Origin: Chloroflexota bacterium
Lineage (GTDB): Bacteria; Chloroflexota; Limnocylindria; QHBO01
DNA: 64,000 bases
Assembly (NCBI GenBank): GCA_038040195.1
Contig: JBBPIR010000001.1
Coordinates: 489,141 to 553,140 of the forward strand
Reading direction: 5' to 3'
Both the position numbers and the translations under genes were made by a program. Each line of letters starts with the position of its first letter. The stretch's first letter is position 1. The notes beneath the pieces are model-generated. The model was not told the origin of the DNA and did no database searches. It was given only the letters and a program-made list of their open reading frames with translations. Shown piece by piece: positions 1 to 64,000 of the stretch.

Positions 1-39
1 CCGCTCGCGTTTCCGCACTGACCACGAGGGCTGCGTTCG

Positions 40-1005
40 TTGACCGATCCCCCCGCGCCTCCCGCTGATGAGCCCCTCCGCGGCGAGCTGGCAGACGAGC
101 TGACCGACGCCCTGCAGCGGGTTCCCGAGACAGCCGGTCGCGACCTCACCTTCGTCCCGCTCTCAGGCGGGATCACCAACCGCAACTTCCTGATCACGCT
201 GGCCGGCGAAGCCGATCGGTACGTCATCCGCCTGGCCGGGAACGACACCCACCTGCTCGGCATCAGCCGCGAGGTCGAGCACGCGGCCACCGTGGCCGCC
301 GCCGGGGTGGGCGTCGGGCCCGAGGTGGTGGCCTTCATCCGGCCCGAGGGCTACCTGGTGACGCGCTTCATCGTCGGCACCCCGGTCTCCCTGGAACAGG
401 TCCACGACCCGGCGACCCTGGCCCGCGTGGCGGACTCCATCCGCCGCATCCATGGCGGCCCGGCCATCCCCGGCCTGTTCGTCCCGCTGCGCGTGGCCGA
501 GGCCTATCGCGCACTGGCGGCCGCGCGCGGCGTCCCCGATCCCGCGGACTGGGAGGCGGCCTACGCCGCCGGCCGCCGGATCGAGCGGGCCCTCCTCGAC
601 GCTCCGCTGCCCCTCCATCCGTGCCACAACGACCTGCTCAACGCGAACTTCATCGACGATACGGAGCGGATCCGAATCGTGGACTGGGAGTACGCCGGGA
701 TGGGCGATCCCTTCTTCGACCTGGGCAACTTCAGCATCAACCACGAGCTGACCGCCGACGAGGATGCGGCGCTCCTGTCCGCCTACGACCGGACCGATGT
801 GCCCGATCCCGCCCGCCTGGCGCGAGTGGCCCTGATGCGGGTGGTCTCCGACTTCCGCGAGGCGATGTGGGGCGTCCTCCAGCAGGCCATCAGCACCCTC
901 GACGTGGACTTCGTCGAGTACGCCGACGGGCATTTCGCGCGCCTGCTGCGCCACGCGGCGGAGCCACGCTTCGAGCGGGCCTTGACCGAGGTCGAGGGTG
1001 GCTGA
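40..1005 (+). CDS. choline/ethanolamine kinase-like phosphotransferase (APH/ChoK superfamily)
   Basis: 321 aa ORF; Brenner-type catalytic motif HNDLLNANF and downstream IVDWEYAGMGDPFFDL (D-x-E-Y) typical of choline kinase/aminoglycoside phosphotransferase fold; stop overlaps GTG start of next gene. Confidence 0.6.
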   Translation: MTDPPAPPADEPLRGELADELTDALQRVPETAGRDLTFVPLSGGITNRNFLITLAGEADRYVIRLAGNDTHLLGISREVEHAATVAAAGVGVGPEVVAFIRPEGYLVTRFIVGTPVSLEQVHDPATLARVADSIRRIHGGPAIPGLFVPLRVAEAYRALAAARGVPDPADWEAAYAAGRRIERALLDAPLPLHPCHNDLLNANFIDDTERIRIVDWEYAGMGDPFFDLGNFSINHELTADEDAALLSAYDRTDVPDPARLARVALMRVVSDFREAMWGVLQQAISTLDVDFVEYADGHFARLLRHAAEPRFERALTEVEGG

Positions 1006-3424
1006 CGCCGTCCGGGTGGTCATCATCGGGGGCGGCGTCGGCGGCACGGCCATCGCCTACCACCTGGCGCGGCTGGGCTGGACCGATGTCGCCCTGGTCG
1101 ATCGGGCCGAGCTGACATCGGGATCGACGTTCCACTCGGCCGGCCTGGTGGGGCAGCTGCGGGCCAGCCCGACCCTGACCCGGATGATGGTCGACTCGGT
1201 GGCCACCTACCGCCAGCTGGCCGCCGAGACCGGGGTCGACCCCGGCTGGCGGGAGGTCGGTTCCCTCCGCCTGGCGTCTTCGCCGGAGCGGATGGAGGAG
1301 CTGCGCCGCCAGGCCGGTTGGGCCAAGGCCTACGGCCTGGAGATGGAGCTCGTGTCGGCCGATGAGGCTCACCGGCGCTTTCCGCTCATGTCGACCGACG
1401 GCGTCCTGGGCGCCGCGTGGCTGCCCACCGATGGCTATCTCGACTCTTCGGGCCTGACCCAGGCCCTGGCCGCCGGCGCCCGCCAGAACGGGGTGTCCAT
1501 CCGGGCCCGGACCCGGGTGACGGGGATTGCCGTCGAGCGTGGGCACGTGACCGGCGTCGAGACCGAGGAGGGGCCGATTCGATGCGAGGTGGTCGTCAAC
1601 GCCGGGGGCATGTTCGCGCCCGAGATCGGCCAGATGGCGAATGTGACGGTGCCCAGCATCCCGTTCGCGCACCAGTACCTGGTGACCGAGCCGATTGCCG
1701 GCGTCACGGCCGACCTGCCGCAGCTGCGCGACCCGGACAACCTGGTGTACTTCCGGCCCGAGGTGGCCGGGCTGGTCATGGGCGGCTACGAGCGGAATCC
1801 GGCGGCCTGGGGCCTGGACGGGATCCCGGCCGACTTCAATGGCAAGCTCCTGCCGCCGGACTGGCCGCGATTTGAGGAGATCAGCCGCGGCGCGCAGCGG
1901 CGCGTGCCCGCCATGGCCGAGGCCGGAGTCCGACAGGTCGTCAACGGCCCGGAGGCCTTCACGCCCGACAACGAGTTCATCCTCGGCGAGTCCGAGGTGC
2001 GCGGGTTCTTCGTGGCGGCCGGCTTCTCGGCCCACGGGATAGCCGGCGCTGGCGGGGTCGGTCGCCAGTTGGCCCGCTGGATCGTGGACGGGGAGCCGGA
2101 GTACGACCTGTGGAAGATGGACATCCGCCGCTTCGGGGCCCAGTACCGCTCGCGTGACTACACCCTGGCACGCGCTCACGAGAACTACGCGACGTACTAC
2201 GACATCCATTACCCGAAAGAGGAGCGCCAGTCGGCCCGCCCGCTGTGGATGTCCCCGACCTACTCCCGGCTGACGGAGCTGGGCTGCGCGTTCGGCGAGA
2301 AGTCGGGCTGGGAGCGGCCGAACTGGTTCGACGCCAACGCCCCGGCCGGCGACGAGTCCCTTCGCCCGCGGGGCTGGGCCGGAATGCACTGGTCGCCCGC
2401 CATCGGCGCCGAGCACCAGGCCACCCGTCAGACCGCCGCCCTGTTCGACGAGACGAGCTTCTCGAAGATCGAGATCAGCGGCCCAGGCGCGCTGGCCTTG
2501 CTCCAGCGCCTGTGCGACAACGACGTCGACCGGGCGGTGGGCCGCATCACCTACACCCAGATGCTGAACCGGCGGGGCGGGATCGAGTGCGACTTCACGG
2601 TGACCCGGCTGGGAGAGGATCGGTTCTTCATCGTCACCGGCACGGCCTTCGGCAACCACGACCTGGGCTGGATCCGCTCGCATGCGCCGAAGGACGGATC
2701 GGTCCAAGTGGCAGACGTCACCTCCGCCTGGGCGTGCCTGGGCATGTGGGGCCCGCGAGCCCGCGACATCCTGGCATCGGTGAGCGCGGATGACGTGTCG
2801 AACGAGGCGTTTCCGTACCTGACGGCGCGGAACATCTCGGTCGGGCAGGCGCCGGTGCAGGCGTTGCGAGTCACCTACGTCGGGGAGCTGGGCTGGGAGC
2901 TGTACACCCCCATGGAGCACGGGGCGGGGCTGTGGGACACGCTGTGGGCGGCGGGGCAGAGCCACGGGATGGTGGCCGGAGGCTATCGGGCCATCGACAG
3001 CCTGCGGCTGGAGAAGGGCTATCGGGTGTGGTCGAGCGACATCACCCCTGACGACAACCCCGACCAGGCGGGCCTGGGGTTCGCGGTGCGGATGAACAAG
3101 GCTGTCCCGTTCATCGGTCGCGAGGCGTTGCTGGCGGCACGCGACGCCGGCCTTGATCGGCGCCTGTGCTGCCTGGTGCTGGACGAGCCGTTGGCGGTGG
3201 CGCTGGGCAATGAGCCGATCCAGGTTGGGAGCGCGGTGGTGGGCCGGGTGACGAGCGGGGGCTACGGGTTCACGGTCGCGGCCAGCATCGCCTACGGCTA
3301 CCTTCCGGTGGAGCTGGGCGCGGTCGGCACCCGGGGCGAGGTCGAGGTCTTTGGGGAGTGGGTCGGCTGCACCGTGAGCGCCGAGCCGCTGTACGACCCG
3401 GAGGGGCTCCGGATCAAGTCCTGA
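998..3424 (+). CDS. dimethylglycine/sarcosine dehydrogenase family protein (FAD oxidoreductase fused to GcvT-like aminomethyltransferase domain)
   Basis: 808 aa; N-terminal dinucleotide-binding VVIIGGGVGGTAIAYHLA and HSAGL motif; long C-terminal folate-binding GcvT-like region; GTG start. Confidence 0.75.
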   Translation: MADAVRVVIIGGGVGGTAIAYHLARLGWTDVALVDRAELTSGSTFHSAGLVGQLRASPTLTRMMVDSVATYRQLAAETGVDPGWREVGSLRLASSPERMEELRRQAGWAKAYGLEMELVSADEAHRRFPLMSTDGVLGAAWLPTDGYLDSSGLTQALAAGARQNGVSIRARTRVTGIAVERGHVTGVETEEGPIRCEVVVNAGGMFAPEIGQMANVTVPSIPFAHQYLVTEPIAGVTADLPQLRDPDNLVYFRPEVAGLVMGGYERNPAAWGLDGIPADFNGKLLPPDWPRFEEISRGAQRRVPAMAEAGVRQVVNGPEAFTPDNEFILGESEVRGFFVAAGFSAHGIAGAGGVGRQLARWIVDGEPEYDLWKMDIRRFGAQYRSRDYTLARAHENYATYYDIHYPKEERQSARPLWMSPTYSRLTELGCAFGEKSGWERPNWFDANAPAGDESLRPRGWAGMHWSPAIGAEHQATRQTAALFDETSFSKIEISGPGALALLQRLCDNDVDRAVGRITYTQMLNRRGGIECDFTVTRLGEDRFFIVTGTAFGNHDLGWIRSHAPKDGSVQVADVTSAWACLGMWGPRARDILASVSADDVSNEAFPYLTARNISVGQAPVQALRVTYVGELGWELYTPMEHGAGLWDTLWAAGQSHGMVAGGYRAIDSLRLEKGYRVWSSDITPDDNPDQAGLGFAVRMNKAVPFIGREALLAARDAGLDRRLCCLVLDEPLAVALGNEPIQVGSAVVGRVTSGGYGFTVAASIAYGYLPVELGAVGTRGEVEVFGEWVGCTVSAEPLYDPEGLRIKS

Positions 3425-3447
3425 CCCCCGCCCGCCAGGGTTGGCGC

Positions 3448-4185
3448 TCAGCGCGCGGCGTACTCCCGGGCCGCGGCCAGGAACGAGGCCCACAGGTTCT
3501 CGAACTCGGGCGACGTGAACTCGGTCCGCTCGGGATGGCTCTGGACTGCCATCAGCCAGCGGTCCGGATCGGTGTCCTCCAGGGCTTCCACCAGGTCACC
3601 GTCGGCATGCGCGCTGTAGCCGCTAATGCGCAGGCGCTGCCCCACCTGTTCGGGCCGGATGGCCTGGTGGTGGTAGGTGTTTACCGAGGCCACTGTCTCG
3701 CCCAGGATCACCTCGAGCCGCGTGCCGGGTTCGATGTCCAGGTCATGGGAGGTGGCCTCCGGCGCGGGGTACGCGGGGCTGGTGTGGCCCTCGAGGTCCT
3801 GGACCAGGGACCCACCCCGGAAGACGTTGATGGCCTGCATCCCGCGGCAGATGCCGAACACCGGGACGCGGCGCTCCTCGGCCACGGCGAATGCGGCCTG
3901 CTCAAGGGCGTCGCGACCGGGCTCCACCACGGTCGTCGGGTGCGGCTCCTCGCCGAACAGCGCGGGGTCCAGGTCGGCCCCGCCGGAGAGGAGCAGGCCA
4001 TCCATGGCCACGAACGCCGCCTCACGCTCGGCGGGGCTGCTGTCCTCGTTGAGGACGATGACCTCGCCTCCGTGCCGCCGCACCCCCTCGAAGTAGCGGT
4101 CGTTCTTGCGCCACGCCACTTCTTCGTTGCGCGCGTGCTCCGGCGACTGCACGGTGACCACGATCCGCGGGTTTCGCTGTACCAC
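3448..4185 (-). CDS. class I glutamine amidotransferase-like gamma-glutamyl hydrolase (PuuD/peptidase C26 family)
   Basis: 245 aa; catalytic Cys in GICRGMQ, YHHQ and VQSHPE motifs of gamma-glutamyl-GABA hydrolase family. Confidence 0.65.
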   Translation of the reverse strand: MVQRNPRIVVTVQSPEHARNEEVAWRKNDRYFEGVRRHGGEVIVLNEDSSPAEREAAFVAMDGLLLSGGADLDPALFGEEPHPTTVVEPGRDALEQAAFAVAEERRVPVFGICRGMQAINVFRGGSLVQDLEGHTSPAYPAPEATSHDLDIEPGTRLEVILGETVASVNTYHHQAIRPEQVGQRLRISGYSAHADGDLVEALEDTDPDRWLMAVQSHPERTEFTSPEFENLWASFLAAAREYAAR

Positions 4186-4237
4186 GGCCCGATCTTACGC
4201 GGCCCGGGCACCCTTCACGCTTCGCCCGCGTGCTGGG

Positions 4238-4504
4238 TCACATAGGCCGTCGTCGACTGGTCACCATCTGGAACAGGAAGACGACGATGATCGCGCCCAC
4301 GGTGGCGGCGACGAGTGTCGAGATGTTGATGCCGGTTGTGTAGTCCTCGCCGGTCAGCGAGCTGAAGAGGAAGCCCCCAAGCACGGCGCCAACGATGCCG
4401 GCCACCAGGCCGCCCAGCCATCCATAACGCTCGTCACCAGGAACCACTTTGCTGGCGATCCAGCCGGCAATTGCCCCCACCACTAACCACGCAATGATGC
4501 TCAT
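4238..4504 (-). CDS. GlsB/YeaQ/YmgE family stress-response membrane protein
   Basis: 88 aa, three hydrophobic Gly-rich helices (IAGWIA, GGLVAGIVGAVLGGFL) typical of transglycosylase-associated family. Confidence 0.7.
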   Translation of the reverse strand: MSIIAWLVVGAIAGWIASKVVPGDERYGWLGGLVAGIVGAVLGGFLFSSLTGEDYTTGINISTLVAATVGAIIVVFLFQMVTSRRRPM

Positions 4505-4529
4505 GTCTCCACTCCCTTCGGTTTGCCGG

Positions 4530-4742
4530 TCAGCCGAGAGATCGGATCACCCACGCGCTCGGGGCGGGGGCGGGTGGCTCTTCAGCCGGAGGTGCGGTCG
4601 TTCCGCCCCCGCTGCCACCCAAGAGGAAGTACCACACGATGAAGCCGATGACCAGGATCGCCACGACAAGCCCGACGATCATGCCGGCTCCGTAGCCACC
4701 TGACGAGCCATCGCTCGGAACGTTGACGTTCGTCTGTCCCAT
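4530..4742 (-). CDS. small hypothetical membrane protein
   Basis: 70 aa, single TM helix flanked by Gly/Pro-rich tails; no recognisable family. Confidence 0.3.
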   Translation of the reverse strand: MGQTNVNVPSDGSSGGYGAGMIVGLVVAILVIGFIVWYFLLGGSGGGTTAPPAEEPPAPAPSAWVIRSLG

Positions 4743-4896
4743 GGGCCGATAAACCTCCGTGCTCTGGGGCGACTGGTGTCGGAACTAACGCCCGTGAGAT
4801 CATCGAGTGGGACGCTGGCTTCGTCAAGCCCTTAGGTCCCTCCTGAGCACGGGTAAAGATGCAAACTGCAAGGATGCAAACCGGATTGAGGACGAG

Positions 4897-5745
4897 ATGA
4901 CCTTCGAGCCAGGCGCGCGCCTCGACCCCGGGCAGGTCCGTGACGTGCGAGGCAAGGGAGGCGTGCTGGCGGTCGGGGGTGGCATCGGCGGCGTGATTCT
5001 GCTGGTTCTCTTTGTCGCGCTGGGCGGCGACCCGTCCCAGCTGCCGCCGGGGCTGCTCGAGGGCCAGACGGTCGGCACCGGCCAAGAGAGTGACCTGACG
5101 GAGGAATGCCAGACGGGGGCGGATGCCAACCTGCGCGACGACTGCCGCATCGTCGGCTACGTGAACAGCGTCCAGGCCTACTGGACTGAGGCCGTGGACG
5201 GCTATACCCCGGCCCTGACCACGTTCTTCACCCAGGCGGTCAACACGGGCTGCGGCACGGCCTCGAGCGCGGTCGGCCCCTTCTACTGCCCGCCTGACGA
5301 GAGCGTCTACATCGACCTCGGCTTCTTCGACCAGCTGGAGACCCGCTTCGGCGCCGAAGGTGGGCCCTTCGCCGAGGCGTACGTCATCGCGCACGAGTAC
5401 GGCCACCATATCCAGAACCTGCTCGGGGACCTCCAGCCTGGCGGAGGAACGGGTGCCGAGAGCCATGCGGTGCGCACCGAGCTCCAGGCCGACTGCTACG
5501 CGGGGGTGTGGGCCAGCAATGCGGTTGAAACGGGCTACCTGGAGCCGATCACGCCTGAGCAGGTCGCCCAGGCGCTCGACGCCGCCTCAGCCATCGGCGA
5601 CGATCGGATCCAGGAGCAGACGCAGGGACAGGTGAACCCCGAGACCTGGACGCACGGCTCGTCCGAGCAGCGTCAGGCGTGGTTCCGCGTCGGGCTCGAC
5701 AGCGGCGACCCGAACGACTGCGACACGTTCAGCGCCGACATCTAA
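4897..5745 (+). CDS. neutral zinc metallopeptidase (YpfJ/PF04228-like)
   Basis: HEYGHH (HExxH) zinc motif, N-terminal TM anchor; start placed at ATG 4897 ([10 protein letters not shown]) within longer track ORF 4807..5745. Confidence 0.7.
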
Positions 5746-5765
5746 CTGAGTAGCCGCCCTCGACC

Positions 5766-5800
5766 GATGAGCAGAAGGCCCTGCTCGTCGAGCGCTTCCG
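5766..5800. terminator. candidate bidirectional terminator hairpin between convergent genes
   Basis: imperfect inverted repeat ctcgaccgatgagcag...ctgctcgtcgag located between stop of metallopeptidase (+) and stop of prk (-). Confidence 0.25.
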
Positions 5801-5809
5801 GCAGTGGGT

Positions 5810-6805
5810 TCAGCCGCTCGCCGCCGCCGAGGCCGCGGAGGCTCCGAACGTCAACCCGCGCTCCAAGCCGGCCTGCACGACCTGATAGGCGATGAGGAGT
5901 TGCGTGAGCGCCAGCGGGTCGGAGTGCCGCTCCACGCTGCCGTCGAGGTAACTGCCGATCTCCCCGGGACGGAGGTGACGATGCGTCTCCATGTGCGCCC
6001 AGATTCGCTCATCGAGCTCGAGAGAGCGTGAGGGCGAAACCGCTCCGTCGATCTCCAGGATGGAAGCGCCCGTAGCGTCCGCCTCCTGCTCGAGGCGAAT
6101 CGGGGGTGGCTCGTCCGCGGCGGCGCTCGCCAACACGTCGCCGAGGTCGAGCCGAGGAAGCCCAGGGCCGAGCCTGAGACGCACGTTCAGATGGGCGTCG
6201 TGATCGACGGCGGTTCCGGCCCGGAAATAGCCGGCCGGTGGGTAGAACTGGACGAGCATATCGGCGTACGCGCGCTGGGGTGCGAGGTACCGCCGATGGT
6301 CATCGCGCCTGTCGACGATCTGGCGGATGACTTCCGGCACGCTGTATCCGCGCTCCGCGCAGTCCCGCTTAACCTTCCAGGCCCACTTCAGCTCCTCCTG
6401 CGGCTGCAGCCACACGCGAACATCAAACGCGTTTCGCAGGTTCGCGGTCATCAGCGGAAAGAGGCCGCGGATGACGACGATCTCGCGCGGCTCGACATCC
6501 TCGCGCTGGCCGAAGGTCCCCGTCGAGTGGTCATAAGTTGGCTTCGAGATGGTCTCGCCGCGTGCAACAGCGGCGACCTGTCGCGCCATGAGCTCAATGT
6601 CGTTCGCGGCCGGGTTGAGGGCGGTCACGCCGAGCCGCTTGCGCTCTGCTCGGTCCAGCTTGTGGTAATCGTCGAGGCACAGGTTGGTGATCCGCTCCGC
6701 GCCGAAGATCCGATACAGGCCCCTGACCAGCGTCGTCTTGCCGCTGCCGCTGTCGCCTCCCACGGCCACCATGATCGGGCGATGGAAGTTCGTCGCCGCC
6801 ATCAA
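5810..6805 (-). CDS. prk: phosphoribulokinase
   Basis: 331 aa; P-loop GDSGSGKTT; strong similarity along length to cyanobacterial/bacterial PRK (ICLDDYH, ISKPTYDH, KWAWKVKRDCAERGYS); immediately downstream of rbcL on same strand. Confidence 0.85.
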   Translation of the reverse strand: MMAATNFHRPIMVAVGGDSGSGKTTLVRGLYRIFGAERITNLCLDDYHKLDRAERKRLGVTALNPAANDIELMARQVAAVARGETISKPTYDHSTGTFGQREDVEPREIVVIRGLFPLMTANLRNAFDVRVWLQPQEELKWAWKVKRDCAERGYSVPEVIRQIVDRRDDHRRYLAPQRAYADMLVQFYPPAGYFRAGTAVDHDAHLNVRLRLGPGLPRLDLGDVLASAAADEPPPIRLEQEADATGASILEIDGAVSPSRSLELDERIWAHMETHRHLRPGEIGSYLDGSVERHSDPLALTQLLIAYQVVQAGLERGLTFGASAASAAASG

Positions 6806-8143
6806 TCAGAACCTCACGCCCGACCACAGGTCGAGCGCCTGGCGCAATTCGGGGCAGGTACGCGCCGCGTGCGCGAGCGTCTGCCCGGCGGCCACCGCCT
6901 CCACCGCAACCCGCGCGGCGGTGGCACCGGCCCGGCTGCCGCCCGGATGGCCGTGCACGCCTCCACCGAACAGGAAGAAGGCGTCCGTCCCGAAGACCTC
7001 GTCGAGCTGGGGAACGTGGCCCGGGTGCAACCCGCCTGAGGCGACGGGAACCAGGGGCTTGAGCTCGCCCCAGGCCTGGTCGAACAGCGTCCCACCCCCG
7101 GCCGGCGCGAACGCGGCGGTCATCATTCGACGCCGCTCGCCCATCTCCTGGATGGTTCCCTCCAGCTTCCCGACCCCGGTGCCGACGTGGACGTGGTCCG
7201 CGCCCATCAGCCGCGCCCACTTGGCGATGACCAAGAAGTCCACGCCGTGGTCGGGGTGGCGATCCATCACCGCATGCATCGCCCGATGCGCGTGCAGCGC
7301 CAGGCCCAGCCGCTCGGTCTCCGCACGCAGCGACGCAGTCGCCGCGAAACCCGCCGTCAGGAAGTCGACCATCACGAACCGGCCGCCCTCGTCGGCCACC
7401 AGGTTGGCGCGGCGAAGCATCTCGCTGGTCTCGGCGGCGGTGACGTTGGCCCAATAGCCCTTGCGCTCCCCGGTCTCGGCCTCCGCGCGTTGCACGAGCT
7501 CCAGTGTCCGCCGGATGCGCTCGTCGAACGGCGACCAAGCCTGACTGTTCAGGTTCTCGTCGTCCTTGACGGTGTCGATCCCGCCCCGCAGCGTCTCGTA
7601 GGCGCGCCGCGCATGCTCGGCGGGCGAGAGCCCCAGTTTGGGTTTGATGGTAGATCCGGTCATCGCCCGGCCATGAACGTTCAGCTTCTCCCGGACGCCG
7701 GAGATGCCGAACGCAGGCCCTGGGAACGATTCGACCAGGGGTAGGGGGATACGCATGTCGAGCAGGCGAAGCGCGCTCACCGCCTTGAACCCAAAAACGT
7801 TGCCCACCACGCTGGACAGGATGTTGGGGATGCTGCCGAACTCGAACAGGTCAATCGGGTACGCGATCAAGGCGACGTCGGCGGCGATCCGGTACACCCG
7901 CGCCCGGAGCTGGTAGGCCAGGCCCTCGTCATCCTCGCTCACCTCGGTCCAGGTCCCCGTCGAGGACTCGGCCGCCACCGCCGCCGCGGCCTCCTCCATC
8001 GAGGTGTCCTCACGCGGGGCGAGCTTGAACGCAACCAGCAAGTCAGTCGCGGCGGGAACGTAGTCGAGGGCCAGATACAGCTCTTGGTACGAATGAACCC
8101 CACTGGTCCGCTCAGGTCCCGTCTGCGTTGAAGGCTGGGTCAT
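6806..8143 (-). CDS. rbcL: ribulose-1,5-bisphosphate carboxylase/oxygenase large subunit, form III-like
   Basis: 445 aa; AAVAAESSTGTWT, catalytic TIKPKLGLS, carbamylation motif GGIDTVKDDENL, HAHRAMHAV, GKLEG loop 6, VASGGLHPG, FGGG; length and C-terminus resemble archaeal form III; no small subunit gene nearby. Confidence 0.85.
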   Translation of the reverse strand: MTQPSTQTGPERTSGVHSYQELYLALDYVPAATDLLVAFKLAPREDTSMEEAAAAVAAESSTGTWTEVSEDDEGLAYQLRARVYRIAADVALIAYPIDLFEFGSIPNILSSVVGNVFGFKAVSALRLLDMRIPLPLVESFPGPAFGISGVREKLNVHGRAMTGSTIKPKLGLSPAEHARRAYETLRGGIDTVKDDENLNSQAWSPFDERIRRTLELVQRAEAETGERKGYWANVTAAETSEMLRRANLVADEGGRFVMVDFLTAGFAATASLRAETERLGLALHAHRAMHAVMDRHPDHGVDFLVIAKWARLMGADHVHVGTGVGKLEGTIQEMGERRRMMTAAFAPAGGGTLFDQAWGELKPLVPVASGGLHPGHVPQLDEVFGTDAFFLFGGGVHGHPGGSRAGATAARVAVEAVAAGQTLAHAARTCPELRQALDLWSGVRF

Positions 8144-8413
8144 GGCACCGTGGCTCCCTCTTCGCTTCCCATCTCAGGCCTCCCTACACCTCCGCGGCCG
8201 CGTTGAATTATGGTCAGCCTGAGTGCCCTCGGCAGGTTCGAACAGGGCCGTTCGTACCGAAAACGCCCCGGCAACGAACCTTCGCGACACAGGATCAGCC
8301 GCACCGGCAGCCGTTGTCCAACCGCGCCGGCTCCGGTGGTGAGCGTCAACAGGGGCTCTGACCGAACAAACGGTCGAGGTCAAAGCCTTCTGGCCTGGCT
8401 TCGTGCTCGATGT

Positions 8414-8459
8414 TGGAGCCGAAGGTGGGATTCGAACCCACGACCGACGGTTTACGAAA
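8414..8459 (-). repeat. 46 bp tRNA-Thr 3'-half fragment (putative att site, direct repeat of 16386..16431)
   Basis: identical 46 nt to the 3' portion (anticodon loop to acceptor end) of tRNA-Thr at 16386..16460; no matching 5' acceptor strand upstream so not a complete tRNA. Confidence 0.7.
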
Positions 8460-8713
8460 TGCGGCCAGCTCCGTCCACTGGCGTCGTGTCATGCTCACTG
8501 AGAGTGGACGCCGCAGAATTGCCGTCCGCCGAAATCCGCAGGTAGCGCTCCCGTCCATCCCGTGGGGCGTCAGCAGGGGCGTCACCCGCTAGATGCAGCC
8601 CTGGAAACGTTGTCCAGGGCCTCGGCTGGGGCCGGCGGGACGAGAACTCCAGTCGGGCAACTGCGGGGAGTCTACGGGCGCCTTAAGGCGGGTGCCAGTT
8701 GGTGAGTGGGGTA

Positions 8714-8768
8714 GTAGACATAGCGGTCCGAAGTTGCCGGTAGCGCGGTATTGGTCAGAAGTTGCCGG
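8714..8768. repeat. two copies of a ~27 bp motif (GTAGACATAGCGGTCCGAAGTTGCCGG / GGTCAGAAGTTGCCGG) in island-boundary intergenic region
   Basis: near-identical motif recurs at 12668..12694. Confidence 0.5.
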
Positions 8769-8832
8769 CGCAGTCCGAGTCGCGCCACTCTCAGCGAGGA
8801 AGCTGGTACAGGATCCTGCCTCCGGGCAACGG

Positions 8833-10152
8833 TCAGGATGGTGGGTCCGGGGGTGCCGTCCGCACTGAGCCATCCGCCTCGTCGATGATGACCTCGAGCA
8901 TGGACCAGGCAACGCGGAGGGCCATCTCCACCGCAGCTGGACTCGCGGCCCGGGCGAACAGGAAGCCGAGGTACCGGTCACCTTCGGGGAGCGGAACGAG
9001 CGCCTCCCCGCGCGGGATCGTGATCGACAGGCCGTCGATGTTGGGGACGGCCCGGGCGGCCGACTGACCGCGAACCTCGCGAAGCCGCCCGGCGTGCCGG
9101 ATCGGGAGCATGAGGACGCCCGACGCGGACCGCTCGCGGTGGTGGGGCGGCAGGTCGAGGCCGGCGGCGTGGCGGAGGATGAGCTCCTCCAGGCTGACGC
9201 CGGCGCCGAATCGAAGGGTCCGAGCGCACAGCCCGCCGATCGAGCGAGCGGCGACCTCGAGGACCCACGCCCCCTCGTCGTTCAGGCGGACCTCGGCGTG
9301 GATCGGGCCTTCGCGAAGGCCGAGCGCCCGAGTGGCCAAGGCGGCGGTCGCCTCAACCTCGCGTCGTCGCTTCGGGGAGAGGCGCGACGGGGTAACGAAG
9401 AGAGTCTCTTCGAAGAACGGTCCGTCGAGCGGGTCGGGCTTGTCGAAGACCGCGAGGACCTCGAGCTCACCGGCGCGGAGCAGGCCTTCGATCGCCAACT
9501 CGACACCGGGAATGAAGTCCTCGACCAGGATCCCGGGGACGCGCGCAGGTTTGGCGGGCGCCGCGGGCTTGCCGACCGTGGCGGCGGTGGCGGCGGTCTC
9601 ATCGCAACCGAGGATTCGGGCAACCCGCCGGAAGGCGGCAACCAGCTCGGCCGGGTCGTTCGCCCGGATGACGCCCTGGCTCCCCGACCGATCGAGTGGC
9701 TTCACGACGCACGGGTAGCGGGTATCGGCCGCGAGCGCAGCGAGGGCGGCCGGGCCTGACGTGGCCGGATACGTTGCAAATCGTGGGGTCGGCAGACCGG
9801 CGGCCGCGAACGCCGTGCGGGCGTGCGCCTTGTCACGGCTCCGCTCGACCGCGGCCACCGAGTTGTGCGGCAGGCCGAGCCGTTCGGCTGCCGCGGCGGC
9901 CACTAGGGTCGACCCGTCGTCGACGCCGACGACGGCATCGAGCCGACGTTCGCGGGCGTACCGCTCGATCGTCGCGGCGCCCCGCTCGGCATCGTCGAGC
10001 TGGACACGGATCGTCCCAGCCCCGGCCACCGACTCGAGCACGTTCCGTCGCTCCGCCCCGACCACCACGTCCACCCCGAGCCGATCCGCAGCGGCGAGGA
10101 AGTCGGCCGTACGGTAGGTCCGCGTCGGGAGGAGCAGGAGGATCCGGGTCAT
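8833..10152 (-). CDS. ATP-grasp domain protein (carboxylate-amine ligase-like)
   Basis: 439 aa; ATP-grasp architecture (KAHARTAFAAAGLPTP, YPCVVKPLDRSGSQGV, EVAARSIGG); specific substrate unknown. Confidence 0.55.
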   Translation of the reverse strand: MTRILLLLPTRTYRTADFLAAADRLGVDVVVGAERRNVLESVAGAGTIRVQLDDAERGAATIERYARERRLDAVVGVDDGSTLVAAAAAERLGLPHNSVAAVERSRDKAHARTAFAAAGLPTPRFATYPATSGPAALAALAADTRYPCVVKPLDRSGSQGVIRANDPAELVAAFRRVARILGCDETAATAATVGKPAAPAKPARVPGILVEDFIPGVELAIEGLLRAGELEVLAVFDKPDPLDGPFFEETLFVTPSRLSPKRRREVEATAALATRALGLREGPIHAEVRLNDEGAWVLEVAARSIGGLCARTLRFGAGVSLEELILRHAAGLDLPPHHRERSASGVLMLPIRHAGRLREVRGQSAARAVPNIDGLSITIPRGEALVPLPEGDRYLGFLFARAASPAAVEMALRVAWSMLEVIIDEADGSVRTAPPDPPS

Positions 10153-10187
10153 GGCCGAATTCTGCGCCAGTTGTACGATTCAGCGAA

Positions 10188-10775
10188 ATGGACGCCCCGC
10201 TCCTGCTCATCACACGCGAGGCGCAGGCCAAGGTCGCGGCGGCCGCCAGGAGCGCCGGCTACCCCGACGCCCGGCTTCGCGTGGCGATTGCCGGTCGGCG
10301 CGGAGCGAGCTTCGCATATGACCTCTCTCTGGTTCGGCCGGACCGGGTCGACCCGGCGGACCTCGTCGTCGAGACCCCGCTCGGCGTCGTCTATGTCGCG
10401 GCTGCCGATGCCGAGCGACTGCGCGGCGCCACGATCGGCCTGGACGCCACCGTATCCGGCGGGGCGATCGCGATCGACAACCCGAACGTCGGCTGGACCG
10501 ATCCACTCGCCGTGCGGGTCCAGGAGGTACTCGACACGCAGGTCAATCCCGGCGTTGCCGCCCACGGCGGCTACATCGACCTCCTCGAGGTCCGGGACGG
10601 GACGGCCTACATCTCGATGGGCGGTGGATGCGTCGGCTGTGCCCAGGTGGACGTCACCCTCCGTCAAGGGGTGGAGGTTGCTATCAAGCGGTCCGTTCCC
10701 GAGATCGTCGCTATCGTCGACACCACCGACCACGCGTCGGGCACCAATCCCTACTACCAGTCCGCCAAGAAGTAG
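10188..10775 (+). CDS. Fe-S cluster assembly protein, HesB/IscA-like domain fused to NifU C-terminal (Nfu) domain (NfuA-like)
   Basis: start chosen at ATG 10188 (MDAPLLLITREAQ) inside longer track ORF; C-terminal Nfu motif GGGCVGC with GYIDLLEV. Confidence 0.55.
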   Translation: MDAPLLLITREAQAKVAAAARSAGYPDARLRVAIAGRRGASFAYDLSLVRPDRVDPADLVVETPLGVVYVAAADAERLRGATIGLDATVSGGAIAIDNPNVGWTDPLAVRVQEVLDTQVNPGVAAHGGYIDLLEVRDGTAYISMGGGCVGCAQVDVTLRQGVEVAIKRSVPEIVAIVDTTDHASGTNPYYQSAKK

Positions 10776-10899
10776 GGATGAGCATCACGCACTTCCTCGA
10801 TGGCGACTAGCCGATTCGTGCGCGTTGACACTGTCGTGGGATTGACCGTGACGACATGATTGCGCCCGGCACGGCCGGCCTCGGAGAGCTGGCGACCGT

Positions 10900-12654
10900 A
10901 TGAGCCCCAGACCAGAGAGCCGCACGCGCCCGTGCAACGTCCTGGTCATCGGGACCGGCGGGGCCGGCCTCAGAGCTGCGATTGCGGCCCGCCAGGCCGG
11001 TGTCGACGTGGTGGTCATCGGCAAGCGGAGCCGACTGGATGCCCATACCGTGCTCGCCGCCGGCGGTATCAACGCGGCGCTTGGCACCGTCGACCCGGAG
11101 GACTCATGGCAGCAGCATTTCGCCGACACCATGCGAGAGGGCTATTACCTGAGCGACCCGCGCGTCGTCGAGATCATGACCAGCGAGGCACCGCTGGCAA
11201 TCAATGAGCTCGCTGAGTGGGGCTGCCCATTCGCGCGCACCGACGACGGCAAGCTTGACCAACGCTACTTCGGCGCCCACACGTTTCGGCGCACGTGCTA
11301 CGCCGGGGACTACACCGGGCGAGCCGTCCTGTCTACCCTGGCCGAACAGGTGCAGAAGCTCGATATCCCGGTGATCGAAGACCAGTACGTCTCGCGCCTG
11401 CTCACCGCCGACAGCCAGTGCTTTGGTGCGCTTGCCTTCGATCTCCACACCGGGGATCGCACGGTCTTTGAGGCCGACGCAGTCGTCCTGTGCGGCGGCG
11501 GGCATACGCGCATCTGGCGTCGCAGCTCGTCGCGGCGCGACGAGAACTACGGCGAGGGCATGTGGCTGGCCTTCCAGGCCGGGGCGCGCCTGATGGACAT
11601 GGAGCTCGTCCAGTTCCATCCCACCGGGATGCTGCTGCCGGAGGAGGCCGCCGGCACGCTGGTCACCGAGGCCGTGCGCGGCGAAGGCGGGCGACTGTAC
11701 AACGCCGAAGGCGAGCGCTTCATGCAGCGCTACGACCCCCAGCGGATGGAGCTGAGCAGCCGCGACCGCATCGCCCTGGCCAACTACACCGAGATCCAGG
11801 AAGGCCGGGGCGGCCCCAACGGCGGCGTCTTCCTCGACGTGACCCACCTGGGCAAGGACGTGATCCTGGAAAAGCTGCCGCGGATGTACCGCCAGTTCGT
11901 GGAGTATCAGATGCTCGACATTGCCAAAGAGCCCATGGAGGTCGCGCCCACGGCGCACTACTCGATGGGCGGGATCGTGGTCGATCCGCCGACCCACGCC
12001 ACCGACGTTGGCGGACTGTACGCCGCCGGCGAATGCACGGCGGGACTGCACGGTGCCAACCGGCTGGGTGGCAACTCGCTGGTGGAGACTCTGGTGTTCG
12101 GTCGGCGCGCCGGTGAGGCAGCGGCGCGATCTTCGCTGGAGCGCGAATCGCGGCTTCGCTCCAAACAAGTCACCGACGAGGCACACGCCGACCTCGACAG
12201 GCTGATCGACAACGGTACCGAGCTCAGCCGGGCCCTGCAGCGCGCGGTCCGCAACATCATGTGGGAGCACTGCGGCGTGGTGCGCGAAGCCAGCGACATG
12301 GAGCGGGCACTCGGCATGCTGGACGAGGTCCGCTCAGCGCTGCCGAGCGTCGACGTGCGCCCCAGCGAAGAGGGATGGGGCGACCTGGCCCACGTCCTCG
12401 ACGTCCAGGCCATGCTGGGCACCGCCGAAGCCACCCTGCGGGGGGCGATCGCGCGCGAAGAGAGCCGTGGTGCGCACAACCGTTCGGACTTCCCGGAGCT
12501 GGATCCGGCGATGGAGGTCAATTTCATCGTCGGGCGCGGCAGTGACGCCCGGATGGCGCTGGAACCCGCACCCGTTCCGGCGGTCTCCGTGGAGCTCCGA
12601 TCGTGGCTCGCGCGAGCGGGGAATATCGACCCCGCGGGGCGGCTTCTAGAATGA
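10900..12654 (+). CDS. succinate dehydrogenase/fumarate reductase flavoprotein-subunit family FAD oxidoreductase (orphan)
   Basis: 584 aa; VLVIGTGGAGLRAA, covalent-FAD type His in DAHTVLAAGG, RGEGG, HYSMGGI, RLGGNSL; no adjacent Fe-S or membrane subunit. Confidence 0.7.
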   Translation: MSPRPESRTRPCNVLVIGTGGAGLRAAIAARQAGVDVVVIGKRSRLDAHTVLAAGGINAALGTVDPEDSWQQHFADTMREGYYLSDPRVVEIMTSEAPLAINELAEWGCPFARTDDGKLDQRYFGAHTFRRTCYAGDYTGRAVLSTLAEQVQKLDIPVIEDQYVSRLLTADSQCFGALAFDLHTGDRTVFEADAVVLCGGGHTRIWRRSSSRRDENYGEGMWLAFQAGARLMDMELVQFHPTGMLLPEEAAGTLVTEAVRGEGGRLYNAEGERFMQRYDPQRMELSSRDRIALANYTEIQEGRGGPNGGVFLDVTHLGKDVILEKLPRMYRQFVEYQMLDIAKEPMEVAPTAHYSMGGIVVDPPTHATDVGGLYAAGECTAGLHGANRLGGNSLVETLVFGRRAGEAAARSSLERESRLRSKQVTDEAHADLDRLIDNGTELSRALQRAVRNIMWEHCGVVREASDMERALGMLDEVRSALPSVDVRPSEEGWGDLAHVLDVQAMLGTAEATLRGAIAREESRGAHNRSDFPELDPAMEVNFIVGRGSDARMALEPAPVPAVSVELRSWLARAGNIDPAGRLLE

Positions 12655-12667
12655 CGCGCTCGCGTAG

Positions 12668-12694
12668 GTAGATAGAGCGGTCCGAAGTTACCGG
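12668..12694. repeat. third copy of ~27 bp motif (GTAGATAGAGCGGTCCGAAGTTACCGG) upstream of GH130 gene
   Basis: matches 8714..8740 at 24/27 positions. Confidence 0.5.
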
Positions 12695-12738
12695 ACTTCG
12701 TCGAACCCGCCGACCGAGCCGGTCTAGACTCACTGCCA

Positions 12739-13710
12739 ATGTCCTCCGGCCGCGCCCTTTTCACGCGCTTTCCCGGTAATCCGATCATTCGTGCAGCCGA
12801 CCTTCCCTACGACGCGAACGCGGTCTTCAACCCGGGCGCAGCCGAGGTCAACGGTGAGACCGTCCTTCTCCTTCGCGTGGAGGACCTCCGCGGCATCAGC
12901 CACCTCACCGTTGCCCGCAGCCGGGACGGGGTCAGCGACTGGCGAATCAACAGTGAGCCGAGCTTGCGCTCCGCCCCGGTGCGGTACCCGGAGGAGGTGT
13001 GGGGCATCGAGGATCCGCGGCTGACGTGGCTTGAGGAGATGCAGGCCTGGGTGATCGCCTACACCGCCTACAGCCGGCGCGGCCCGCTCGTCTCCTTTGC
13101 ACGCACGGCCGACTTCCGATCCTTCCGGAGGTTTGGCGCGGCGCTTCTGCCGGAGGACAAGGACGCCGCCCTGTTTCCGCGGCGATTCGGCGGCCGATGG
13201 GCGGTCATCCACCGTCCGACGCCGGTGCACGGGAACGCGAGCATGTGGATCTCCTATTCGCCCGACCTACGCCACTGGGGCGATTTCAGCCTGCTCCTCG
13301 AGCCACGCGAGGGCGCGTGGTGGGACTCGGCCAAGATCGGGCTGGGACCCCCGCCGCTGGAGACCCCCGAGGGCTGGTTGGTCATGTACCACGGTAGTCA
13401 TCTCACGGCCAGCGGCGCCCTGTACCGGACTGGGCTCGCCCTGCTCGATCTCGAGGACCCCAGGACCGTCCTGCGACGCAGCGACGAATGGGTGATCGGG
13501 CCGACTGAGCCCTATGAGCGGGTCGGCGACGTGGGCGGCGTCGTCTTCCCGTGCGGCTGGGTGCTGCATCGGGCGACCAACGAGCTCCGCGTGTACTACG
13601 GCGCAGCCGATACGTCCGTCGCGCTCGCCACCGCGCGCCTGGACGATGTGCTCGAGTACCTGCGCAGCTCCCCCCGGCCGACGCCGCAGAGGCGCCGGGT
13701 GCGCCTCTAG
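12739..13710 (+). CDS. glycoside hydrolase family 130 (mannoside phosphorylase-like)
   Basis: 323 aa; GH130 five-bladed propeller signatures NPGAAEVNGETVLLLRVED, IEDPRL, FPCGWV. Confidence 0.7.
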   Translation: MSSGRALFTRFPGNPIIRAADLPYDANAVFNPGAAEVNGETVLLLRVEDLRGISHLTVARSRDGVSDWRINSEPSLRSAPVRYPEEVWGIEDPRLTWLEEMQAWVIAYTAYSRRGPLVSFARTADFRSFRRFGAALLPEDKDAALFPRRFGGRWAVIHRPTPVHGNASMWISYSPDLRHWGDFSLLLEPREGAWWDSAKIGLGPPPLETPEGWLVMYHGSHLTASGALYRTGLALLDLEDPRTVLRRSDEWVIGPTEPYERVGDVGGVVFPCGWVLHRATNELRVYYGAADTSVALATARLDDVLEYLRSSPRPTPQRRRVRL

Positions 13711-16091
13711 CGGGCGACCTTCACGGCCGCCTGCAGGCCACGCAGGCTAGCGGGTGCCTGCCGAACCTCGCGGATCCGTTCCACGGCCAGCAGCCACGCG
13801 AGCGTCGACTCGGCGCCGCAGTTCGCGTTCACCCCATACGGACCCAGCCCGTCGTGGCAGGCTCCGGCCTGCGGGACGGCCAACGCCAGCCCGAGATGAT
13901 TCTCGCCGAGGAACCACGCGTAGGCGCGCTCCATGTCGTCCAGCCAGCGGGCATCACCGGTCACGATCAGGGCAGCGCGAGCGGCCTCCAGCAGCGACGT
14001 CGCTTCGATCGGCTGCTGGTCGAAGGACGCCGGGCGCCCACCACGGGGCCACCAGCCGCGGTTCCCGATGGGGACCAGGTGTCCGTCGGCGTCCGTCTGC
14101 GCGGCGAGCAGCCAGTCCAGCAGGCGGGCGCCGAGCTCGACCCAGCGGTCCTGGTTCAGCAAGTCGCCGGCGCTGAGGAGCGCCTGCGGCAGGGTCCCGT
14201 TGTCGTAGGTCACCGTCGCCTCTGGCCATGGCCAATCGGCAGTTGCAGGCGGGATGGATGCCGCCAGCGTTGTGGTGAGGCTCGCGAGCGATTGCCGCAG
14301 CGCTGGGCTCCCCGCAGAACGCAGGGCGGCCGCGCAGCCTAGGATCGCGTAGCAGCGTGGCCGGAGGTGAGCGAAGGCCAGCGCAGCCGGCAGGGCGGTG
14401 GTGAAGAGCTTCGACGCCAGGCGACGCGCCACATGGTCGTCGGAGCGGGCCAGGAACTCCCCGAGCGCCTGCAACGCGCGGCCGTGGCAGTCCTCGGAGC
14501 CGATCCGTTCAAGCCACACACCATCGGCACTCCGGAGGTTCCGGAAGCGTCCCGCCGCTGGGTCATAGGCGTCATCCAGAAAGCGCAGCGATCGGTGAAT
14601 CGAGGCCGTCACCGCTGGCCCTGGAGCCTGCTCCGCGTGGAGCAGATCCACCACCAGGGCACGCGCCACGTCATCGGTGCAGGTGCCGTGGCGCGGATCG
14701 GCAGTTTCGCCAATCGCATGCTGCCAGATCCCGCGCCCGGTCCCCAGGCGGGAAAGATGATGCCGTTCGATCCGCGGGAGGACCCGCGCCGGCAGAGTCT
14801 TGGCGGTGACGCGACCGTCAGACCGGGCGGCCTCTGGCCCGATCATCTGGACCGGTCGCAGCGCATGGCGCGCTTCGCCGGCCACCTGGGAGAAGATTGC
14901 CCGGTAGCCGTCGCCGACGGCGTCCCAACTCATGTCGGCGGCCAGCGCGCGTGCGCGGTTCCCGATTTTCTGCCGCTCAACGGGATGGGTGAGGAGCGCG
15001 AACAGCCGGTCGGCGAGCGCCTCGACGTCGTCGAATGGAAACAGGACCCCGCGGCCGTCGGCGAGGAGCTCCCGCGCGTACTCGTAGGGTGTCGAGATGC
15101 ACGCTCGACCGGCGGCCACGGCATATGCCAGCGTCCCCGAGGCAGCCTGCTCGGCGTTCCCGTACGGGGTGACGAAGAGGTCCGCGGCCTGCAGCCAGGC
15201 CACCAGCTCGTTGTCATCGACGTAGCGATCCACGAACAGGAGGTGACGCTCGAGGCCGAGCGCCTGCGCCCGCGCAGCGAGGGCAGCGCGATAGCGTTCC
15301 CCGTTTCGGAGCCGCACCTCTGGGTGCGTGGCACCGACGATCGCGAATCGAGTCTGTGGGACACGATCGCGGATTCTGGCGAGGGCATCGATCACCAATT
15401 CGAGGCGCTTGGCTGGACCAAGCAGGCCGAACGAAAGGATGAGAGGCCCTTCTGGCAAGCCGAGGCGGGCCCGTGCCTCGGCTGGGTCGACTATCTCGAT
15501 CTGCGGTACGCCGTGGGGAATGACCTGCAATGCATCGGACGGGGCCTCGTATTCGGTGCTGAGCAGGTGCCGCGCACGTTCGCTCATTACCACGACACGC
15601 GCCGATCGCCGCACCAGCTCGACGAGGATGGCGCGCTGGAGCGGTGTGGGATGGGGGCGGACCGTGTGCAGGGTGGTGACGAGGGGCACCCGCAACGCCG
15701 CCGCGAGCCCGAGGACGTGACGGCCGGATGGGCCACCGAATATGCCGTACTCGTGCTGGAGCGAGACGACCTCGGTACCAGCGACGGCCAGGTGGGCGGC
15801 GGCGGCGACATACGCCTCGGCGTCGGAGCGCTTCAGGCGGAAGGTGACCTCGGGCGGATACCGGGGCGGGTCCCGGCGGCCGCGGTCTACCGCGACCACC
15901 AGCGGTGTGCGCGCGCCCGGCGGTGTGAGATCTACCAGTGCGTCGCGCAGGTCACGCGTGAAGGTGGCGATCCCGCAACGCCGAGGCGGATAGGTCCCTA
16001 CCAAGGCCAGGGCCGGAAGGTCCTGCCACGTCGCGGTCATCCTCACCTCCCGGCGCGGGCACAGCAGGTGTCGCGGATGGAGCGACGCCAT
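13707..16091 (-). CDS. GT4 glycosyltransferase fused to ~390 aa C-terminal glycosidase-like domain
   Basis: 794 aa; N-terminal GT4 (GIATFTRDL, C-terminal EQAASGTLAYAVAAGRACISTPY with E-x7-E); C-terminal half Trp/Ala-rich, alpha-helical, unassigned. Confidence 0.55.
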   Translation of the reverse strand: MASLHPRHLLCPRREVRMTATWQDLPALALVGTYPPRRCGIATFTRDLRDALVDLTPPGARTPLVVAVDRGRRDPPRYPPEVTFRLKRSDAEAYVAAAAHLAVAGTEVVSLQHEYGIFGGPSGRHVLGLAAALRVPLVTTLHTVRPHPTPLQRAILVELVRRSARVVVMSERARHLLSTEYEAPSDALQVIPHGVPQIEIVDPAEARARLGLPEGPLILSFGLLGPAKRLELVIDALARIRDRVPQTRFAIVGATHPEVRLRNGERYRAALAARAQALGLERHLLFVDRYVDDNELVAWLQAADLFVTPYGNAEQAASGTLAYAVAAGRACISTPYEYARELLADGRGVLFPFDDVEALADRLFALLTHPVERQKIGNRARALAADMSWDAVGDGYRAIFSQVAGEARHALRPVQMIGPEAARSDGRVTAKTLPARVLPRIERHHLSRLGTGRGIWQHAIGETADPRHGTCTDDVARALVVDLLHAEQAPGPAVTASIHRSLRFLDDAYDPAAGRFRNLRSADGVWLERIGSEDCHGRALQALGEFLARSDDHVARRLASKLFTTALPAALAFAHLRPRCYAILGCAAALRSAGSPALRQSLASLTTTLAASIPPATADWPWPEATVTYDNGTLPQALLSAGDLLNQDRWVELGARLLDWLLAAQTDADGHLVPIGNRGWWPRGGRPASFDQQPIEATSLLEAARAALIVTGDARWLDDMERAYAWFLGENHLGLALAVPQAGACHDGLGPYGVNANCGAESTLAWLLAVERIREVRQAPASLRGLQAAVKVAR

Positions 16092-16385
16092 GCCCGGCCC
16101 TGATGGCTGCGACGACCACGTGCATCAGCAGAGATCGTGGACCTGAGCAGCGGGGTCCGGATCTGCGAACACGCGTCGCGGCTGCACGTGCTCATGGAGC
16201 TGCGCAACTTGAGCGGGCCCCGTCGCGGGGCCTCGTGGTAGCACCCGATGGTATCGCCGGCGGTGGCCGCGGGTCAAATCGCCGCATTCGCGGCGAGCCG
16301 GCGTTCAGGTCGCAGCCGGGGCGTCAAACCGAACAGACGATCGCGCCTCCGATTCGTGAGCGGGGCAACTTCGTGCTCAGAAGAC

Positions 16386-16460
16386 TGGAGCCGAAGGTGG
16401 GATTCGAACCCACGACCGACGGTTTACGAAACCGTTGCTCTACCCCTGAGCTACTTCGGC
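16386..16460 (-). tRNA. tRNA-Thr (anticodon CGT)
   Basis: manual fold: acceptor GCCGAAG/CTTCGGC, D arm GCTC-AGGGGTA-GAGC, anticodon arm ACGGT-TTCGTAA-ACCGT, T arm GTGGG-TTCGAAT-CCCAC, discriminator T, encoded CCA. Confidence 0.8.
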
Positions 16461-17339
16461 CCGATCGCCGGCCGATTTTAGCGCCTCTCCCTTTGCGCTC
16501 CCCAACCTGACCGAGGGCGGCGCCCAGCCGTGGAGCAGCTCGTCGTGGTAGCGCGGCCCGCGCTCCAGCGAACGGGGAATGGGGGCCATCCGCGCCTTTC
16601 CGCGCTGGACCAGGGCGAAGTACGGGCACAGGTCGGTGAGCGGGCACAGGCCGCAGATGGGGCGCGGGGCGCGGCACACCTCCCGCCCGTGGCGTATGAG
16701 CAGCACGTGCCCGGCGTACATGGCCTCGGGCGGCACCACTTCCTCCAGCAGGTCGTGGGCCCGGGTCAGGTCGGTCTTGGGCGGGAGCAGGCCCAGCCGG
16801 GAGGCGACTCGATAGACGTGGGTGTCGACCGGCAGCGCGGGCCGGCCGAACGCGAACAGGAGCACGATCGATGCCGTCTTGCGCCCAATCCCGGGCAGGC
16901 CCACCAGCCACTCGCGGGCCCGCTCGAGCGGCCACTCCCGCAGGTACCCGAGGTCCCAGGTCCCGTTCGTGGCGTCGTGGACCTCGGCCAGAACGAGCTG
17001 GATGCGGCGGGACTTGGTTGGGGCCAGCCCGCCGGGCCGGATGACGTCTGCCAGTTCGTCGGTCGGCGCAGCCAGCACGGCGTCCCACGACGGGTAGGCA
17101 GCCCGCAGGGCCACGAAGGCGCGGTGCGAATTCGTGTCGGCCGTGTTCTGGGCCAGCACGGTCAGGACCAGCTCCGCGACGGGGTCCAGCCGCGGACCGG
17201 ACCAGACCGGCATTCCGTATCGGTCAGCCAGGCGTTCCAGGATGGGACGGATGCGCGCGCGCCGCACGCGGCGCAGCGCGGCCAGCCGGCGGCGGTTGAC
17301 CCGCGATCGCACCCTGCGAGGTCGTGCGGCGTCCGTCAC
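16440..17339 (-). CDS. nth: endonuclease III family DNA glycosylase (HhH-GPD, 4Fe-4S)
   Basis: HhH motif LVGLPGIGRKTASIVLLFAF, catalytic D in PVDTHVYRV, Fe-S loop CRAPRPICGLCPLTDLCP; start uncertain (GTG 17339 chosen; track ORF extends to 17537); 3' end overlaps tRNA. Confidence 0.6.
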   Translation of the reverse strand: MTDAARPRRVRSRVNRRRLAALRRVRRARIRPILERLADRYGMPVWSGPRLDPVAELVLTVLAQNTADTNSHRAFVALRAAYPSWDAVLAAPTDELADVIRPGGLAPTKSRRIQLVLAEVHDATNGTWDLGYLREWPLERAREWLVGLPGIGRKTASIVLLFAFGRPALPVDTHVYRVASRLGLLPPKTDLTRAHDLLEEVVPPEAMYAGHVLLIRHGREVCRAPRPICGLCPLTDLCPYFALVQRGKARMAPIPRSLERGPRYHDELLHGWAPPSVRLGSAKGEALKSAGDRAEVAQG

Positions 17340-17624
17340 GCGGCTCCCAGCCTCGCGGTCTCGCGGGCATACCCGGCCCAGGCCCCGGCTCCGAGTCGCG
17401 AGGCCTGGCCCAGGTCGACGATCCGACCCCGACCATCCTGCCGCGTGGCCCACGCGTCCGCGTGGTCGGGTGAGCAGAGCAGCACGGTTGGGGTGCAGAA
17501 CTCGGCCCTCAAGTCCGTTCCGCCGGCGGCCAACCACAGGCGCTGGGGTGGCTCGGCCTCGGCCCCGATCGGTACCCGGAGCGTGAATGCGGTGCGCCGC
17601 ACGATCTCGTCGACGTCTCGCACG

Positions 17625-18800
17625 TTAGCCTCGGCTCCCCAATCCCTGACCGATGTCGATGCTGCGCGCCAACCGGGCAGCCGCATTGGCCAGCAGGCGT
17701 TCGGTGTCGGCCATGGCGATTTCCAGGCCGAGTGGTCGATCGATGATGGGCTGCACCACGGCGAACGCCCCCGACTCCTCGACGATCTCGGCGCCTGGGC
17801 CCAGGCCGCCGCACAGCAGGACGACCGGGGCATTGCCGGCATGATGGGCCACCCCCAGCGCCGCCTTGCCGGCCAGGGTCTGCTCGTCGGCCCGCCCCTC
17901 CCCGGTGATGACCAGGTCCGCCCCCTCGCAGGCCGCCGCCAGGCCCACCAGGTCGGCCACGACCTCCACGCCGGAGCGCAGCTCGGCGGAGGTGAAGCCC
18001 AGCAGCCCGGCCGTTGTCCCGCCGGCCGCGCCGGCGCCTCGGACCTCCGCCACGTCGCGACCCGTCGCTCGTCGGATCTCGGCTCCCCAGCGCACCAGGG
18101 CCTCGTCCAGCTCGGCGACGGCGTCGGGGTCCGCGCCCTTCTGCGGCCCGTAGCTCGCGGCTGCGCCGTTCGGCCCGGTCAGGGGGTTGGTGACGTCGGA
18201 AGCGATCAGGATCTCGACCTCGGCCAGCCGCGGATCGAGCCCGTCGGCGTCGACGTGGTCCAACGTCGCCAGGGCCGCGCCGCCGTCCGGCACCTGGCCC
18301 CCGCGGGCGTCGAGCAGCCGGAGCCCCATCTCGACCAGCAGCCCCGCCCCGCCATCGGTGGTGGCCGATCCGCCAAGGCCAACCACGATCCGTCCCGTGC
18401 CGGCATCCAGCGCCGCCGCGATGAGCCGTCCCGACCCCCGGGTCGTGGCCAACCGAGCACTGGTCGACGTCCGCTCCGCCAAGGCCAGCCGCGCCAGCCC
18501 GCTGGCCGCCGCCATCTCCACGAACCCCGTTGCACCGCCGTCGAGCGCCAGCCAGTCCGCGCTGATCGGCCGGCCCAGGGGATCGGTCGTCATCACCGTG
18601 TTCCGGGTGGCCGCGCTTCCCCGAGCTGCGGCGATCGCGGCCAGGGTCCCCTCGCCCCCGTCCGCCATCGGGATCTTCACCACCACATCGTCGGGCCGCG
18701 CCGAGGCCCAGCCGCGGGCCATGGCCTCGGCGACCGCCACCGAGTCCAGCGCACCCCCGAACGAGTCGGGAGCCACGACCACGCGCAGCGGCGGGCTCAT
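17625..18800 (-). CDS. glycerate kinase (GlxK/GarK family)
   Basis: 391 aa; VVAPDSFGGAL N-terminus and Gly-rich GLGGSATTDGGAG motifs. Confidence 0.8.
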   Translation of the reverse strand: MSPPLRVVVAPDSFGGALDSVAVAEAMARGWASARPDDVVVKIPMADGGEGTLAAIAAARGSAATRNTVMTTDPLGRPISADWLALDGGATGFVEMAAASGLARLALAERTSTSARLATTRGSGRLIAAALDAGTGRIVVGLGGSATTDGGAGLLVEMGLRLLDARGGQVPDGGAALATLDHVDADGLDPRLAEVEILIASDVTNPLTGPNGAAASYGPQKGADPDAVAELDEALVRWGAEIRRATGRDVAEVRGAGAAGGTTAGLLGFTSAELRSGVEVVADLVGLAAACEGADLVITGEGRADEQTLAGKAALGVAHHAGNAPVVLLCGGLGPGAEIVEESGAFAVVQPIIDRPLGLEIAMADTERLLANAAARLARSIDIGQGLGSRG

Positions 18801-20707
18801 CGGGAAAGCTCCTTGCGCCTCGCGAGGTAGGCGGGGATCGTGTTCATCGGCGGTCGAATCTCGTCCCCCACCTCGCGGACCTCCAGGCTGAATTTGTCAC
18901 CTTCCTGGCGGATCTGCTTCATCCGCTCGCCCATGTCGGTCAGCAGCTCAATCCGCTGACGCTCCTCCAGCTTGGTGATCCCGGCCTTGAGGATGACAAA
19001 GGCCATCCGCGACAGGTCCAGCAGCGACTGGTTGCGATGGATGCGGCGCTCGAGGTCGACCTGCCCGATGCCGGACAGGCCGACGCGGTCCAGGATGTCG
19101 ATGAGCAGCCCGATCTCGACCGCGTAGCCGGTGAAGAACGGCACCGACTCGAGGAGCGCGCGACGCCCCGCGTACTCCCCGGCCAGGGGTTGGATGATGC
19201 CGGACAGCTCGGGGAAGAACAGGTTGATGAGCGGGCGAGCGGTCAGCTCTGTCACCCGTCCGCCCTCGTCGGGCTGGCGCCGCCCGCCAGCCGTCAGGGG
19301 CCGTTGGTAGAAGGCCTTCACGTAGTGGATCCGCGACTCGCGCAGGAGCGGGCCCAGCAGGCCGTACACGAAGCGAGGCTGGATGTTGCGGATGTCGGTG
19401 TCGACCCAGACCACGATGTCCCCGCGCAGCTCGTACAGGCTCTTCCACAGCGCTTCGCCCTTGCCGACGTGGCTCCCCAGCTCCGGGAGGATGGTGTCGT
19501 GCTGGCGGACGGGTGCCCCCAGCTCGCGGGCGATCTCCACCGTTCGGTCGGTGGAGGCCGAGTCGATGACGAGCAGCTCGTCCACCAACGGCACGCGGTC
19601 CATGAGCGCATCGCGAATGCGACGGATGACCAGCCCGATGGTCTTCTCTTCGTTCAGGGTCGGTAGTCCCACGCTGATGGTCAGGCCCTGGCGCTCCTTG
19701 AGGTCCACCAGGCGCTTGAGGTCGCGAAATTCGCTGGTGTCGAACGTGTTCTCGGCAAACCAGCGGTCGACCACGCTCGGCAGGCTGCGGGTCTGCTCGA
19801 TGGCGGCGTCCGCGGCGGGCAGGCTTCCGGTCTCGGCCCGGAGATGTTCGAAGGTGACTGCGGTGAACGGTTGTCGGGTCTTGACCACCATCACGGTTGG
19901 CTTGGCGCGGCTGGCGACTGTCTCCGCCAGCCGCCCGAACAGGCGCCGGCCCGATCCGGCTCCGGTCGGCTGGGCAGAGGCCCCGACCACAACCAGGTCG
20001 TGGTTCGCGGCCTCTTGCAGGATGGCGCCCCGAACGGTCGGCGCCTCCACCAGCAGCTGGCGGACCTTGACCCCTCGGGTATTACGCCTGACCAGGCGGC
20101 CAAGCGCCGCCCGCTCGTCCTCGAGCGCGGCCGAGCCACCCTCGGGCGGGACCACGTGCAGAACGACCAGCTCAGCGCCGAAGCCGCGCGCCAGGTCGGT
20201 GGCCAGCGAGAGCGCCAGCTCGGCATTCGGACCTCCCCGAACCGGGACCAGGATGGAGCGGACGGTTCCCAGTGCGCGCTGCTTGACCACGGCGATATCG
20301 CATGGGGCCTCACGGACGACCTGGTCAATGGTGGTCGAGAAGACCGCGTGCCGCAGGCCGGTCGGTTGGGGGCCGCCCCAGCCGAAGACCACCAGGTCGG
20401 CCCCGATCTCGGCCACCGCCTCCACGATCCCCTCCGACGCCTGGCGGCCGATGCGGACCGCGGTATGGACCTCGACCGACGCGTCGTCCCGGAAGTCAGG
20501 CACCCGCTGGAGCAGGCGGCGGGCCTGGCGCGCGCGGCTGGCGCCCTCCGCCAGCGACACGCCCTCGGGGACCTCGACGATGCCCAGCGCGGTGATCTCG
20601 GTGGGCCGCCGGTGGGCGAGGTGGGAACCGATGCGGATCAGGTCGCGCGCGGTGCGCGGGTTGGCCAGCGGCATGAGGACCCGATACGGACCACGCCGGC
20701 GGGCCAT
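18797..20707 (-). CDS. tandem universal stress protein (UspA) domains fused to glucosyl-3-phosphoglycerate synthase-like GT-A glycosyltransferase
   Basis: 636 aa; two USP-like halves (LVVFGWGG, LVVVGAS); C-terminal GT-A domain ISVGLPTLNEEKTI, LVIDSASTDRT, WVDTDIRN (DxD) resembling GpgS/MpgS; 4 nt overlaps with both neighbours. Confidence 0.55.
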   Translation of the reverse strand: MARRRGPYRVLMPLANPRTARDLIRIGSHLAHRRPTEITALGIVEVPEGVSLAEGASRARQARRLLQRVPDFRDDASVEVHTAVRIGRQASEGIVEAVAEIGADLVVFGWGGPQPTGLRHAVFSTTIDQVVREAPCDIAVVKQRALGTVRSILVPVRGGPNAELALSLATDLARGFGAELVVLHVVPPEGGSAALEDERAALGRLVRRNTRGVKVRQLLVEAPTVRGAILQEAANHDLVVVGASAQPTGAGSGRRLFGRLAETVASRAKPTVMVVKTRQPFTAVTFEHLRAETGSLPAADAAIEQTRSLPSVVDRWFAENTFDTSEFRDLKRLVDLKERQGLTISVGLPTLNEEKTIGLVIRRIRDALMDRVPLVDELLVIDSASTDRTVEIARELGAPVRQHDTILPELGSHVGKGEALWKSLYELRGDIVVWVDTDIRNIQPRFVYGLLGPLLRESRIHYVKAFYQRPLTAGGRRQPDEGGRVTELTARPLINLFFPELSGIIQPLAGEYAGRRALLESVPFFTGYAVEIGLLIDILDRVGLSGIGQVDLERRIHRNQSLLDLSRMAFVILKAGITKLEERQRIELLTDMGERMKQIRQEGDKFSLEVREVGDEIRPPMNTIPAYLARRKELSR

Positions 20708-21939
20708 CAGCCCGGCCCCCCGACCTTTCCCCCGGCCGACTGCGCCTGCCAGGCGCGGACCAGCCAGGGCTTGAGGTCCTCGAACTCGCGGGCCTGGCTC
20801 TCGACCAGCCGTTCGGCCTGCTCATCGGTCATCTCACGAGCCTCATTGAAGAAGCCCGCGGTACGCCCGAAGTACAGCCCGGTCAGGCCCGCCAGCAGCG
20901 CGTCGCGGTCGATGCCCGGCCGTTGAAAGGCGAGCAACGCGTCGTAGAGGCAGCGGATCCAGAGCTCCGAGGGGAAGGTGAAGGCCGCAGGGTCCTCGGC
21001 AGGCAGCGCCAGCACCCGTTCCAGCTGCTCCCCGGCCAGGGTCCGCTTCCACACCTGGCGCTGGGCCAGGCGCGCGGTCTCGAACGCGTCCACGAGCTTG
21101 GCCTGGTTGACCGTTATCGCCTCTGGCAGCACCACCCGCTCGAAGCCGTACTCGGGAACCGGCTGCGAGCCGCGGACCGGGAGCCACGCCTCGGACATCG
21201 AGCCAGCCAGCCGGAACAGGGTGCCGACCACCTGCCGGAACATGGGTCCCAGGTCAGAGGCGGGATCCTTGGGGTCGTGGATCTTGGCCCCCAGCCTGGT
21301 CTGGCACACCGCAAACCCGGCGGCCAGGGCGTGGTGAGTCATCCAGACGTCGATCCCGAACTTCGCCGTGGCCTCGTCCCAGTCGTCGAGTTCCAGCAGG
21401 GCGTTGACCAGGTCGCGGCTGAAGGCGAACTCGCCCCCGATCGGCTGGCGCATCCGCCGCCCATACAGGGTCCGCGTCAGGGGGTAGGCGATCTGGTTGG
21501 TGATGGTCCCGTCGAACTTGTGGCGCGCGTACAGAGGGGCCACGTAGTCGTAGCCGCCCTTCAGGATCGGACCCGCCAGCAGCTCTATCCACTCGGGCAC
21601 GATGCTCCGCAGGTCGGAGTCGACCAGCACCAGGGCCTCGACCTTCAGCTCGCGGGCGACCTCCAGCAGCGCCCGGACGGCGGACCCCTTGCCGCTCGGC
21701 CCGCGGTAGGTGACCGCGACCCGTCGCAGCCGATGCGGCGGCCGGACCAGGATCATCTTTTCGAGGTAGGCGGGGCTCTCCGTGCTGACCGCCACCCGTG
21801 GCGTGTCGTCGGGCGATCCCCCGTCGGCGTTGACCAGGACCGGCTTCAACTCCGGGAAGTACTGGACCATGCCGGCCATGGCGGCCCGGACGACGTAACC
21901 GATGGTGTCGGCGTTGCCGAAGCTGGGGATCCCGACCAT
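20707..21939 (-). CDS. GT-A fold glycosyltransferase (family 2-like), specificity unknown
   Basis: MVGIPSFGNADTIGYVV start typical of GT2, VLVDSDL (DxD); start at ATG 21939 uncertain, GTG 22008 possible. Confidence 0.5.
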   Translation of the reverse strand: MVGIPSFGNADTIGYVVRAAMAGMVQYFPELKPVLVNADGGSPDDTPRVAVSTESPAYLEKMILVRPPHRLRRVAVTYRGPSGKGSAVRALLEVARELKVEALVLVDSDLRSIVPEWIELLAGPILKGGYDYVAPLYARHKFDGTITNQIAYPLTRTLYGRRMRQPIGGEFAFSRDLVNALLELDDWDEATAKFGIDVWMTHHALAAGFAVCQTRLGAKIHDPKDPASDLGPMFRQVVGTLFRLAGSMSEAWLPVRGSQPVPEYGFERVVLPEAITVNQAKLVDAFETARLAQRQVWKRTLAGEQLERVLALPAEDPAAFTFPSELWIRCLYDALLAFQRPGIDRDALLAGLTGLYFGRTAGFFNEAREMTDEQAERLVESQAREFEDLKPWLVRAWQAQSAGGKVGGPG

Positions 21940-22004
21940 GAGGTCCGCCTGGCCGACCCCCCGCACTGCGGACCGACCGCGCGCATCGAGGGCGGAGGCG
22001 ACGC

Positions 22005-22703
22005 TCACCGGGTGATCTCGCGCTTCTTGCGTCCCTTCCAGAACAGGCCGGTCACGCCGGGGTGCCGGTCTGGGTCGATGGTGATGATGATCCAGTCCTC
22101 GTTCGACGTCCCGGGCCGGTAGCGCGAGTTGGCGTGCTTGGCCACCGCGCGGCTGAATCCGTTCTCCTGCCAGGCGTGGAACCACGACCGGAGTGGCATC
22201 TTGATCGAGGGCGTGACCCGCAGCCGAACACTCTCGCTGACCACCCCCGACAGGAGGCGGCGGCGCTCCTGGTACGGGTGCTCACCCAAGAACTGCCCGT
22301 CCAGCTCGATGAGGTCGACGACCACGAATGCGCGCCGCTTCTCCAGCTGCGCGGGATCGGGTCCGTCCTCGGGCAGATCGCCGGCCTCGTCGGCCAGCGC
22401 TTCGGACCAGCGTTCGGCCGCCGATCCGCGACCCAGGAACGGCTGTGCGGTCCAGATCCCGTCCAGCACCGCCTGGTCGGCGTCGACCGAGGTCCGCAGC
22501 ACCTCGGCCAGGTCGCCGTAGAACTCGTCGACGGCGTGTCCGCCGGCATCGGTCAGGCGAATTTCGCCGTCCGCGACGCGAGCCAGCAGCCGTTCCCCGA
22601 TCCAGTACGGCTCGAACGACCAATGCGGACTGTTGATTCCGACGCTCGCCTCGGTGGCGAGCTGGGGGCGGATCGGCTCGTCGCCCAAGGGCTGATCGGT
22701 CAT
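22005..22703 (-). CDS. ATP-dependent DNA ligase-domain-like protein, predicted catalytically inactive
   Basis: motif III FVVVDLIELDG, motif IV/V ENGFSRAVAKHANSRYRPGTSNEDWIII recognisable; motif I reads FEPYWIGER instead of EPKxDGxR. Confidence 0.45.
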   Translation of the reverse strand: MTDQPLGDEPIRPQLATEASVGINSPHWSFEPYWIGERLLARVADGEIRLTDAGGHAVDEFYGDLAEVLRTSVDADQAVLDGIWTAQPFLGRGSAAERWSEALADEAGDLPEDGPDPAQLEKRRAFVVVDLIELDGQFLGEHPYQERRRLLSGVVSESVRLRVTPSIKMPLRSWFHAWQENGFSRAVAKHANSRYRPGTSNEDWIIITIDPDRHPGVTGLFWKGRKKREITR

Positions 22704-23836
22704 CGGTACAGGCCCAGCTCCCCCTCTTCGACCTCCATGCCCACCTCGGACCGGATGGCCTGCCACGCGTCGAGATCCCACTCGGCGACGAACGTGATGG
22801 CCGTGCCGGCACGCCCCATTCGCGCCGTGCGACCCACCCGGTGGACGTAGGTGTCCGCGTCCTCGGGGATGTCGTAGCTCAGGACGTACGGCAGGTCGGT
22901 GATGTCCAGCCCGCGGCTGGCGACATTGGTGGCCACCAGGAACTGGATCTCCCCCGCCTTGAAAGCGGCCAGCGTCTTCTCCCGCTCCCGCTGGGACAGG
23001 CCGCCATGGAGGGCGGCCGCGTTCCTGCCCCGCCGCTTGAGCGAGGCGCTCAGCCGATCCACGCCGATCTGGGTATGGCGGAAGATGAGGAGCCGATCGA
23101 ACCCGAACCCATCGGCCAGCTCAATCAGGGCCGCCACTTTGTCCTGCTCGGCCACGAAGTAGACCATCTGGCGGACCGTTTCGACCAACTTCAGCTCGGG
23201 ACGGACCGCGATGTGGTCCGCGTCGCGGCGCATGAACCGATCGCAGATGCGGAGGATGGCGTACGGCATGGTGGCGCTGAACAGCGCCGTCTGGCGTTGG
23301 CGCGGGCAGCGGGCCAGGATCGTCTCCACGTCCACGATGAAGCCCATGTCCAACATCCGGTCGGCCTCGTCGAGGATCACGGTCCGCACCGATTCCAGGC
23401 GCAGCTCCCCTCGACGGATGAGGTCGAGAACGCGCCCCGGGGTGCCGATCACGACTTGCGCTCCGCGCTGGAGGGCGGTGATCTGGCGGTCCATGGCCGC
23501 TCCGCCGTAGATGGCCACCGTCTTGACGTTCCGGAAGCGCCCGATGCGGGCGATCTCGGCGGTGACCTGCTGGCACAGCTCCCGGGTGGGGGTCAGGATC
23601 AGGGCCTGGACCGATTTCGAGCCGGGGTCCACGTGCTCGACGATGGGGATCCCGAACGCGGCCGTCTTGCCCGTCCCGGTCTGGGCCTGACCGATGAGAT
23701 CGTGGCCCGCCCGGAGGGGCGGAATAGCCCGGGCCTGGACCTCGGTGGGCGTGACGTAGCCCATCTGCTCCAGGGCGCGGGCGATGGTGACCGGGACCTC
23801 GATGTCCCCGAACCGATACCCGGCCGCAGCGGCCAT
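22700..23836 (-). CDS. DEAD-box ATP-dependent RNA helicase
   Basis: Q motif, AQTGTGKT, PTRELC, DEAD, SAT, HRVGRTAR; start at ATG 23836 (track ORF extends to 23968 with Arg/Pro-rich leader). Confidence 0.8.
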   Translation of the reverse strand: MAAAAGYRFGDIEVPVTIARALEQMGYVTPTEVQARAIPPLRAGHDLIGQAQTGTGKTAAFGIPIVEHVDPGSKSVQALILTPTRELCQQVTAEIARIGRFRNVKTVAIYGGAAMDRQITALQRGAQVVIGTPGRVLDLIRRGELRLESVRTVILDEADRMLDMGFIVDVETILARCPRQRQTALFSATMPYAILRICDRFMRRDADHIAVRPELKLVETVRQMVYFVAEQDKVAALIELADGFGFDRLLIFRHTQIGVDRLSASLKRRGRNAAALHGGLSQREREKTLAAFKAGEIQFLVATNVASRGLDITDLPYVLSYDIPEDADTYVHRVGRTARMGRAGTAITFVAEWDLDAWQAIRSEVGMEVEEGELGLYR

Positions 23837-24070
23837 CACGGCCGCAGTCAGCGCGGAGAGGGGTTCGGCAGTCGGTTCGGCGGTGGGCTGGCGGCCGTCG
23901 GTGTGCGGCGGCGGGACCGGCGCGCGGCGACGCGTTCGGCGACGGGGCGTGGTCGGGGTTGGCGGCAAGCAGTGGCTCCGGCAGGTTGTTGATCGGTTGC
24001 TCGGATCGTAGCACGGGCGCTTCCCGCGCCTTGACGGCGGCCCATTACGCGTTGATACTGCGTCTCAGGT

Positions 24071-24817
24071 ATGACTCCCCTCCTGGTCGCCATGTCGGCC
24101 ACCGCTGTCCTGTCTGCCCTGGGCGGCGGGGTGATGGCGTTGCGGCTCGTCCGGCAGGTGGGCTACGTCATCGCGGTCGGGGCCGGGATCCGGATCGGAG
24201 CCGCGTTCTTCGACCTGCTACCCGAATCGGTGGAGTTGATGGCCGGTGCCACGAACTTGGCCATGTTATTCGCGGCGGTGGGCTTCCTCGCCTTCTACGT
24301 GATCGAGAAGGTGACGCTCCTGCACGTCGGCCACGAAACGGCGACCGAGCTCGACCACGACGACGCGGCCCACCGTCACGTGGGGCTCATCGGGGCCGGC
24401 GCGATGTCGGTCCACAGCCTTCTCGACGGGGTGGCCATGGCGGCCGCATTCCAGGCCAGCCCGGAGCTCGGCCTCGTCGTCAGCCTGGTCGTCGTCATCC
24501 ATCGGTTCAGCGACGGGATCGGCATCGTGAGCCTGCTGCTCGCCAGCCGCGTACCGCAATCATCGACCATGCGCTGGGTCTTCGTCGTGAGCCTGGCACC
24601 GGTGCTCGGGGCTGCGGTGACCGCGATCATCCCGATCCCTGATCCGATTCTGGGGGCCCTGCTGGCCACCTTCGCGGGCTTCTTCCTGTACGTCGGCGCT
24701 GCCGAGCTCTTACCCGAAGCTCACCGCAATGAAGGCTCGCGCTGGGTGATCGTGGCCACGCTGGTCGGCGTGGCGGCGATCATGGCCATGACCTGGGGGC
24801 TGGAAGCGCAACTGTGA
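24071..24817 (+). CDS. zupT: ZIP family zinc transporter
   Basis: 248 aa, 8 TM, HSLLDGVAMAAAF and HRFSDGIGI metal-binding helices. Confidence 0.75.
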   Translation: MTPLLVAMSATAVLSALGGGVMALRLVRQVGYVIAVGAGIRIGAAFFDLLPESVELMAGATNLAMLFAAVGFLAFYVIEKVTLLHVGHETATELDHDDAAHRHVGLIGAGAMSVHSLLDGVAMAAAFQASPELGLVVSLVVVIHRFSDGIGIVSLLLASRVPQSSTMRWVFVVSLAPVLGAAVTAIIPIPDPILGALLATFAGFFLYVGAAELLPEAHRNEGSRWVIVATLVGVAAIMAMTWGLEAQL

Positions 24818-25305
24818 GCGCAGCGACCGCGCGCCGGCTTCGGCTGGCAGGCCAACGCGTCACCACCCAACGGCTGGCCGTGGCCGCAGCACTGTCCTCT
24901 GCGCGCCACCAGGTCACAGCCCAGGAGCTATGGGAGCGGATGCGCCCCCGTCACCGCAACCTGGGCCGCGCGACCGTGTTCCGGACCCTGGAAGCGCTGA
25001 CCGAGGCCGGCCTGGCCCGACGGCTGGAGCGCGACGGCCACATTTACGCCTACGTCGCCTGCCGCCCGGCCCATCACCACCACCTGGCGTGCCGCGTCTG
25101 CGGCACGGTGGAGGAGGTCGGGGAGGAGCTGGTGGCCGAGATCAGCCGGCGCGCGCGACGCGAGCTGGGGTTCGAGATCGAGGACGCGAGGATGGACTTC
25201 TACGGCGTGTGCCGCCGATGCGCCGCCGAGGCGGCCGAGGCTCAGGCGGCGGCCGATGCATCCGCGGCCGCTGAGGTGGCCGAGACGGCTCCGCCTAGTA
25301 GCTGA
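24814..25305 (+). CDS. zur: Fur family transcriptional regulator (Zur-like)
   Basis: 163 aa; winged helix then HHHH and CRVCG...CRRC zinc sites; translationally coupled to zupT. Confidence 0.75.
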   Translation: MSAATARRLRLAGQRVTTQRLAVAAALSSARHQVTAQELWERMRPRHRNLGRATVFRTLEALTEAGLARRLERDGHIYAYVACRPAHHHHLACRVCGTVEEVGEELVAEISRRARRELGFEIEDARMDFYGVCRRCAAEAAEAQAAADASAAAEVAETAPPSS

Positions 25306-26404
25306 CCCGGGTCGAAACCCGCTCGACGGAAGCGGTCGGTCCGGCGTCCGCGGCCGCCACACCATCCGACGACTGGCCCGCACCTCCCCGCCCGTGATGG
25401 CGCGGGGCGCGCGGCTTGCGCTTGGCATAGCCGGTCGGATGGGACAGCTTCCAGGCCCAGGCATCGGCCAGCATCTGCTCCAGCGACGACTCCCGCGGCT
25501 GCCAGCCCAGGTCGCGGCGAGCCCGACGGGATGAGGCCACCAGCCGTGGCGGGTCGCCGAGCCGGCGCTTGACGACGCGGGCCGGGATCGCGCGGCCGGT
25601 CACCTTGCGGGCGGCCTCGATCACCTCGCGGACCGAGAACCCGGCCGCCGAGCCCAGGTTGTAGACCTCGAACGAGGGCTCCGCCTCGCCGGTTGCTTCC
25701 AGGGCCAGGAGGTGGGCCGTAGCCAGGTCGCGGACGTGGATGAAGTCGCGGATGCATGTCCCATCGGGTGTGTTGTAGTCCTGGCCGAAGATCCGCACGT
25801 CGGGCAACTCGCCAGCGGCCACCTTGAGCACCAGCGGGATGAGGTGGGTCTCGGGGTCGTGGTCCTCGCCGTTGCGCTCGGTGGCGCCGGCGCAGTTGAA
25901 GTAGCGCAGGCTGATGGCGCGGAAGCCATGGCAGGCGGCGTACCAGCGCATGGCGCCCTCGAAGGCCAGCTTCGTCTCGCCGTAGGGGTTGATCGGCTCG
26001 GTCCGGTCCGCCTCGGCGATTGGCACCCGCTTGGGCTCGCCATAGACCGCGGCCGTGGACGAGAACACGATCCGGTTCACGCGTCGCTCACGCAGGGCCT
26101 CGAGCAGCTTGACGCCGTTCGCCACGTTCTCGCGGTAATACAGCTCCGGCTTCTCCATCGACTCGCTGACCAGCGAGCGCGCGGCGCAATGAAGGACCGC
26201 CTGAATCCGATGCTCGCGCAGAACGCGCTCGACCCGGTTCTGGTCGCTCAGGCTGCCCACCACCAGGCGCACGTCGCGGATCACCGCATCGCGGTGCCCG
26301 AACTTCAGGTTGTCGTAAACGGTGACGTCGTGACCGGCGTCAATGAAGGTCTCGACGCTGGTCGAGCCCACGAAGCCGGCACCACCGACGACCAGGATCC
26401 GCAC
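25295..26404 (-). CDS. galE: UDP-glucose 4-epimerase
   Basis: MRILVVGGAGFVGS, YGETK catalytic motif, full-length SDR-extended fold. Confidence 0.8.
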   Translation of the reverse strand: MRILVVGGAGFVGSTSVETFIDAGHDVTVYDNLKFGHRDAVIRDVRLVVGSLSDQNRVERVLREHRIQAVLHCAARSLVSESMEKPELYYRENVANGVKLLEALRERRVNRIVFSSTAAVYGEPKRVPIAEADRTEPINPYGETKLAFEGAMRWYAACHGFRAISLRYFNCAGATERNGEDHDPETHLIPLVLKVAAGELPDVRIFGQDYNTPDGTCIRDFIHVRDLATAHLLALEATGEAEPSFEVYNLGSAAGFSVREVIEAARKVTGRAIPARVVKRRLGDPPRLVASSRRARRDLGWQPRESSLEQMLADAWAWKLSHPTGYAKRKPRAPRHHGRGGAGQSSDGVAAADAGPTASVERVSTRVSY

Positions 26405-26517
26405 GCGGCCAACCTAGCTGACAGACCGATGGACGGGCAGGGCAGCCCGTCGGGTACTGACGCTCATGCGGGGAAGGGCTCCTCCGATGGGTCCGGGTCG
26501 CCGATTGTAGCAGCGGG

Positions 26518-27951
26518 CTAGGCCGATTCCGAAGCGCCAGGTCCGGTGTTGTGGTGCTTCGACGCACCACCCTGGCCGGCCGTCGCCGCCTCGCGGGCCA
26601 ACCGCAATAGCGGCTCCCGGTTGTTGAGCGCGGGGTCGTCCAGGACGGCCTGCAGCAATTCGTCGAGGATCCGCCCGATTTCCGGGCCAGGCGCCATGCC
26701 AAGCTCCGCGATGAGATCATCCCCATCCACCGCCAGCTCGCGGACCGAAAGGACCGCGGCTCCCCGGAGTGCGGCCAGGCGCCGCTCCAGCTCGTCGGCG
26801 GCGCGGTCACGCAGCTCCGGTCCGACCGACGCGGCGGTATCGGCGCGGCGCAACGCCAGCAGATCGTCCAGCGGCTGGCCGGCGCCGATGCGGCGCAGGA
26901 AGCGGCGCACGGCGGCATCGGACCAGTCGGACGTGTAGTGGATGAGGTGGTGACGCACCAGGTGGCTGACGCGATCGATCTCGGTGCGGGGGAAGGCCAG
27001 CTCCCGCAAGCGGCGCTCGACGAGCTGAGCGCCGACCGACTCGTGGCCGATGAAGTGGCCGTCGGCAGCGGTGGGCGCCTTGCCCACGTCGTGGAGCAAT
27101 CCGGCCAGGCGGAGCACCGGGTCCGCGGCCGGCAGCGCATCCACGGCCCTCAGGGAGTGATCCAGGGCGTCGCCACCCAGGACCTTGCCCTGCTCCACGC
27201 CCCGCAGGGCCGCCAGCTCGGGAAGCACCACGCCCAGCAGCCCCAGCCGCTCCATCAGGGAGAACCCGCGTGACGGCTCCTCCGCGGCCAGGAGCCGGAG
27301 CAGTTCGTCGCGCACCCGCTCCCCGGAGAGCTGCTCCGCGGCCGGGGCCAGCCGCGTCGCGGCGGCCTCCGTGGCGGGGTCCAGGGTTAAGCCCAGGGTG
27401 GTGGCGAAACGCACGGCCCGCAGGAGGCGCAGCGCGTCCTCGGTGAATCGCTGCTCCGCGTCCCCCACCGCGCGCAGGGCGCCGGCCGCCAGGTCCGCCT
27501 GCCCGCCGTACGGGTCGACCACGTGGCCGCGCCCCGCGGCCAGGTCATCGGGCACCCAGGCCATGGCGTTGATCGTGAAGTCGCGTCGTTCCAAGTCGTC
27601 CTCGAGCCGCGTCCCCCACCGCACCTCCGACGGGTGGCGCGCGTCGCGGTACCCGGCTTCGGTGCGGTAGGTCGTCACCTCCACCGCCATCGGTCCGGAT
27701 CGGACGGTTACGGTCCCGTACGGATTGACCCAGGTGGAGTCCGGGAACAGCGCGGCCACCACGTCCGGAGGAGCGGACGTGGCCACGTCCCAGTCGCCGG
27801 GCTCGACCCCGCGGACCAGGTCGCGCACGCAGCCCCCGACCAGCGCGGCCTCGTGACCGGCGGCAGCCAGGTCACCCAGGACGGCGGTGACCGGGGCGGG
27901 GAGCCTCAGTTCCGTGGCTTGGGCTCGTCCAGGAACAGGAACGTCCGCCAA
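26518..27951 (-). CDS. CCA tRNA nucleotidyltransferase / poly(A) polymerase family with HD domain
   Basis: GGCVRDL, polymerase-beta head, LLHDVGK HD motif; start possibly downstream of 27951. Confidence 0.7.
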   Translation of the reverse strand: MADVPVPGRAQATELRLPAPVTAVLGDLAAAGHEAALVGGCVRDLVRGVEPGDWDVATSAPPDVVAALFPDSTWVNPYGTVTVRSGPMAVEVTTYRTEAGYRDARHPSEVRWGTRLEDDLERRDFTINAMAWVPDDLAAGRGHVVDPYGGQADLAAGALRAVGDAEQRFTEDALRLLRAVRFATTLGLTLDPATEAAATRLAPAAEQLSGERVRDELLRLLAAEEPSRGFSLMERLGLLGVVLPELAALRGVEQGKVLGGDALDHSLRAVDALPAADPVLRLAGLLHDVGKAPTAADGHFIGHESVGAQLVERRLRELAFPRTEIDRVSHLVRHHLIHYTSDWSDAAVRRFLRRIGAGQPLDDLLALRRADTAASVGPELRDRAADELERRLAALRGAAVLSVRELAVDGDDLIAELGMAPGPEIGRILDELLQAVLDDPALNNREPLLRLAREAATAGQGGASKHHNTGPGASESA

Positions 27952-28436
27952 GCGTCGTTCCGCTCATCGGTCAGATAGGAGCCATACAGGTAGCGCGCGT
28001 CGGCGCGCGGGGCGCGCGGCTCGCGGCGCAGGGCCATCCGCGACTCGGCCAGAGTCTTGGAACCCTTGCGATGATTGCAGCGCCGGCAGGCGGCGACCAG
28101 GTTTTCCCACTCGTGGCGGCCGCCGCGGTGGCGTGGTACGACGTGGTCGATCGTCAGGTCGTGGGTGGCGGTGCCGCAGTACTGGCAGCTATGGCGGTCC
28201 CGGGCGAACACCTCGCGCCGCGAGAGCTTGACCCGGGGCTGGGGCCGGCGGACGAGATACACCAGGCGAATGACCGATGGCGCGTCGAAGGCGCGGCTGA
28301 CGGTGTGGATCACCTGGTGGTTGCGGGCGATCAGCTCCGCCTTCTCGGCGCCGAGCAGCCGGAAGGCGCGCCTGATGTCGCAGACGTTGAGGGCTTCGTA
28401 ATTCTGGTTGAGAACCAGGACTGGTGCGTTGAGCAA
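27906..28436 (-). CDS. HNH endonuclease
   Basis: CQYCG...[10 protein letters not shown]...[16 protein letters not shown]; start set at TTG 28436 ([14 protein letters not shown]); overlaps start of CCA enzyme gene by ~46 nt. Confidence 0.55.
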
Positions 28437-28539
28437 TCCGAGCCTCCGTGCGCGCGATGATAGCGGAGCCGCCAACGAGGCCCGGCAACCAGGCCCACCG
28501 ATCGGATCCTCGAGGGGCCGCGAGTACAATGCGGGCCTG

Positions 28540-29454
28540 ATGACGACCACCGAGCCAACCACCCACGACCTCACCCAAACCTCGACCTGGGCGACCAAGG
28601 TCGGGCTGGCGCGCATGCTCGCCGGCGGGGTGATCATGGACGTCGTGACCGCCGATCACGCCCGGATTGCTGAGGAAGCGGGCGCGGTGGCGGTGATGGC
28701 CCTCGAGCGCGTCCCATCCGACATCCGCAAGCACGGTGGGGTGGCCCGCATGAGCGACCCCAAGCTGATCGAGGACATCAAGCGGGCGGTCACCATCCCG
28801 GTCATGGCCAAGTGCCGGATCGGCCACTTCGTCGAAGCCCAGATCCTCCAGGCCCTGGAGGTCGACTACATCGACGAGTCGGAGGTCCTGACTCCGGCCG
28901 ACGAGGCGCACCACATCGACAAGCACCGCTTTGACGTGCCGTTCGTGTGCGGCTGCCGCGACCTGGGCGAGGCCCTGCGCCGGATCGGCGAGGGCGCGGC
29001 CATGATCCGGACCAAGGGCGAGGCGGGCACCGGCAACGTGGTCGAGGCCGTGCGCCACATGCGCGCCGTACGGTCCGGCATCGCGCAGCTGCGCACCATG
29101 CGTTCGGACGAGCTCTTCGCTACCGCCAAGGAGCTGCGCGCCCCGCTGGAGGTCGTCCGGCAGGTGGCCGAGCTGGGCGAGCTGCCGGTCCCCAACTTCT
29201 CGGCCGGCGGCGTCGCCACCCCTGCCGACGCGGCCCTCATGCGCCAGCTCGGCGCGGAGGCCGTGTTCGTAGGCAGCGGGATCTTCAAGGCCGAGCATCC
29301 GGAGAAGGTCGCGCGGGCCATCGTCAAGGCCACCACCCACTACGACAACGCGGAGATCCTGGCCGAGGTCAGCGCGGGGCTGGGTGAGCCGATGCGTGGC
29401 CTGGAGCTGGCCGAGATCCCTGCCGAGGAGCGGCTGGCCACCCGGGGTTGGTAG
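28540..29454 (+). CDS. pdxS: pyridoxal 5'-phosphate synthase lyase subunit PdxS
   Basis: near full-length identity to PdxS family ([24 protein letters not shown]); start at ATG 28540. Confidence 0.9.
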
Positions 29455-30053
29455 GCACAGAGCGCCGGCCACGGGTCGGCATCCTGGCGCTGCAGGGGGA
29501 CGTTCGCGAGCACGCCGCCGCGCTGCGCGAGGTGGGCGCGGAGCCAGTGGAGGTCCGCCTTCCACGCGACCTGGCCGGCGTGGAGGCCCTCATCCTGCCC
29601 GGCGGGGAGAGCACCACCATGCGGCGCCTGATCGACGCCTACGGCCTGGCCGAGCCGATCCTCAGCCTGGCGGCCTCGGGTGCGCCGATGTGGGGCACCT
29701 GTGCGGGCATGATCCTGCTCGCCCGCCGAATCACCGATGGCGATGAGCCGATCCTGCCGCTGCTCGATATCGAGGTCCGGCGCAACGCCTACGGGCGCCA
29801 GCTGGACTCGTTCGAGGCCGACCTGGCCGTCCCGGCCCTGGGGGACGAGCTGCTCCACGCGGTCTTCATTCGCGCGCCGGTGGTGACCGATGTGGGACCG
29901 GGGGTCGAGGTCCTGGCCACCGATCCGATGGGGCGCACGGTGGCCGTGCGCCAGGGCCGCCTGCTGGCCACCGCGTTCCATCCCGAGCTGACCGGGGATC
30001 GGCGCTTCCACCGCGCGCTGGTAGACCTCATCGGGGTCGAGACGCGAGCATGA
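29448..30053 (+). CDS. pdxT: pyridoxal 5'-phosphate synthase glutaminase subunit PdxT
   Basis: [16 protein letters not shown], catalytic [14 protein letters not shown]. Confidence 0.9.
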
Positions 30054-31111
30054 ACAGCGTGGCCAACGATGCCGGCGAGGTGCGTGCCGCGCGCCTGACC
30101 GACCGCCAGGCCCTGGCCGAGCTGTCGGGACAGGTCCATGCCGCGTCGGACGCGTATCGGCGCAGCCTGGGCGTACCCGCCCCAGCGGGGAGTCCCGGCA
30201 TCCAGCTGTCCACCCTCATCCCGTCGTGGATCCCACTGCGCCCGCCATCGGTCCACCTGGTGGCCGAATCGGACGGGGCGCTGATCGGCTCATGCCGGGC
30301 CATCACTGAGCCGCACCGTGACGACTGGGTGATCATCGAGCTCGACGCCGCCGACGGGCCGATGGCCGGCGAGGTGCGCTGGGCCCTCCTCGAGGCCCTC
30401 ATCGCAGAGGGGGCCAAGCGCGACGTTGCGCGCTATCACGTGGCCTGCGCGGACGTGCCCGAGAACCTCCAGCTGTTCGGGACGGCAGGCTTCATGGCAT
30501 ACGCCCAAGAGGAGATCCTGTACCGCCCGGCCGAGGAGCCGGGGAGCACCGGGCGGAGCTGGCTGCGCCGCGGCTTCCGGAATCGGCTGCCCAGGCGGGG
30601 AGCCGTCGCCGCGGACATCAACCTCCAGCCCGCCGGGGCGCCCGACGCCTGGCACCTGTTCGACTTGTGGAGCCACTGCACCCCGCCCGCCGTCGCGAGG
30701 GTGGAGGACTACCGCGCCGCGGACTGGGAGTCGGCGGGCCACGAGGCCATCGTCCCGCGCTCCAGCCTGAACCCCATCCTCCACTTCTCCGCCGTCAGTG
30801 CCTGGCTTGCGCCACTCGACCAGCGGGCCGGGGGATTCGCCCAGCACGGGGCGAGCCGGGTGGGACCGCACTACCTGCGCTTCCTGGTCCGCGACGGAAC
30901 CGACGGGGCCGCCATGCTCAGCGCTGTCCTGGGACGCCTGCCCGCGGACGCGCTCGCCGCCGGGATCCTGGCTCCGGTGCGAACATACGAGTCGGCGGGA
31001 CTACAGGCAGCCGCGGACGCAGGCTTCGCACCGGTGGGACGAGTCACCCTGCTGGTACGCGAGGTGAGGGCCACGGCACGCCAACCGGCGATGGTGCCGG
31101 CGGTCAATTGA
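30050..31111 (+). CDS. hypothetical protein, possible GNAT-fold acetyltransferase
   Basis: 353 aa; weak GNAT-like pattern ([29 protein letters not shown]); low-complexity C-terminus. Confidence 0.3.
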
Positions 31112-31137
31112 GCAGGCAACCGAGCGCGGAGGAACGC

Positions 31138-32835
31138 GTGGCGAAACTCGAAACCACCGACGACCTCGAGGCCCTGTTGGGGGCGCTGCCCCCGGAGGTC
31201 ATCGAGCGCGTCCGCGGCTTGGGGTCGCGGGCCGACCTGTTGGAGGTCGTCCTGGACCTGGGCCGCCGGCCGGAGGCCCGCTTCACGCATAGTGAGGAGC
31301 TCCTCCTGGAGCGTGAGGTCACCGAGGCCGACATCGGCTGGGTGGTGGACCGCATCGGCGCCTTCGGTGACGACAACCGGGCCGGCATCGAGCGCACCCT
31401 GCATCGGATCAGCGCCATCCGGAATCGGTCCGGCAAGGTGGTGGGCCTGACCTGCCGCATCGGGCGGGCCGTGTTCGGAACCATCGACATCATCCGCGAC
31501 ATCGTGGAGTCGGGGCAGAGCCTGCTGATCCTGGGCCGGCCGGGGATCGGCAAGACGACCATGCTGCGCGAGGTGGCTCGCGTCCTGGCCGACGACCTGG
31601 GCAAGCGGGTGGTGGTGGTCGACACCTCCAACGAGATCGCCGGCGACGGGGACATCCCGCATCCGGGGATCGGTGACGCGCGGCGGATGCAGGTCCGGAC
31701 CCCCACCGAGCAGCACGCGGTGATGATCGAGGCGGTCGAGAATCACATGCCCGAGGTCATCGTCATCGACGAGATTGGGACCGAGTTGGAGGCGGTCGCG
31801 GCCCGGACCATCGCCGAGCGGGGTGTCCAGCTGGTGGGCACCGCCCACGGCAACACGCTGGACAACCTCATGCTCAACCCGACCCTGTCCGACCTCATCG
31901 GTGGGATCCAGACCGTGACCCTGGGCGACGAGGAGGCCCGGCGGCGCGGGACCCAGAAGAGCGTCCTGGAGCGCAAGGCGCCGCCGACGTTCGACGTGGT
32001 GGTCGAGATCGTGGAGCGGGACCGGGTCATCGTCCACCGCAGCGTGGCAGAGACGATAGACGCCATCCTGCGCGGCCACATGGTGCCGCCCGAGTCGCGC
32101 TGGCGGGACGAGGCAGGCGAGGTGCGCGCCGCGACCAAGTATGACTACCGGATCCAGGAGGCAGCCTCCAACAGCTCGATGTTCGTGACGCCCGAGCCGG
32201 GCGGACACGGTACGTTCAGCCGGCGCACCGGCTTGTCTGGGCTCCAGCCGCTCCCCGGGGGGCGGGGTCAGGGGTCGATCGAGGAGGCGATGCTCGCATC
32301 GGACGTTTCCTCGGACGTGGCCCAGGCCACGACCGCCCGCGAGCGCGAAACGCGTGTGGCGAGCATGCGGCCCATGGCCGTGTTCCCGTATGGCGTCAGC
32401 CGCAAGCGCCTGGAGCAGGCGGTCCGCGAGCTGGGCGTGCCTGTGACCGTGGCCCGCGACCTTGAGGAATCGGATGCGGTCATCACCCTGCGGACGTACT
32501 ACCGCCGCAAGCCACCGGCCCTGCGCGACGCGGAGGCGGGCGGTACCCCGCTGTTCGTGCTGAAGACGAATACGCTGCTCCAGATGGAGTCCATGCTCGC
32601 CAACCTGTACGAGCTGGAGGCCAATCCCCAGGAGGCCGCCCTGCGCGAGACCGCAGAGGCCATCGGCCTGGTGCAGGAGAGCGGCCGATCGATGGAGCTG
32701 GCGCCCCAGAACGCTTACGTGCGGCGCCTTCAGCACCAGATGGCCGAGCAGCACAACCTCATGAGCCGCTCGCGGGGCAGCGAGCCGAACCGCCGGGTTC
32801 AGCTCCTTCCCGAAGAGGGGCGCGCCTGGCGCTAG
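31138..32835 (+). CDS. R3H domain-containing AAA ATPase (Ycf45/SpoIIIAA-like)
   Basis: P-loop GRPGIGKTT, Walker [10 protein letters not shown]-terminal R3H-like region; start GTG 31138 uncertain (TTG 31108 possible). Confidence 0.6.
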
Positions 32836-32837
32836 GT

Positions 32838-33458
32838 TTGTTCATCACCCTGGAGGGCCCCGAAGGCAGCGGCAAGAGCACCGCCGCCCGCCACCTGGCC
32901 GAATGGCTGCGCACCCGCGGCGTGCCGACGACCCTGACCGCCGAACCGGGCGGAACTCCGGTGGGCGAGGAGATCCGGCGACTGCTTCTCCACATCCGAA
33001 CGCTCTCCGACGACCTCGATCCCAAGGCCGATGCGCTCCTGTTCGCCGCCGGTCGCGCCCAGCATGTCGAGCGCCGCATCCTCCCCGCCCTGCAGCGGGG
33101 CGAGTGGGTCGTCTGCGCCCGCTACCTCGACTCGTCCATGGCCTACCAGGGAGGCGGCTACGGCCTCGACATGGACGCCCTGCGCGACCTCCAGGCGTTC
33201 GCCACCGGCGGGTTGAAGCCGGACCTCACCATCCTTTTGGACGTGCCGGTCGAGATCGGCCTCGGGCGCAAGCGGCGCGACCGTTGGAACCGGTTCGAAG
33301 ACACGGAGAGCGCTGCCTTCTTCGAGCGCGTGCGACGCACATACCTTGATCTGGCCGCGGCCGAACCTGGTCGGTACCGGGTCCTGGACGCCTCCGGATC
33401 GGTCGAAGAAACCGACGCAGCCATCCGCGAGCTGGTGGCGCCGCTCCTGCATCGGTAG
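32838..33458 (+). CDS. tmk: thymidylate kinase
   Basis: MFITLEGPEGSGKST P-loop, DRY-like and LID motifs. Confidence 0.85.
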   Translation: MFITLEGPEGSGKSTAARHLAEWLRTRGVPTTLTAEPGGTPVGEEIRRLLLHIRTLSDDLDPKADALLFAAGRAQHVERRILPALQRGEWVVCARYLDSSMAYQGGGYGLDMDALRDLQAFATGGLKPDLTILLDVPVEIGLGRKRRDRWNRFEDTESAAFFERVRRTYLDLAAAEPGRYRVLDASGSVEETDAAIRELVAPLLHR

Positions 33459-33473
33459 GGCATACTGCGGCCG

Positions 33474-33803
33474 ATGAAGCTGGTCACCGCCGTCGTTCAC
33501 AGCGAGGACGCCGGAGCCCTCGTCGACGCCCTGCTCGAAAAGGAGTACCGCGCCACCCGGCTGAACTCGTCGGGCGGGTTCCTCAAGCAGGGCAACGCGA
33601 CCATCCTGATCGGGTGCGAGGACGACCAGGTGGACGCCGTCTTGGCCCTCATCAGCGCCAACTGCCACGCCCGCAAGCAGTTCGTGAACCCCATGCCCCC
33701 GATCATGGAGCCGGGCGAGTTCTACATGCCCTACCCGGTCGAGGTCGAGGTCGGCGGGGCCACCGTCTTCGTCCTTCCCGTCGAGCGCTTCGAGCGCTTG
33801 TAG
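33474..33803 (+). CDS. PII-like DUF970/DarA-like (cyclic-di-AMP receptor-like) protein
   Basis: 109 aa; MKLVTAVVHSEDAGALVDALLEKEYRATRLNSSGGFLKQGNATILIG; positioned right after tmk as yaaQ/darA is in Firmicutes. Confidence 0.55.
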   Translation: MKLVTAVVHSEDAGALVDALLEKEYRATRLNSSGGFLKQGNATILIGCEDDQVDAVLALISANCHARKQFVNPMPPIMEPGEFYMPYPVEVEVGGATVFVLPVERFERL

Positions 33804-33812
33804 AGACCGATA

Positions 33813-34424
33813 GTGATGCGCGCAAATTCGCGCGCCTGGGTGGACGAGCTGGAGTTCGGGGCGCCGGACGTGCTGGCCGTCTGGCGGCTCATCGATCCTG
33901 CCGATTTCAGCAAGGATTATTCGGCGATCCGCGCCGAGCTGAGTCGCCGGGCGGGAACGGGAAGCGCCCCTCGTGTGTTGGCCGAGCAGGAGGCAATCGC
34001 CGACGCTCTCGAGGCGGTCCTGGCCGAGATGCCGGAGGAGCTCCTCCTAGCGCCTGGAGGCGAGGACGACTGGAACGTGGCCCAGGCCTTCGCGCACGCC
34101 ACGGGGTCGCGGCGCTACCTGGCCGCGGCGGCCGCCTTCGCAGCTCGTGGCGAGTGGCCCGATCCCCCGCCCGTAGTCACGCCGGGCATCCCCGGCCCGG
34201 CCGATGCCGACCGCGAGACGTTGCTCATGCTGTTGAACAAGAGCCGTCGCTCCATGGCCCTGTCGGCCGCGGCCATCGCCGGCCACGAGACCGATCCATG
34301 CCCCCTCGACCATCCGCTGATCGGCACCCGGCTGCTTTGCGGGGAATGGCTCCTGTTCTGCGGAGTCCACGACCTCATGCACCTCGAGCAGCTCCACGAC
34401 CTGCTGGACCGCGCCTCGGGATGA
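33813..34424 (+). CDS. DinB/YfiT-like (DinB_2 superfamily) protein
   Basis: 203 aa; helical bundle with His/Glu-rich metal motifs (HATGSRRY, HDLMHLEQLHDL). Confidence 0.4.
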   Translation: MMRANSRAWVDELEFGAPDVLAVWRLIDPADFSKDYSAIRAELSRRAGTGSAPRVLAEQEAIADALEAVLAEMPEELLLAPGGEDDWNVAQAFAHATGSRRYLAAAAAFAARGEWPDPPPVVTPGIPGPADADRETLLMLLNKSRRSMALSAAAIAGHETDPCPLDHPLIGTRLLCGEWLLFCGVHDLMHLEQLHDLLDRASG

Positions 34425-35551
34425 GCGGCGACCAGCGCCCCGCGCCGCTGGTCCTGATGGGCGCCCCCGCCGCCGACGAGGCACCGTTTGGCTCGTACGC
34501 AGCGGGGCTGGCCACCGGCCGGCACTTGCTGGCCGCGGAGCTCAGCCAGCGGCTGGCCCGCCAGGGCGCCGCCGTGCAGCTGATCCCGCCGGCGGTGGAG
34601 GCCGGGCCGTTTCACTGGGGAAGTTGGTACTCGCGCGCTGCCCGAGCTGCGTTGGACGAGGCCGGCGACCGAGTAGACGCATTGGGTTGGGTCGGCGCCG
34701 GGGCGCTGGCCATGCTCGGGGATGAGGCGTTGGACGCGCTGCTGAGCCCGATCGCCGGAGAGGTGGTCACCAACAACCGTTTCAGCTCCGATGCGTTCGT
34801 TGTGGCCGGCGACCTGAGTGCCGCGCTGGGAGTTTTGGCCGGACTGGGAGCCGATAACGGCGCCCCGCGAGCCCTGGAAGCGGCCGGTTTCACGGTCCGC
34901 GACCTCTCTGACGCGCCTTGGACCCGATTCGACGTCGACACGCCGCTCGATCTCGCCCTGCTGCGCTTGGCGACGCGCATCGCCGGCACGCGGACGCTGG
35001 ATCCGGCGATTGTCGCGTTCCTCGAGGGCGCGCAACTGCCCGGCAGCCGATCACTGGAGATCCCGCGCCTCGAGGATCTGCTGGCGGTCCTCAGGAACCG
35101 GAATGCGGAGCTGGTTGTGGCCGGCCGCGTTCCGTCCAGCGCTTTCGCCTACCTCGAGGAGCAGGCCGCCTGCCGGGTGCGCCTTTTCGTGGAGGAGCGT
35201 GGGATGCGAGCGGCACCCGGCCACCGTCCACGATCCTTACTCGCGGATTGGGTGACGGAACACGGGGGCGCCTCGCTTATGGAGCACCTGGCGACCCTCG
35301 GCGATGCGGTCATCATCGATACACGGGTCGTGATGGCGTCCCTTGCCGGCTCATCGGACACCGCCGCTTGGCCATCGCCAGAAGAGCGTTATGCCTCCGA
35401 CTTCGGCGACCCTTCGCCTATAGCCACTCCGTGGCTCCGCGACCTCACCACGGCGGCGGCGTCCGCATCGGTCCCGTTCCTACTCGGCGCCCACACTCTG
35501 GTCAGCGACGGCCTCCGCATCCTCACAGACGCCGCCTGGCTTGGCAGGTAG
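34421..35551 (+). CDS. hypothetical protein
   Basis: 376 aa Ala/Leu-rich; ATGA overlap with upstream gene; no confident family. Confidence 0.3.
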   Translation: MSGDQRPAPLVLMGAPAADEAPFGSYAAGLATGRHLLAAELSQRLARQGAAVQLIPPAVEAGPFHWGSWYSRAARAALDEAGDRVDALGWVGAGALAMLGDEALDALLSPIAGEVVTNNRFSSDAFVVAGDLSAALGVLAGLGADNGAPRALEAAGFTVRDLSDAPWTRFDVDTPLDLALLRLATRIAGTRTLDPAIVAFLEGAQLPGSRSLEIPRLEDLLAVLRNRNAELVVAGRVPSSAFAYLEEQAACRVRLFVEERGMRAAPGHRPRSLLADWVTEHGGASLMEHLATLGDAVIIDTRVVMASLAGSSDTAAWPSPEERYASDFGDPSPIATPWLRDLTTAAASASVPFLLGAHTLVSDGLRILTDAAWLGR

Positions 35552-35649
35552 CCGAGTTCGTCGTCGGAAGGCTCTCCTGATAGACTCTGATCAGGAGATT
35601 TGATCCGCATTGCGGGCCGTAGCGGCCCGCTCGAGCGAGCACAACGACG

Positions 35650-36009
35650 ATGGACCAGACCGGGCTGCTCTACGTCCTGGGATTCGGCTTCGCCGCCACG
35701 ACGTTCGTGTTCGGCACGATTCTGTTCTCGTGGCTGATCACGCATCGGCGCAAAGAGGCCCAGAAGGGGCTGCCCTACGAGTGCGGGATCGACACCATCG
35801 GTGACACCTGGTCCCGCTTCGGGCTGGCGTTCTACCTGTACGCCCTGCTGTTCGTGGCCTTCGACGTGGAGATCATCTTCATCTACCTCTGGGCGATCGT
35901 GATTCGCGACCTCACGCTCACCGGCATGATCCTGATGGGGATCTTCCTGGTGGTCCTGATGTACGGCGAGTTCTACGCCTGGAAGAAGGGTGACCTGAAA
36001 TGGCGATAA
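35650..36009 (+). CDS. nuoA: NADH-quinone oxidoreductase subunit A
   Basis: 119 aa, 3 TM, PYECG motif. Confidence 0.85.
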
Positions 36010-36629
36010 CAACCGCTCCCCGAGCTGACGAGCCGATCGTCATCCCCGACGCGGCCGGCGACGATCCGCTGCTGGGCGAGTTCGGGATGGAGAACCACCC
36101 CCAGGGTGGGTTCCATGGCCTGCTGGAGGTCATCCCCACCCGGGCCGATTACATCCTGGACCTGATCCGGGCCAACTCGCTGTGGCCGCTCCTGTCCGGC
36201 CTGTCGTGCTGCGCCATCGAGATGATGAGCACCGCCACCAGCGTCAACGACATCGACCGATTCGGGATGTTCCCGTTCCGCGCCTCGCCGCGCCAGGCTG
36301 ACGTCCTGATCGTGGCCGGCACCCTGACCACCAAGATGGCCGGTCCGCTGGTGCGCCTGTGGCAGCAGATGCCGGAGCCCAAGTGGTGCGTCGCCATGGG
36401 CACCTGCACCACCTCCGGCGGACGCTTCAAGCGCAGCTACAGCGTCGTCCAGGGCGTGGACCGGGTCATGCCGGTCGACGTCTACGTGCCGGGTTGCCCG
36501 CCGCGCCCCGAAGGCCTGATCTACGGGCTGATGAAGCTCCAGGAACTGGTCAAGCAACGCCGCGGCCAGTGGGCCACCTATGCCGACCGGGGTCCGGACC
36601 TCCGATCCTGGGAAGGAGACGTGCGCTGA
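36000..36629 (+). CDS. nuoB: NADH-quinone oxidoreductase subunit B
   Basis: [27 protein letters not shown]2 cluster motifs. Confidence 0.85.
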
Positions 36630-37204
36630 GCGCACCGGCCGCGGCGGGCCCGCTGGTCCGGCTGCTGGGCGACCGGCTCGCCGACGCGGCGAGCGAACTG
36701 TGGACCGACGAGGACACGGTCGAGATCCAGGTTCCCCGCGACAAGATCGTCGATTCGCTCCGCACCCTGCGCGACGACGCGGACTTCGGCTTCTTCTTCC
36801 TGGCCGATGCGGCCGCGGTCGACTACGGGGTCGGCAACTGGTTCGAGGTCGTCTACCACCTGTACTCGGACCGCCACCCCACCTGGCTGCGGGTCCGGGT
36901 CAAGGTTGACCGCGAGAATCCGGTGACGCCCAGCATCACCTCGCTGTGGGAAGGGGCGATGTTCCACGAGCGCGAGATGTACGACATGATGGGCATCGTC
37001 TTCGAGGGCAACCGCGACCTGCGGCGGATCTACATGTCGCCGGACTACCGGTCCTTCCCGCAGCGCAAGGACTTCCTGCTCCCCGATGACGCCGCCGATT
37101 CCGCCGCCGCCGGCAACCGCCCGCTGGAGCGGCCCGAGACCTGGGACCTGAGCAAGCTGGCGGACGCCGCCGCGCACCGCGACGAGCCGGGAGGCCCGGT
37201 GTGA
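36569..37204 (+). CDS. nuoC: NADH-quinone oxidoreductase subunit C (30 kDa)
   Basis: [29 protein letters not shown]; start uncertain (GTG 36569 overlapping nuoB, no canonical start right after nuoB stop). Confidence 0.75.
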
Positions 37205-38484
37205 CGACCACCAAGCCGCCGCAAGCTGAGGACGCGGAGGAGCCACGCTCCGACGAGCCGCGCATCCCCGACCCGCTGGTATTGGACGCCATGGCCACCG
37301 GCGCGCCGCGCCAGGAGTTCTTCGGCTTCGACATCGTCCCGCCCCCCGACCGGCCGCCCCAGACCGAGCGCGAGCAGGAGGTCTACACCCTCGGCGACGG
37401 CGAAATGCTCGTCAACATGGGCCCCCAGCACCCCTCCACCCACGGCGTGATGCGCCTGGTGGTCAAGGTCCGCGGCGAGGTGGTCATCGACATCGACCCT
37501 GTGCTCGGCTACCTGCACCGAGGGATCGAGAAGCTGTGCGAAGAGGCCACCTACACCACGGTCCTGACCTACGTGGACCCCATGGACTACATGTCGGCCA
37601 TGCACAACGAGCACGCGCCGGCGATCGCGTTCGAGAAGCTGTACGGGATCCAGGCACCGCGCCGGGCGGAGTACATCCGGGCCCTGGTGGTCGAGCTGAA
37701 CCGGGTGTTCAGCCACGGCCTGATGATGGGCTTCCTGGCGCTCGACATCGGCGGCCTGACTCCCATCCTGTACGGCTTCATCAACCGCGACGAGGTGGTC
37801 GAGATGCTGGCCGCCATCTCCGGCCAGCGGATGCTGTTCAACTTCTTCCGAGTGGGCGGCGTGAACTTCGACACCAATGACGAGTTCATGTCGCGCCTCG
37901 GCCGATGGCGGGCCAACGTCCTGGACAACGTCGAGATGAACGAGAAGATCCTGACCGATAACGAGATCTTCCGGGCTCGGACCAGGGGGATGGGCACCCT
38001 GAGCGGCAAGGAAGCGATAGCTCTGGGGGTCAGCGGACCCAATCTGCGGGCCAGCGGGGTGCCGTTCGACGTCCGCAAGGCCCACCCGTACTGCATCTAC
38101 AACGAGCTCGAGTTCGACGTCATCACCCACACCGAGGGCGACACCTATGCCCGCTACATGCAGCGCATCGCGGAGCTGAAGCAGTCCATCCACCTTATCG
38201 ACCAGATCGTGGACAAGATGCCCCACGGCCCGGTCCAGGCCCAGGTGCCGGGGATCATCCGCCCTCGCCCCGGACGCGCCTATGCGGCCATCGAGTCGCC
38301 CCGTGGGCTGTACAGCGTGTACGCCATCAGCGACGGCGGCCCGAACCCGTATCGGTTCCGCATGCGCGACCCGAGCTTCATCAGCCTGCAGGTCATGCCC
38401 AAGCTCATGCCCGGGCACCTCATCGCCGACACCATGGCGATCATGGCCAGCCTGGATCCGATCATGGGCGGCGTGGACAAGTAG
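37201..38484 (+). CDS. nuoD: NADH-quinone oxidoreductase subunit D (49 kDa)
   Basis: 427 aa; MGPQHPSTHGVMRL, full-length NuoD. Confidence 0.9.
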   Translation: MTTTKPPQAEDAEEPRSDEPRIPDPLVLDAMATGAPRQEFFGFDIVPPPDRPPQTEREQEVYTLGDGEMLVNMGPQHPSTHGVMRLVVKVRGEVVIDIDPVLGYLHRGIEKLCEEATYTTVLTYVDPMDYMSAMHNEHAPAIAFEKLYGIQAPRRAEYIRALVVELNRVFSHGLMMGFLALDIGGLTPILYGFINRDEVVEMLAAISGQRMLFNFFRVGGVNFDTNDEFMSRLGRWRANVLDNVEMNEKILTDNEIFRARTRGMGTLSGKEAIALGVSGPNLRASGVPFDVRKAHPYCIYNELEFDVITHTEGDTYARYMQRIAELKQSIHLIDQIVDKMPHGPVQAQVPGIIRPRPGRAYAAIESPRGLYSVYAISDGGPNPYRFRMRDPSFISLQVMPKLMPGHLIADTMAIMASLDPIMGGVDK

Positions 38485-38493
38485 GGGGCCGAA

Positions 38494-39513
38494 ATGGATC
38501 CGGCGACCATCGAAACCCTGCTCGGCGTCGGCCGTTTCGTGGCGGCAACGACCCTGCTGCTGCTGCTGACCGTGCCGACCGCGTTCATCGTGGGCCAGCT
38601 GGAGCTGAAGATCATCGCCCTCATGCAGCTCCGCTACGGCCCCAACCGGGTCGGCCCGCGCGGGATGTTCCAGAGCGCGATCCACGGCTTCAAGATCCTG
38701 GCCAAGGAGGACCAGACGCCGGATCGAGCCGACGTCCCGGTCTTCACCCTGGCGCCGTGGATGGTGTTCATGGCGGCCGCCATGAGCATGCTGGTCATCC
38801 CGTTCGCCCCGGGCCTTGTGGCCTTCGACTCCGACATCGGCGTCATCTACTTCTTCGCCATCATCGGTCTGTCGGTGGTCGGGATGCTGGTCGCCGGTTG
38901 GGCCAGCTACAACAAGTACGCGCTGCTGGGCGGGCTGCGGAGTGCGGCCCAAATGGTCAGCTACGAGATCCCGTTGACCCTGTCCATCGTGGGCGTGGTG
39001 GTCCTGACCGGGACGTTGTCGTTCACCCACATCGTCGAATGGCAGCTGGAGCACGGCTGGGCGGTCATCTGGCAGCTGGTCGGCTTCCCGATCTTCTTCA
39101 TCGCCGCCGCCGCGGAGATCAACCGCACCCCGTTCGACATGGTGGAGGCCGATTCGGAGATCGTGGCCGGCCCGTTCACCGAGTACTCGGGCATGCGATT
39201 CGGTTTCTTCTATTTTGCGGAGTACGTCGCACTTTTCATCATGTGCGGCATCCTGGTCACCCTCTTCTTCGGCGGGTGGCTGGCGCCGTGGCCCTTCCCG
39301 GCCCAGCTGGACGGCTTCGCCGGCACCGTCTACGGCCTGGTCTGGTTCTTCCTGAAGACGTACATCTTCGTGTTCATCGCGATCTGGGTGCGGGCTACCC
39401 TGCCCCGCGTGCGAGTCGACCAGCTCATGGGCATGGCCTGGAAGGCGCTCCTCCCGCTGGCGCTCATCAATCTGTTCGTGACCGCCGCGGTGGTCCTGAT
39501 CTTCAAGCTGTGA
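38494..39513 (+). CDS. nuoH: NADH-quinone oxidoreductase subunit H
   Basis: 339 aa, 8 TM, RYGPNRVGP and FFYFAEY motifs; follows nuoD directly (no nuoEFG between). Confidence 0.9.
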   Translation: MDPATIETLLGVGRFVAATTLLLLLTVPTAFIVGQLELKIIALMQLRYGPNRVGPRGMFQSAIHGFKILAKEDQTPDRADVPVFTLAPWMVFMAAAMSMLVIPFAPGLVAFDSDIGVIYFFAIIGLSVVGMLVAGWASYNKYALLGGLRSAAQMVSYEIPLTLSIVGVVVLTGTLSFTHIVEWQLEHGWAVIWQLVGFPIFFIAAAAEINRTPFDMVEADSEIVAGPFTEYSGMRFGFFYFAEYVALFIMCGILVTLFFGGWLAPWPFPAQLDGFAGTVYGLVWFFLKTYIFVFIAIWVRATLPRVRVDQLMGMAWKALLPLALINLFVTAAVVLIFKL

Positions 39514-39524
39514 TGGCCTGACAC

Positions 39525-40373
39525 ATGGCGATCCCCGGCTCCGGCCTGCTCACCGGCATGGGCGTCACCCTGCGCAACCTCTTCCGCCCCAAGGTGACGC
39601 AGCAGTACCCCGAGGTGCGCCCCGCCATGGCGGAGCGTTGGCGGGGTCGGCTGGACCTGATCTACGACCCGTTCGGGGAGCACAAGTGCGAGGTCTGCTT
39701 CCAGTGCGCCATGGTGTGCCCGGTGGAAGCCATTGACATGAGCGGCTTCGACTCGCAGGGCAACAAGATCCGATACGGGCTGCCCGAGATCTACGACGAG
39801 CGCCGGGACCCCAACGCCTTCCGACGGGCCGGCCTTCCATCCAGACCGATGCGCAACGCGGCGCGCTGGGAGGAAGCGGTAGATGACGCCTGGGTCGACC
39901 AGGTCGTAGATGGATTTGGCGGGCGTCCGGAGTCGCTGGTGGCCATCTTCGTCGCGGTCCAGACCCGATACGGGTACCTGCCCGAGCCCGCGTTGCGCCG
40001 GATCAGCGACAGGATGACGATCCACTGGGCCCAGGTCTTCGGGGCTGCCGGGCTGGGCGGCTTCCGGCTGCTGCCGACCGAGGGGCACCTGGTCACGGTG
40101 TGCGACTGCGCCGCGTGCCGCTTCGCCGGAGGCGACAAGCTCCTGGCGGCCCTGGAGGAGGAGCTGGGGGTACGGGCCGGGGAGACGACCGATGACGGCG
40201 CATTCACCCTGGAGACCGATGCGAGCGTGGGAGCGGGCGCGATTGCGCCGGCGGTGCGGATCGACACCCTGGTATACGGGCCGCTCAACGTCGACGAGGC
40301 ACGCCACCTGATCTACGCCCGGCGGGCGGAGAAGTCCCGCGCCGAGAAGCTCGGCGCCGGGGCGAGCGCCTGA
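39525..40373 (+). CDS. fusion: NuoI N-terminal half (one 4Fe-4S motif) + NuoE-like thioredoxin-fold domain with incomplete 2Fe-2S ligand set
   Basis: aa 1-87 match NuoI N-half (TQQYPEVRP, GEHKCEVCFQCAMVCPVEAIDM, RYGLPEIY); remainder matches NuoE (VQTRYGYLPEP, VTVCDCAAC, GETTDDGAFTLE) but the second Cys pair reads TDASVGAG. Confidence 0.65.
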   Translation: MAIPGSGLLTGMGVTLRNLFRPKVTQQYPEVRPAMAERWRGRLDLIYDPFGEHKCEVCFQCAMVCPVEAIDMSGFDSQGNKIRYGLPEIYDERRDPNAFRRAGLPSRPMRNAARWEEAVDDAWVDQVVDGFGGRPESLVAIFVAVQTRYGYLPEPALRRISDRMTIHWAQVFGAAGLGGFRLLPTEGHLVTVCDCAACRFAGGDKLLAALEEELGVRAGETTDDGAFTLETDASVGAGAIAPAVRIDTLVYGPLNVDEARHLIYARRAEKSRAEKLGAGASA

Positions 40374-41719
40374 TGGCGGCCGGCCTCTCCCCGCAGATCC
40401 GGATCCTCCCCGGCGGGGAGCACCGCCTGCTGGCCGGGATCGGGAAGCTGGACCCCGAGTCGCTGGCTGCGTACCGCAAGGCCGGTGGCTACCGCGGCCT
40501 GACCCGCGCCATCACCAAGCTCTCCCCCGACGAGGTCATCACCGAGATCTTCGCGTCCCGCCTCCGCGGCCGAGGGGGCGCTGGGTTCCCGGTGGCCGAC
40601 AAGTGGCGCGCCACCCGTTCCGCCCCCGGTGAGCGGAAGATCGCGGTCGCCAACCTGATGGGCGCCGACCCGACATCGCTGGGGGATCGGGCGCTGGCCG
40701 AGGGCAACCCCCACCTCGTCCTGGAGGGGCTGCTCATCGCCGCCGCCGCGGTGGGGGCCTCGGAGGCCATTCTGGCCGTGCGGCGCGACTGGACCGCGGG
40801 CATCGAGCGCCTCCGCAAGGCGGCGGCGGATGCCGAGGCCGCCCACCTGGCGGGCTACCTCATCCTGGGCACCGACGTATCGGTCCAGGTGTCGGTGTGG
40901 GAAGGCTCCGGCGCCTACGTGGCGGGGGAGGAGACGGCCCTCATCCACGCCCTCCAGGGCGACCGCGGCATGCCGCTCATCCGCCCCCCGTATCCTGCCG
41001 CGCGCGGGCTGTGGGGCGTCCCGACGCTGGTCCACAACGGCGAGACCCTGGCCCACGTGGCCTGGATCCTGGGCCACTCGGCAGGCGACTTTGCCAAGGT
41101 CGGGCCCGAGGAGGCGCCGGGCACCAAGCTGGTCACCATCGCCGGCGCGGTGCGCAACCCGGGTCTGGCGGAGGTCGCGATGGGCACCGTGGTCGCCGAC
41201 ATCGTCAAGCTGGCCGGCGGGTCGACCGGGACCGTGAAAGCCGCGTTCGTGGGTGGACCGGGTGCCGGCGCGCTGGCTGCCAACGAACTGTCTGACACGG
41301 GCTACGAATACGGCGCGCTGGGCGCCGCCGGCGCTCACATCGGTTCGGGATCGGTCCTGGTCACCGACGCCGCCACCTGCATGGTGGCCACCGCCCGCTT
41401 CCTGCTGGACTACTCCGCGCGCGAGGCATGCGGAAAGGCCGTCCCGTGCCGGATCGGTCCGTTGCGGCTGGTTGAGATCCTGGACCGCATCCTGGCCGCC
41501 ACCCCGCGCCCCAACGACCTGGTCCTGCTGCGCGAGCTGTCGGCCAAGATCGCCGACACCGCCCTGTGCCGCCTCGAATCGCTCGCCCCCAAACCCATGC
41601 TCACCACCCTGGATCGCTTCGAGGACGAGTACCGCGCCCACGCCGAGCGGGGCGTTTGCCTGGCGGGCTCGTGCAAGACGGACCCGGTCTCCCCGTTGCT
41701 GGCGCCGCTGGCGTCATAG
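40373..41719 (+). CDS. NuoF-like (51 kDa) flavoprotein with degenerate N3 Fe-S motif
   Basis: 448 aa; SRLRGRGGAGFPVADKW FMN site, GEETALIHALQGDRGMPLIRPPYPA, GTKL; Fe-S motif EACGKAVPCRIG has only 3 of 4 conserved Cys. Confidence 0.7.
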   Translation: MAAGLSPQIRILPGGEHRLLAGIGKLDPESLAAYRKAGGYRGLTRAITKLSPDEVITEIFASRLRGRGGAGFPVADKWRATRSAPGERKIAVANLMGADPTSLGDRALAEGNPHLVLEGLLIAAAAVGASEAILAVRRDWTAGIERLRKAAADAEAAHLAGYLILGTDVSVQVSVWEGSGAYVAGEETALIHALQGDRGMPLIRPPYPAARGLWGVPTLVHNGETLAHVAWILGHSAGDFAKVGPEEAPGTKLVTIAGAVRNPGLAEVAMGTVVADIVKLAGGSTGTVKAAFVGGPGAGALAANELSDTGYEYGALGAAGAHIGSGSVLVTDAATCMVATARFLLDYSAREACGKAVPCRIGPLRLVEILDRILAATPRPNDLVLLRELSAKIADTALCRLESLAPKPMLTTLDRFEDEYRAHAERGVCLAGSCKTDPVSPLLAPLAS

Positions 41720-41729
41720 GATTGGACCG

Positions 41730-44114
41730 ATGACCTTCGCAGGCAACGGCAACGGGAAAGGCAACAGCAGCATGGTGGGGCCCTTCGAGGACTACGCCCC
41801 CATCTGGCCGGTGGTGCCCGGCACGCGCAAGATTACGGTCACGATCAATGGCCGCCAGGTCCAGGCCGAGGAGGGCCAGACCATCCTCCAGGCCTGTCGG
41901 GTGCTTGGGCTCGAGATCCCCACCCTGTGCTACGAGCCCAAGCTGTCCCCGTACGGTGCCTGCCGGATCTGCGTGGTCGAGGTGGACGGCCAGGACAACA
42001 CGCCCATCTCGTGCGGGACCGACCTCGCCGAGGGGATGGTCATAACCACCCACTCGGAGCGGGTCATCGAGAACCGCCGCCTGGTGCTGGAGCTGATCTT
42101 CTCGGACCACGACGCGTACTGCCTGCCGCCCTGCCAGTTCAAGTGCCCCACCCGGGTCGACATCCCCGGCTACCTGAAAGCCAACGCGGAGGGCAACTGG
42201 GAAGAGGCGACCCGCATCCTGAAGCGCTCGCTCCCCTTCCCGGCCATCCTGGGTCGGGTGTGCCCCGCCCCCTGCGAGACCCACTGCCGGCGCGAAGAGG
42301 TGGACACCGCCATCGCCATCCGCGACTCGCATCGGTACTGCGCCGACCGGGTCCTGGAGGTGGACGCGCCGGCCCCGCTGCCGTGGCCCAAGGAATCGGA
42401 CACCGGGCGCCGGGTGGCGATCGTCGGTTCAGGGCCCGCCGGCATGACGGTGGCCTACTACCTCCAGCTGCGCGGGCATCACTGCGACGTGTTCGAGGCC
42501 GATCCCGAGCAGGGGGGAATGCTCCGCTACGGGATTCCCGAGTACCGCCTGCCCAACGGCTGGATGGACCGCGAGCTGAACCACGTCTGGGAGCTGGGCG
42601 CCACCTTCAAGCCGAACATGCGCCTGGGCCGCGACTTCCACCTGGCCGATCTGGTGGAGCAGGGCTACGACGCCATCTTCGTGGGCATCGGCTGCTACAA
42701 GCCCAACGAGATGGGGATTCCCGGCGAGGACGCCGACGGGACCGTCAACGCGCTGGAGAACCTGTACAACAGCACCCGCGGCATCCCGGTTCCCGCCCTG
42801 AAGGGGGCCAGCGTGGTGGTCATCGGCGGCGGCTTCACGGCCATCGACTGCACCCGGACCTCCCTCCGCCAGGGCGCAGCCGAGGTCAACCTGGTGTACC
42901 GCCGTGACCTGAAGGACATGCCAGCGCAGGACGAGGTCCACGAGGCCGCCGAGGAAGGCGCCAAGGTCACCTTCCAGGCCGCGCCGGTCCGCATCGTGAC
43001 CGATGCCAAGGGCAAGGTGACCGGGGTCGAGTTCCAGAAGATGCACCTGGGCGAGGCCGATGAGAAGGGCCGGCGCCGGCCGGAGCCCATGCCCGGCACC
43101 GAATTCATCATCGAGTGCGACACGGTCCTGGGTGCCATCGGCCAGGGGCCGGAGCTGGCGTGGATCGACTCCGAGCCCGATGAGATCCGCTCCGGGCTGG
43201 AGGTCAGCCGCCAGGGGCGTCTGGTGGCCGATGCGAACACGTTCCGCACAGGCATCCCCAAGATCTTCGCCGCCGGCGACGTGAACCTGGGGGCCACCAC
43301 CGTGGTGGAGGCCATCGGCGACGGTCGGCGGGCGTCGTATGCCATGGACTACTGGCTCCGCGGCCACGACCTGGACGACCCGCAGGTGCGGCGCATGGTG
43401 TCCGAGCCGCAGCCCTCGTTCCTGACCATCGTGCCCTTCACCGACGACGTGAAGGAGCCCCAGGCGGTGATGGGCAAGCTGGGCGCTGAGGAACGGCGCA
43501 CGAACTTCGAAGAGTACGAGCACGGCTACACCCACGACCAGGCCATGGGCGAGGCCGCCCGCTGCCTGCAGTGCACGTGCGAGGCGATTGGCCACTGCGA
43601 CCTGCGCGAGGCGGCCATCGAGTACGAGACCACCCTGAACATGACGATCGACGAGCGGTCGATCCAGGACAACCCGTATGTCGGCATCAACCACGGCTAC
43701 GGCCGGGACGAGACCCACTCGTTCATCCTGCGCGATTACTCGCGCTGCATCGATTGCGGCCGATGCGCCCAGGTGTGCAAGGACATCGTGGGCGCCGGGT
43801 GCTACGACTTCATCGGAAAGGGCTTCGACTCGCTGGTTACGACCGCCGATTACGTCTCGTTGAACGAAACGCCGTGCGTGTCATGCGGGCGGTGCGCGGA
43901 GACGTGCCCGGTGGGGGCGCTCATGCCGCGGCCGCGGATCCTGGAGACGTACCAGCTCGACGTGAGCCGCTGCATCTTCTGCGGCATCTGCGCCGACGCC
44001 TGCCCCTACGACGCGCTCCGCTGCGGCCCGGAGTTTGAGTTCAGCGAGTACCAGCGCGACCTGCCCATGCTCGACATCCTCGAGATGTCCGACCGGGAGC
44101 GCCCCACCCGCTAG
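41730..44114 (+). CDS. multidomain fusion: NuoG-N-terminal-like 2Fe-2S domain + GltD-like domain (glutamate synthase small chain FAD/NAD(P)H oxidoreductase) + NuoG N4-like 4Fe-4S region + NuoI C-terminal half
   Basis: 794 aa; ITVTINGRQVQAEEGQTILQACRVLGLEIPTLCYEP...GACRICVVEV (2Fe-2S); GltD N-terminal Fe-S YCLPPCQFKCP and GRVCPAPCETHC; RVAIVGSGPAGMTVAYYL, VVVIGGGFTAIDC, IFAAGD; CIDCGRCAQVC...CVSCGRCAETCPVGALMP (NuoG N4-like); SRCIFCGICADACPYDALRCGPEFEFSEY (NuoI C-half). Confidence 0.65.
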   Translation: MTFAGNGNGKGNSSMVGPFEDYAPIWPVVPGTRKITVTINGRQVQAEEGQTILQACRVLGLEIPTLCYEPKLSPYGACRICVVEVDGQDNTPISCGTDLAEGMVITTHSERVIENRRLVLELIFSDHDAYCLPPCQFKCPTRVDIPGYLKANAEGNWEEATRILKRSLPFPAILGRVCPAPCETHCRREEVDTAIAIRDSHRYCADRVLEVDAPAPLPWPKESDTGRRVAIVGSGPAGMTVAYYLQLRGHHCDVFEADPEQGGMLRYGIPEYRLPNGWMDRELNHVWELGATFKPNMRLGRDFHLADLVEQGYDAIFVGIGCYKPNEMGIPGEDADGTVNALENLYNSTRGIPVPALKGASVVVIGGGFTAIDCTRTSLRQGAAEVNLVYRRDLKDMPAQDEVHEAAEEGAKVTFQAAPVRIVTDAKGKVTGVEFQKMHLGEADEKGRRRPEPMPGTEFIIECDTVLGAIGQGPELAWIDSEPDEIRSGLEVSRQGRLVADANTFRTGIPKIFAAGDVNLGATTVVEAIGDGRRASYAMDYWLRGHDLDDPQVRRMVSEPQPSFLTIVPFTDDVKEPQAVMGKLGAEERRTNFEEYEHGYTHDQAMGEAARCLQCTCEAIGHCDLREAAIEYETTLNMTIDERSIQDNPYVGINHGYGRDETHSFILRDYSRCIDCGRCAQVCKDIVGAGCYDFIGKGFDSLVTTADYVSLNETPCVSCGRCAETCPVGALMPRPRILETYQLDVSRCIFCGICADACPYDALRCGPEFEFSEYQRDLPMLDILEMSDRERPTR

Positions 44115-44155
44115 ATCCGAGCCCGGGCCGGCGCTGGGCGGTATCCTCGGGCGGA

Positions 44156-44560
44156 ATGACCGATCTTCCCCAGCAGCCGATCGAGATGATCCTGCTCCGC
44201 CAGCTGTCGGAGCACCTGTCCATTCCGATGTGGGTCATCGACGGCGAGGGGGATCTCGTCTTTTTCAACGAGGCGGCCGAGCCGACCCTCGGCGTGCGGG
44301 CCGACGACGTTGACCAGATGCCGTTCGAGACCTGGACCACGTCCTTCCGGCCCCGGGATCTATCGGGCAATCCGCTGCCGCCCGAGGCGCTGCCCCCGAT
44401 CATCGCGCTGCGAAAGGGGGAACCGGCCCATGCCACGATCGAGATCACGGGCGGGGATGGGGTCGCGCGCCGGATCGGCGTCACCGCCTTCCCGCTGACC
44501 GGCGGCCACGGCGACATCATGGGCTCGGTGACGATGTTCTGGGAGTCCCCCAAGGCGTGA
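44156..44560 (+). CDS. PAS domain protein
   Basis: 134 aa single PAS-like fold (PMWVIDGEGDLVFFNEAAE...GGHGDIMGSV). Confidence 0.5.
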   Translation: MTDLPQQPIEMILLRQLSEHLSIPMWVIDGEGDLVFFNEAAEPTLGVRADDVDQMPFETWTTSFRPRDLSGNPLPPEALPPIIALRKGEPAHATIEITGGDGVARRIGVTAFPLTGGHGDIMGSVTMFWESPKA

Positions 44561-45402
44561 TCGTCCGTCTGTGGGGCACCCGCGGGTCGGTGGCGGCCGC
44601 CGGCCCCCAGACCGCGCGCTATGGCGGCAACACGGCCTGCGTGGAGGTGCGCGGCGACGATGGGACGCTGCTCGTCCTCGACGCGGGGACCGGCATCCAG
44701 CGCCTGGGCGCTGAGGTCGCGATGGAGGCGGGGCGGATCGACATCCTGCTGACCCACCTCCACATGGACCACATCCAGGGCCTGGGCTTCTTTGCCCCGA
44801 TCTTTCGCCCCGGCTGCGAGATCCACATCTGGGGTCCGCCCTCGCCGACGCTCCATCTGCGCGCCCGCCTGACGCGCTACCTCTCCCCGCCCCTGTTCCC
44901 CATCCGCTTGCGCGACCTGCGTGCCAACTTCGACTTTCACGATGCTCCACAGGAGCCGTTCCGGATCGGTCCATTCACCATCCTGGCCGATGAGGTCATC
45001 CATCCCGGCGCGACCCTCGGCTTTCGGGTCAGCGAGAACGGCCGTTCCCTGGCCTACCTGAGCGACCACGAGCCGGCGCTCGGGACGGGGAACGGAGATG
45101 GCAACACATCCTGGGTGAGCGGGCTGCGCCTGGCGCGCGGGGCGGACGTGCTCATCCACGACGCCCAATACACGAACGAAGAGCGTGCCGAGCGGCTGGG
45201 CTGGGGCCACTCATCGGTCGGCGAGGCCATTGCCTTCGCGCGCCGCGCCCAGGTCGGCAAGCTGGTCCTGTTCCACCACGATCCGGCACGAACCGACGAT
45301 CAGATGGACGTCCTGGCCATGGCGGCCGCGGACCTGGCCGCGTCCACCGCCAACGGCCTGCAGGTGACCGCCGGGCGCGAGGGCGATCAGCTCTTGCCGT
45401 AG
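44557..45402 (+). CDS. MBL-fold metallo-hydrolase
   Basis: HLHMDH metal-binding motif, D and H residues downstream (SDHEP, HHD); embedded in nuo operon. Confidence 0.65.
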   Translation: MIVRLWGTRGSVAAAGPQTARYGGNTACVEVRGDDGTLLVLDAGTGIQRLGAEVAMEAGRIDILLTHLHMDHIQGLGFFAPIFRPGCEIHIWGPPSPTLHLRARLTRYLSPPLFPIRLRDLRANFDFHDAPQEPFRIGPFTILADEVIHPGATLGFRVSENGRSLAYLSDHEPALGTGNGDGNTSWVSGLRLARGADVLIHDAQYTNEERAERLGWGHSSVGEAIAFARRAQVGKLVLFHHDPARTDDQMDVLAMAAADLAASTANGLQVTAGREGDQLLP

Positions 45403-45432
45403 AATCGGTCACGGCCTCTCGAGCGAGGCCGT

Positions 45433-45975
45433 GTGAGCGCTCGGTCTCGAACGGGAGCCTCGACTCTGGACATCTCGACCGTCCTCTTCGTGGTGCTCGC
45501 CGCCGGCGTCCTCGGCGGCGGCCTGGCGGCCGTCCTGCTGCGGAACGTGATCCATTCCGCGGTGGCCATGATGGTCTCTTTCGGAGCCCTGGCGGGCACG
45601 TACGCCCTGCTCGGCGCGCCCATCGTGGCCGCCGCCCAGGTCCTCATCTACCTGGGGGCCATCAGCGTCCTGATCCTGTTCGCGATCATGCTGACCCAGG
45701 CCGGCGACGCCAACCTGCCGGCACCTTTCCAGCGCCAGGCGCCGTTCGCGGCCCTGGTCGCCATCGGGATCGTGGCCCTCGTCGGTTGGGCCCTGCTCCA
45801 GACCGACTGGCCCAACCCCAGCGTGATCATCCCGGTCGAGCTCGACGCCCTGGCCGCCGCCCTCTTCAACGACTACGCGCTGCCGTTCGAGATCGTGGGC
45901 TTCCTGTTGCTGGCCGCCATCATCGGCGCCATCTACCTCGCCCGACGGCCCGAAGAAGACGAGCGGATGAACTGA
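45433..45975 (+). CDS. nuoJ: NADH-quinone oxidoreductase subunit J
   Basis: 180 aa, 5 TM, VLIYLGAISVLILFAIML. Confidence 0.8.
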   Translation: MSARSRTGASTLDISTVLFVVLAAGVLGGGLAAVLLRNVIHSAVAMMVSFGALAGTYALLGAPIVAAAQVLIYLGAISVLILFAIMLTQAGDANLPAPFQRQAPFAALVAIGIVALVGWALLQTDWPNPSVIIPVELDALAAALFNDYALPFEIVGFLLLAAIIGAIYLARRPEEDERMN

Positions 45976-45978
45976 CCG

Positions 45979-46287
45979 ATGGGCCTCAACGGCTACCTGT
46001 TCCTGTCACTCGCCCTGTTCGGGATCGGGGCCTTCGGCTTCCTGGCCCGACGCAACGCGATCATGATGCTGATCTGCATCGAGCTCATGTTGAACGCGGT
46101 CAACCTGGCCCTGGTGGCCTTCAACGCGTTCGATTATTACGCCACCGATGACGCGGGCGCCGTCTTCTCGCTGCTCGTGATGGCCGTCGCGGCAGCCGAG
46201 GCGACGGTCGGCCTGGCCCTGGTCATCGCGATCATCCGCACCCGTCAGACCGCCGAGGTCGACGACTACGCCGATCTGAAGGAGTAA
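45979..46287 (+). CDS. nuoK: NADH-quinone oxidoreductase subunit K
   Basis: 102 aa, 3 TM, conserved Glu in CIELMLNAVNL and AAAEATVGLALV. Confidence 0.85.
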   Translation: MGLNGYLFLSLALFGIGAFGFLARRNAIMMLICIELMLNAVNLALVAFNAFDYYATDDAGAVFSLLVMAVAAAEATVGLALVIAIIRTRQTAEVDDYADLKE

Positions 46288-46354
46288 CGCGCTGGACCTG
46301 CAGTCGCTCGTCGCCCTGATCCCGGCCCTGCCGCTGGCCGGCTTCCTGTTCGCG

Positions 46355-48529
46355 GTGCTGGTTGGGCCGCGCTTCGACCGCATTCCGGAGCACGCCGAGC
46401 ACGATGACGAGCACGGCGCCGGGGCCGGTCACGACACGGGCGGCGACGCGCACGCCTCCCACGCCGAGGCGGTCGACGAGTCCGGGTACCGCGGCGTCCC
46501 GACCGAGGAGGAGCAGCGCGAGACCTCGCCCCACCGGGGCCACGCCGACGACCTGGCCAACGCCAACGGGGCCGATGGGATCATCCCCGACGAGCTGAAC
46601 GACGGGCGCGGGCAGCCCGGTCACGTGACGCCCGGCGGGCCGCGGCCGGTCTACCGCTCGTGGTGGGTCCCGGTCGCATTGGTGGCCGTGGCCTGGGCCG
46701 CGTCAATGGCCATCTTCGGCGCGGTCATCTTCGGAGGCGCCGAGTACCGGGTCACCGTCTACGAGTGGATCGTGTCGGGTGATTTCCGGATCGAGATCAC
46801 GTTCTTCGTGGACGCGCTGACCGCGGTCCTGCTGCTGGTGGTCAGCACGGTGGGCCTGCTGGTCCACGTCTATTCCATCGGCTACATGGACGGCGACCGC
46901 AGCGTCTGGCGCTTCTTCGCCTACCTGAACCTGTTCATGTTCAGCATGCTGCTGCTGATCCTGGCCGACAACTTCCTGCTCCTGTACGTGGGCTGGGAGG
47001 CGGTCGGCCTGTGCTCGTACCTCCTCATCGGCTACTGGTACAAGAAGCCGTCCGCGGCAGGAGCCGCCAAGAAGGCGTTCATCGTCAACCGGGTCGGCGA
47101 CTTCGGTTTCGGGCTGGGCGTGATCCTGATCTGGACCCTGCTCGGCACGCTGACGTTCGACGAGGTGTTCGCGGGGATCGGCGGCCTCGAGGGCTGGCAG
47201 ATCACCCTCATCGCCCTGCTCCTGTTCGCAGGGGCAGTGGGCAAGAGCGCCCAGTTCCCGCTGCACGTCTGGCTCCCGGACGCGATGGAGGGCCCCACCC
47301 CGGTCAGCGCCCTCATCCACGCCGCGACCATGGTCAACGCCGGGGTGTACCTGGTCGCCCGCGCCAACCCGATCTTTGCCCACTCGCCGGAGGCAATGGG
47401 CGTGGTGGTCGCGATCGGGGTGTTCACCGCCGTCCTGGCGGCGGCCATTGCGGTCACCCAGAACGACATCAAGAAGGTGCTGGCCTACTCGACCGTCAGC
47501 CAGCTGGCGTACATGTTCTTCGGGCTGGGGATCGGGGCCTGGGCGGCGGCCATCTTCCACCTGCTGACCCACGGCTTCTTCAAGGGCCTGCTGTTCATGG
47601 CTTCCGGATCGGTCATCCACGGGGCCGGCGGGGAGCAGGACATGCGCTTCATGGGCGGCCTCCGGGAACGCATGCGCTGGACGTACGGGACCATGCTCGT
47701 GGGGGCCCTGGCGCTGGCCGGGATCCCGATCTTCGCGGGGTTCTTCAGCAAGGACGAGATCCTGTCGGAGGCCTTCGCCCGCGGCTACCCGATCTACTGG
47801 GCGGTGGGCATCGGGGTCGCGTTCCTGACCGCGTTCTACACCTTCCGGATGATCTTCATGACCTTCCACGGCTCGTGGCGCGGGCCGGCGGCCGCCTGGA
47901 AGCACGTCCACGAGAGCGCGCGGACGATGGTCGCGCCGCTCGTCATCCTGGCCGTCCCTACCGCGCTGGCCGGGCTCCTGCTGGGCATTCCGCCCGAGGG
48001 CGGCACGATCCATCTGTGGCTGGAGGAGGTCTTCGCCAGTGCTGAGGGGCTCGGGGCCGGTATCCAGCCCGGCTCGATCCTGGCGGAGGCCATGGAGCAC
48101 GGGGAGGCGCACGGCTTCGAGCTGTTCGGCCTTGGCGGGCTGCTGCTGCTGGCCGGGGCGTCGGTCGGCCTGGCCGGCATCCTGCTCGCCCGGCGCTGGT
48201 ACATCCAGGATCCCGAGGCGCCCGCGCGTTTTGTGGAGCGCTTCCCGTTCGGGCTGGGGCCGGGCATGTACCGGGCCAGCCTGAACAAGTACTACTTCGA
48301 CGACCTGTACCAGCTCATCTTCGCTCGCGGCGGCGTGGTGCTTTCAAATGCCCTGTGGTGGTTCGACGTGAAGGTCATCGACGGGGCGGTGAACGGCGTC
48401 GGCTGGTTGGCCCAGCGCCTGGGCGGCGGGTTGCGCAGGTCCCAGACCGGGCGGGTCCAGAACTACGGATTGGGGATCGCGGCCGGGTTGGTCATCGTCC
48501 TGCTGGTCTATGCCACGGTGGTGCGCTGA
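46355..48529 (+). CDS. nuoL: NADH-quinone oxidoreductase subunit L (with atypical His/acidic-rich insertion; start uncertain)
   Basis: 724 aa; antiporter-like core plus long C-terminal helix region; TM1-like sequence appears in a different frame just upstream. Confidence 0.8.
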   Translation: MLVGPRFDRIPEHAEHDDEHGAGAGHDTGGDAHASHAEAVDESGYRGVPTEEEQRETSPHRGHADDLANANGADGIIPDELNDGRGQPGHVTPGGPRPVYRSWWVPVALVAVAWAASMAIFGAVIFGGAEYRVTVYEWIVSGDFRIEITFFVDALTAVLLLVVSTVGLLVHVYSIGYMDGDRSVWRFFAYLNLFMFSMLLLILADNFLLLYVGWEAVGLCSYLLIGYWYKKPSAAGAAKKAFIVNRVGDFGFGLGVILIWTLLGTLTFDEVFAGIGGLEGWQITLIALLLFAGAVGKSAQFPLHVWLPDAMEGPTPVSALIHAATMVNAGVYLVARANPIFAHSPEAMGVVVAIGVFTAVLAAAIAVTQNDIKKVLAYSTVSQLAYMFFGLGIGAWAAAIFHLLTHGFFKGLLFMASGSVIHGAGGEQDMRFMGGLRERMRWTYGTMLVGALALAGIPIFAGFFSKDEILSEAFARGYPIYWAVGIGVAFLTAFYTFRMIFMTFHGSWRGPAAAWKHVHESARTMVAPLVILAVPTALAGLLLGIPPEGGTIHLWLEEVFASAEGLGAGIQPGSILAEAMEHGEAHGFELFGLGGLLLLAGASVGLAGILLARRWYIQDPEAPARFVERFPFGLGPGMYRASLNKYYFDDLYQLIFARGGVVLSNALWWFDVKVIDGAVNGVGWLAQRLGGGLRRSQTGRVQNYGLGIAAGLVIVLLVYATVVR

Positions 48530-50057
48530 CATGAGCGGCCTGCCGGTGCTGTCGCTGATCGTCTTCACGCCGCTGCTCGGCGTGGCGGCCCTGCTGTTCG
48601 TGCCGGGCACCAACCATCGGCTCATCCGCTGGGTGGCCCTGCTGGCGGCCATGGGAAGCCTGGGCTTCAGCCTATTCCTGGTGGGCTACGACCCCGCCGG
48701 GGCGGAGTTCCAGTTCCGCGAGGACCTTCCCTGGATCAGCGCATTCGGGATCCGCTACCAGCTGGGGGTGGACGGCATGAGCGCAGTGCTGGTGCTGCTC
48801 ACCACGGTCCTGAGCGTGGTCAGCATCCTGTACTCCTGGGGGCCGATCCAGATGCGGGTCAAGGAGTACTACGCCGCGATGCTGCTCCTGATGGCCGGCA
48901 TGCTCGGCGTCTTCGTGGCGCTCGACCTGTTCGTGTTCTACGTTTTTTGGGAGCTGAGCCTGATCCCGATGTACCTGGTGATCGGGATCTGGGGTGGGCC
49001 GCAGCGCATTTACGCCACGCTGAAGTTCGTCATCTACACGCTGGTCGGCTCGCTCCTCATGCTGGTCGCCATCCTGGCCGTGGTCATCGCCAACGCCAAC
49101 CTCCCGGGCGGGACGTTCACGTTCAGCTACGAGGCCCTGCGCGGCGTCCCCTTCCCCGATCTGCTCCAGGCTGGCGCATTCATCGCGTTCGGGCTGGCCT
49201 TTGCCATCAAGGTACCGATGTGGCCGTTCCACACCTGGCTGCCCGATGCTCACGTGGAGGCCCCGACCGCGGGCTCCATCATCCTGGCCGGGGTCCTGCT
49301 CAAGCTGGGCGGCTACGGGTTCCTGCGATTCAGCCTGCCGCTGCTGCCCGACGCGGCCCAGTCCTTCGCGCCGCTCATGATCGGCCTGGCCTTGATCGCC
49401 ATCATGTATGGCGCGCTGGTGGCCATGGTCCAGCCCGATCTGAAGAAGCTGATCGCCTACTCGAGCGTGTCGCACATGGGCTTCGTGATGCTGGGGGCGT
49501 TCGTCTTCAACACCCAGGGCCTGCAGGGCGCGATCTTCCAGATGGTCAGCCACGGGATCACGACCGGCGCCCTGTTCCTCTTGGTGGGCGTCATCTATGA
49601 ACGCACCCACGACCGGCTGATCAGCCACATGGGCGGTCTGAACGCCCGCCTGCCGGCCTACGCCGCCCTGTTCGGGCTGTTCACCTTCGCGAGCATCGGC
49701 TTACCAGGCTTGTCGGGGTTCGTGGGCGAGTTCCTGGTCATGCTCGGCGCTTTCCAGTACTCGGCCTGGGTGGGGGCCTGGGCCATGCTGGTCGTGATAG
49801 CCAGCGCGGTCTACATGCTGTGGATGTTCCAGCGCGCCTTCTTTGCCGTGCCGTCGGACTGGATGCGCCGGGCCTGGGGCGGCCTGCATGACCTGACCCG
49901 GGTCGAGTGGCTGTCGCTGGCCCCACTGGTGGTCCTGGTGGTGGCACTGGGGGTGTTCCCGGCCCCCGTCCTGGAGGCCACCGCCGGGCCGGTGCAGCGC
50001 ATCCTCGACGCGGTCCAGGGCGCCGCGGGGCTCAACCTGGTCGCCTGGCCGTGGTGA
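48510..50057 (+). CDS. nuoM: NADH-quinone oxidoreductase subunit M
   Basis: 515 aa antiporter-like, WLPDAHVEAPTAGS motif. Confidence 0.85.
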   Translation: MPRWCADMSGLPVLSLIVFTPLLGVAALLFVPGTNHRLIRWVALLAAMGSLGFSLFLVGYDPAGAEFQFREDLPWISAFGIRYQLGVDGMSAVLVLLTTVLSVVSILYSWGPIQMRVKEYYAAMLLLMAGMLGVFVALDLFVFYVFWELSLIPMYLVIGIWGGPQRIYATLKFVIYTLVGSLLMLVAILAVVIANANLPGGTFTFSYEALRGVPFPDLLQAGAFIAFGLAFAIKVPMWPFHTWLPDAHVEAPTAGSIILAGVLLKLGGYGFLRFSLPLLPDAAQSFAPLMIGLALIAIMYGALVAMVQPDLKKLIAYSSVSHMGFVMLGAFVFNTQGLQGAIFQMVSHGITTGALFLLVGVIYERTHDRLISHMGGLNARLPAYAALFGLFTFASIGLPGLSGFVGEFLVMLGAFQYSAWVGAWAMLVVIASAVYMLWMFQRAFFAVPSDWMRRAWGGLHDLTRVEWLSLAPLVVLVVALGVFPAPVLEATAGPVQRILDAVQGAAGLNLVAWPW

Positions 50058-50064
50058 GACCGGT

Positions 50065-51516
50065 ATGAACGACCCCGCGGCGCTGTACGCGCTCCTGCCC
50101 GAGGTGGCCCTGGCCATCTCGGTCCTGGTGATCATCACCGTCGACCTGTTCCTTCCCCGGGAGCGCAAGTGGCTGCTGACCCCGCTGACCGTGGCCGGCC
50201 TGGCGGCCACCGCGCTGGCCATCGGCGCGGTCTGGACCACCCCGCCCAGCGGGGCGTTGGCGGGAGGGGTCTATACCGTGGACCGGCTGGCGCTGGTGCT
50301 GAAGCTGGCGGCGGTCGGTATCGGCGTGTTGACGACCCTGTTCGCGCCGGGCTACCTGGTCGTCCGCCGCCTGCCGTTGGGCGAGTTCAACGCCATCCTG
50401 CTGTTCTCGACCCTGGGCATCTTCGTCCTGGCCAGCAGCGCGGATCTCATCACCCTGTTCCTCGGCCTCGAGCTGATGGTCATGCCAGCCTACCTGCTGG
50501 CCGCCTTCCACAAGACCGATCGGTTCAGCAACGAGGGCGGGCTGAAGTACTTCCTGCTCGGGTCATTTGCGAGCGCCATCCTCCTGTTCGGCATCGCCTG
50601 GACCTACGGCCTGACCGGCTCGACCGTGTTCACCGAGATCGCCGAGGTGTTCTCGGGCGGCTTGATGAACGGGGCGGTGCTGGTGGCGATCGGCTTCCTG
50701 ACCGTGGGGGCGACCTTCAAGGCGGCGGCGGTGCCGTTCCACTTCTGGACTCCGGACGCCTACCAGGGCGCCCCGACGCCCATCACCGGGTTCCTGTCAG
50801 TAGGCCCCAAGCTGGGGGCCTTTGCCCTGCTGCTGCGCCTCTTCGGGGAAGCGCTCGGCCCGTTGCGCACCGACTGGCTGGACGTGTTCGTCGTGCTGGC
50901 GGTGGTGACCATGACGTTTGGCAACGTGGTGGCCCTGACCCAGACCAACGTCAAGCGGATGCTGGCCTACTCCTCGATCGCCCATACCGGCTACATCCTG
51001 GCCGGGCTGGCGGCGTTTGCAGCAGCCACAGATCCAAAGGTTGCCACCGAGGCCATCGAGGCGGTCGTGTTCTACCTGGTCGGCTACTCGGTGATGAACA
51101 TCGCGGCTTTCGCGGTGGTCGGCATGCTGCAGCGCGACGTGCGCCGATACGGCGGATTGGGCTCATTCGCGGGCCTGGCCGGGCGTCAGCCGGCCCTGGC
51201 CGCAGCCATGACCGTCCTGCTCCTGTCGCTGACGGGCATCCCGCCCACGGTCGGGTTCTTTGCCAAGCTGTACGTCCTGCTGACGTCGGTCGACGCGGGC
51301 CTGGCCTGGCTGGCGGTGGCCATCGCCCTGAATGCCGCCCTGGCCGCGTTCTACTACCTGCGGGTGGTGGTCTACATGTACATGCGTGACCCGGAGGCTG
51401 AGCCGGCGGATGTGGAGCGCTCCGGGGTCGGCCGCCTGGCGCTGGGACTCAGCGTGGCCGGCGTGCTCCTGCTCGGCATCTTCCCCGGCATCCTGCTCGG
51501 GTGGCTGCCGGCTTGA
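50065..51516 (+). CDS. nuoN: NADH-quinone oxidoreductase subunit N
   Basis: 483 aa antiporter-like, FHFWTPDAYQGAPTP. Confidence 0.85.
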   Translation: MNDPAALYALLPEVALAISVLVIITVDLFLPRERKWLLTPLTVAGLAATALAIGAVWTTPPSGALAGGVYTVDRLALVLKLAAVGIGVLTTLFAPGYLVVRRLPLGEFNAILLFSTLGIFVLASSADLITLFLGLELMVMPAYLLAAFHKTDRFSNEGGLKYFLLGSFASAILLFGIAWTYGLTGSTVFTEIAEVFSGGLMNGAVLVAIGFLTVGATFKAAAVPFHFWTPDAYQGAPTPITGFLSVGPKLGAFALLLRLFGEALGPLRTDWLDVFVVLAVVTMTFGNVVALTQTNVKRMLAYSSIAHTGYILAGLAAFAAATDPKVATEAIEAVVFYLVGYSVMNIAAFAVVGMLQRDVRRYGGLGSFAGLAGRQPALAAAMTVLLLSLTGIPPTVGFFAKLYVLLTSVDAGLAWLAVAIALNAALAAFYYLRVVVYMYMRDPEAEPADVERSGVGRLALGLSVAGVLLLGIFPGILLGWLPA

Positions 51517-52199
51517 CCACCCGCCGTCCCCGGGGGCTGGCCCTCCCGCTGACCCTCGCCCTGCTGGGGGTGGTCCTGATCCTGTCCGGCCAACTGCCCC
51601 TGGACGAGGGCGCCCGCCCCAGCCTGGCGCCCATCCCGACCCCCAGCCTGGTGGCCCGGACCCAATCGCCCGGGGCCGAACCCTCGACGGATGGCACGCC
51701 CGAGGCCACCCCCGAAGCCACGCCGATCCCCAGCGACTGGGTGGCGACCCAGATCCAGGTCGAATCGGTGGGCGTCAATGTGGCTGTCCAGCGGCTCGCG
51801 CCAGGCCAGCCGCTCGGCGAGTGCTGCGCCTTCCTCCTCGCCCAGACCTCGGACCCGGGCCGCGGAACGAACTCGTACATCGTGGCGCACGCCCTGCGGC
51901 CGCTGTTCATCGGCCTGTGGAACGTCGAGCTTGGCGCCGAGGTGCGCATCCTGATGTCCGACGGCCAGGTCCTCCGCTACCGCGTGACCGAGGTCCACGC
52001 CAACGTGTCCTGCCCCGACCCGGACGCCGAGCCAATGCCGAGCCCGCCGTTGGACCTCCTCTATGCGGGCCCCGGGTGCGAGGAGGGAGGCCGCTGGACG
52101 GCGGCCACCGACCACGAACGGCTGACGCTCCAGACCTCCCAGGGCTTCAACCGCAACTGGGGCGAGTTGATCGTGGTCGCACTGCCCATCCAGCCCTGA
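51501..52199 (+). CDS. sortase-like membrane-anchored protein with Ser in place of catalytic Cys
   Basis: N-terminal signal-anchor; sortase-like order of elements (VESVGVNVAV, NSYIVAHA, RLTLQTSQGF, NRNWGELIVVA); TLxTC reads TLQTS. Confidence 0.35.
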   Translation: MAAGLTTRRPRGLALPLTLALLGVVLILSGQLPLDEGARPSLAPIPTPSLVARTQSPGAEPSTDGTPEATPEATPIPSDWVATQIQVESVGVNVAVQRLAPGQPLGECCAFLLAQTSDPGRGTNSYIVAHALRPLFIGLWNVELGAEVRILMSDGQVLRYRVTEVHANVSCPDPDAEPMPSPPLDLLYAGPGCEEGGRWTAATDHERLTLQTSQGFNRNWGELIVVALPIQP

Positions 52200-52209
52200 T
52201 CTCGACCCG

Positions 52210-52902
52210 TCAGAGGTCGCGCCGCCGGAACCGCAAGGCGGCGACGGCCCAGGCCAAGGCGGCCAGCGTCAGGCACAGGCCGATGGCCTGGAGGCCCACC
52301 GTGATCGGCCGATCGGCGGGGACCATCCCGGCCACCAGCCAGTAGCCGCTTGCGGGATGGACGGCCGTCTCACCCAAGAGGACGAGCGGCAGGGCTAATA
52401 TCGCGGCTCCCCCGACGACCGCCACGAGCGTCACCCGGCTCGAAGCGTCGACGGCGATGGCCAGCGCAGCCGCCGACAGTGGCAGCGCCGGAGCGGCGGC
52501 GGCGACCACCGTCACCGCCACCGCGACTGGACCCGGCGCCCCTTCCAACGGAGGCGGCAGGGCGAGGGCGGCCAGGATCCCGGCCAGTACGAAGGCCACC
52601 AGCACGGCCAGCGCCGGAAGCGCCAGCCAAGCCCTGATGAGCGCGGTCCGGGGCACGGCCCGGACCACCAGCCACGCTGCGGCGCCCGAGCCGATTTCCT
52701 CGCTGAAGCCTGTGCCCACCAGGGCGGCGCTCAGGACGGCGGCCACCCCGAAGCCAACCGCCAGCGCCAGGCGACCGGCCTCCGAACCGAACTGGCCGTC
52801 GACGACGACCGCCACCACGGCCGCGATGGCCGGAAGGACCAGCAGGCCCAGCAGCCGGAGCTGAATCCACAGCTGACGTGCGACGTGGACGGTGAGGATC
52901 AT
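52210..52902 (-). CDS. polytopic membrane protein (ABC-type permease-like)
   Basis: 230 aa, ~6 TM, Ala/Leu-rich; overlaps downstream NBD-like gene by 4 nt. Confidence 0.4.
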   Translation of the reverse strand: MILTVHVARQLWIQLRLLGLLVLPAIAAVVAVVVDGQFGSEAGRLALAVGFGVAAVLSAALVGTGFSEEIGSGAAAWLVVRAVPRTALIRAWLALPALAVLVAFVLAGILAALALPPPLEGAPGPVAVAVTVVAAAAPALPLSAAALAIAVDASSRVTLVAVVGGAAILALPLVLLGETAVHPASGYWLVAGMVPADRPITVGLQAIGLCLTLAALAWAVAALRFRRRDL

Positions 52903-53672
52903 GGGACCAGGTCGGCCATTGCGGTCAGGCCGCGCAACGAGAGGGGCAGACGTTGGGCGTCCAGCTCGCCAATCGGCGCGTGAAGCGCGACGCGTCCGTC
53001 GCGGATGAGGACCACCCGGTCGACAACACCGCCCTGCTGGGCCGGGTAGCGACTGGCGATGAGCACGGTTCGGCGCTCGCCCGGGATGCGGAGCAGCCGC
53101 AGTCGATCGGGCGCAGCATGGGCGCGCAGCGGCTCATCCAGGAGGAGGACTTCGGGGTCGGGGAGGAGGGCGGCTGCCAGCGCCGTCCGTTCGAGAATGA
53201 TGCGCCCGGCATGCTGCAGCGGACGGTCGCGGATGGCGCCCAGCCGGAACGCCTGGAGGGATTCTTCGATCTCGCGCTGTCGTTCCGCTCCGTCGATTCC
53301 GGACAGGCGCGCGGCCAGGTCAAGGCTTTCGGCTGCCGTCATCCATCGCGGAATGCCTGGATCCGATCCAACGAACCCGATCCGCCGCACCCAGCCCTCG
53401 GGAATGGCCGTCTCGCGCTGGAGCCCGGCCAGGGTCACCGTTCCCCGATCCGCGCGCGCCAGGCCGGCCATGATCCGCAACAGGAGCGAAGGAGCCTCGG
53501 GGTCGATCCCGGCCAGCAGGACACGTGCCCCGACCGGTACCGCCAGCTCGACCCCGTCCAGGATCGGCCGGTTGCCAACCCGGCGAGCGAGGTCGACGAC
53601 CTCCACCGCCACCGGCCGCAGGCGACCGGCGGCCGGCGACGACCACAGCGCGTCCGGCGTGGAGGTCGGCAT
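52899..53672 (-). CDS. ABC nucleotide-binding-domain-like protein with degenerate Walker A
   Basis: Walker B LLLDEP present; Walker A position reads LLAGIDPEAPS (no GKS/T); signature LSGGQ not conserved. Confidence 0.4.
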   Translation of the reverse strand: MPTSTPDALWSSPAAGRLRPVAVEVVDLARRVGNRPILDGVELAVPVGARVLLAGIDPEAPSLLLRIMAGLARADRGTVTLAGLQRETAIPEGWVRRIGFVGSDPGIPRWMTAAESLDLAARLSGIDGAERQREIEESLQAFRLGAIRDRPLQHAGRIILERTALAAALLPDPEVLLLDEPLRAHAAPDRLRLLRIPGERRTVLIASRYPAQQGGVVDRVVLIRDGRVALHAPIGELDAQRLPLSLRGLTAMADLVP

Positions 53673-53734
53673 GGCCGGACTCTACCGCGTCGCGATCGGC
53701 GAAGGGCGTATTGACACCTGCCCATTCCGGGGGA

Positions 53735-53800
53735 TAGGATAAGCACGGCCTTATATAAAGACCACCTTACCTGTTCTCTTCAAGGGGACTCGAGCGACAC
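53735..53800. promoter_or_regulatory. AT-rich promoter region upstream of arsR-family regulator
   Basis: locally AT-rich tract (cttatataaagacc) in ~70% GC background, immediately upstream of 53803 start. Confidence 0.3.
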
Positions 53801-53802
53801 AC

Positions 53803-54168
53803 ATGACCCTTCAGCCCGCCGACTCGATCGCCACCCGCGACCTCCGCCTGCTGCGCGACCTGTACCGCGCCCTGGCCGACCCCACCCGGCTCCGCATCTG
53901 CGCCATCCTGGGCGAGTCGGGGCCGCTCCCCGTCAATGAGCTGTCGGCTCGATTCGGCCTCTCTCAGCCGCTCATCAGCTGGCACCTGCGGATCCTGCGC
54001 ACGGCGGGGCTGGTGGAGATGCGGCCCCACGGTCGCGAGAAGCTGTGCGCCCTGCGACCCGCCGCCTTCGCGGCGCTGACCGCCGCCCAGCAACGCCTGG
54101 TGGCAGGTGACCTGCGCGTGGCCGCCACCCAAGGGTTGGATGCGGGAGGCGTGCTTCGTGTCCGCTGA
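53803..54168 (+). CDS. ArsR/SmtB family transcriptional regulator
   Basis: 121 aa; HTH LADPTRLRICAILGESGPLPVNELSARFGLSQPLISWHLRIL. Confidence 0.75.
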   Translation: MTLQPADSIATRDLRLLRDLYRALADPTRLRICAILGESGPLPVNELSARFGLSQPLISWHLRILRTAGLVEMRPHGREKLCALRPAAFAALTAAQQRLVAGDLRVAATQGLDAGGVLRVR

Positions 54169-54832
54169 CCCAACGCCCCGGGGCGATGCGCTCCTCTCGG
54201 CCCGGCTCAAGGAAGCGGGTCGGGTGGCCGTTGCGCCGGTGGTGAATGTCCTGGCCGCGGCGGGGGTCTCCCCCAACTCGGTCACGGTCTCCGGCCTGAT
54301 CCTGGTCGCCGCGGCCTCGCTCCTGGTGTGGCAGCGATCCCTGCTCCTGGGCGCGGTGTTCCTGGCCGTGGGCGCGAGTCTGGACGCCATCGACGGCGGC
54401 CTGGCCCGAGCCCAGGGCGGCGCCACGCCCTTCGGGGCGTTCCTGGACAGCACCCTGGACCGCACCGGGGAAGCCCTCGTCTACCTGGGCATCGTCGCCT
54501 TCTGGCTGGATCGCACCGCGCAACCCTTCGTGCCGGTCATGCTGGCCGCCCTCGCCCTGAGCGGTTCGTTCCTGGTCAGCTACTCGCGGGCGCGGGCCGA
54601 GGCCGCCGGATTCACCGCCTCCAACGGCTTGGCGCCCCGACCCGAGCGGCTGATCATCCTGGTCCTGGGCCTGGCGCTGGCCGGGCTCGGCCATTCCATC
54701 GCTCTGATCGTGGCGATGGGTCTCATCGCCATCCTCGCCTGGGCGACTGTCGCCCAGCGTATCTGGAACGTTCGTCAGCAGGCGGCTTCCGCCGCCCTGC
54801 CTGCCCCCATCGGTCAAGACAAGGAGATCTGA
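54158..54832 (+). CDS. CDP-alcohol phosphatidyltransferase (phosphatidylinositol phosphate synthase-like)
   Basis: [27 protein letters not shown] = D-G-x2-A-R...G-x3-D-x3-D motif; 5-6 TM; start uncertain (GTG 54158 or ATG 54140). Confidence 0.7.
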
Positions 54833-54837
54833 ACATC

Positions 54838-56055
54838 GTGGCCACCAACACCAAGATCGCGTCGAACGGGCGGAACGGGAAGCGTCGCCCGGACGGCAAA
54901 GTCCGGGTCGCCATCGTCGGCGTGGGCAACTGCGCCTCGAGCCTGGTCCAGGGGCGCCACTACTACGAGAACGCCCGTGTCGGGGACCAGATTCCGGGCC
55001 TCATGCACGTCGACCTCGGCGGCTACCACATCCGTGACATCGAGTTCGTGGCGGCCTTCGACATTGACAAGAACAAGGTCGGCAAGGACCTGTCGGAGGC
55101 CATCTACGCGCCGCCCAACAACACGTTCGTGTTCCAGCAGGTGCCCCACCTGGGCGTCACCGTGGATCGGGGCATGACCCTCGACGGGCTGGGCAAGTAC
55201 CTGTCCCAGGTGATCGAGAAGGCGCCCGGCCAAACCTCCGACGTGGTCGGCATCCTCCGCGAGCGGGAGGTCGACGTCATCGTGTCCTACCTGCCGGTGG
55301 GCAGCGAGGACGCCACCAAGTGGTACGTCGAGCAGGCGCTTCAGGCGGGCGTCGGGTTCATCAACGCCATCCCGGTGTTCATCGGTCGCGAGGCCTACTG
55401 GCAGCGCCGGTTTGCCGAGCACGGCCTGCCGATCATCGGTGACGACATCAAGAGCCAGGTGGGTGCCACGATCACGCATCGCGTCCTGACCCGGCTGTTC
55501 ATGGACCGCGGGGTGCGGGTGGATCGCACCTACCAGCTGAACTTCGGGGGCAACACCGACTTCCTGAACATGCTCGAGCGCGAGCGGCTGGAGTCGAAGA
55601 AGATCAGCAAGACGAACGCGGTGACCTCGATGCTCGACTACGAACTTGGCCCGGACAACGTCCACGTCGGGCCGTCGGACTACGTGCCGTGGCTGAAGGA
55701 CCGCAAGTGGTGCCACATCCGGATGGAGGGAACCACCTTCGGCGACGTGCCGCTCAACCTGGAGCTGAAGCTCGAGGTCTGGGACTCGCCGAACAGCGCC
55801 GGCGTCATCACCGATGCCATCCGCTGCGCGAAGCTGGGATTGGACCGCGGGCTGGCCGGCACGCTGGTCGCGCCGTCCTCGTACTTCATGAAGTCGCCGC
55901 CCATCCAGATCCACGACGACGTGGCCCGGGAGCGGGTGGAGGCCTTCATCCGAGGCGAGGACAACGAGACCCTGGACGGCACCGAGGCGCCGCGTCCGGT
56001 ACGGGCCAGGCATGCCCCGCGGGCGCCTCGCGCCAAAGCCGCCGCCCGGCGCTGA
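54838..56055 (+). CDS. ino1: myo-inositol-1-phosphate synthase
   Basis: near full-length match to actinobacterial Ino1 ([54 protein letters not shown]); GTG start with AAGGAG RBS 8 nt upstream. Confidence 0.8.
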
Positions 56056-56079
56056 AGGTTTGGCTGAGGGCGTCCGCCC

Positions 56080-57087
56080 GTGACCGCTGAGGAAAGCCCG
56101 ACTCGGGCTCGGGCGCGGCCGCATGCCGCGCGTGGGGGCGAGCGCGGGCGTGAGCGACTGGCGTACTGGGGTTACCGAGCGACCGAACGCGCCCTGAGCG
56201 CGCTGCCTCGTGGGGTCGTGCTGCCGGCGGCGGCGGCGCTCGCCAACGGCGCCTATGACGTGTCCGGCGCGAAGGGCGCCGTGATCCGGGCCAACATGGC
56301 CCAGGCCCTGGGCCTCCCAGTTGAGGATCCACGAGTGTCGCGCGCCGCGCGCCGCGCGTTCCAGAACTACGGGCGCTACCTGGCCGAGGTCATGCGGCTG
56401 CCGGCCCTGGACCCGGTGGAGGCCCGGCAGCGGGTCACATTCCACGGCTGGGAGAACCTGGCCGTCGCGCAGGGCACCGAGGGCAAGGGACTCCTCATCT
56501 GCGCGGTTCACGTGGGCGCCATGGATCTCCTGGCCCCAGCCCTGATGGTCGAGGGCGAAAAGATCAGCGTGGTGGGCGACGACACGACGTACGGACGGCT
56601 GTACGACCACCTGGCCGCGGTGCGTGGAGCGTTCGGGGTGCAGGTCATCGGGTGGCGCAACCTGCGCCGGCTGTACAAGGTGCTCCAGAGCGGCGGCAAC
56701 CTCGCCCTCCTGTGCGATGGCGCCTACCGACCCGGCGACGTCCCGGTCGAGCTGCTGGGAGCCGCCACCACGTTCCCGGCGGGGCCGGCGGTGATCTCGG
56801 CGCGGACCGGTGCCGCCATCCTGCCCATCGGCGCGCGACGGACCGATGACGACCGGCTGGAGGCGTGGGGATACCCCGTCATCCGGGCCACCAGTTCCGA
56901 GCCGGCCGAGGTCTACCGCGCCACCCAGGCCCTGGCCGATGCCCTGGGCCAGGTCATCGCCGGCGACCCGGGCCAGTGGTACATGTTCCGCCCGGTGTGG
57001 CCCCAGACCGAGGCCGACCGGGCCGCTGCGGACGCGGCGTTGGCTCGAGCCCGGGCGGGCGAGGACTGGACCATCGGCGGCCGATGA
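56080..57087 (+). CDS. lysophospholipid/lipid A-type acyltransferase (HtrB/PatA-like)
   Basis: 335 aa; LPLAT fold with HVGAMD (HxxxxD); synteny with PI synthase and pimA as for mycobacterial patA. Confidence 0.6.
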   Translation: MTAEESPTRARARPHAARGGERGRERLAYWGYRATERALSALPRGVVLPAAAALANGAYDVSGAKGAVIRANMAQALGLPVEDPRVSRAARRAFQNYGRYLAEVMRLPALDPVEARQRVTFHGWENLAVAQGTEGKGLLICAVHVGAMDLLAPALMVEGEKISVVGDDTTYGRLYDHLAAVRGAFGVQVIGWRNLRRLYKVLQSGGNLALLCDGAYRPGDVPVELLGAATTFPAGPAVISARTGAAILPIGARRTDDDRLEAWGYPVIRATSSEPAEVYRATQALADALGQVIAGDPGQWYMFRPVWPQTEADRAAADAALARARAGEDWTIGGR

Positions 57088-58025
57088 GCCTGCGCCCGGG
57101 CGGCCTGGTCCTGCGCGCCGGCCTGGAGCTCGGCGATGCGCTGGTCGGCCTTCTCCCGTCTCGTGCCGCCTACGCCGTGGCGGACCGGCTCGGGCTGGCG
57201 TGGTACCGATTTGCCCCCGCGCGGCGCCGGCTGGTGGCGGCCAACCTGGCCCGCGTGTGCGCCGCAACAGGCCGGCCGGCCCGCGGCACGGAGCTTCGGC
57301 GACTGGTGCGCGCGGCATTCGTGGCCCACGCCCGCTACTACCTGGAGGTGATCCGCCTCCCACGCCAGGGCCGCCGGGATATCGACCAGATGCTGGTTCT
57401 CGACGATGCGGCCGGCGTCGAAGCGCTGGCGCGAGCGGGCGGCGTCATCGGCGTATCCGCCCATTTCGGCAATCCCGAGCCAGGGGCCATCTGGCTTGCC
57501 GCCCGCGGCCTGCGCTGGGTGGCCCCGGTCGAGCGCATCGAGCCGCCGGAGCTGTTCGCGTACCTGCGTTCGCGCCGCGGCGCGGGCAGCGTTGGGGGGG
57601 AGATGGTGCCGCCTCCGAGCGGCCGTCGCGTGCTCGATGGCCTGCGCCACGGCGAGCTGGTGGCCATCGCTGCCGACCGCGACTTGAGCGGGAGCAGCCT
57701 GGTGGTGAGCTTCTTCGGCCACCCGGCGCGGGTGCCGGATGGTCCGGCCACGATCTCCGTCCTGACCGGCGCCCCGGTGGTGGTGGGCACGATCCGCCGC
57801 ACCGCCCCGAATCGCTTCGCGGCCCGCGCCGATCTCGTGGCATGGACACCAACCGGCAACCGCCGGGCCGACGTGGCGGCGTTGACCCAGCGCATCACCG
57901 ACGTCCTGGCCGATCACATCGCCCGGGCGCCCGAGCAATGGTGGGGCGCCTTCCAGCCGATCTGGGCCGACCTGACGCCCGATCAGCTGCCCGACCTCCT
58001 TGCTGGCGGCGGGGGCCCACCATGA
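57084..58025 (+). CDS. second HtrB/PatA-like acyltransferase paralog
   Basis: 313 aa; SAHFGNPE HxxxxE variant motif; ATGA overlap with upstream paralog. Confidence 0.55.
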   Translation: MSLRPGGLVLRAGLELGDALVGLLPSRAAYAVADRLGLAWYRFAPARRRLVAANLARVCAATGRPARGTELRRLVRAAFVAHARYYLEVIRLPRQGRRDIDQMLVLDDAAGVEALARAGGVIGVSAHFGNPEPGAIWLAARGLRWVAPVERIEPPELFAYLRSRRGAGSVGGEMVPPPSGRRVLDGLRHGELVAIAADRDLSGSSLVVSFFGHPARVPDGPATISVLTGAPVVVGTIRRTAPNRFAARADLVAWTPTGNRRADVAALTQRITDVLADHIARAPEQWWGAFQPIWADLTPDQLPDLLAGGGGPP

Positions 58026-58771
58026 GCCGATCCGGACCCCGGAGTGGGGCGCGCGGCATGGCCGATCTCCACCTCCACACCCTGTACTCCGACGGCACCG
58101 CGCGCCTGGTGGACCTGCTCGACTGGGTCGAGCAGCGGACGAGTCTGGACCTGGTGGCCATCACGGATCACGATCGGATCGACGGCGCCCTGCGCGCCCA
58201 CGCCATGCATGCCGCTGGCGACTACCACTTCGGGCTCGTGGTGGGCGAGGAGATCACCACCCGCAGCGGTCACCTGCTCGGCCTGTTCCTGACCAGCCCC
58301 ATCCCGCCGTTCCGCTCGGTGACCGAGACCGTGGAGCGGATTCACGAGCAGCGCGGCCTGGCGGTGGCGCCCCACGCCCTGGGCGTCTTCCTGTCGCTCG
58401 GCCGCGGGAGCCTGGTCCGCCTCCAGACCGATCCACGCCCCGAACGCCACCTCGACGCGGTCGAGCTGATCAACCCCAGCCTCGGCGGGCGGCTGCGCCA
58501 CGCGGCGCTGGCCGAGCTGAACGCCGAGCGCCTCCATCTGCCGGGGTTGGGCAGCTCGGACGCCCACGTGCTTGAGACGGTGGGCAGCGCCTGGACTGCC
58601 TTCGACGGCACGACGGCGGACGAATTCCGGGCCGCGCTGGCAGCAGGTGCGGTCGAGGCGGTCGGCCGCCACTGGAGCACCAGCCACAACGTGGCGGTGT
58701 ACGGCCGTCAGCTGGTGGCCAAGGCCCGCAAGCTGGGGCATACTCTGCGCCCGTCCGGAGAGTGGCGATGA
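58022..58771 (+). CDS. PHP-domain metal-dependent phosphoesterase
   Basis: ADLHLHTLYSDG, ITDHD, HP..., SDAH PHP motifs; start ATG 58022 (alternative 58058). Confidence 0.6.
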   Translation: MSRSGPRSGARGMADLHLHTLYSDGTARLVDLLDWVEQRTSLDLVAITDHDRIDGALRAHAMHAAGDYHFGLVVGEEITTRSGHLLGLFLTSPIPPFRSVTETVERIHEQRGLAVAPHALGVFLSLGRGSLVRLQTDPRPERHLDAVELINPSLGGRLRHAALAELNAERLHLPGLGSSDAHVLETVGSAWTAFDGTTADEFRAALAAGAVEAVGRHWSTSHNVAVYGRQLVAKARKLGHTLRPSGEWR

Positions 58772-59979
58772 GCGTGATTGAGGCCCCCGAGGCCGCCCGA
58801 CTCGACGTCCGTGCGGAGCCGACCGGCCCGACCGTTGCACGCGCCCCGCTGAAGATCGGGATCGTCAGTCCGTATGGCTTTCCGCACCCCGGCGGGGTCA
58901 ACGAGCACGTACGGCACACCTACGAGGAGCTGCGCTCGCTTGGTCACGACGCATGGATCATCACTCCCAAGTACGGTCCGGAGCGCGACAGCGAGGGCCA
59001 CGTCATCCGCGTCGGCACGGGCTGGGCGGTGCCCAGCAACGGAAGCGTCGGCCGCCTGACCATCGGTTGGCGGCTCAGACCCCGGATCCGCGATCTGCTG
59101 GCGGCCCACCGCTTCGACGTCCTCCACTTCCACGAGCCGTTCGTCCCGTTCCTGTGCCCTGTGGTGCTGCGGGAATCGAGGACCGTCAACGTGGCGACCT
59201 TCCACGCGTTCGGCGGCTTCTCCCCGTCCTATTGGCTCGGACGCCGGGCGGGCTCCGGTTTGGCCGCGCGCCTGCACGGCCGGATTGCGGTCAGCGGCGC
59301 GGCCCGCCACTTCATCGGCCGCTACTTCGAAGGCGACTACCGGATCATTCCCAATGGAGTCGAGATCGAGCCGTTTGCCACTGCGCAGCCCTTCGACGAA
59401 CTGCGGGACGGGACCTTGAACATCCTGTTCGTTGGTCGGATGGAGGACCGCAAGGGCATGTCGTACCTCCTGCGGGGCTACCACCGGCTCCGGAAGCGCC
59501 ACGTCGACGCGCGCCTGATCGTGGTCGGCGAGGGTCCGCGACTCCGCGAGTACAAGCGCTACGCGGCGACCCGCCGCATCCGGGACGTCGAGTTCGTGGG
59601 TCACGTGTCGCAGGCCGCCAAGCTCCGCTACTTCGCCAGTGCCGACATCTTCTGTGCCCCGTCTACGGGCCAGGAGAGCTTCGGGATCGTCCTGCTGGAA
59701 GCCATGGCCGCCGGCCTGCCGATCGTGGCCTCGGACATCCACGGCTACAAGAACGTGGTCTCGCGCGATGTCGAGGGCTACCTGGTCGAGCCGCGCAACC
59801 CACGCGCCATCGCGGCGGCGCTGTACAAGCTGGCCAGGAATCCGGACCTGCGACATCGGATGGGCGAGGCCGGCCGCGCAAAGGCCGAGGACTACTCCTG
59901 GGAGCGTGTCACCCAGCAGTTGGTGGCGTACTACCACGAGGTGCGCGACGAGGTCCTCGCGAAGCGCGTCGGCCCCTAG
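58762..59979 (+). CDS. pimA: GT4 phosphatidylinositol alpha-mannosyltransferase (PimA-like)
   Basis: KIGIVSPYGFPHPGGVNEHV, GRIAVS, FCAPSTGQESFGIVLLEAMAAG closely parallel mycobacterial PimA. Confidence 0.75.
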   Translation: MAMSVIEAPEAARLDVRAEPTGPTVARAPLKIGIVSPYGFPHPGGVNEHVRHTYEELRSLGHDAWIITPKYGPERDSEGHVIRVGTGWAVPSNGSVGRLTIGWRLRPRIRDLLAAHRFDVLHFHEPFVPFLCPVVLRESRTVNVATFHAFGGFSPSYWLGRRAGSGLAARLHGRIAVSGAARHFIGRYFEGDYRIIPNGVEIEPFATAQPFDELRDGTLNILFVGRMEDRKGMSYLLRGYHRLRKRHVDARLIVVGEGPRLREYKRYAATRRIRDVEFVGHVSQAAKLRYFASADIFCAPSTGQESFGIVLLEAMAAGLPIVASDIHGYKNVVSRDVEGYLVEPRNPRAIAAALYKLARNPDLRHRMGEAGRAKAEDYSWERVTQQLVAYYHEVRDEVLAKRVGP

Positions 59980-60965
59980 GCCACCTCGAATGGCCGCCGA
60001 TAGGCGGTGAACTTCTCGCTGACGACGAATCCGTTGTCGGTGTAGACGCCAAGTGCCCCGGTCTCGTTGCCCGCGTCGACGCCGAGGATCCCCTCGGCCA
60101 TGCCCCGGTCGCGCAGCAGCGTCAACGAGCGCGCGACGAGCGCGTGGGCCAGCCCGCGACCGCGCCACTGGCGCCGGGTGAAGACCGAGTCCAACCAGCC
60201 CCGTTCGACACCCAGCTGCCGGTTCGCATCGGCGTAGATGGCGTTGATGACTGCGCCCGCGATCTCATCGCCGTCGAAGGCCACCACGTGCAGGGAGGGG
60301 TCGAAACTCGACTCCTCAGACCAGCGAGCGAACGCCGTGTCCGAACTGTCCACTCCGCCCCAGTGGTCGAGAAACGCCTCGTTGTCGGCCAGGAACAGCC
60401 GATGCGAGTCCTCGCGTGTGACCGGCCGCACCTCGAGCCCCTCGGGGAGCGGGAGGTCGGCGATCGGCTGCGCCAGGTCACGGGTCATGTGGAAGAACCA
60501 CCGGGCCGGCCGGTAGCCGTTCCGCTCGTACAGAGCGTGCGCGCCCTTGTCCGTCTCCGCGGCCCAGCAGCCGGCCACCCGAGGCCGATCGATGTCATGG
60601 CTGGCCGCCACCTCAGAGATGCGCTTTCGCGCGCGGGCGAACAGCACGGAGCCGACTCCGCGCCGGCGCCAAACCGGATCCACCTCGCCCCAGGATCGGT
60701 ACTCGCGCAGCCCATCGTTGGTGTCGATCCATGCGACCTTCGCGAAGCCAACGGTCGTCTCGTCGACCTCGGCCACGACCAGGTCGTGGGCGGGGTCGCA
60801 CTTCTCGTCGGGACGCAGCTCCAGGGTCATCTGCTCCACGGTGAGGCGGTCGCTGATCTGGTCGGCCGCCTCGGCATCGTTCGTGATGCGGGTGAGGATC
60901 GGGATGTCGGCCTCCCCGGCGTACGGTCGCAGCCGGACCTGGACATCGGTCAATTTCGAGCTCAT
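59976..60965 (-). CDS. tandem GNAT N-acetyltransferase (MshD/mycothiol synthase-like)
   Basis: 329 aa with two GNAT repeats (RRRGVGSVLF..., RGRGLAHALV...). Confidence 0.5.
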   Translation of the reverse strand: MSSKLTDVQVRLRPYAGEADIPILTRITNDAEAADQISDRLTVEQMTLELRPDEKCDPAHDLVVAEVDETTVGFAKVAWIDTNDGLREYRSWGEVDPVWRRRGVGSVLFARARKRISEVAASHDIDRPRVAGCWAAETDKGAHALYERNGYRPARWFFHMTRDLAQPIADLPLPEGLEVRPVTREDSHRLFLADNEAFLDHWGGVDSSDTAFARWSEESSFDPSLHVVAFDGDEIAGAVINAIYADANRQLGVERGWLDSVFTRRQWRGRGLAHALVARSLTLLRDRGMAEGILGVDAGNETGALGVYTDNGFVVSEKFTAYRRPFEVA

Positions 60966-60966
60966 G

Positions 60967-61767
60967 TCAGCCCACCCGCTTCAGTCTGCCCGTGCGCTTG
61001 GCGTAGCGCTCGGCCCGCCCGAAGGCCCACAGGCCCAGGGGAATGAACACGAACCCCATCAGGGCCAACGGCCAGGCGTCGTGGAGCAGCGCGGTGACCG
61101 ACGTGCCGTTGATCAGCCCCTCCCGCACCGCGTCCAGCACATACGTTGCCGGGCTGAAGTTGCTCAGGAACTGCATCCACTCGGGCAGGATCTCGACCGA
61201 GTAGTACACCCCGCTGATCAGCAGCAGGACCGACTGCAGGACGAAGGTCATCTGCGCCCCGCGCTCCACGTACATGAGCGGCAGGATGGCGGTCATGATC
61301 CCGATCCCGATGAACGAGAACGAGCCCAGGACCATGAACACCGCCGCCGTGCCCAGATCCGCCTGGGCCAGATTCAGGTCGAAGAACAGCGCCAGCACCA
61401 CGAGCATGACCACGGTGTGAATCATCCCGTACGTGACCGCGAAGATGGTCGACCCCAGCATGTGGGTCCAGCGCCGCACGGGAGCCATGAAGGTGTACTC
61501 CAGGGTCCCCTCCCAGCGCTCCCAGGCCACCGTCTCGGCGATGAAACTGAACAGGATGGACAGGTAGTTCCAGAAGATGGCGCCAACGACCAGGGTGAGC
61601 AACAGCACCTGGTCGTTCTGAGACTGACCGATGAGGGCGACCGCCAGGGCGCCCGCCACCGAGTAGACCAGGAAGGCGACTTCCCAGCCCCAGTAGCGCT
61701 TGGTGAGGTTGAAGTTCCGCTCGACGAAGGCGTACGAGGCCCTCAGCTCGCGGGTCAGGATGGCCAT
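60967..61767 (-). CDS. ABC-2 type transporter permease
   Basis: 266 aa, 6 TM, ABC-2 family layout; immediately downstream of ATPase. Confidence 0.7.
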   Translation of the reverse strand: MAILTRELRASYAFVERNFNLTKRYWGWEVAFLVYSVAGALAVALIGQSQNDQVLLLTLVVGAIFWNYLSILFSFIAETVAWERWEGTLEYTFMAPVRRWTHMLGSTIFAVTYGMIHTVVMLVVLALFFDLNLAQADLGTAAVFMVLGSFSFIGIGIMTAILPLMYVERGAQMTFVLQSVLLLISGVYYSVEILPEWMQFLSNFSPATYVLDAVREGLINGTSVTALLHDAWPLALMGFVFIPLGLWAFGRAERYAKRTGRLKRVG

Positions 61768-62673
61768 CTACTCGTCCTCTTCCGGTTCTTTTTCCTCGAC
61801 GTCGTCGTCCAGCGACCGTCCGGTGAAGGTCATGAACACGCTTTCCATGGTCGGAGGCTGGCCGTGCTCAGCGGCGACCATCGCCATCAGGCCGGCCGGG
61901 GTGTCCTCGGCCACGATCCGCCCGTCGTTGAGGATCGCGATCCGCCGACACAGCCGCTCCGCCTCGTCCAGGTCGTGGGTGGTCAGCACGATCGTCGCGT
62001 CGTGGTTGTCCCGCACGTCCTCGATGAAGGTCTGGACGTCCAGCTTGGACCGTGGATCCAGGCCGGTGGTCGGCTCGTCCAGGAGGAGCAGGATCGGGCT
62101 GGTCAGCAGGGCGCGTGCGATGGCCACCTTCTGCTGCATGCCCCGGCTCATCTGCTCCAGCGGCCGGGACAGGCGCTTCTCGGCGATCCCCAGCCGGGCC
62201 AGGATGCGGATCGCCTCGACCCGCGCCAGCCGGGCGTCCATGCCGTACAGGCGCGCGGCGTAGATCAGGTTCTCGAACGGGGACAGCTTCTTGAAGAACG
62301 CCGCGTCCACGCTGACCCGGTTGATCAGGCGCTTGACGGCCATCTCGTCGCGCTCGATGTCATGGCCGAAGATCTCCACCCGTCCGGTGTCGAGCGTCAG
62401 CAGGGTTGAAAAGAGCCGGATGAGGGTCGACTTGCCGCTCCCGTTGGCGCCCAGGATGCCGTAGATCTCGCCGCGCTCGATCCGGATCGACACGTCGTTG
62501 ATGGCCACCACCGGCCGCTTCTTGCGGCCGACCTGGAACCGCTTGCTGACGTGCTCGGCCGTGACGGCCAACGGCAGCACCGGCTCAGGCAGCACCACCT
62601 GCGGCGTCTCCACCGTCGCGGTGGGGCGCTCGTCGGTCACCGTCTTCGTCTGTGGGCTGATGCCGGTCTGCAT
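61768..62673 (-). CDS. ABC transporter ATP-binding protein (DrrA-like exporter)
   Basis: GANGSGKSTLIRL Walker A, LSRGMQQKV signature, LLLDEPTTGLD Walker B; start ATG 62673 (track ORF extends to 62748 through tandem repeats). Confidence 0.75.
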   Translation of the reverse strand: MQTGISPQTKTVTDERPTATVETPQVVLPEPVLPLAVTAEHVSKRFQVGRKKRPVVAINDVSIRIERGEIYGILGANGSGKSTLIRLFSTLLTLDTGRVEIFGHDIERDEMAVKRLINRVSVDAAFFKKLSPFENLIYAARLYGMDARLARVEAIRILARLGIAEKRLSRPLEQMSRGMQQKVAIARALLTSPILLLLDEPTTGLDPRSKLDVQTFIEDVRDNHDATIVLTTHDLDEAERLCRRIAILNDGRIVAEDTPAGLMAMVAAEHGQPPTMESVFMTFTGRSLDDDVEEKEPEEDE

Positions 62674-62686
62674 CTGGAGTTCCTTC

Positions 62687-62740
62687 TGGCTGGACCGATG
62701 TCTTCGGCTGGACCGATGTTGTCGGCTGGACCGATGCGGA
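62687..62740. repeat. 3 x 18 bp perfect/near-perfect tandem direct repeats (GGCTGGACCGATGNNNNN)
   Basis: ggctggaccgatgtcttc / ggctggaccgatgttgtc / ggctggaccgatgcggac, just upstream of ABC exporter start; followed by hairpin gccgtgg-N11-ccacggc at 62754..62778. Confidence 0.6.
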
Positions 62741-63052
62741 CCGGGCACAAAAAGGCCGTGGTCCGGATCGGCCCACGGCTGGGGTCTGAGTCGGCGGCGG
62801 TGCCGCCGGATCGTCAGCTGGTCGCGGGCGTAGATCTCCCGTTTCGCGGGGCGCTGAGCGTGCAGGTCATGGCGATGCGGCTCCTCGTTGCGAACGGGAA
62901 GGATGGCGGGTGGCGGCTACACCCGGCGTTGGTCGCCGGCGGAGTCTACGGGCGGGGGTCGGACGGTGTCAAGAAACGGGCCGAATGGCATTGGAGTCCG
63001 GACAGGACGGGTGCCAGAATGGGAGTCCTAGCTCGGAGGGGAGTCAGTCGCC

Positions 63053-64000
63053 ATGAAATCCGCGCCGCGCGGCGCCATCTTCTGGGGCGCCGCACTTGTC
63101 ACCGCCGGAGTGGTGATCCTGGCCATTCAACAGGGCTACATCAACGACGAGATCCTGGCCGAGGCCTCGCGGTGGTGGCCCTTGATCCTGATCGGCGCCG
63201 GCGTAGCGGTCATTTTCGCCGGCAGCCTGGGCGTGGTGGCCATCGGCTTGGCCGGGATCCTTCTCGGCGCGTTGATTGGCGGGCTGGTGGGGAGCGGGGG
63301 TTCGTTCCCGACTGCGTGTGGTGGCGGTGACCCCGCCCCGTTGGGCGCCTTCGAAAGCGGCTCCTTCGGCGGGAGTGGCGGCGACGTCGAGCTAGATCTC
63401 AATTGCGTCACCCTCGAGGTGAGCGGCGGAGACGCCCCGGAGTGGATCGTCGAGGCCGACGAGGAGTCCGCCTCGGATCTCGAGCTGGCCTCGGCCGAGC
63501 GGAACCTGGTAATCCGATCCGGCGACGCGGTGTCGCTGGGCGGACGCCGTAACGTGGCGCTGGCACTCCCCCAGGACGACGGTACGAACATTTCGACCTC
63601 GCTCAACGCCGGGGACGCGACTCTGGATCTGGCCGGAGGCCACTGGGGCGCGATCCTGATGGACGGGAACGCGGCGGCCTTTACGGTCGACCTCTCGGAC
63701 GCGGAGGTGGACTCGCTGGAGGCGTCACTGAACGCGGGATCGGCCGGCCTCCAGTTCTCCGATCAGACCGCGGTCGGATCGGTCCGGCTGAGCGCGAATG
63801 CGGGCGAGTTCCACGTCTGCGTGCCCGATGGCATCGGCCTGCAGGTCACCATCGGCAGTGACGTCGCGGTGGGTCACAACCTCGACGAAGAGGGATTGAC
63901 CGAGGATGGAGACGTGTGGCGCACGCCGGGATACGCGTCCGCGGACATCCGGATCGACATCGTGTTCAGCGGCAACGCCGCCGCGTTCACGCTCAACCCG
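63053..64000 (+). CDS. partial (3'-truncated by window end) membrane protein with Gly/Asp-rich beta-repeat extracytoplasmic domain (DUF4097/LiaF-like toastrack?)
   Basis: ATG 63053 MKSAPRGAIFWGAALVTAGVVILAI; 2 TM then repetitive SGGD/LNAGDA beta-strand-like repeats; ORF runs off window end; not in supplied ORF track (no stop). Confidence 0.4.
   Translation, partial: MKSAPRGAIFWGAALVTAGVVILAIQQGYINDEILAEASRWWPLILIGAGVAVIFAGSLGVVAIGLAGILLGALIGGLVGSGGSFPTACGGGDPAPLGAFESGSFGGSGGDVELDLNCVTLEVSGGDAPEWIVEADEESASDLELASAERNLVIRSGDAVSLGGRRNVALALPQDDGTNISTSLNAGDATLDLAGGHWGAILMDGNAAAFTVDLSDAEVDSLEASLNAGSAGLQFSDQTAVGSVRLSANAGEFHVCVPDGIGLQVTIGSDVAVGHNLDEEGLTEDGDVWRTPGYASADIRIDIVFSGNAAAFTLNP

Follow-up and report, generated by a model that had tools for sequence, protein, structure and literature searches.

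Which donor feeds electrons to complex I when the NuoE-like and NuoF-like parts of its input lack canonical Fe-S cysteine ligands? The question arises from a complex I operon in the 64-kb window that is analyzed here, the window being the whole stretch of DNA under study. An initial annotation had noticed the missing ligands and suggested that the NADH-input cofactor chain may be altered or partly non-functional. The input modules usually described for complex I are NuoEFG, the F420/Fpo type and the ferredoxin/NDH-1 type; Limnocylindria, the class concerned, are abundant in lakes and soils. Homology, architecture, the presence or absence of ligands, conservation and selection were established directly. 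Every sequence string cited in the initial annotation occurs where it was placed, and the missing Fe-S cysteines are real and fixed across the class. We consider it reasonably probable that three adjacent genes, here called P1, P2 and P3, encode an NfnC/NfnB/NfnA-like module tethered through a split nuoI to an 11-subunit complex I, the whole forming a derived, non-bifurcating, proton-pumping NAD(P)H:quinone oxidoreductase.

All genes of the operon lie on the forward strand, in the order nuoABCDH-P1-P2-P3-(insert)-nuoJKLMN. The series begins with nuoA (35650-36009; Pfam Oxidored_q4, E 6.9e-32), nuoB (36000-36629; Oxidored_q6, E 1.6e-28), in which the tandem CC..C..CP ligands for cluster N2 are present, nuoC (36626-37204, start codon approximate; Complex1_30kDa, E 4.8e-38), nuoD (37201-38484; Complex1_49kDa, E 9.6e-85) and nuoH (38494-39513; NADHdh, E 1.8e-110). 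These are followed by P1 (39525-40373, 282 aa; NCBIfam and PDB matches), which joins the N-terminal half of NuoI to a NuoE/NfnC-like domain; P2 (40373-41719, 448 aa; Pfam Complex1_51K, SLBB and NADH_4Fe-4S, and PDB matches), a short NuoF/NfnB-like flavoprotein; and P3 (41730-44114, 794 aa; PDB, Pfam and NCBIfam matches), an NfnA-like subunit that ends in the C-terminal half of NuoI. After a PAS-domain gene and an MBL-fold gene (44156-45402; Pfam), the operon continues with nuoJ and nuoK (45433-46287; Oxidored_q3, Oxidored_q2) and the genes for the antiporter-like subunits, nuoL, nuoM and nuoN (46355-51516; Proton_antipo_M/N). The order nuoD-H-P1-P2-P3-...-nuoJ-K is kept in all 80 related loci. 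The PAS/MBL insert is variable, being found among these loci in the closest relatives only, and its products are probably not part of the complex. More than 500 homologues of P1 were found, with 160 species genomes represented, and the operon itself is present in more than 160 species-level genomes.

In the window and in all 80 related loci, NuoI exists as exactly two halves, which lie about 4.1 kb apart and on two proteins. The first is fused to the NuoE-like domain of P1, where NCBIfam NuoI models match residues 9-79 and NuoI chains in the PDB match residues 7-92; the second is fused to P3, whose C-terminus matches positions 71-112 of the NuoI model TIGR01971. When concatenated, the halves align across full-length NuoI/TYKY (E 3.5e-21). 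All eight cysteines of the two CxxCxxCxxxCP motifs (N6a/N6b) are present and invariant, divided between the two proteins: C55/58/61/65 in P1 (motif C55-P66, 39687-39722, aligned with the first ferredoxin motif of TYKY/NuoI) and C748/751/754/758 in P3 (motif C748-P759, 43971-44006, within the half at 43932-44114). No intact nuoI was found in the window or in the 80 related loci, and no description of an Nfn-type module spliced into the split NuoI of complex I was found in the literature.

P1 and P2, described as NuoE-like and NuoF-like in the initial annotation, are not subunits of a canonical NuoEFG N-module: both score below every NCBIfam cut-off for these families and are nearest to NfnC and NfnB of Bfu-type NfnABC. 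The best NuoE model for P1, NF005722, gives 80.7 bits against a cut-off of 141 (HoxE: 87.4 against 224), and TIGR01959 gives 325.3 bits for P2 against 558.65. The top PDB matches of P1, P2 and P3 are 9bov_C (E 2.1e-24), 9bov_B (E 7.5e-113) and 9bov_A (E 5.7e-169 over residues 33-758), after which come Stn, Nfn and Hyd chains (for P3, 8oh5_C at 1.8e-147 and 9n5u_A at 2.2e-139). The 9BOV scores stand well above those of the respiratory Nqo1/2/3 chains (for P2, Nqo1 at 9.3e-77), so that the nearest relatives of P1-P3 are Bfu C, B and A subunits. Nfn-type BfuABC members include NfnABC of Caldicellulosiruptor saccharolyticus (Csac; PDB 9BOV/9BP5, PMC11829005), a soluble electron-bifurcating transhydrogenase, as well as Sporomusa ovata StnABC (8OH5, PMC10482914) and an archaeal NfnABC (9N5U, PMC12018979). 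Their BfuBC core is defined by six Fe-S/metal sites, B1-B5 in the B subunit and C1 in the C subunit (PMC9304861); B1-FMN-C1 is the proposed minimal bifurcation site, and C1-B3-B4 the path to ferredoxin (PMC11829005).

The NuoE/NfnC-like domain occupies residues ~116-264 of P1 (NuoE/HoxE models 117-264) and has the thioredoxin-like [2Fe-2S] fold (PF01257, E 8.3e-25, residues 125-263). The NuoE-like assignment is limited to this C-terminal region of the fusion; the ~95 residues at its other end make up the first half of NuoI. The first ligand pair of N1a (C1 in Bfu nomenclature) is kept in VCDCAAC (40098-40118), with C193 and C198 invariant in 81/81 orthologues; the middle cysteine, C195, is also invariant, so that three cysteines (C-x-C-x2-C, 40101-40118) are kept, more than a C-x4-C pair. 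The second pair (CxxxC) is absent, as had been stated: S234 and G238 (40224-40238), in ETDASVGAGAIAP (40212-40250, in the same reading frame), face both of its cysteines in gapless phmmer alignments to three solved chains (NfnC, HydC and NuoE). G238 is invariant (81/81), and position 234 holds Asp in 51 orthologues, Glu in 12, Asn in 7, Ser in 6, Gln in 3 and Gly in 2. The codons of S234 and G238 are each one nucleotide short of a Cys codon. An AF2 model of P1 was poor (pLDDT 57).

P2 spans the equivalent of Csac NfnB residues 107-525 and, as alignment with long B subunits shows, is without the N-terminal thioredoxin-like domain (B5) and the C-terminal 2x[4Fe-4S] domain (B3/B4). Its FMN/NADH-binding domain is recognizable (PF01512, E 1e-31). 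Both motifs that had been reported as retained are there: the glycine-rich loop RGRGGAGF (residues 65-72, 40565-40588), equivalent to Csac NfnB loop 1, residues 150-160 (PMC11829005), and GEETAL (residues 185-190). Across 71 species, RGRGG-G-(F/Y/W), K77, W78 and G185-E186-E187-T188 are invariant, and the residues by which Csac NfnB contacts NADH have their counterparts in P2 (F159 as Y/F/W72, K164 as K77, E274 as E187, F294 as Y/F207). The FMN pocket is remodelled, with NADEGDPG changed to NLMGADPT, NNVET to (Q/H)N(A/G)ET and the flavin-adjacent Tyr/Phe position divided between Tyr (48) and Leu (23), so that FMN or NADH binding by P2 is not assured.

At the N3 site of P2 (B1 in Bfu nomenclature), three of the four expected cysteines remain, as the initial annotation had it. 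The motif EACGKAVPCRIG (41423-41458) has Ala356 (41438-41440) opposite the second Cys of CxxCxxC in gapless phmmer alignments to solved NfnB, HydB and NuoF chains, and the fourth ligand, C399 (41567-41569, in TALCRL), is kept. No cysteine shifted by indels was found at either altered site. C353, A356, C359 and C399 show no variation across species-level Limnocylindria (Chloroflexota) genomes (71/71 orthologues), and the whole motif is 100% conserved. Purifying selection on P1 and P2 (dN/dS 0.03-0.22) is as strong as for nuoD and nuoH. The NADH-side cofactor chain is therefore altered, as had been proposed, but if its partial loss of function is taken to mean decay, this is unlikely. Measured against the six-site BfuBC core, the module lacks B5 and B3/B4, has three of the four Cys of B1 and two of the four canonical Cys of C1.

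From its N-terminus to its C-terminus, P3 consists of a [2Fe-2S] domain, a GltD-type domain with 2x[4Fe-4S] and FAD/NADPH sites, three more Cys4 motifs and the NuoI C-terminal half. It aligns end to end with residues 2-699 of 9bov_A and holds the cofactor motifs of the NfnA type: A1 [2Fe-2S], the GltD-like FAD/NADPH domain with A6/A7, and the Cys motifs of A3/A2/A4. The motifs GxGxxG and YRR...MPA are present, and every Cys ligand is invariant in 54/54 orthologues. The fourth ligand of A7 is described as a Lys conserved across all Bfu members (PMC11829005); Csac K170 is aligned in P3 to His201, invariant in 54/54. The Fdh/NuoG-like C-terminal domain is missing, as P3 stops ~35 residues past the start of the Fdh-like domain and has the NuoI half in its place. 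Since P3 offers a second predicted input route with intact ligands, which by homology to NfnABC passes through neither altered cluster, the effect of the altered sites on the whole enzyme differs from the view first taken. The Nfn-type module, the split nuoI and P3 with its GltD FAD/NADPH domain had gone unnoticed in the initial annotation.

The related operons form a graded set. In relatives named as Thermoleophilia, the split-NuoI operon is also present and retains all canonical ligands and a complete Bfu cofactor set, which indicates that the Limnocylindria form is derived and dismantled. B1 and C1 are canonical in the lineages whose B subunit is of the long Bfu type (L082, L087, L088, L089). 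Where the B subunit is short, as in the window, L081 and L085, B1 is non-canonical and a CxCxxC motif is present in all three. In L085, the third Cys of B1 is lost and an extra Cys is gained beside the fourth (LCGLC), and the P1-type site has CxCxxC plus CxxxC; L081 has Thr/Ser at the second position of B1; and a second Chloroflexota family has CxCxxC plus one Cys. We tentatively propose, at somewhat less than even confidence, that Limnocylindria, this second Chloroflexota lineage and the Thermoleophilia-named bacteria share an undescribed class of complex I, in which an NfnABC-type module set in a split NuoI makes a proton-pumping NADPH (and NADH):quinone oxidoreductase. If so, the forms ranging from Thermoleophilia-like ones by way of the remaining lineages to those of Limnocylindria would document how a bifurcating B1-FMN-C1 flavobicluster was taken apart in nature, with the ferredoxin branch lost, C1 turned into a 3-Cys metal site and N3/B1 into a [3Fe-4S] cluster.

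In the mechanism that we favor, the Nfn (Bfu)-type module would be the electron input of an otherwise 11-subunit complex I, tethered because nuoI is split around it, with the halves at the N-terminus of P1 and the C-terminus of P3; both would have to come together again to bind N6a/N6b. In Limnocylindria, the features credited with Bfu bifurcation are gone or changed: the altered sites are exactly B1 and C1, the ferredoxin-reducing domains of the B subunit are deleted, and B5 too is absent. At C1, without its second Cys pair, the three cysteines may bind a structural metal, Zn for example, or else an atypical cluster. At B1, the CxxAxxC...C pattern is of the kind typical of natural [3Fe-4S] sites, and the cluster of P2 is probably [3Fe-4S]-like. 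With the ferredoxin domains, the C1 pair and a B1 Cys lost or altered, a non-bifurcating enzyme is most likely. Cofactor identities, substrate use and direction are predicted, and the electron path is modeled on the published structure of the soluble homologue NfnABC, including its A2-A4 branch, which would lead to the NuoI clusters given the domain order (PMC11829005). NADPH would give up its electrons to the FAD of the GltD-like domain, from which they would pass through the fully conserved Fe-S chain of P3 to N6a/N6b, N2 and quinone, bypassing both altered sites. P2 would offer a second, NADH-linked entry (or an NAD+ exit), probably via FMN, the 3-Cys cluster and the [2Fe-2S] of P3; a [3Fe-4S] cluster at N3 could, however, sit at too high a potential to pass electrons to that [2Fe-2S].

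An alternative which we regard as unlikely is that the NuoE-like and NuoF-like parts are redox-dead scaffolds holding P3 and the NuoI halves, with NADPH via P3 as the sole input. It would account for the rate at which P2 evolves, the highest in the operon (66-72% identity; P3, the most conserved subunit, has 85-88%), for the replaced acidic residues of the FMN pocket and its variable flavin-adjacent aromatic, and for a C1 site that has lost its second Cys pair and varies at position 234. A pure scaffold would have no need, however, of the catalytic-site residues that are invariant in P2, from the glycine-rich loop to C399, or of the retained NADH contacts, and dN/dS is as low here as for nuoD and nuoH. 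Another reading, that the cofactor chain is functionally unchanged and the enzyme works like an ordinary NADH dehydrogenase that has gained an NADPH site, we find rather improbable. N3 would then still be a [4Fe-4S] cluster, its fourth iron held by water/hydroxide, the backbone or a neighboring ligand, and the [2Fe-2S] of the NuoE-like domain would be bound by C193, C195, C198 and an oxygen ligand at 234. Invariant C195 and the mostly Asp/Glu/Asn/Ser residues at 234 fit this, as do the relatives in which an extra Cys arises before a canonical one is lost (L085, the second Chloroflexota family), a pattern that resembles ligand swapping, the rearranged B1 of L085 and the Thr/Ser of L081. Against it, Ala356 is invariant and unable to ligate iron, Gly and Gln are tolerated at 234 as they would not be in a true ligand, G238 is invariant, and natural [3Fe-4S] sites are classically recognized by a different residue in place of the second Cys of CxxCxxC.

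That the module still bifurcates or confurcates, as predicted for Nuo-Bfu, coupling NADPH, NADH and a low-potential carrier to quinone reduction, is very improbable. Its closest relatives, NfnABC and StnABC, do bifurcate, and the Thermoleophilia-named operons keep the complete Bfu set; the Limnocylindria module, however, is missing the B3/B4 ferredoxin domain, B5, the C1 ligands and one B1 ligand, bifurcation by HydABC is abolished when B3/B4 are deleted, and non-bifurcating homologues are defined as those without B2-B5 (PMC11829005, PMC9304861). A sequencing or assembly error, or pseudogenization in a single genome, has a negligible likelihood and is refuted by the comparative data. Beyond the single-nucleotide distance of S234 and G238 from Cys codons, nothing was found to support it: the same residues recur across 71-81 species-level genomes that are independent of one another, as well as in over 100 metagenomic protein clusters, the GCC codon of Ala356 is two substitutions from a Cys codon and outside homopolymer runs, and the reading frames are intact and under strong purifying selection.

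A GltD-type NADPH dehydrogenase wired to the NuoI clusters would link NADPH directly to the quinone pool and conserve energy in doing so. The split NuoI implies that two polypeptides can share one 2x[4Fe-4S] ferredoxin domain and dock by means of it. Limnocylindria may serve as natural variants in which B1 and C1 are altered beside relatives with the full set, so that the role of each cluster could be tested by comparison. The purpose of the off-pathway cluster N1a is a long-standing question, and here a complex I-type enzyme appears to manage without its canonical site.

Several known systems can be compared with the module. Natural [3Fe-4S] sites that arose when CxxCxxC lost its second Cys include center 3 of SdhB/FrdB and the Asp/Ala-type ferredoxins, for example those of Pyrococcus and Desulfovibrio, which have Asp at that position. 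P2 shares with them C-x2-(non-Cys)-x2-C and one remote Cys, the remaining three being strictly conserved; we know of no [3Fe-4S] cluster at the N3/B1 position beside a flavin. For C1, a precedent of structural-metal conversion is the Zn site of Csac NfnB, in which 3 Cys and 1 Glu replace the thioredoxin-like [2Fe-2S] cluster B5 (PMC11829005). Both are thioredoxin-like [2Fe-2S] folds with three Cys plus an acidic residue, but the Csac site lies at the N-terminus of the B subunit, whereas that of the window is in the C subunit and its fourth residue varies in Limnocylindria.

NfnABC and StnABC likewise have three subunits, encoded in the order C, B, A: a C subunit with a thioredoxin-like domain, a B subunit with an FMN/NADH site and a B1 motif, and an A subunit with an N-terminal [2Fe-2S], an inserted GltD/NfnL-like FAD-NADPH domain with two [4Fe-4S] and further ferredoxin-type clusters. 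Unlike NfnABC, the window module is anchored to the membrane by fusion to both NuoI halves, has exchanged the Fdh-like C-terminal domain of NfnA (cluster A5, pterin remnant) for the NuoI C-half, lacks the B5 and B3/B4 domains, falls short of the canonical Cys at B1 and C1, and has His for the A7 Lys. NuoE/NuoF/NuoG (Nqo2/Nqo1/Nqo3 of Thermus thermophilus, NuoEFG of E. coli) have homologous folds and the same FMN, N3, N1a and N1b positions; Nqo1 is likewise a short F subunit without extra ferredoxin domains, and delivery of electrons to N6a/N6b of NuoI is predicted here too. The window differs from them in its incomplete N1a ligands and 3-Cys N3, in a G-like subunit with a GltD FAD/NADPH insertion and without the molybdopterin-like domain, in a NuoI whose two halves are joined to the E-like and G-like subunits, and in the place of the module, between nuoH and nuoJ rather than between nuoD and nuoH. 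The predicted Nuo-Bfu complex I of Deferribacteres, Proteobacteria, Planctomycetes and Nitrospirae (Schut et al. 2022, PMC9304861), with which NUO-2 of Nitrospina/Kuenenia (PMC3578206) is grouped, likewise has a Bfu-like ABC module in place of the canonical NADH module. There, in a 14-gene nuoA-N cluster, BfuABC stands at the usual nuoEFG position beside an intact nuoI, the A subunit is of the NuoG type without a GltD domain, and the B subunit keeps all its extra clusters (PMC9304861); the window departs from this arrangement, its module being inside a split nuoI, its A subunit of the Nfn type and, in Limnocylindria, the extra clusters gone.

Both genes for which the initial annotation had reported missing Fe-S ligands lie in a long + strand nuo operon of the window. 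The operon opens with nuoA (35650-36009), followed by nuoB, nuoC, nuoD and nuoH (38494-39513); then come three unusual genes, P1 (39525-40373, 282 aa), P2 (40373-41719, 448 aa), whose first base is also the last base of the P1 stop, and P3 (41730-44114, 794 aa). A longer open reading frame from 41253 overlaps P2; the real start of P3 is the ATG at 41730. Two small, unrelated genes for a PAS-domain protein and an MBL-fold hydrolase (44156-45402) separate P3 from nuoJ, K, L, M and N (45433-51516), all on the + strand. Among the relatives, only the closest (L002, L003, L006-L012) share this insert, and the gap between P3 and nuoJ in other Limnocylindria holds different inserts of 0.1-5 kb. The nuoL frame (46355-48529) encodes 724 aa, with the Proton_antipo_N domain beginning only at residue 138; either the protein is extended at its N-terminus or its start was annotated too far upstream. 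A cyclic-di-AMP receptor gene (PF06153, 33474-33803) lies upstream of the operon, and a sortase-domain gene (51501-52199) directly follows nuoN.

P1 is, by its domain matches, a fusion protein: NCBIfam places NuoI models on residues 9-79 and NuoE/HoxE/FdsG models on residues 117-264, a division that recurs in the PDB, where the hits are to NuoI chains over residues 7-92 and to NuoE-like chains over residues 116-272. The other part of NuoI turns up at the extreme C-terminus of P3, which matches TIGR01971, a NuoI model, over the model's second half (positions 71-112). When residues 1-94 of P1 are joined to the last 60 of P3, the product aligns over the whole of NuoI/TYKY (E 3.5e-21), with matches from plants, mammals, Thermus and E. 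coli and with both CxxCxxCxxxCP motifs included. The two halves (39525-39809 and 43932-44114, + strand) are about 4.1 kb apart, the first joined to the NuoE-like protein and the second to the NfnA-like one. Neither the window nor any of 80 related loci, fetched from species-level genomes that are nearly all MAGs named Candidatus Limnocylindria or Chloroflexota, contains an intact nuoI, and each has exactly two halves; thus nuoI is split, and the three-gene module sits within the split. An AlphaFold2 model of P1 (19-orthologue alignment) had a mean pLDDT of 57 and an unstructured NuoI half, as expected of half a ferredoxin domain without its partner. One of the 80 loci is 99% identical to the window. 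Five others (L002, L014, L036, L044, L079), 76-96% identical to the window operon, come from MAGs named Pleomorphomonadaceae, Steroidobacteraceae or Zixiibacteriota and are probably mis-binned Limnocylindria contigs.

All sequence strings on which the initial annotation relied were found, namely VCDCAAC (40098-40118) and ETDASVGAGAIAP (40212-40250) in P1 and EACGKAVPCRIG (41423-41458) in P2, and RGRGGAGF, GEETAL and TALCRL are likewise present in P2. In phmmer alignments to solved chains, the NuoE-like domain keeps the first Cys pair (C193/C198), and the second is replaced by S234/G238, P1 reading aSvGaGaiAP against aClGcCslAP in NfnC, HydC and related chains. In the NuoF-like protein, EACGKAVPCRIG pairs with ESCGKCxyCRxG of NfnB/HoxF-type chains, so that Ala356 occupies the position of the second Cys, the other three (C353, C359 and C399) being present; the reported count of three out of four Cys is therefore correct. 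Alignments to several solved chains run gapless through both motifs, which rules out Cys shifted by indels. Sequencing error is ruled out by the codons and by 71-81 orthologues: the Ala356 codon, GCC, would need two changes to encode Cys and lies outside any homopolymer, C353, A356, C359 and C399 of P2 are invariant (71/71), and so are C193, C195, C198 and G238 of P1 (81/81). Position 234 of P1 varies (D51, E12, N7, S6, Q3, G2 among the 81), and 120 metagenomic protein clusters have the same Cys pattern. Nei-Gojobori dN/dS between the window and ten relatives is 0.03-0.14 for the NuoE-like part and 0.08-0.22 for P2, compared with 0.10-0.22 for nuoD and 0.03-0.26 for nuoH.

Given these alignments, the conservation across orthologues and clusters, and the low dN/dS, the missing Cys are real, and the chance that they are an artefact is negligible. 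They are a fixed trait of the whole class, neither an error nor the mark of a pseudogene. The suggestion that the cofactor chain is altered or partly non-functional thus holds as far as the ligands are concerned; decay into a pseudogene is contradicted by the invariant motifs and low dN/dS. A further point, missing from the initial annotation, is that the middle Cys of VCDCAAC (C195) is also invariant, and hence the NuoE-like site retains three Cys in a C-x-C-x2-C arrangement. His188, considered as a fourth ligand, never varies within the two Chloroflexota families, but the other CxCxxC lineages lack it and it is located five residues upstream at a strand start; this role is unsupported.

The best solved relatives of P1, P2 and P3 are the three chains of NfnABC from Caldicellulosiruptor saccharolyticus (Csac; 9BOV/9BP5), an electron-bifurcating NADH-dependent ferredoxin:NADP oxidoreductase (PMC11829005). 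P1 matches NfnC with E 2.1e-24, P2 matches NfnB with 7.5e-113 (9.3e-77 for Thermus Nqo1), and P3 matches NfnA end-to-end over P3 residues 33-758 with 5.7e-169; Sporomusa StnABC (8OH5) and archaeal NfnABC (9N5U) come next. None of the three proteins reaches the NCBIfam NuoE, NuoF or GltD equivalog cut-offs, and P3 matches PRK12814 (2Fe-2S + GltD-like). There are differences from the Csac enzyme. P2 spans only residues 107-525 of NfnB: the thioredoxin-like domain at the N-terminus (site B5) is missing, and so is the 2x[4Fe-4S] ferredoxin domain at the C-terminus (B3/B4). In P3 the NuoI C-half takes the place of the Fdh-like domain known from NfnA, which is absent. An invariant H...C-x4-C(/H) stretch in P2 (H423, C429, C434; 41639-41674) aligns with the start of the B2 (Zn) site region of the bifurcating Bfu family, and the ferredoxin domain that follows in NfnB is absent.

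Conservation within the operon is highest for P3 (85-88% identity where P2 has 66-72%). All Cys of sites A1, A7, A6, A3, A2 and A4, together with those of the NuoI half, are kept and invariant in 54 orthologues, and the FAD and NADPH fingerprints are kept as well. His201 of P3 (42330-42332) is also invariant (54/54); its counterpart in Csac NfnA is Lys-170, an unusual residue to serve as fourth ligand to cluster A7 and one described as shared by every Bfu member (PMC11829005).

In P2, the NADH contacts of Csac NfnB are kept (F159 as Y/F/W72, G156 as G69, K164 as K77, E274 as E187, F294 as Y/F207, and the GSG loop). The second shell is remodelled in all lineages with a short B subunit, that is, one without the extra cluster domains (NADEGDPGAF to NLMGADPTSL; NNVET to (Q/H)N(A/G)ET), and the aromatic position before the GEET motif is Y48/L23. 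As part of this remodelling, residues 93, 184 and 300 (40649-40651, 40922-40924, 41270-41272, + strand) are Ala in the window, whereas long Bfu-type B subunits have at these places, around the flavin, three invariant Cys that are not ligands; 93 and 300 are Ala in nearly all Limnocylindria and 184 mostly so (A65/H5/S1), which may represent Cys depletion near the flavin. To judge from these residues, the P2 site probably still binds FMN and NAD(H), with altered properties.

The electron path proposed for Csac NfnABC is FAD-A7-A6-A3-A2-A1-[B1-FMN-C1]-B3-B4-ferredoxin, in which B1 [4Fe-4S], FMN and C1 [2Fe-2S] form the proposed minimal bifurcation site, or 'flavobicluster', C1 is proposed to pass the low-potential electron to B3/B4, and A2-A4-A5 is a proposed dead-end branch into the Fdh-like domain (PMC11829005). 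Ligand loss in the window hits exactly B1 (=N3) and C1 (=N1a), and B3, B4 and B5 are deleted. Homologues that lack B2-B5 are the non-bifurcating ones (Schut et al., PMC9304861), and we regard retained bifurcation as very improbable. In domain order, the NuoI C-half of P3 stands where the A5/Fdh-like domain begins, so the dead-end branch of the soluble enzyme would here be an exit which, by homology, would lead to N6a/N6b, N2 and quinone.

With moderate confidence, we propose a non-bifurcating NAD(P)H:quinone complex I, for which we infer the cofactor identities, the substrate specificity and the direction of electron flow alike. NADPH would enter at the FAD of P3 and reach quinone through intact clusters, by-passing both altered sites, and P2 would stay a second, NADH-linked site joined through a 3-Cys cluster. 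A CxxAxxC...C pattern classically marks natural [3Fe-4S] sites (SdhB/FrdB centre 3; ferredoxins), and the predicted P2 cluster is therefore a [3Fe-4S], or a [4Fe-4S] with a non-protein ligand. Limnocylindria are largely aerobic. Another reading, that the altered subunits form a redox-dead scaffold, is unlikely, as the catalytic residues are invariant and dN/dS is low. Somewhat less likely again is that alternative ligands leave the cofactors unchanged, against which stand the invariant Ala and the acceptance of Gly or Gln at position 234. Under the proposed non-bifurcating scheme, loss of the ferredoxin branch would leave C1 without a partner, and the three Cys left there may bind a structural metal. 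Csac NfnB offers a precedent: its site B5, of the thioredoxin-like [2Fe-2S] type, binds Zn through 3 Cys + 1 Glu (PMC11829005); a PDB search with a B5-type domain, seeking this pattern for comparison with CxCxxC, did not return 9bov_B.

A search with P1 against 1.84 billion cluster representatives yielded full-length fusions of a NuoI half with NuoE at identities as low as 26%, in nuo operons with the same insertion. nuoH is directly upstream of the fusion in all the lineages labelled L081, L082, L085 and L087-L089, and nuoJ also lies downstream in L081 and L087-L089. P0171-type proteins (Fd-motif + NuoE, 33% identity) occur in soluble POR-associated Nfn-Bfu operons, not nuo operons, and are left out of the split-NuoI family. 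L082, L088 and L089 (one member named Thermoleophilia) have a full Bfu-type B subunit with the thioredoxin-like N-domain, canonical B1 (ESCGKCVPC) and canonical C1 (CxxxxC...CxxxC); in L088/L089 it measures 636-643 aa with the 2x[4Fe-4S] C-domain and the A subunit ends in a NuoI half, and in L082 it is cut by the contig end. L087 (49% GC; 2076-6023) has a NuoF-GltD fusion of 1048 aa with canonical B1 and C1, followed by a small NuoG-N-terminal + NuoI-C-half protein of 265 aa; all ligands of this lineage are canonical, and it is another solution to the same design.

The short B subunits differ from one another. L085 (468 aa) has B1 EACGRCIPG, with the third Cys lost and an extra Cys in LCGLC, and C1 CQCPAC + CxxxC. 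L081, the second Chloroflexota family (441 aa), has B1 ESCGKTIPC, with Ser at the Thr position in the related read-through protein P0154, and C1 CRCxxC + a single later Cys; by regex count, CRCxxC is matched in about 110 of 120 listed clusters. Limnocylindria (448 aa) have B1 EACGKAVPC and only CxCxxC at C1. For the protein P0175 the comparison covers the C1 motif, CQCPVC + one later Cys. Within this small sample of lineages, all long-B subunits are canonical and all short-B ones non-canonical. The extra middle Cys appears in the series before canonical Cys are lost, an order that would fit ligand swapping and, after it, further reduction.

Each component is familiar: complex I, the NfnABC/Bfu module, the GltD domain and motifs for 3-Cys clusters. 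In the literature searched, whose journal coverage was incomplete, we found no description of a complex I that uses an Nfn-type module as its N-module, of nuoI split into halves fused to C-like and A-like subunits, or of a lineage-wide change of exactly B1 and C1; an earlier description of any of the three is possible. Among the nearest published ideas are NUO-2 of Nitrospina/Kuenenia and an mbx-like operon in which a GltD-related subunit takes the place of NuoI (PMC4758237). Also near is the predicted 'Nuo-Bfu' of other phyla, which differs in having BfuABC instead of nuoEFG, an intact nuoI and no GltD domain.

Follow-up and report, generated by a model that had tools for sequence, protein, structure and literature searches.

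Which kind of electron input does a complex I operon have if the protein at its NuoG position also carries a glutamate-synthase-small-chain (GltD)-like flavoprotein unit and a piece of NuoI? A preliminary description, made from the DNA alone, had proposed an alternative electron-input flavoprotein wired into complex I. The 794-aa protein (X) is encoded by a stop-free reading frame and belongs to an operon of 13 nuo genes with the order nuoA-B-C-D-H-[NuoI N-half::NuoE]-NuoF-[X: StnC-like::NuoI C-half]-J-K-L-M-N (Table 1). The operon comes from Candidatus Limnocylindria (Chloroflexota), and X probably occupies the NuoG position in an unusual complex I. nuoH is located directly 3' of nuoD as in 11-gene nuo operons, and the membrane and Q modules are complete within this one operon (NuoA, B, C, D, H and J called by Pfam; NuoK, L, M and N called by orthology to the annotated locus L081). 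Reading of the sequences revealed the N2 ligands in NuoB and the quinone-site His and Tyr in NuoD, and on these residues the Q module appears functional. A separate nuoI or nuoG was absent from the operon, and no further copy of nuoI, nuoG, nuoE or nuoF was found within the 64-kb window (the whole stretch of DNA analysed, 64,000 nucleotides). This search covered the window, and the same organisms may encode a second, canonical complex I elsewhere.

Table 1. Coordinates of the nuo operon, of domains within its fused proteins and of two inserted genes.
Feature	Position	Strand	Residues	Basis or remark
nuoA	35650..36009	+		Pfam Oxidored_q4, E 7e-32
nuoB	36000..36629	+		Pfam Oxidored_q6; N2 cluster cysteines intact (SCCAIEM, GTC, GCPP)
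nuoC	36626..37204	+	123-242 of ORF starting 36359	Pfam Complex1_30kDa; start approximate; mechanical ORF from 36359 runs out of frame over nuoB
nuoD	37201..38484	+		Pfam Complex1_49kDa, E 1e-84; GPQHPSTHG and quinone-site Tyr region present
nuoH	38494..39513	+		Pfam NADHdh, E 2e-110
NuoI N-terminal half (I_N)	39525..39806	+	1-94 of 282-aa 'NuoE' protein	
NuoE/StnA/HydC-like thioredoxin-type 2Fe-2S domain	39870..40316	+	116-264 of 282-aa protein	Pfam 2Fe-2S_thioredx
NuoF-like FMN subunit, 448 aa	40373..41719	+		Stn/Hyd-like in sequence
X, StnC/NfnA-like subunit fused to NuoI C-half, 794 aa	41730..44114	+		
X 2Fe-2S domain (N1b/A1 equivalent)	41826..42056	+	33-109	Pfam Fer2_4
X GltD/NfnL-like unit	42108..43364	+	127-545	Fer4_20, Pyr_redox_2, TIGR01318
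X Cys-rich linker EAARCLQCTCEAIGHC	43542..43604	+	605-625	alignment to 9bov_A, 8oh5_C
X HydA/StnC-type 2x[4Fe-4S] ferredoxin domain	43725..43928	+	666-733	Fer4_Nqo3, Fer4_7, Fer4_21
NuoI C-terminal half (I_C)	43941..44111	+	738-794 of X	TIGR01971, PDB NuoI chains
PAS-domain protein, 134 aa	44156..44560	+		Pfam PAS_8, PAS, PAS_9
metallo-beta-lactamase-fold protein, 281 aa	44557..45402	+		Pfam Lactamase_B_2
nuoJ	45433..45975	+		Pfam Oxidored_q3
nuoK	45979..46287	+		L081 orthologue has PF00420; synteny
nuoL	46355..48529	+		L081 orthologue has Proton_antipo_N/M; synteny
nuoM	48510..50057	+		L081 orthologue has Proton_antipo_M; synteny
nuoN	50065..51516	+		L081 orthologue has Proton_antipo_M; synteny

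All motifs quoted in the preliminary description were located in the translation of X: YCLPPCQFKCP (residues 130-140), GRVCPAPCETHC (175-186), RVAIVGSGPAGM (228-239), VVVIGGGFTAIDC (362-374), IFAAGD (512-517), CIDCGRCAQVC (673-683) and CPVGALMP (726-733). The domain order given there agrees with the Pfam and NCBIfam domains, X being composed of a 2Fe-2S domain, a complete GltD-like FAD/NADPH unit, a Cys-rich linker, a two-cluster ferredoxin domain and the NuoI C-half. The GltD homology was borne out by domain searches, in which Fer4_20 (132-210, E 2e-20) and Pyr_redox_2 (228-532, E 7e-27) exceeded the Pfam cutoffs and TIGR01318 spanned residues 133-543 (E 5e-97); NfnB (4ylf_B) matched the same unit with E 8e-91. 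Equivalog cutoffs for GltD were not reached (TIGR01318, 325 versus 483; TIGR01317, 220 versus 448), PRK12814 scored 555 versus a cutoff of 916, and no gltB partner gene was present among the neighbours of X. Pfam further recognised Fer2_4 (33-109, E 1.5e-21) and three Fer4 motifs reaching residue 764. In an AF2 model, pLDDT was about 60-95 over the GltD/NfnL-like unit and below 30 for residues 615-794.

The predicted cluster ligands of the GltD-like unit are H127/C131/C135/C139, C178/C182/C186 and H201, and motifs for an FAD site (GSGPAG) and an NADPH site (GGGFTAID...YRR) are present. Residues G233/G235/P236/G238, G366-G368, F369, D373 and Y390-R391-R392 were invariant in 61 homologues. The motif H127xxxC131xxxC135xxxC139 has GltD-type spacing and not that of NuoG N5 (HxxxCxxCxxxxxC). 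Cysteines C67, C78, C81 and C95 of the 2Fe-2S domain were invariant in the homologue alignment, and those of the linker (C612, C615, C617, C623) were kept in 119 of 120 homologues. The NuoG model TIGR01973 matched residues 37-131 only (98 bits versus a cutoff of 470), the His-cluster model NADH-G_4Fe-4S_3 gave a 17-residue fragment, and Fer4_Nqo3 on residues 666-731 stayed sub-threshold. The region formerly described as N4-like is instead a predicted HydA/StnC-type two-cluster ferredoxin domain (motif A, C673/676/679/683; motif B, C716/719/722/726-P; aligned to StnC 610-700), and the N5 His-cluster is missing. The molybdopterin-like domain is absent, as had been noted; no Pfam match to Molybdopterin or Molydop_binding was obtained in X, which ends at residue 794.

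The arrangement of a GltD unit within a NuoG-like protein is not new, because residues 33-758 of X are collinear with solved StnC/NfnA and thus have their architecture. In phmmer searches, this segment aligned to residues 2-699 of Caldicellulosiruptor saccharolyticus (Csac) NfnA (9bov_A; E 6e-169, 38% identity) and to StnC (8oh5_C; E 2e-147), where the match ends at about residue 700 of 1172; Thermococcus sibiricus (Tsi) NfnA (9n5u_A) was likewise collinear. 9bov_A and 8oh5_C were also the top Foldseek matches. X is therefore best read, by its sequence, as a recruited StnC/NfnA homologue and not as a modified complex I NuoG. StnC/NfnA is the NADPH-input subunit of Bfu-type NADPH:NAD/ferredoxin transhydrogenases (PMC10482914, PMC11829005). 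X has the domain set of this subunit as found in Sporomusa ovata StnABC (8OH5), Csac NfnABC (9BOV) and Tsi NfnABC (9N5U), including the GltD/NfnL-like FAD/NADPH unit inserted at the identical point, with 35-38% identity. There are also differences. Where StnC/NfnA has its Fdh-like domain (about 470 aa, clusters A4/A5), X has the NuoI C-half of 57 aa. At the FAD-proximal [4Fe-4S] cluster, the Lys ligand of StnC (K170), reported in the StnC literature as strictly conserved, is H201 in X and invariant in 120 homologues. Finally, StnABC and NfnABC are soluble three-gene units (PMC10482914, PMC11829005), whereas the genes studied here lie inside a nuo operon. The electron path of Csac NfnABC runs FAD-A7-A6-A3-A2-A1-B1-FMN; the branch A2-A4-A5, located in the Fdh-like domain, is a dead end, and NfnC has its N-terminal domain packed against this Fdh-like domain (PMC11829005). 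The fusion points of both NuoI halves map to the Fdh-like domain. In Stn, the Fdh-like domain mediates tetramerisation, and its deletion blocked purification of active complex (PMC10482914).

The NuoI C-half had already been recognised at the C-terminus of X, where NuoI models cover residues 714-777; the NuoI N-half at the N-terminus of NuoE had been overlooked. I_N carries the YPE...RxRGR signature and the first motif, C55xxC58xxC61xxxC65P. All of its 37 PDB matches were chains of the NuoI/TYKY/NdhI family (one deposited as an Mbh subunit), and it aligned to residues 8-89 of 8e9g_I with E 7e-12. I_C (LETYQLDVSRCIFCGICADACPYDAL...FEFSEYQRDL; motif C748/751/754/758-P) matched PDB NuoI chains with E of about 1e-12 and aligned to the complementary residues 83-127 of 8e9g_I. 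On the NuoI profile TIGR01971, I_N covered positions 1-72 (54 bits) and I_C positions 71-112 (59 bits); when rejoined, they scored 106.1 bits in one stretch (profile 1-112 of 121; cutoff 113.05). No single ORF qualified as a whole NuoI (TIGR01971/PRK05888), each half being below the cutoff of 113. The I_N cysteines were invariant in 121 homologues and the I_C motif was invariant too, which makes eight cysteines in all. Single-sequence structure prediction of an I_N+I_C chimera gave a pLDDT of 37. By these alignments, nuoI is split around the entire E-F-X cassette, and the gene order seen is the one expected if an stnABC-like cassette had been inserted in frame into the nuoI gene of an 11-gene operon. 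In the literature, no paper was found that describes a three-gene dehydrogenase cassette inside nuoI as electron-input wiring of complex I. The novelty is this operon context and not the GltD-in-NuoG architecture.

The partners of X resemble the same enzymes. The best PDB matches of NuoE were NfnC, HydC and StnA, ahead of true Nuo subunits. NuoF scored 381-322 bits with StnB, Csac NfnB, Tsi NfnB and HydB over the core 107-525, compared to 266 bits with true NuoF. On the equivalog models, NuoE scored 62 versus a cutoff of 142 (TIGR01958) and NuoF 325 versus 559 (TIGR01959). NuoF contains only Complex1_51K, SLBB and NADH_4Fe-4S and aligns to residues 107-525 only of StnB and Csac NfnB. Besides FMN and B1, bifurcating BfuB has a thioredoxin-like 2Fe-2S domain at its N-terminus and a 2x[4Fe-4S]/Zn domain at its C-terminus (B2-B5); since NuoF lacks both, no ferredoxin bifurcation is expected. 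The ligands in the NuoE domain are non-canonical (C193, C195, C198, D/E/S234), N1a being without both C-terminal cysteines in all Limnocylindria sequences. The N3 motif of NuoF is CGKAVPC, or CGKA(V/I)PC across Limnocylindria sequences, with Ala or Thr for the middle cysteine in 68 of 68. Motif NADE is changed to NLMG, and NNVET to HNGET. Invariant in NuoF are the Gly-rich FMN loop GRGG.G(F/Y)..KW, GEET, PPYP and three N3 cysteines. Because the clusters near FMN have non-canonical ligands, the NADH site is perhaps altered or inactive. Functional [3Fe-4S] clusters classically show this CxxAxxC pattern as well, and in distant lineages that share the split NuoI the NuoE/F ligands are fully canonical. 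The proposal of an alternative electron input holds for the GltD unit, but NuoE and NuoF are kept in Stn/Hyd-like form; as both are still present, the GltD unit is an additional input and not necessarily a replacement.

A survey of relatives detected the architecture of X in more than 100 full-length homologues. Among the matches listed were at least 120 homologues (794-890 aa, 58-93% identity, 95-100% query cover), and the X loci of 80 species genomes were 84-96% identical. The Fe-S cysteines of X were invariant or nearly so. Gene order was kept in about 70 Candidatus Limnocylindria genomes and more distant lineages, at every sufficiently long locus of the 80 species genomes, and in a clade with 59% identity. 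The order D/H-[I_N::E]-F recurs in lineages in which I_N::E is only 26-38% identical; for two of these, the presence of X or of a subunit carrying I_C was also confirmed. In the distant lineage L086, nuoJ-N are not downstream of X. Only one protein of the operon was more conserved than X (86%), and NuoF and the NuoE part were the least conserved (about 70-75% identity). Broken reading frames were seen in neighbouring genes of some Nanopore-derived relatives.

The architecture, homology, synteny, conservation and split NuoI observed here support the idea of a GltD-type flavoprotein wired into complex I. There is a reasonably good chance that the X module with the split NuoI is the StnABC/NfnABC-derived input module of the Limnocylindria complex I, joined through the two NuoI halves, and its likely function would be that of a non-bifurcating NAD(P)H:menaquinone complex I. 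Chances seem about even that an in-frame StnABC/NfnABC-like cassette in nuoI of an 11-subunit complex I yielded a proton-pumping NADPH (possibly NADH):menaquinone oxidoreductase. The module (NuoE-like, NuoF-like, X) would have descended from an NADPH/NADH enzyme of the StnABC/NfnABC type (Bfu family) and been placed inside nuoI of an 11-gene-type operon (A-B-C-D-H-I-J-K-L-M-N). With the cassette within nuoI, the first NuoI half would therefore be found on the NuoE N-terminus and the second on the X C-terminus, where it would occupy the place of the StnC/NfnA Fdh-like domain. The halves may reassemble to one ferredoxin fold, with N6a and N6b each ligated by cysteines of both polypeptides, which would tether the module to the Q module and complete the wire.

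With respect to cofactor occupancy, NADPH specificity and the path and direction of electrons, we propose that the GltD-like domain would oxidise NADPH at its FAD and that its two [4Fe-4S] clusters would pass electrons to the two-cluster ferredoxin domain of X. Their exit would be the Nfn/Stn dead-end branch (A2 to A4), now N6a/N6b, leading to N2 (NuoB) and menaquinone, the reduction of which would drive proton pumping. This route presupposes transfer from the X ferredoxin domain to N6a. In canonical complex I, N6a receives its electrons from the N5 His-cluster, which is missing here. NuoF FMN, via N3 and the X 2Fe-2S cluster, would be a second, NADH-side entry if still active. With two nucleotide sites open on a single Fe-S chain, NADH and NADPH would tend towards equilibrium unless the chain is gated. 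If the proposal is true, complex I acquired a nucleotide-oxidising N-module by a second, independent route, two separate polypeptides build the N6a/N6b ferredoxin fold, and what was a dead-end Fe-S branch in a soluble transhydrogenase became the main exit wire.

The same parts might also constitute a dedicated NADPH:quinone complex I with the GltD-like FAD as sole entry, in which NuoE/NuoF would be a scaffold with an inactive or re-purposed FMN/NADH site. This would agree with the N3 substitution in all 68 sequences, the two lost N1a cysteines, the replacement of the acidic NADE and of NNVET, the lower conservation of NuoF and the NuoE part relative to X, and NuoF and NuoE scores well under the NCBIfam equivalog cutoffs. 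We consider it unlikely, however, as the invariant FMN loop, GEET, PPYP and three N3 cysteines argue for a retained cofactor site, the altered N3 motif also fits a functional [3Fe-4S] cluster, and the distant split-NuoI lineages are canonical in NuoE/F. Alternatively, the module could mainly make NADPH as a membrane-anchored, non-bifurcating Stn/Nfn descendant, electrons passing from NADH (FMN) or quinol (pmf-driven reverse flow) to the GltD FAD and NADP+. Its ancestors are reversible NADH/ferredoxin:NADP+ transhydrogenases (PMC10482914, PMC11829005, PMC9304861), one Fe-S chain bears both nucleotide sites, and for mbx-like operons, in which GltD-like flavoproteins replace NuoI, it was proposed that these proteins serve as the NAD(P)+-reducing exit (PMC4758237). 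Yet the full set of pumping subunits and the intact quinone site fit a forward respiratory enzyme, the source MAGs are mostly from aerobic soil and freshwater according to record titles, and NuoF has no ferredoxin-binding C-terminal domain. Transfer from NADH to NADP+ without ferredoxin or pmf input is, moreover, unfavourable at physiological ratios, and we regard this role as rather improbable.

It is very improbable that NuoE-F-X is a soluble, cytoplasmic Stn-like enzyme merely sharing the operon of an 11-subunit-type complex I with another donor. Solubility of StnABC and NfnABC and the occurrence of A-B-C-D-H-I-J-K-L-M-N operons in Chloroflexi (PMC3144371) would suit such an arrangement, but it would leave the operon without NuoI, the sole NuoI sequence being the halves on NuoE and X. 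Neither half, nor any of the eight cysteines, varies, and X has no Fdh-like domain, which was needed for purifying active Stn complex (PMC10482914). An assembly or frameshift artefact joining GltD-like, NuoG-like and NuoI genes, a possibility raised in the preliminary description and suggested by the broken frames near some Nanopore-derived loci, has a negligible probability and is effectively refuted. Full-length ORFs with the same domain order are found in over 100 independent homologues and in 80 species genomes that come from different projects, these homologues (58-96% identity) keep every or nearly every Fe-S cysteine, and the I_N::E fusion is likewise recurrent.

Canonical 14-subunit complex I (T. 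thermophilus Nqo, E. coli Nuo) shares with the present system all membrane and Q-module subunits, N2 ligands, quinone-site residues, a NuoE/NuoF/NuoG-position module and the NuoI motifs. The present system departs from the canonical enzyme in having NuoI divided over two other subunits and an additional FAD/NADPH site; its G-position subunit lacks the N5 His-cluster and the Fdh-like domain, H precedes E, and NuoE, NuoF and the G-position protein are far under the NCBIfam Nuo cutoffs. In concept, a complex I with a non-standard electron-input module is shared with FpoF-containing Fpo and Campylobacter/Helicobacter Nuo, where NuoE/F are swapped for unrelated proteins (FpoF; Cj1575c/1574c) and NuoI is intact; neither is known to have a GltD-type module.

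In the 'Nuo-Bfu' complexes predicted in Geobacter, Planctomycetes and Nitrospirae (Schut et al. 2022, PMC9304861), a Bfu-related E/F/G module also replaces the canonical N-module in the middle of the nuo cluster. Those clusters are described as having 14 subunits (A-N), with a BfuBC core that is intact and bifurcating and a BfuA that is not of the Nfn type, and NuoI is not mentioned in that paper; here, the A subunit is of the Nfn type (GltD insert), the bifurcation domains are missing from the B subunit, and NuoI comes as two halves. When the E-F-X cassette is removed and the NuoI halves are rejoined, the backbone order equals that of the 11-subunit 'ancestral' operons nuoA-B-C-D-H-I-J-K-L-M-N reported in Chloroflexi (Moparthi & Hagerhall 2011, PMC3144371), which have an intact nuoI and no dehydrogenase module. 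With mbx-like operons (Degli Esposti 2015, PMC4758237) the present operon shares a GltD-type NAD(P)(H) flavoprotein tied to the NuoI position. In those operons the flavoprotein replaces NuoI as the proposed NAD(P)+-reducing exit of a ferredoxin-oxidising complex, whereas here NuoI persists as two pieces, NuoE/F are retained, and the quinone-reducing complex I is complete.

The PAS-domain and metallo-beta-lactamase-fold genes represent an insertion between X and nuoJ that is specific to the closest clade. In the synteny comparison, the PAS gene was found only in loci L001-7, L036 and L046.

Translation of gene X gave an open frame of 794 aa (window G+C, 69.6%), in which all motifs quoted in the preliminary description were found where it had placed them. 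Its assignment of a NuoG-type N-terminal 2Fe-2S domain, a GltD-like unit and a NuoI C-half at the end of the protein agreed with the Pfam and NCBIfam matches (see table), and neither library detected the molybdopterin-type domain that had been described as absent. The NuoG model scored 98 bits (cutoff, 470) and covered the 2Fe-2S domain alone. The C-terminus, LETYQLDVSRCIFCGICADACPYDAL..GPEFEFSEYQRDL, corresponds to the second half of NuoI. The region that had been called N4-like is a StnC-type two-cluster ferredoxin domain. Fer4_Nqo3, the NuoG N4-domain model, and the NuoG His-cluster model both stayed below threshold in Pfam searches.

At least 120 homologues of X were retrieved (794-890 aa, 58-93% identity over 95-100% of the length among the matches listed), and X was present at 84-96% identity in 80 species genomes, nearly all of them Candidatus Limnocylindria/Chloroflexota MAGs. 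An exact-sequence look-up of the window's own protein returned no record. The Fe-S cysteines show little or no variation across the homologues, and the FAD/NADPH fingerprints GSGPAG, GG(M)LRYGIP and GGGFTAID...VYRR are invariant in 61 of them. The number of full-length homologues and genomes, together with the conserved cysteines, rules out that X is a fusion artefact. Within the operon X ranks second in conservation, with a median identity of 86% vs 70-80% for most of the other proteins.

Features of the nuo operon in the window and in related loci (I_N and I_C, N- and C-terminal NuoI halves; I_N::E, fusion of I_N with the NuoE-like domain; L-numbers, genome loci of relatives)
Feature	Location	Source or score	Remarks
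ORF upstream of nuoA	window 34430-35551	GC3-supported	~370 aa
nuoB	window 36000-36629		
nuoC, mechanical ORF	window, from 36359		overlaps nuoB out of frame
nuoD	window 37201-38484		
'nuoE' (I_N::E)	window 39525-40373		282 aa
I_N	'NuoE' residues 7-92	sole PDB match	NuoI/TYKY/Nqo9 N-terminal half
StnA/NfnC/HydC-like part	'NuoE' residues 116-264	PDB search	
N1a ligands	'NuoE' residues 193-238		
nuoF	window 40373-41719		
FMN-site acidic motif	NuoF residues 94-101		
N3 motif	NuoF residues 353-359		CGKAVPC
X	window 41730-44114 (+)	translation	794 aa
Fer2_4	X residues 33-109	Pfam	
Fer4_20	X residues 132-210	Pfam	profile positions 29-110 only
GltD-family models	X residues 133-545	NCBIfam	
Pyr_redox_2	X residues 228-532	Pfam	
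Three CxxCxxCxxxC(P) motifs	X residues 673 to 758	Pfam	
NuoI models	X residues 714-777	NCBIfam	
I_N	TIGR01971 positions 1-72	54 bits	
I_C	TIGR01971 positions 71-112	59 bits	
I_N + I_C, rejoined in silico	TIGR01971 positions 1-112	106 bits (cutoff, 113 bits)	single uninterrupted stretch
PAS-domain and metallo-beta-lactamase-fold genes	window 44156-45402		134 aa and 281 aa
59% clade, X	L081 10001-12628		850-890 aa (P0012-P0120)
L083/L086	L086 4693-13788	I_N::E 26% identical to window	D-H-[I_N::E]-F-X with GltD insert and I_C; in L086 A-B-C-D-H-[I_N::E]-F-X, X 799 aa
L085, L088-L090	L085 5523-11550	I_N::E 38% identical	A-B-C-D-H-[I_N::E], then NuoF with Bfu-like N-terminal thioredoxin-like domain
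L091	L091 1321-6023	I_N::E 35% identical	H-[I_N::E]-[NuoF::GltD fusion, 1048 aa]-[HoxU-like, 265 aa]-J-K-L-M-N
Por-Bfu-type cluster	L087 7819-15933		POR subunits, BfuC, 637-aa BfuB

Over residues 33-758, X was collinear with NfnA of Caldicellulosiruptor saccharolyticus (9bov_A, E 6e-169), StnC of Sporomusa ovata (8oh5_C, E 2e-147) and NfnA of Thermococcus sibiricus (9n5u_A, E 2e-139). When full-length X was modelled by AF2 (61 homologues) and the model submitted to Foldseek, the same three structures again came first. In this model the GltD core was good and residues 615-794 had a pLDDT < 30, so that it holds no information on the packing of the ferredoxin domain and I_C. StnC and NfnA are the NADPH-input (BfuA) subunits of Bfu-type NADPH:NAD+/ferredoxin transhydrogenases; in both, a GltD/NfnL-like FAD/NADPH unit is inserted between a 2Fe-2S domain and a NuoG-like remainder (PMC10482914, PMC11829005, PMC9304861). 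The design noted in the preliminary description, i.e. GltD inserted into a NuoG-like protein, is thus present in X but not new, because StnC and NfnA have exactly this topology up to the Fdh-like (molybdopterin-fold) domain. Unlike these proteins, X lacks the ~470-aa Fdh-like C-terminal domain and ends in the NuoI C-half. In addition, Lys170 of StnC, a reportedly strictly conserved ligand of the FAD-proximal cluster, is replaced by an invariant His (H201) in X.

The operon has the order nuoA, B, C, D, H, 'E', F, X, [PAS, MBL-fold], J, K, L, M, N and is flanked by housekeeping genes (e.g. pdxS/pdxT, tmk and genes for a c-di-AMP receptor and a sortase). Neither a separate nuoG or nuoI nor a further copy of E, F, G or I was found within the 64-kb window. 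The predicted 'NuoE' is ~120 aa longer than expected, and its N-terminal part (I_N) has the NuoI signature VTxQYPE...RxRGR...DP.GE.KC together with the first cluster motif C55xxC58xxC61xxxC65P. I_N and I_C match adjoining parts of the NuoI profile TIGR01971, and the breakpoint between them lies in the loop separating the two halves of the ferredoxin fold. The predicted pairing of motif C of X with the NuoE-borne motif would explain the odd number (three) of ferredoxin motifs in X, which resolve into a StnC-type two-cluster domain (motifs A and B) and the putative partner of the NuoE-borne motif (motif C). A single-sequence AF2 prediction of the I_N + I_C chimera was uninformative (pLDDT 37). 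No close unsplit NuoI relative was present among the representative 130-330-aa matches to I_N; these were frameshifted or fragmentary copies of I_N::E.

Several further features of the operon were recorded. The PAS and MBL-fold genes between X and nuoJ occur in the closest clade only (L001-7, L036, L046), whereas the operon lacks them at ~60 other loci. A clade-specific regulatory or accessory insertion is a possible explanation. The ORF directly upstream of nuoA is not conserved in position in L081, which has an HPPK gene instead, or in L086/L088. NuoB and NuoD have N-terminal extensions of ~40-60 aa rich in Pro, Asp and Glu. Given the out-of-frame overlap with nuoB, the true start of nuoC is probably near position 36626.

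In NfnABC of C. saccharolyticus, electrons follow the path FAD-A7-A6-A3-A2-A1-B1-FMN, and A2-A4-A5 forms a dead-end branch in the Fdh-like domain, which also provides a cleft that receives the N-terminal domain of NfnC (PMC11829005). In the window, I_C begins at the alignment position of the StnC A4 motif, and I_N is placed ahead of the NfnC-like N-terminal domain. Both NuoI halves thus appear, by alignment, to be grafted at the position of the Fdh-like domain, and in the simplest model the reassembled NuoI would replace this domain. Electrons from NADPH would then pass via FAD, the two GltD clusters, the ferredoxin-domain clusters, N6a/N6b and N2 to menaquinone, while those from NADH would enter via FMN, N3 and the 2Fe-2S cluster of X and reach the shared ferredoxin-domain clusters. 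As the canonical N5 cluster is absent, the link to N6a would differ from that in standard complex I. The N2 cysteines of NuoB and the His/Tyr region of NuoD are present, and the Q-module looks competent. NADPH production by reverse flow or transhydrogenation is a less likely role of the enzyme than forward respiration.

On the NADH side, NuoF scored 381 bits against StnB and C. saccharolyticus NfnB, 359-322 bits against T. sibiricus NfnB and Hyd B subunits, and 266 bits against genuine NuoF; 'NuoE' gave the same pattern, favouring the Stn/Nfn/Hyd side. NuoF spans the core of the Stn/Nfn B proteins only (residues 107-525) and is devoid of the extra cluster domains by which bifurcating BfuB is defined (PMC9304861). 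Bifurcation to ferredoxin was therefore rejected and is not expected, given that domains B2-B5 are missing. Of the 68 Limnocylindria sequences, 66 have CGKA(V/I)PC as the N3 motif and two have CGKT(I)PC, so that the second Cys is Ala or Thr in all of them; CGKA(V/I)PC is the classical 3Fe-4S-type pattern. In Limnocylindria the acidic NADE motif of the FMN site is NLMG, and N1a has kept C193 and C198, gained C195 and lost both C-terminal cysteines (D/E/S234 and G238 instead). Both clusters flanking FMN are thus remodelled, and the NADH site may be retuned or inactive. An enzyme working with NADPH only, as the altered N3 and N1a ligands and NADE motif would permit, is nonetheless considered unlikely, since canonical ligands are by and large retained in distant lineages: N1a has all four ligands there (one C-terminal cysteine is retained in the clade with X at 59% identity), and N3 is canonical in L085 and L091, although altered in L086 (CGRCIPG plus an extra CGLC).

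When E-F-X is removed and the NuoI halves are rejoined, the order becomes A-B-C-D-H-I-J-K-L-M-N, as in operons for 11-subunit complex I, which are known from Chloroflexi and further groups (PMC3144371). An stnABC-like cassette (E-like, F-like, StnC-like) inserted once and in frame into nuoI would account for the gene order and both fusions, and the similarity scores support a Stn/Nfn-like origin of this putative cassette. The split-NuoI arrangement is ancient and selectively maintained: each sufficiently long locus of ~70 Limnocylindria species has it unchanged, as does the clade with X at only 59% and NuoE at 39% identity. A search of 1.84 billion representative proteins for I_N::E yielded only a handful of full-length fusion clusters. 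Comparison of these lineages identifies the split NuoI as the constant feature, with the GltD-type module attached in at least two different ways.

Previous work has predicted 14-subunit Nuo-Bfu and Mbh-Bfu complexes (PMC9304861) and described GltD-like flavoproteins in place of NuoI in mbx-like operons (PMC4758237); NuoI is never mentioned in the Bfu family paper (PMC9304861). A non-exhaustive full-text literature search found no description of (i) nuoI split around an input module; (ii) a nuo operon encoding an A subunit of the Nfn type; (iii) a non-bifurcating, trimmed BfuB in a nuo operon. The gene-level finding is solid and surprising to complex I specialists, and the function is predicted from sequence. 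Evolutionary studies have long asked how complex I gained and docked the module through which electrons enter it. The operon resembles a preserved record of such an acquisition, in that a soluble Bfu-type module for NADPH/NADH is covalently joined into NuoI, the connecting subunit. The solution varies among lineages: the G-position subunit has a GltD insert, NuoF and GltD form a fusion, or NuoF is Bfu-like and has an additional N-terminal domain. If active with NADPH, the complex would pump protons while passing electrons from the NADPH pool to quinones, a route missing from canonical complex I. Soils and lakes harbour abundant Candidatus Limnocylindria, whose respiratory entry point is therefore ecologically relevant. 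The divided NuoI would also be a natural 2x[4Fe-4S] ferredoxin fold shared by two subunits, useful for work on how Fe-S wires are assembled and on the engineering of complex I input modules. The system is masked by current annotation names ('FAD-dependent oxidoreductase', 'formate dehydrogenase major subunit' and 'NuoE').

Additional observations concern individual relatives. In the 59% clade, X has a ~55-85-aa tail beyond I_C with a His/Gly/Asn-rich end (GNGHGHG...HAHAR), for which metal binding is one possibility. In L086, the most distant lineage, nuoJ-N were not seen in the remaining 870 bp downstream of X, and a transposase gene lies at the opposite contig end. In L085 and L088-L090, whose contigs all end ahead of the G-position gene, the N-terminal domain of NuoF is of the thioredoxin-like 2Fe-2S type and the N3 and N1a ligands are canonical; the enzyme may be a genuinely bifurcating split-NuoI complex. 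The NuoF of L091 combines an N-terminal thioredoxin-like domain with the C-terminal GltD fusion, in which the second nucleotide-site motif seems degenerate (VIGPVALAAD, no YRR). The adjacent HoxU-like protein contains an authentic N5 His motif and carries I_C as its tail; used as a query, it proved to be a rare variant with only 2 protein clusters, the other matches being ordinary NuoG/Fdh-like proteins. P0291/P0410, considered as a candidate I_N::E fusion, turned out to be BfuC of a Por-Bfu cluster with a ferredoxin-like N-terminus and without the NuoI signature. The Por-Bfu-type cluster of L087 comes from the same metagenome sample as L082, a member of the 59% clade; its BfuC (280 aa) has a single N-terminal ferredoxin-like motif and may be another half-ferredoxin::NuoE-like fusion.
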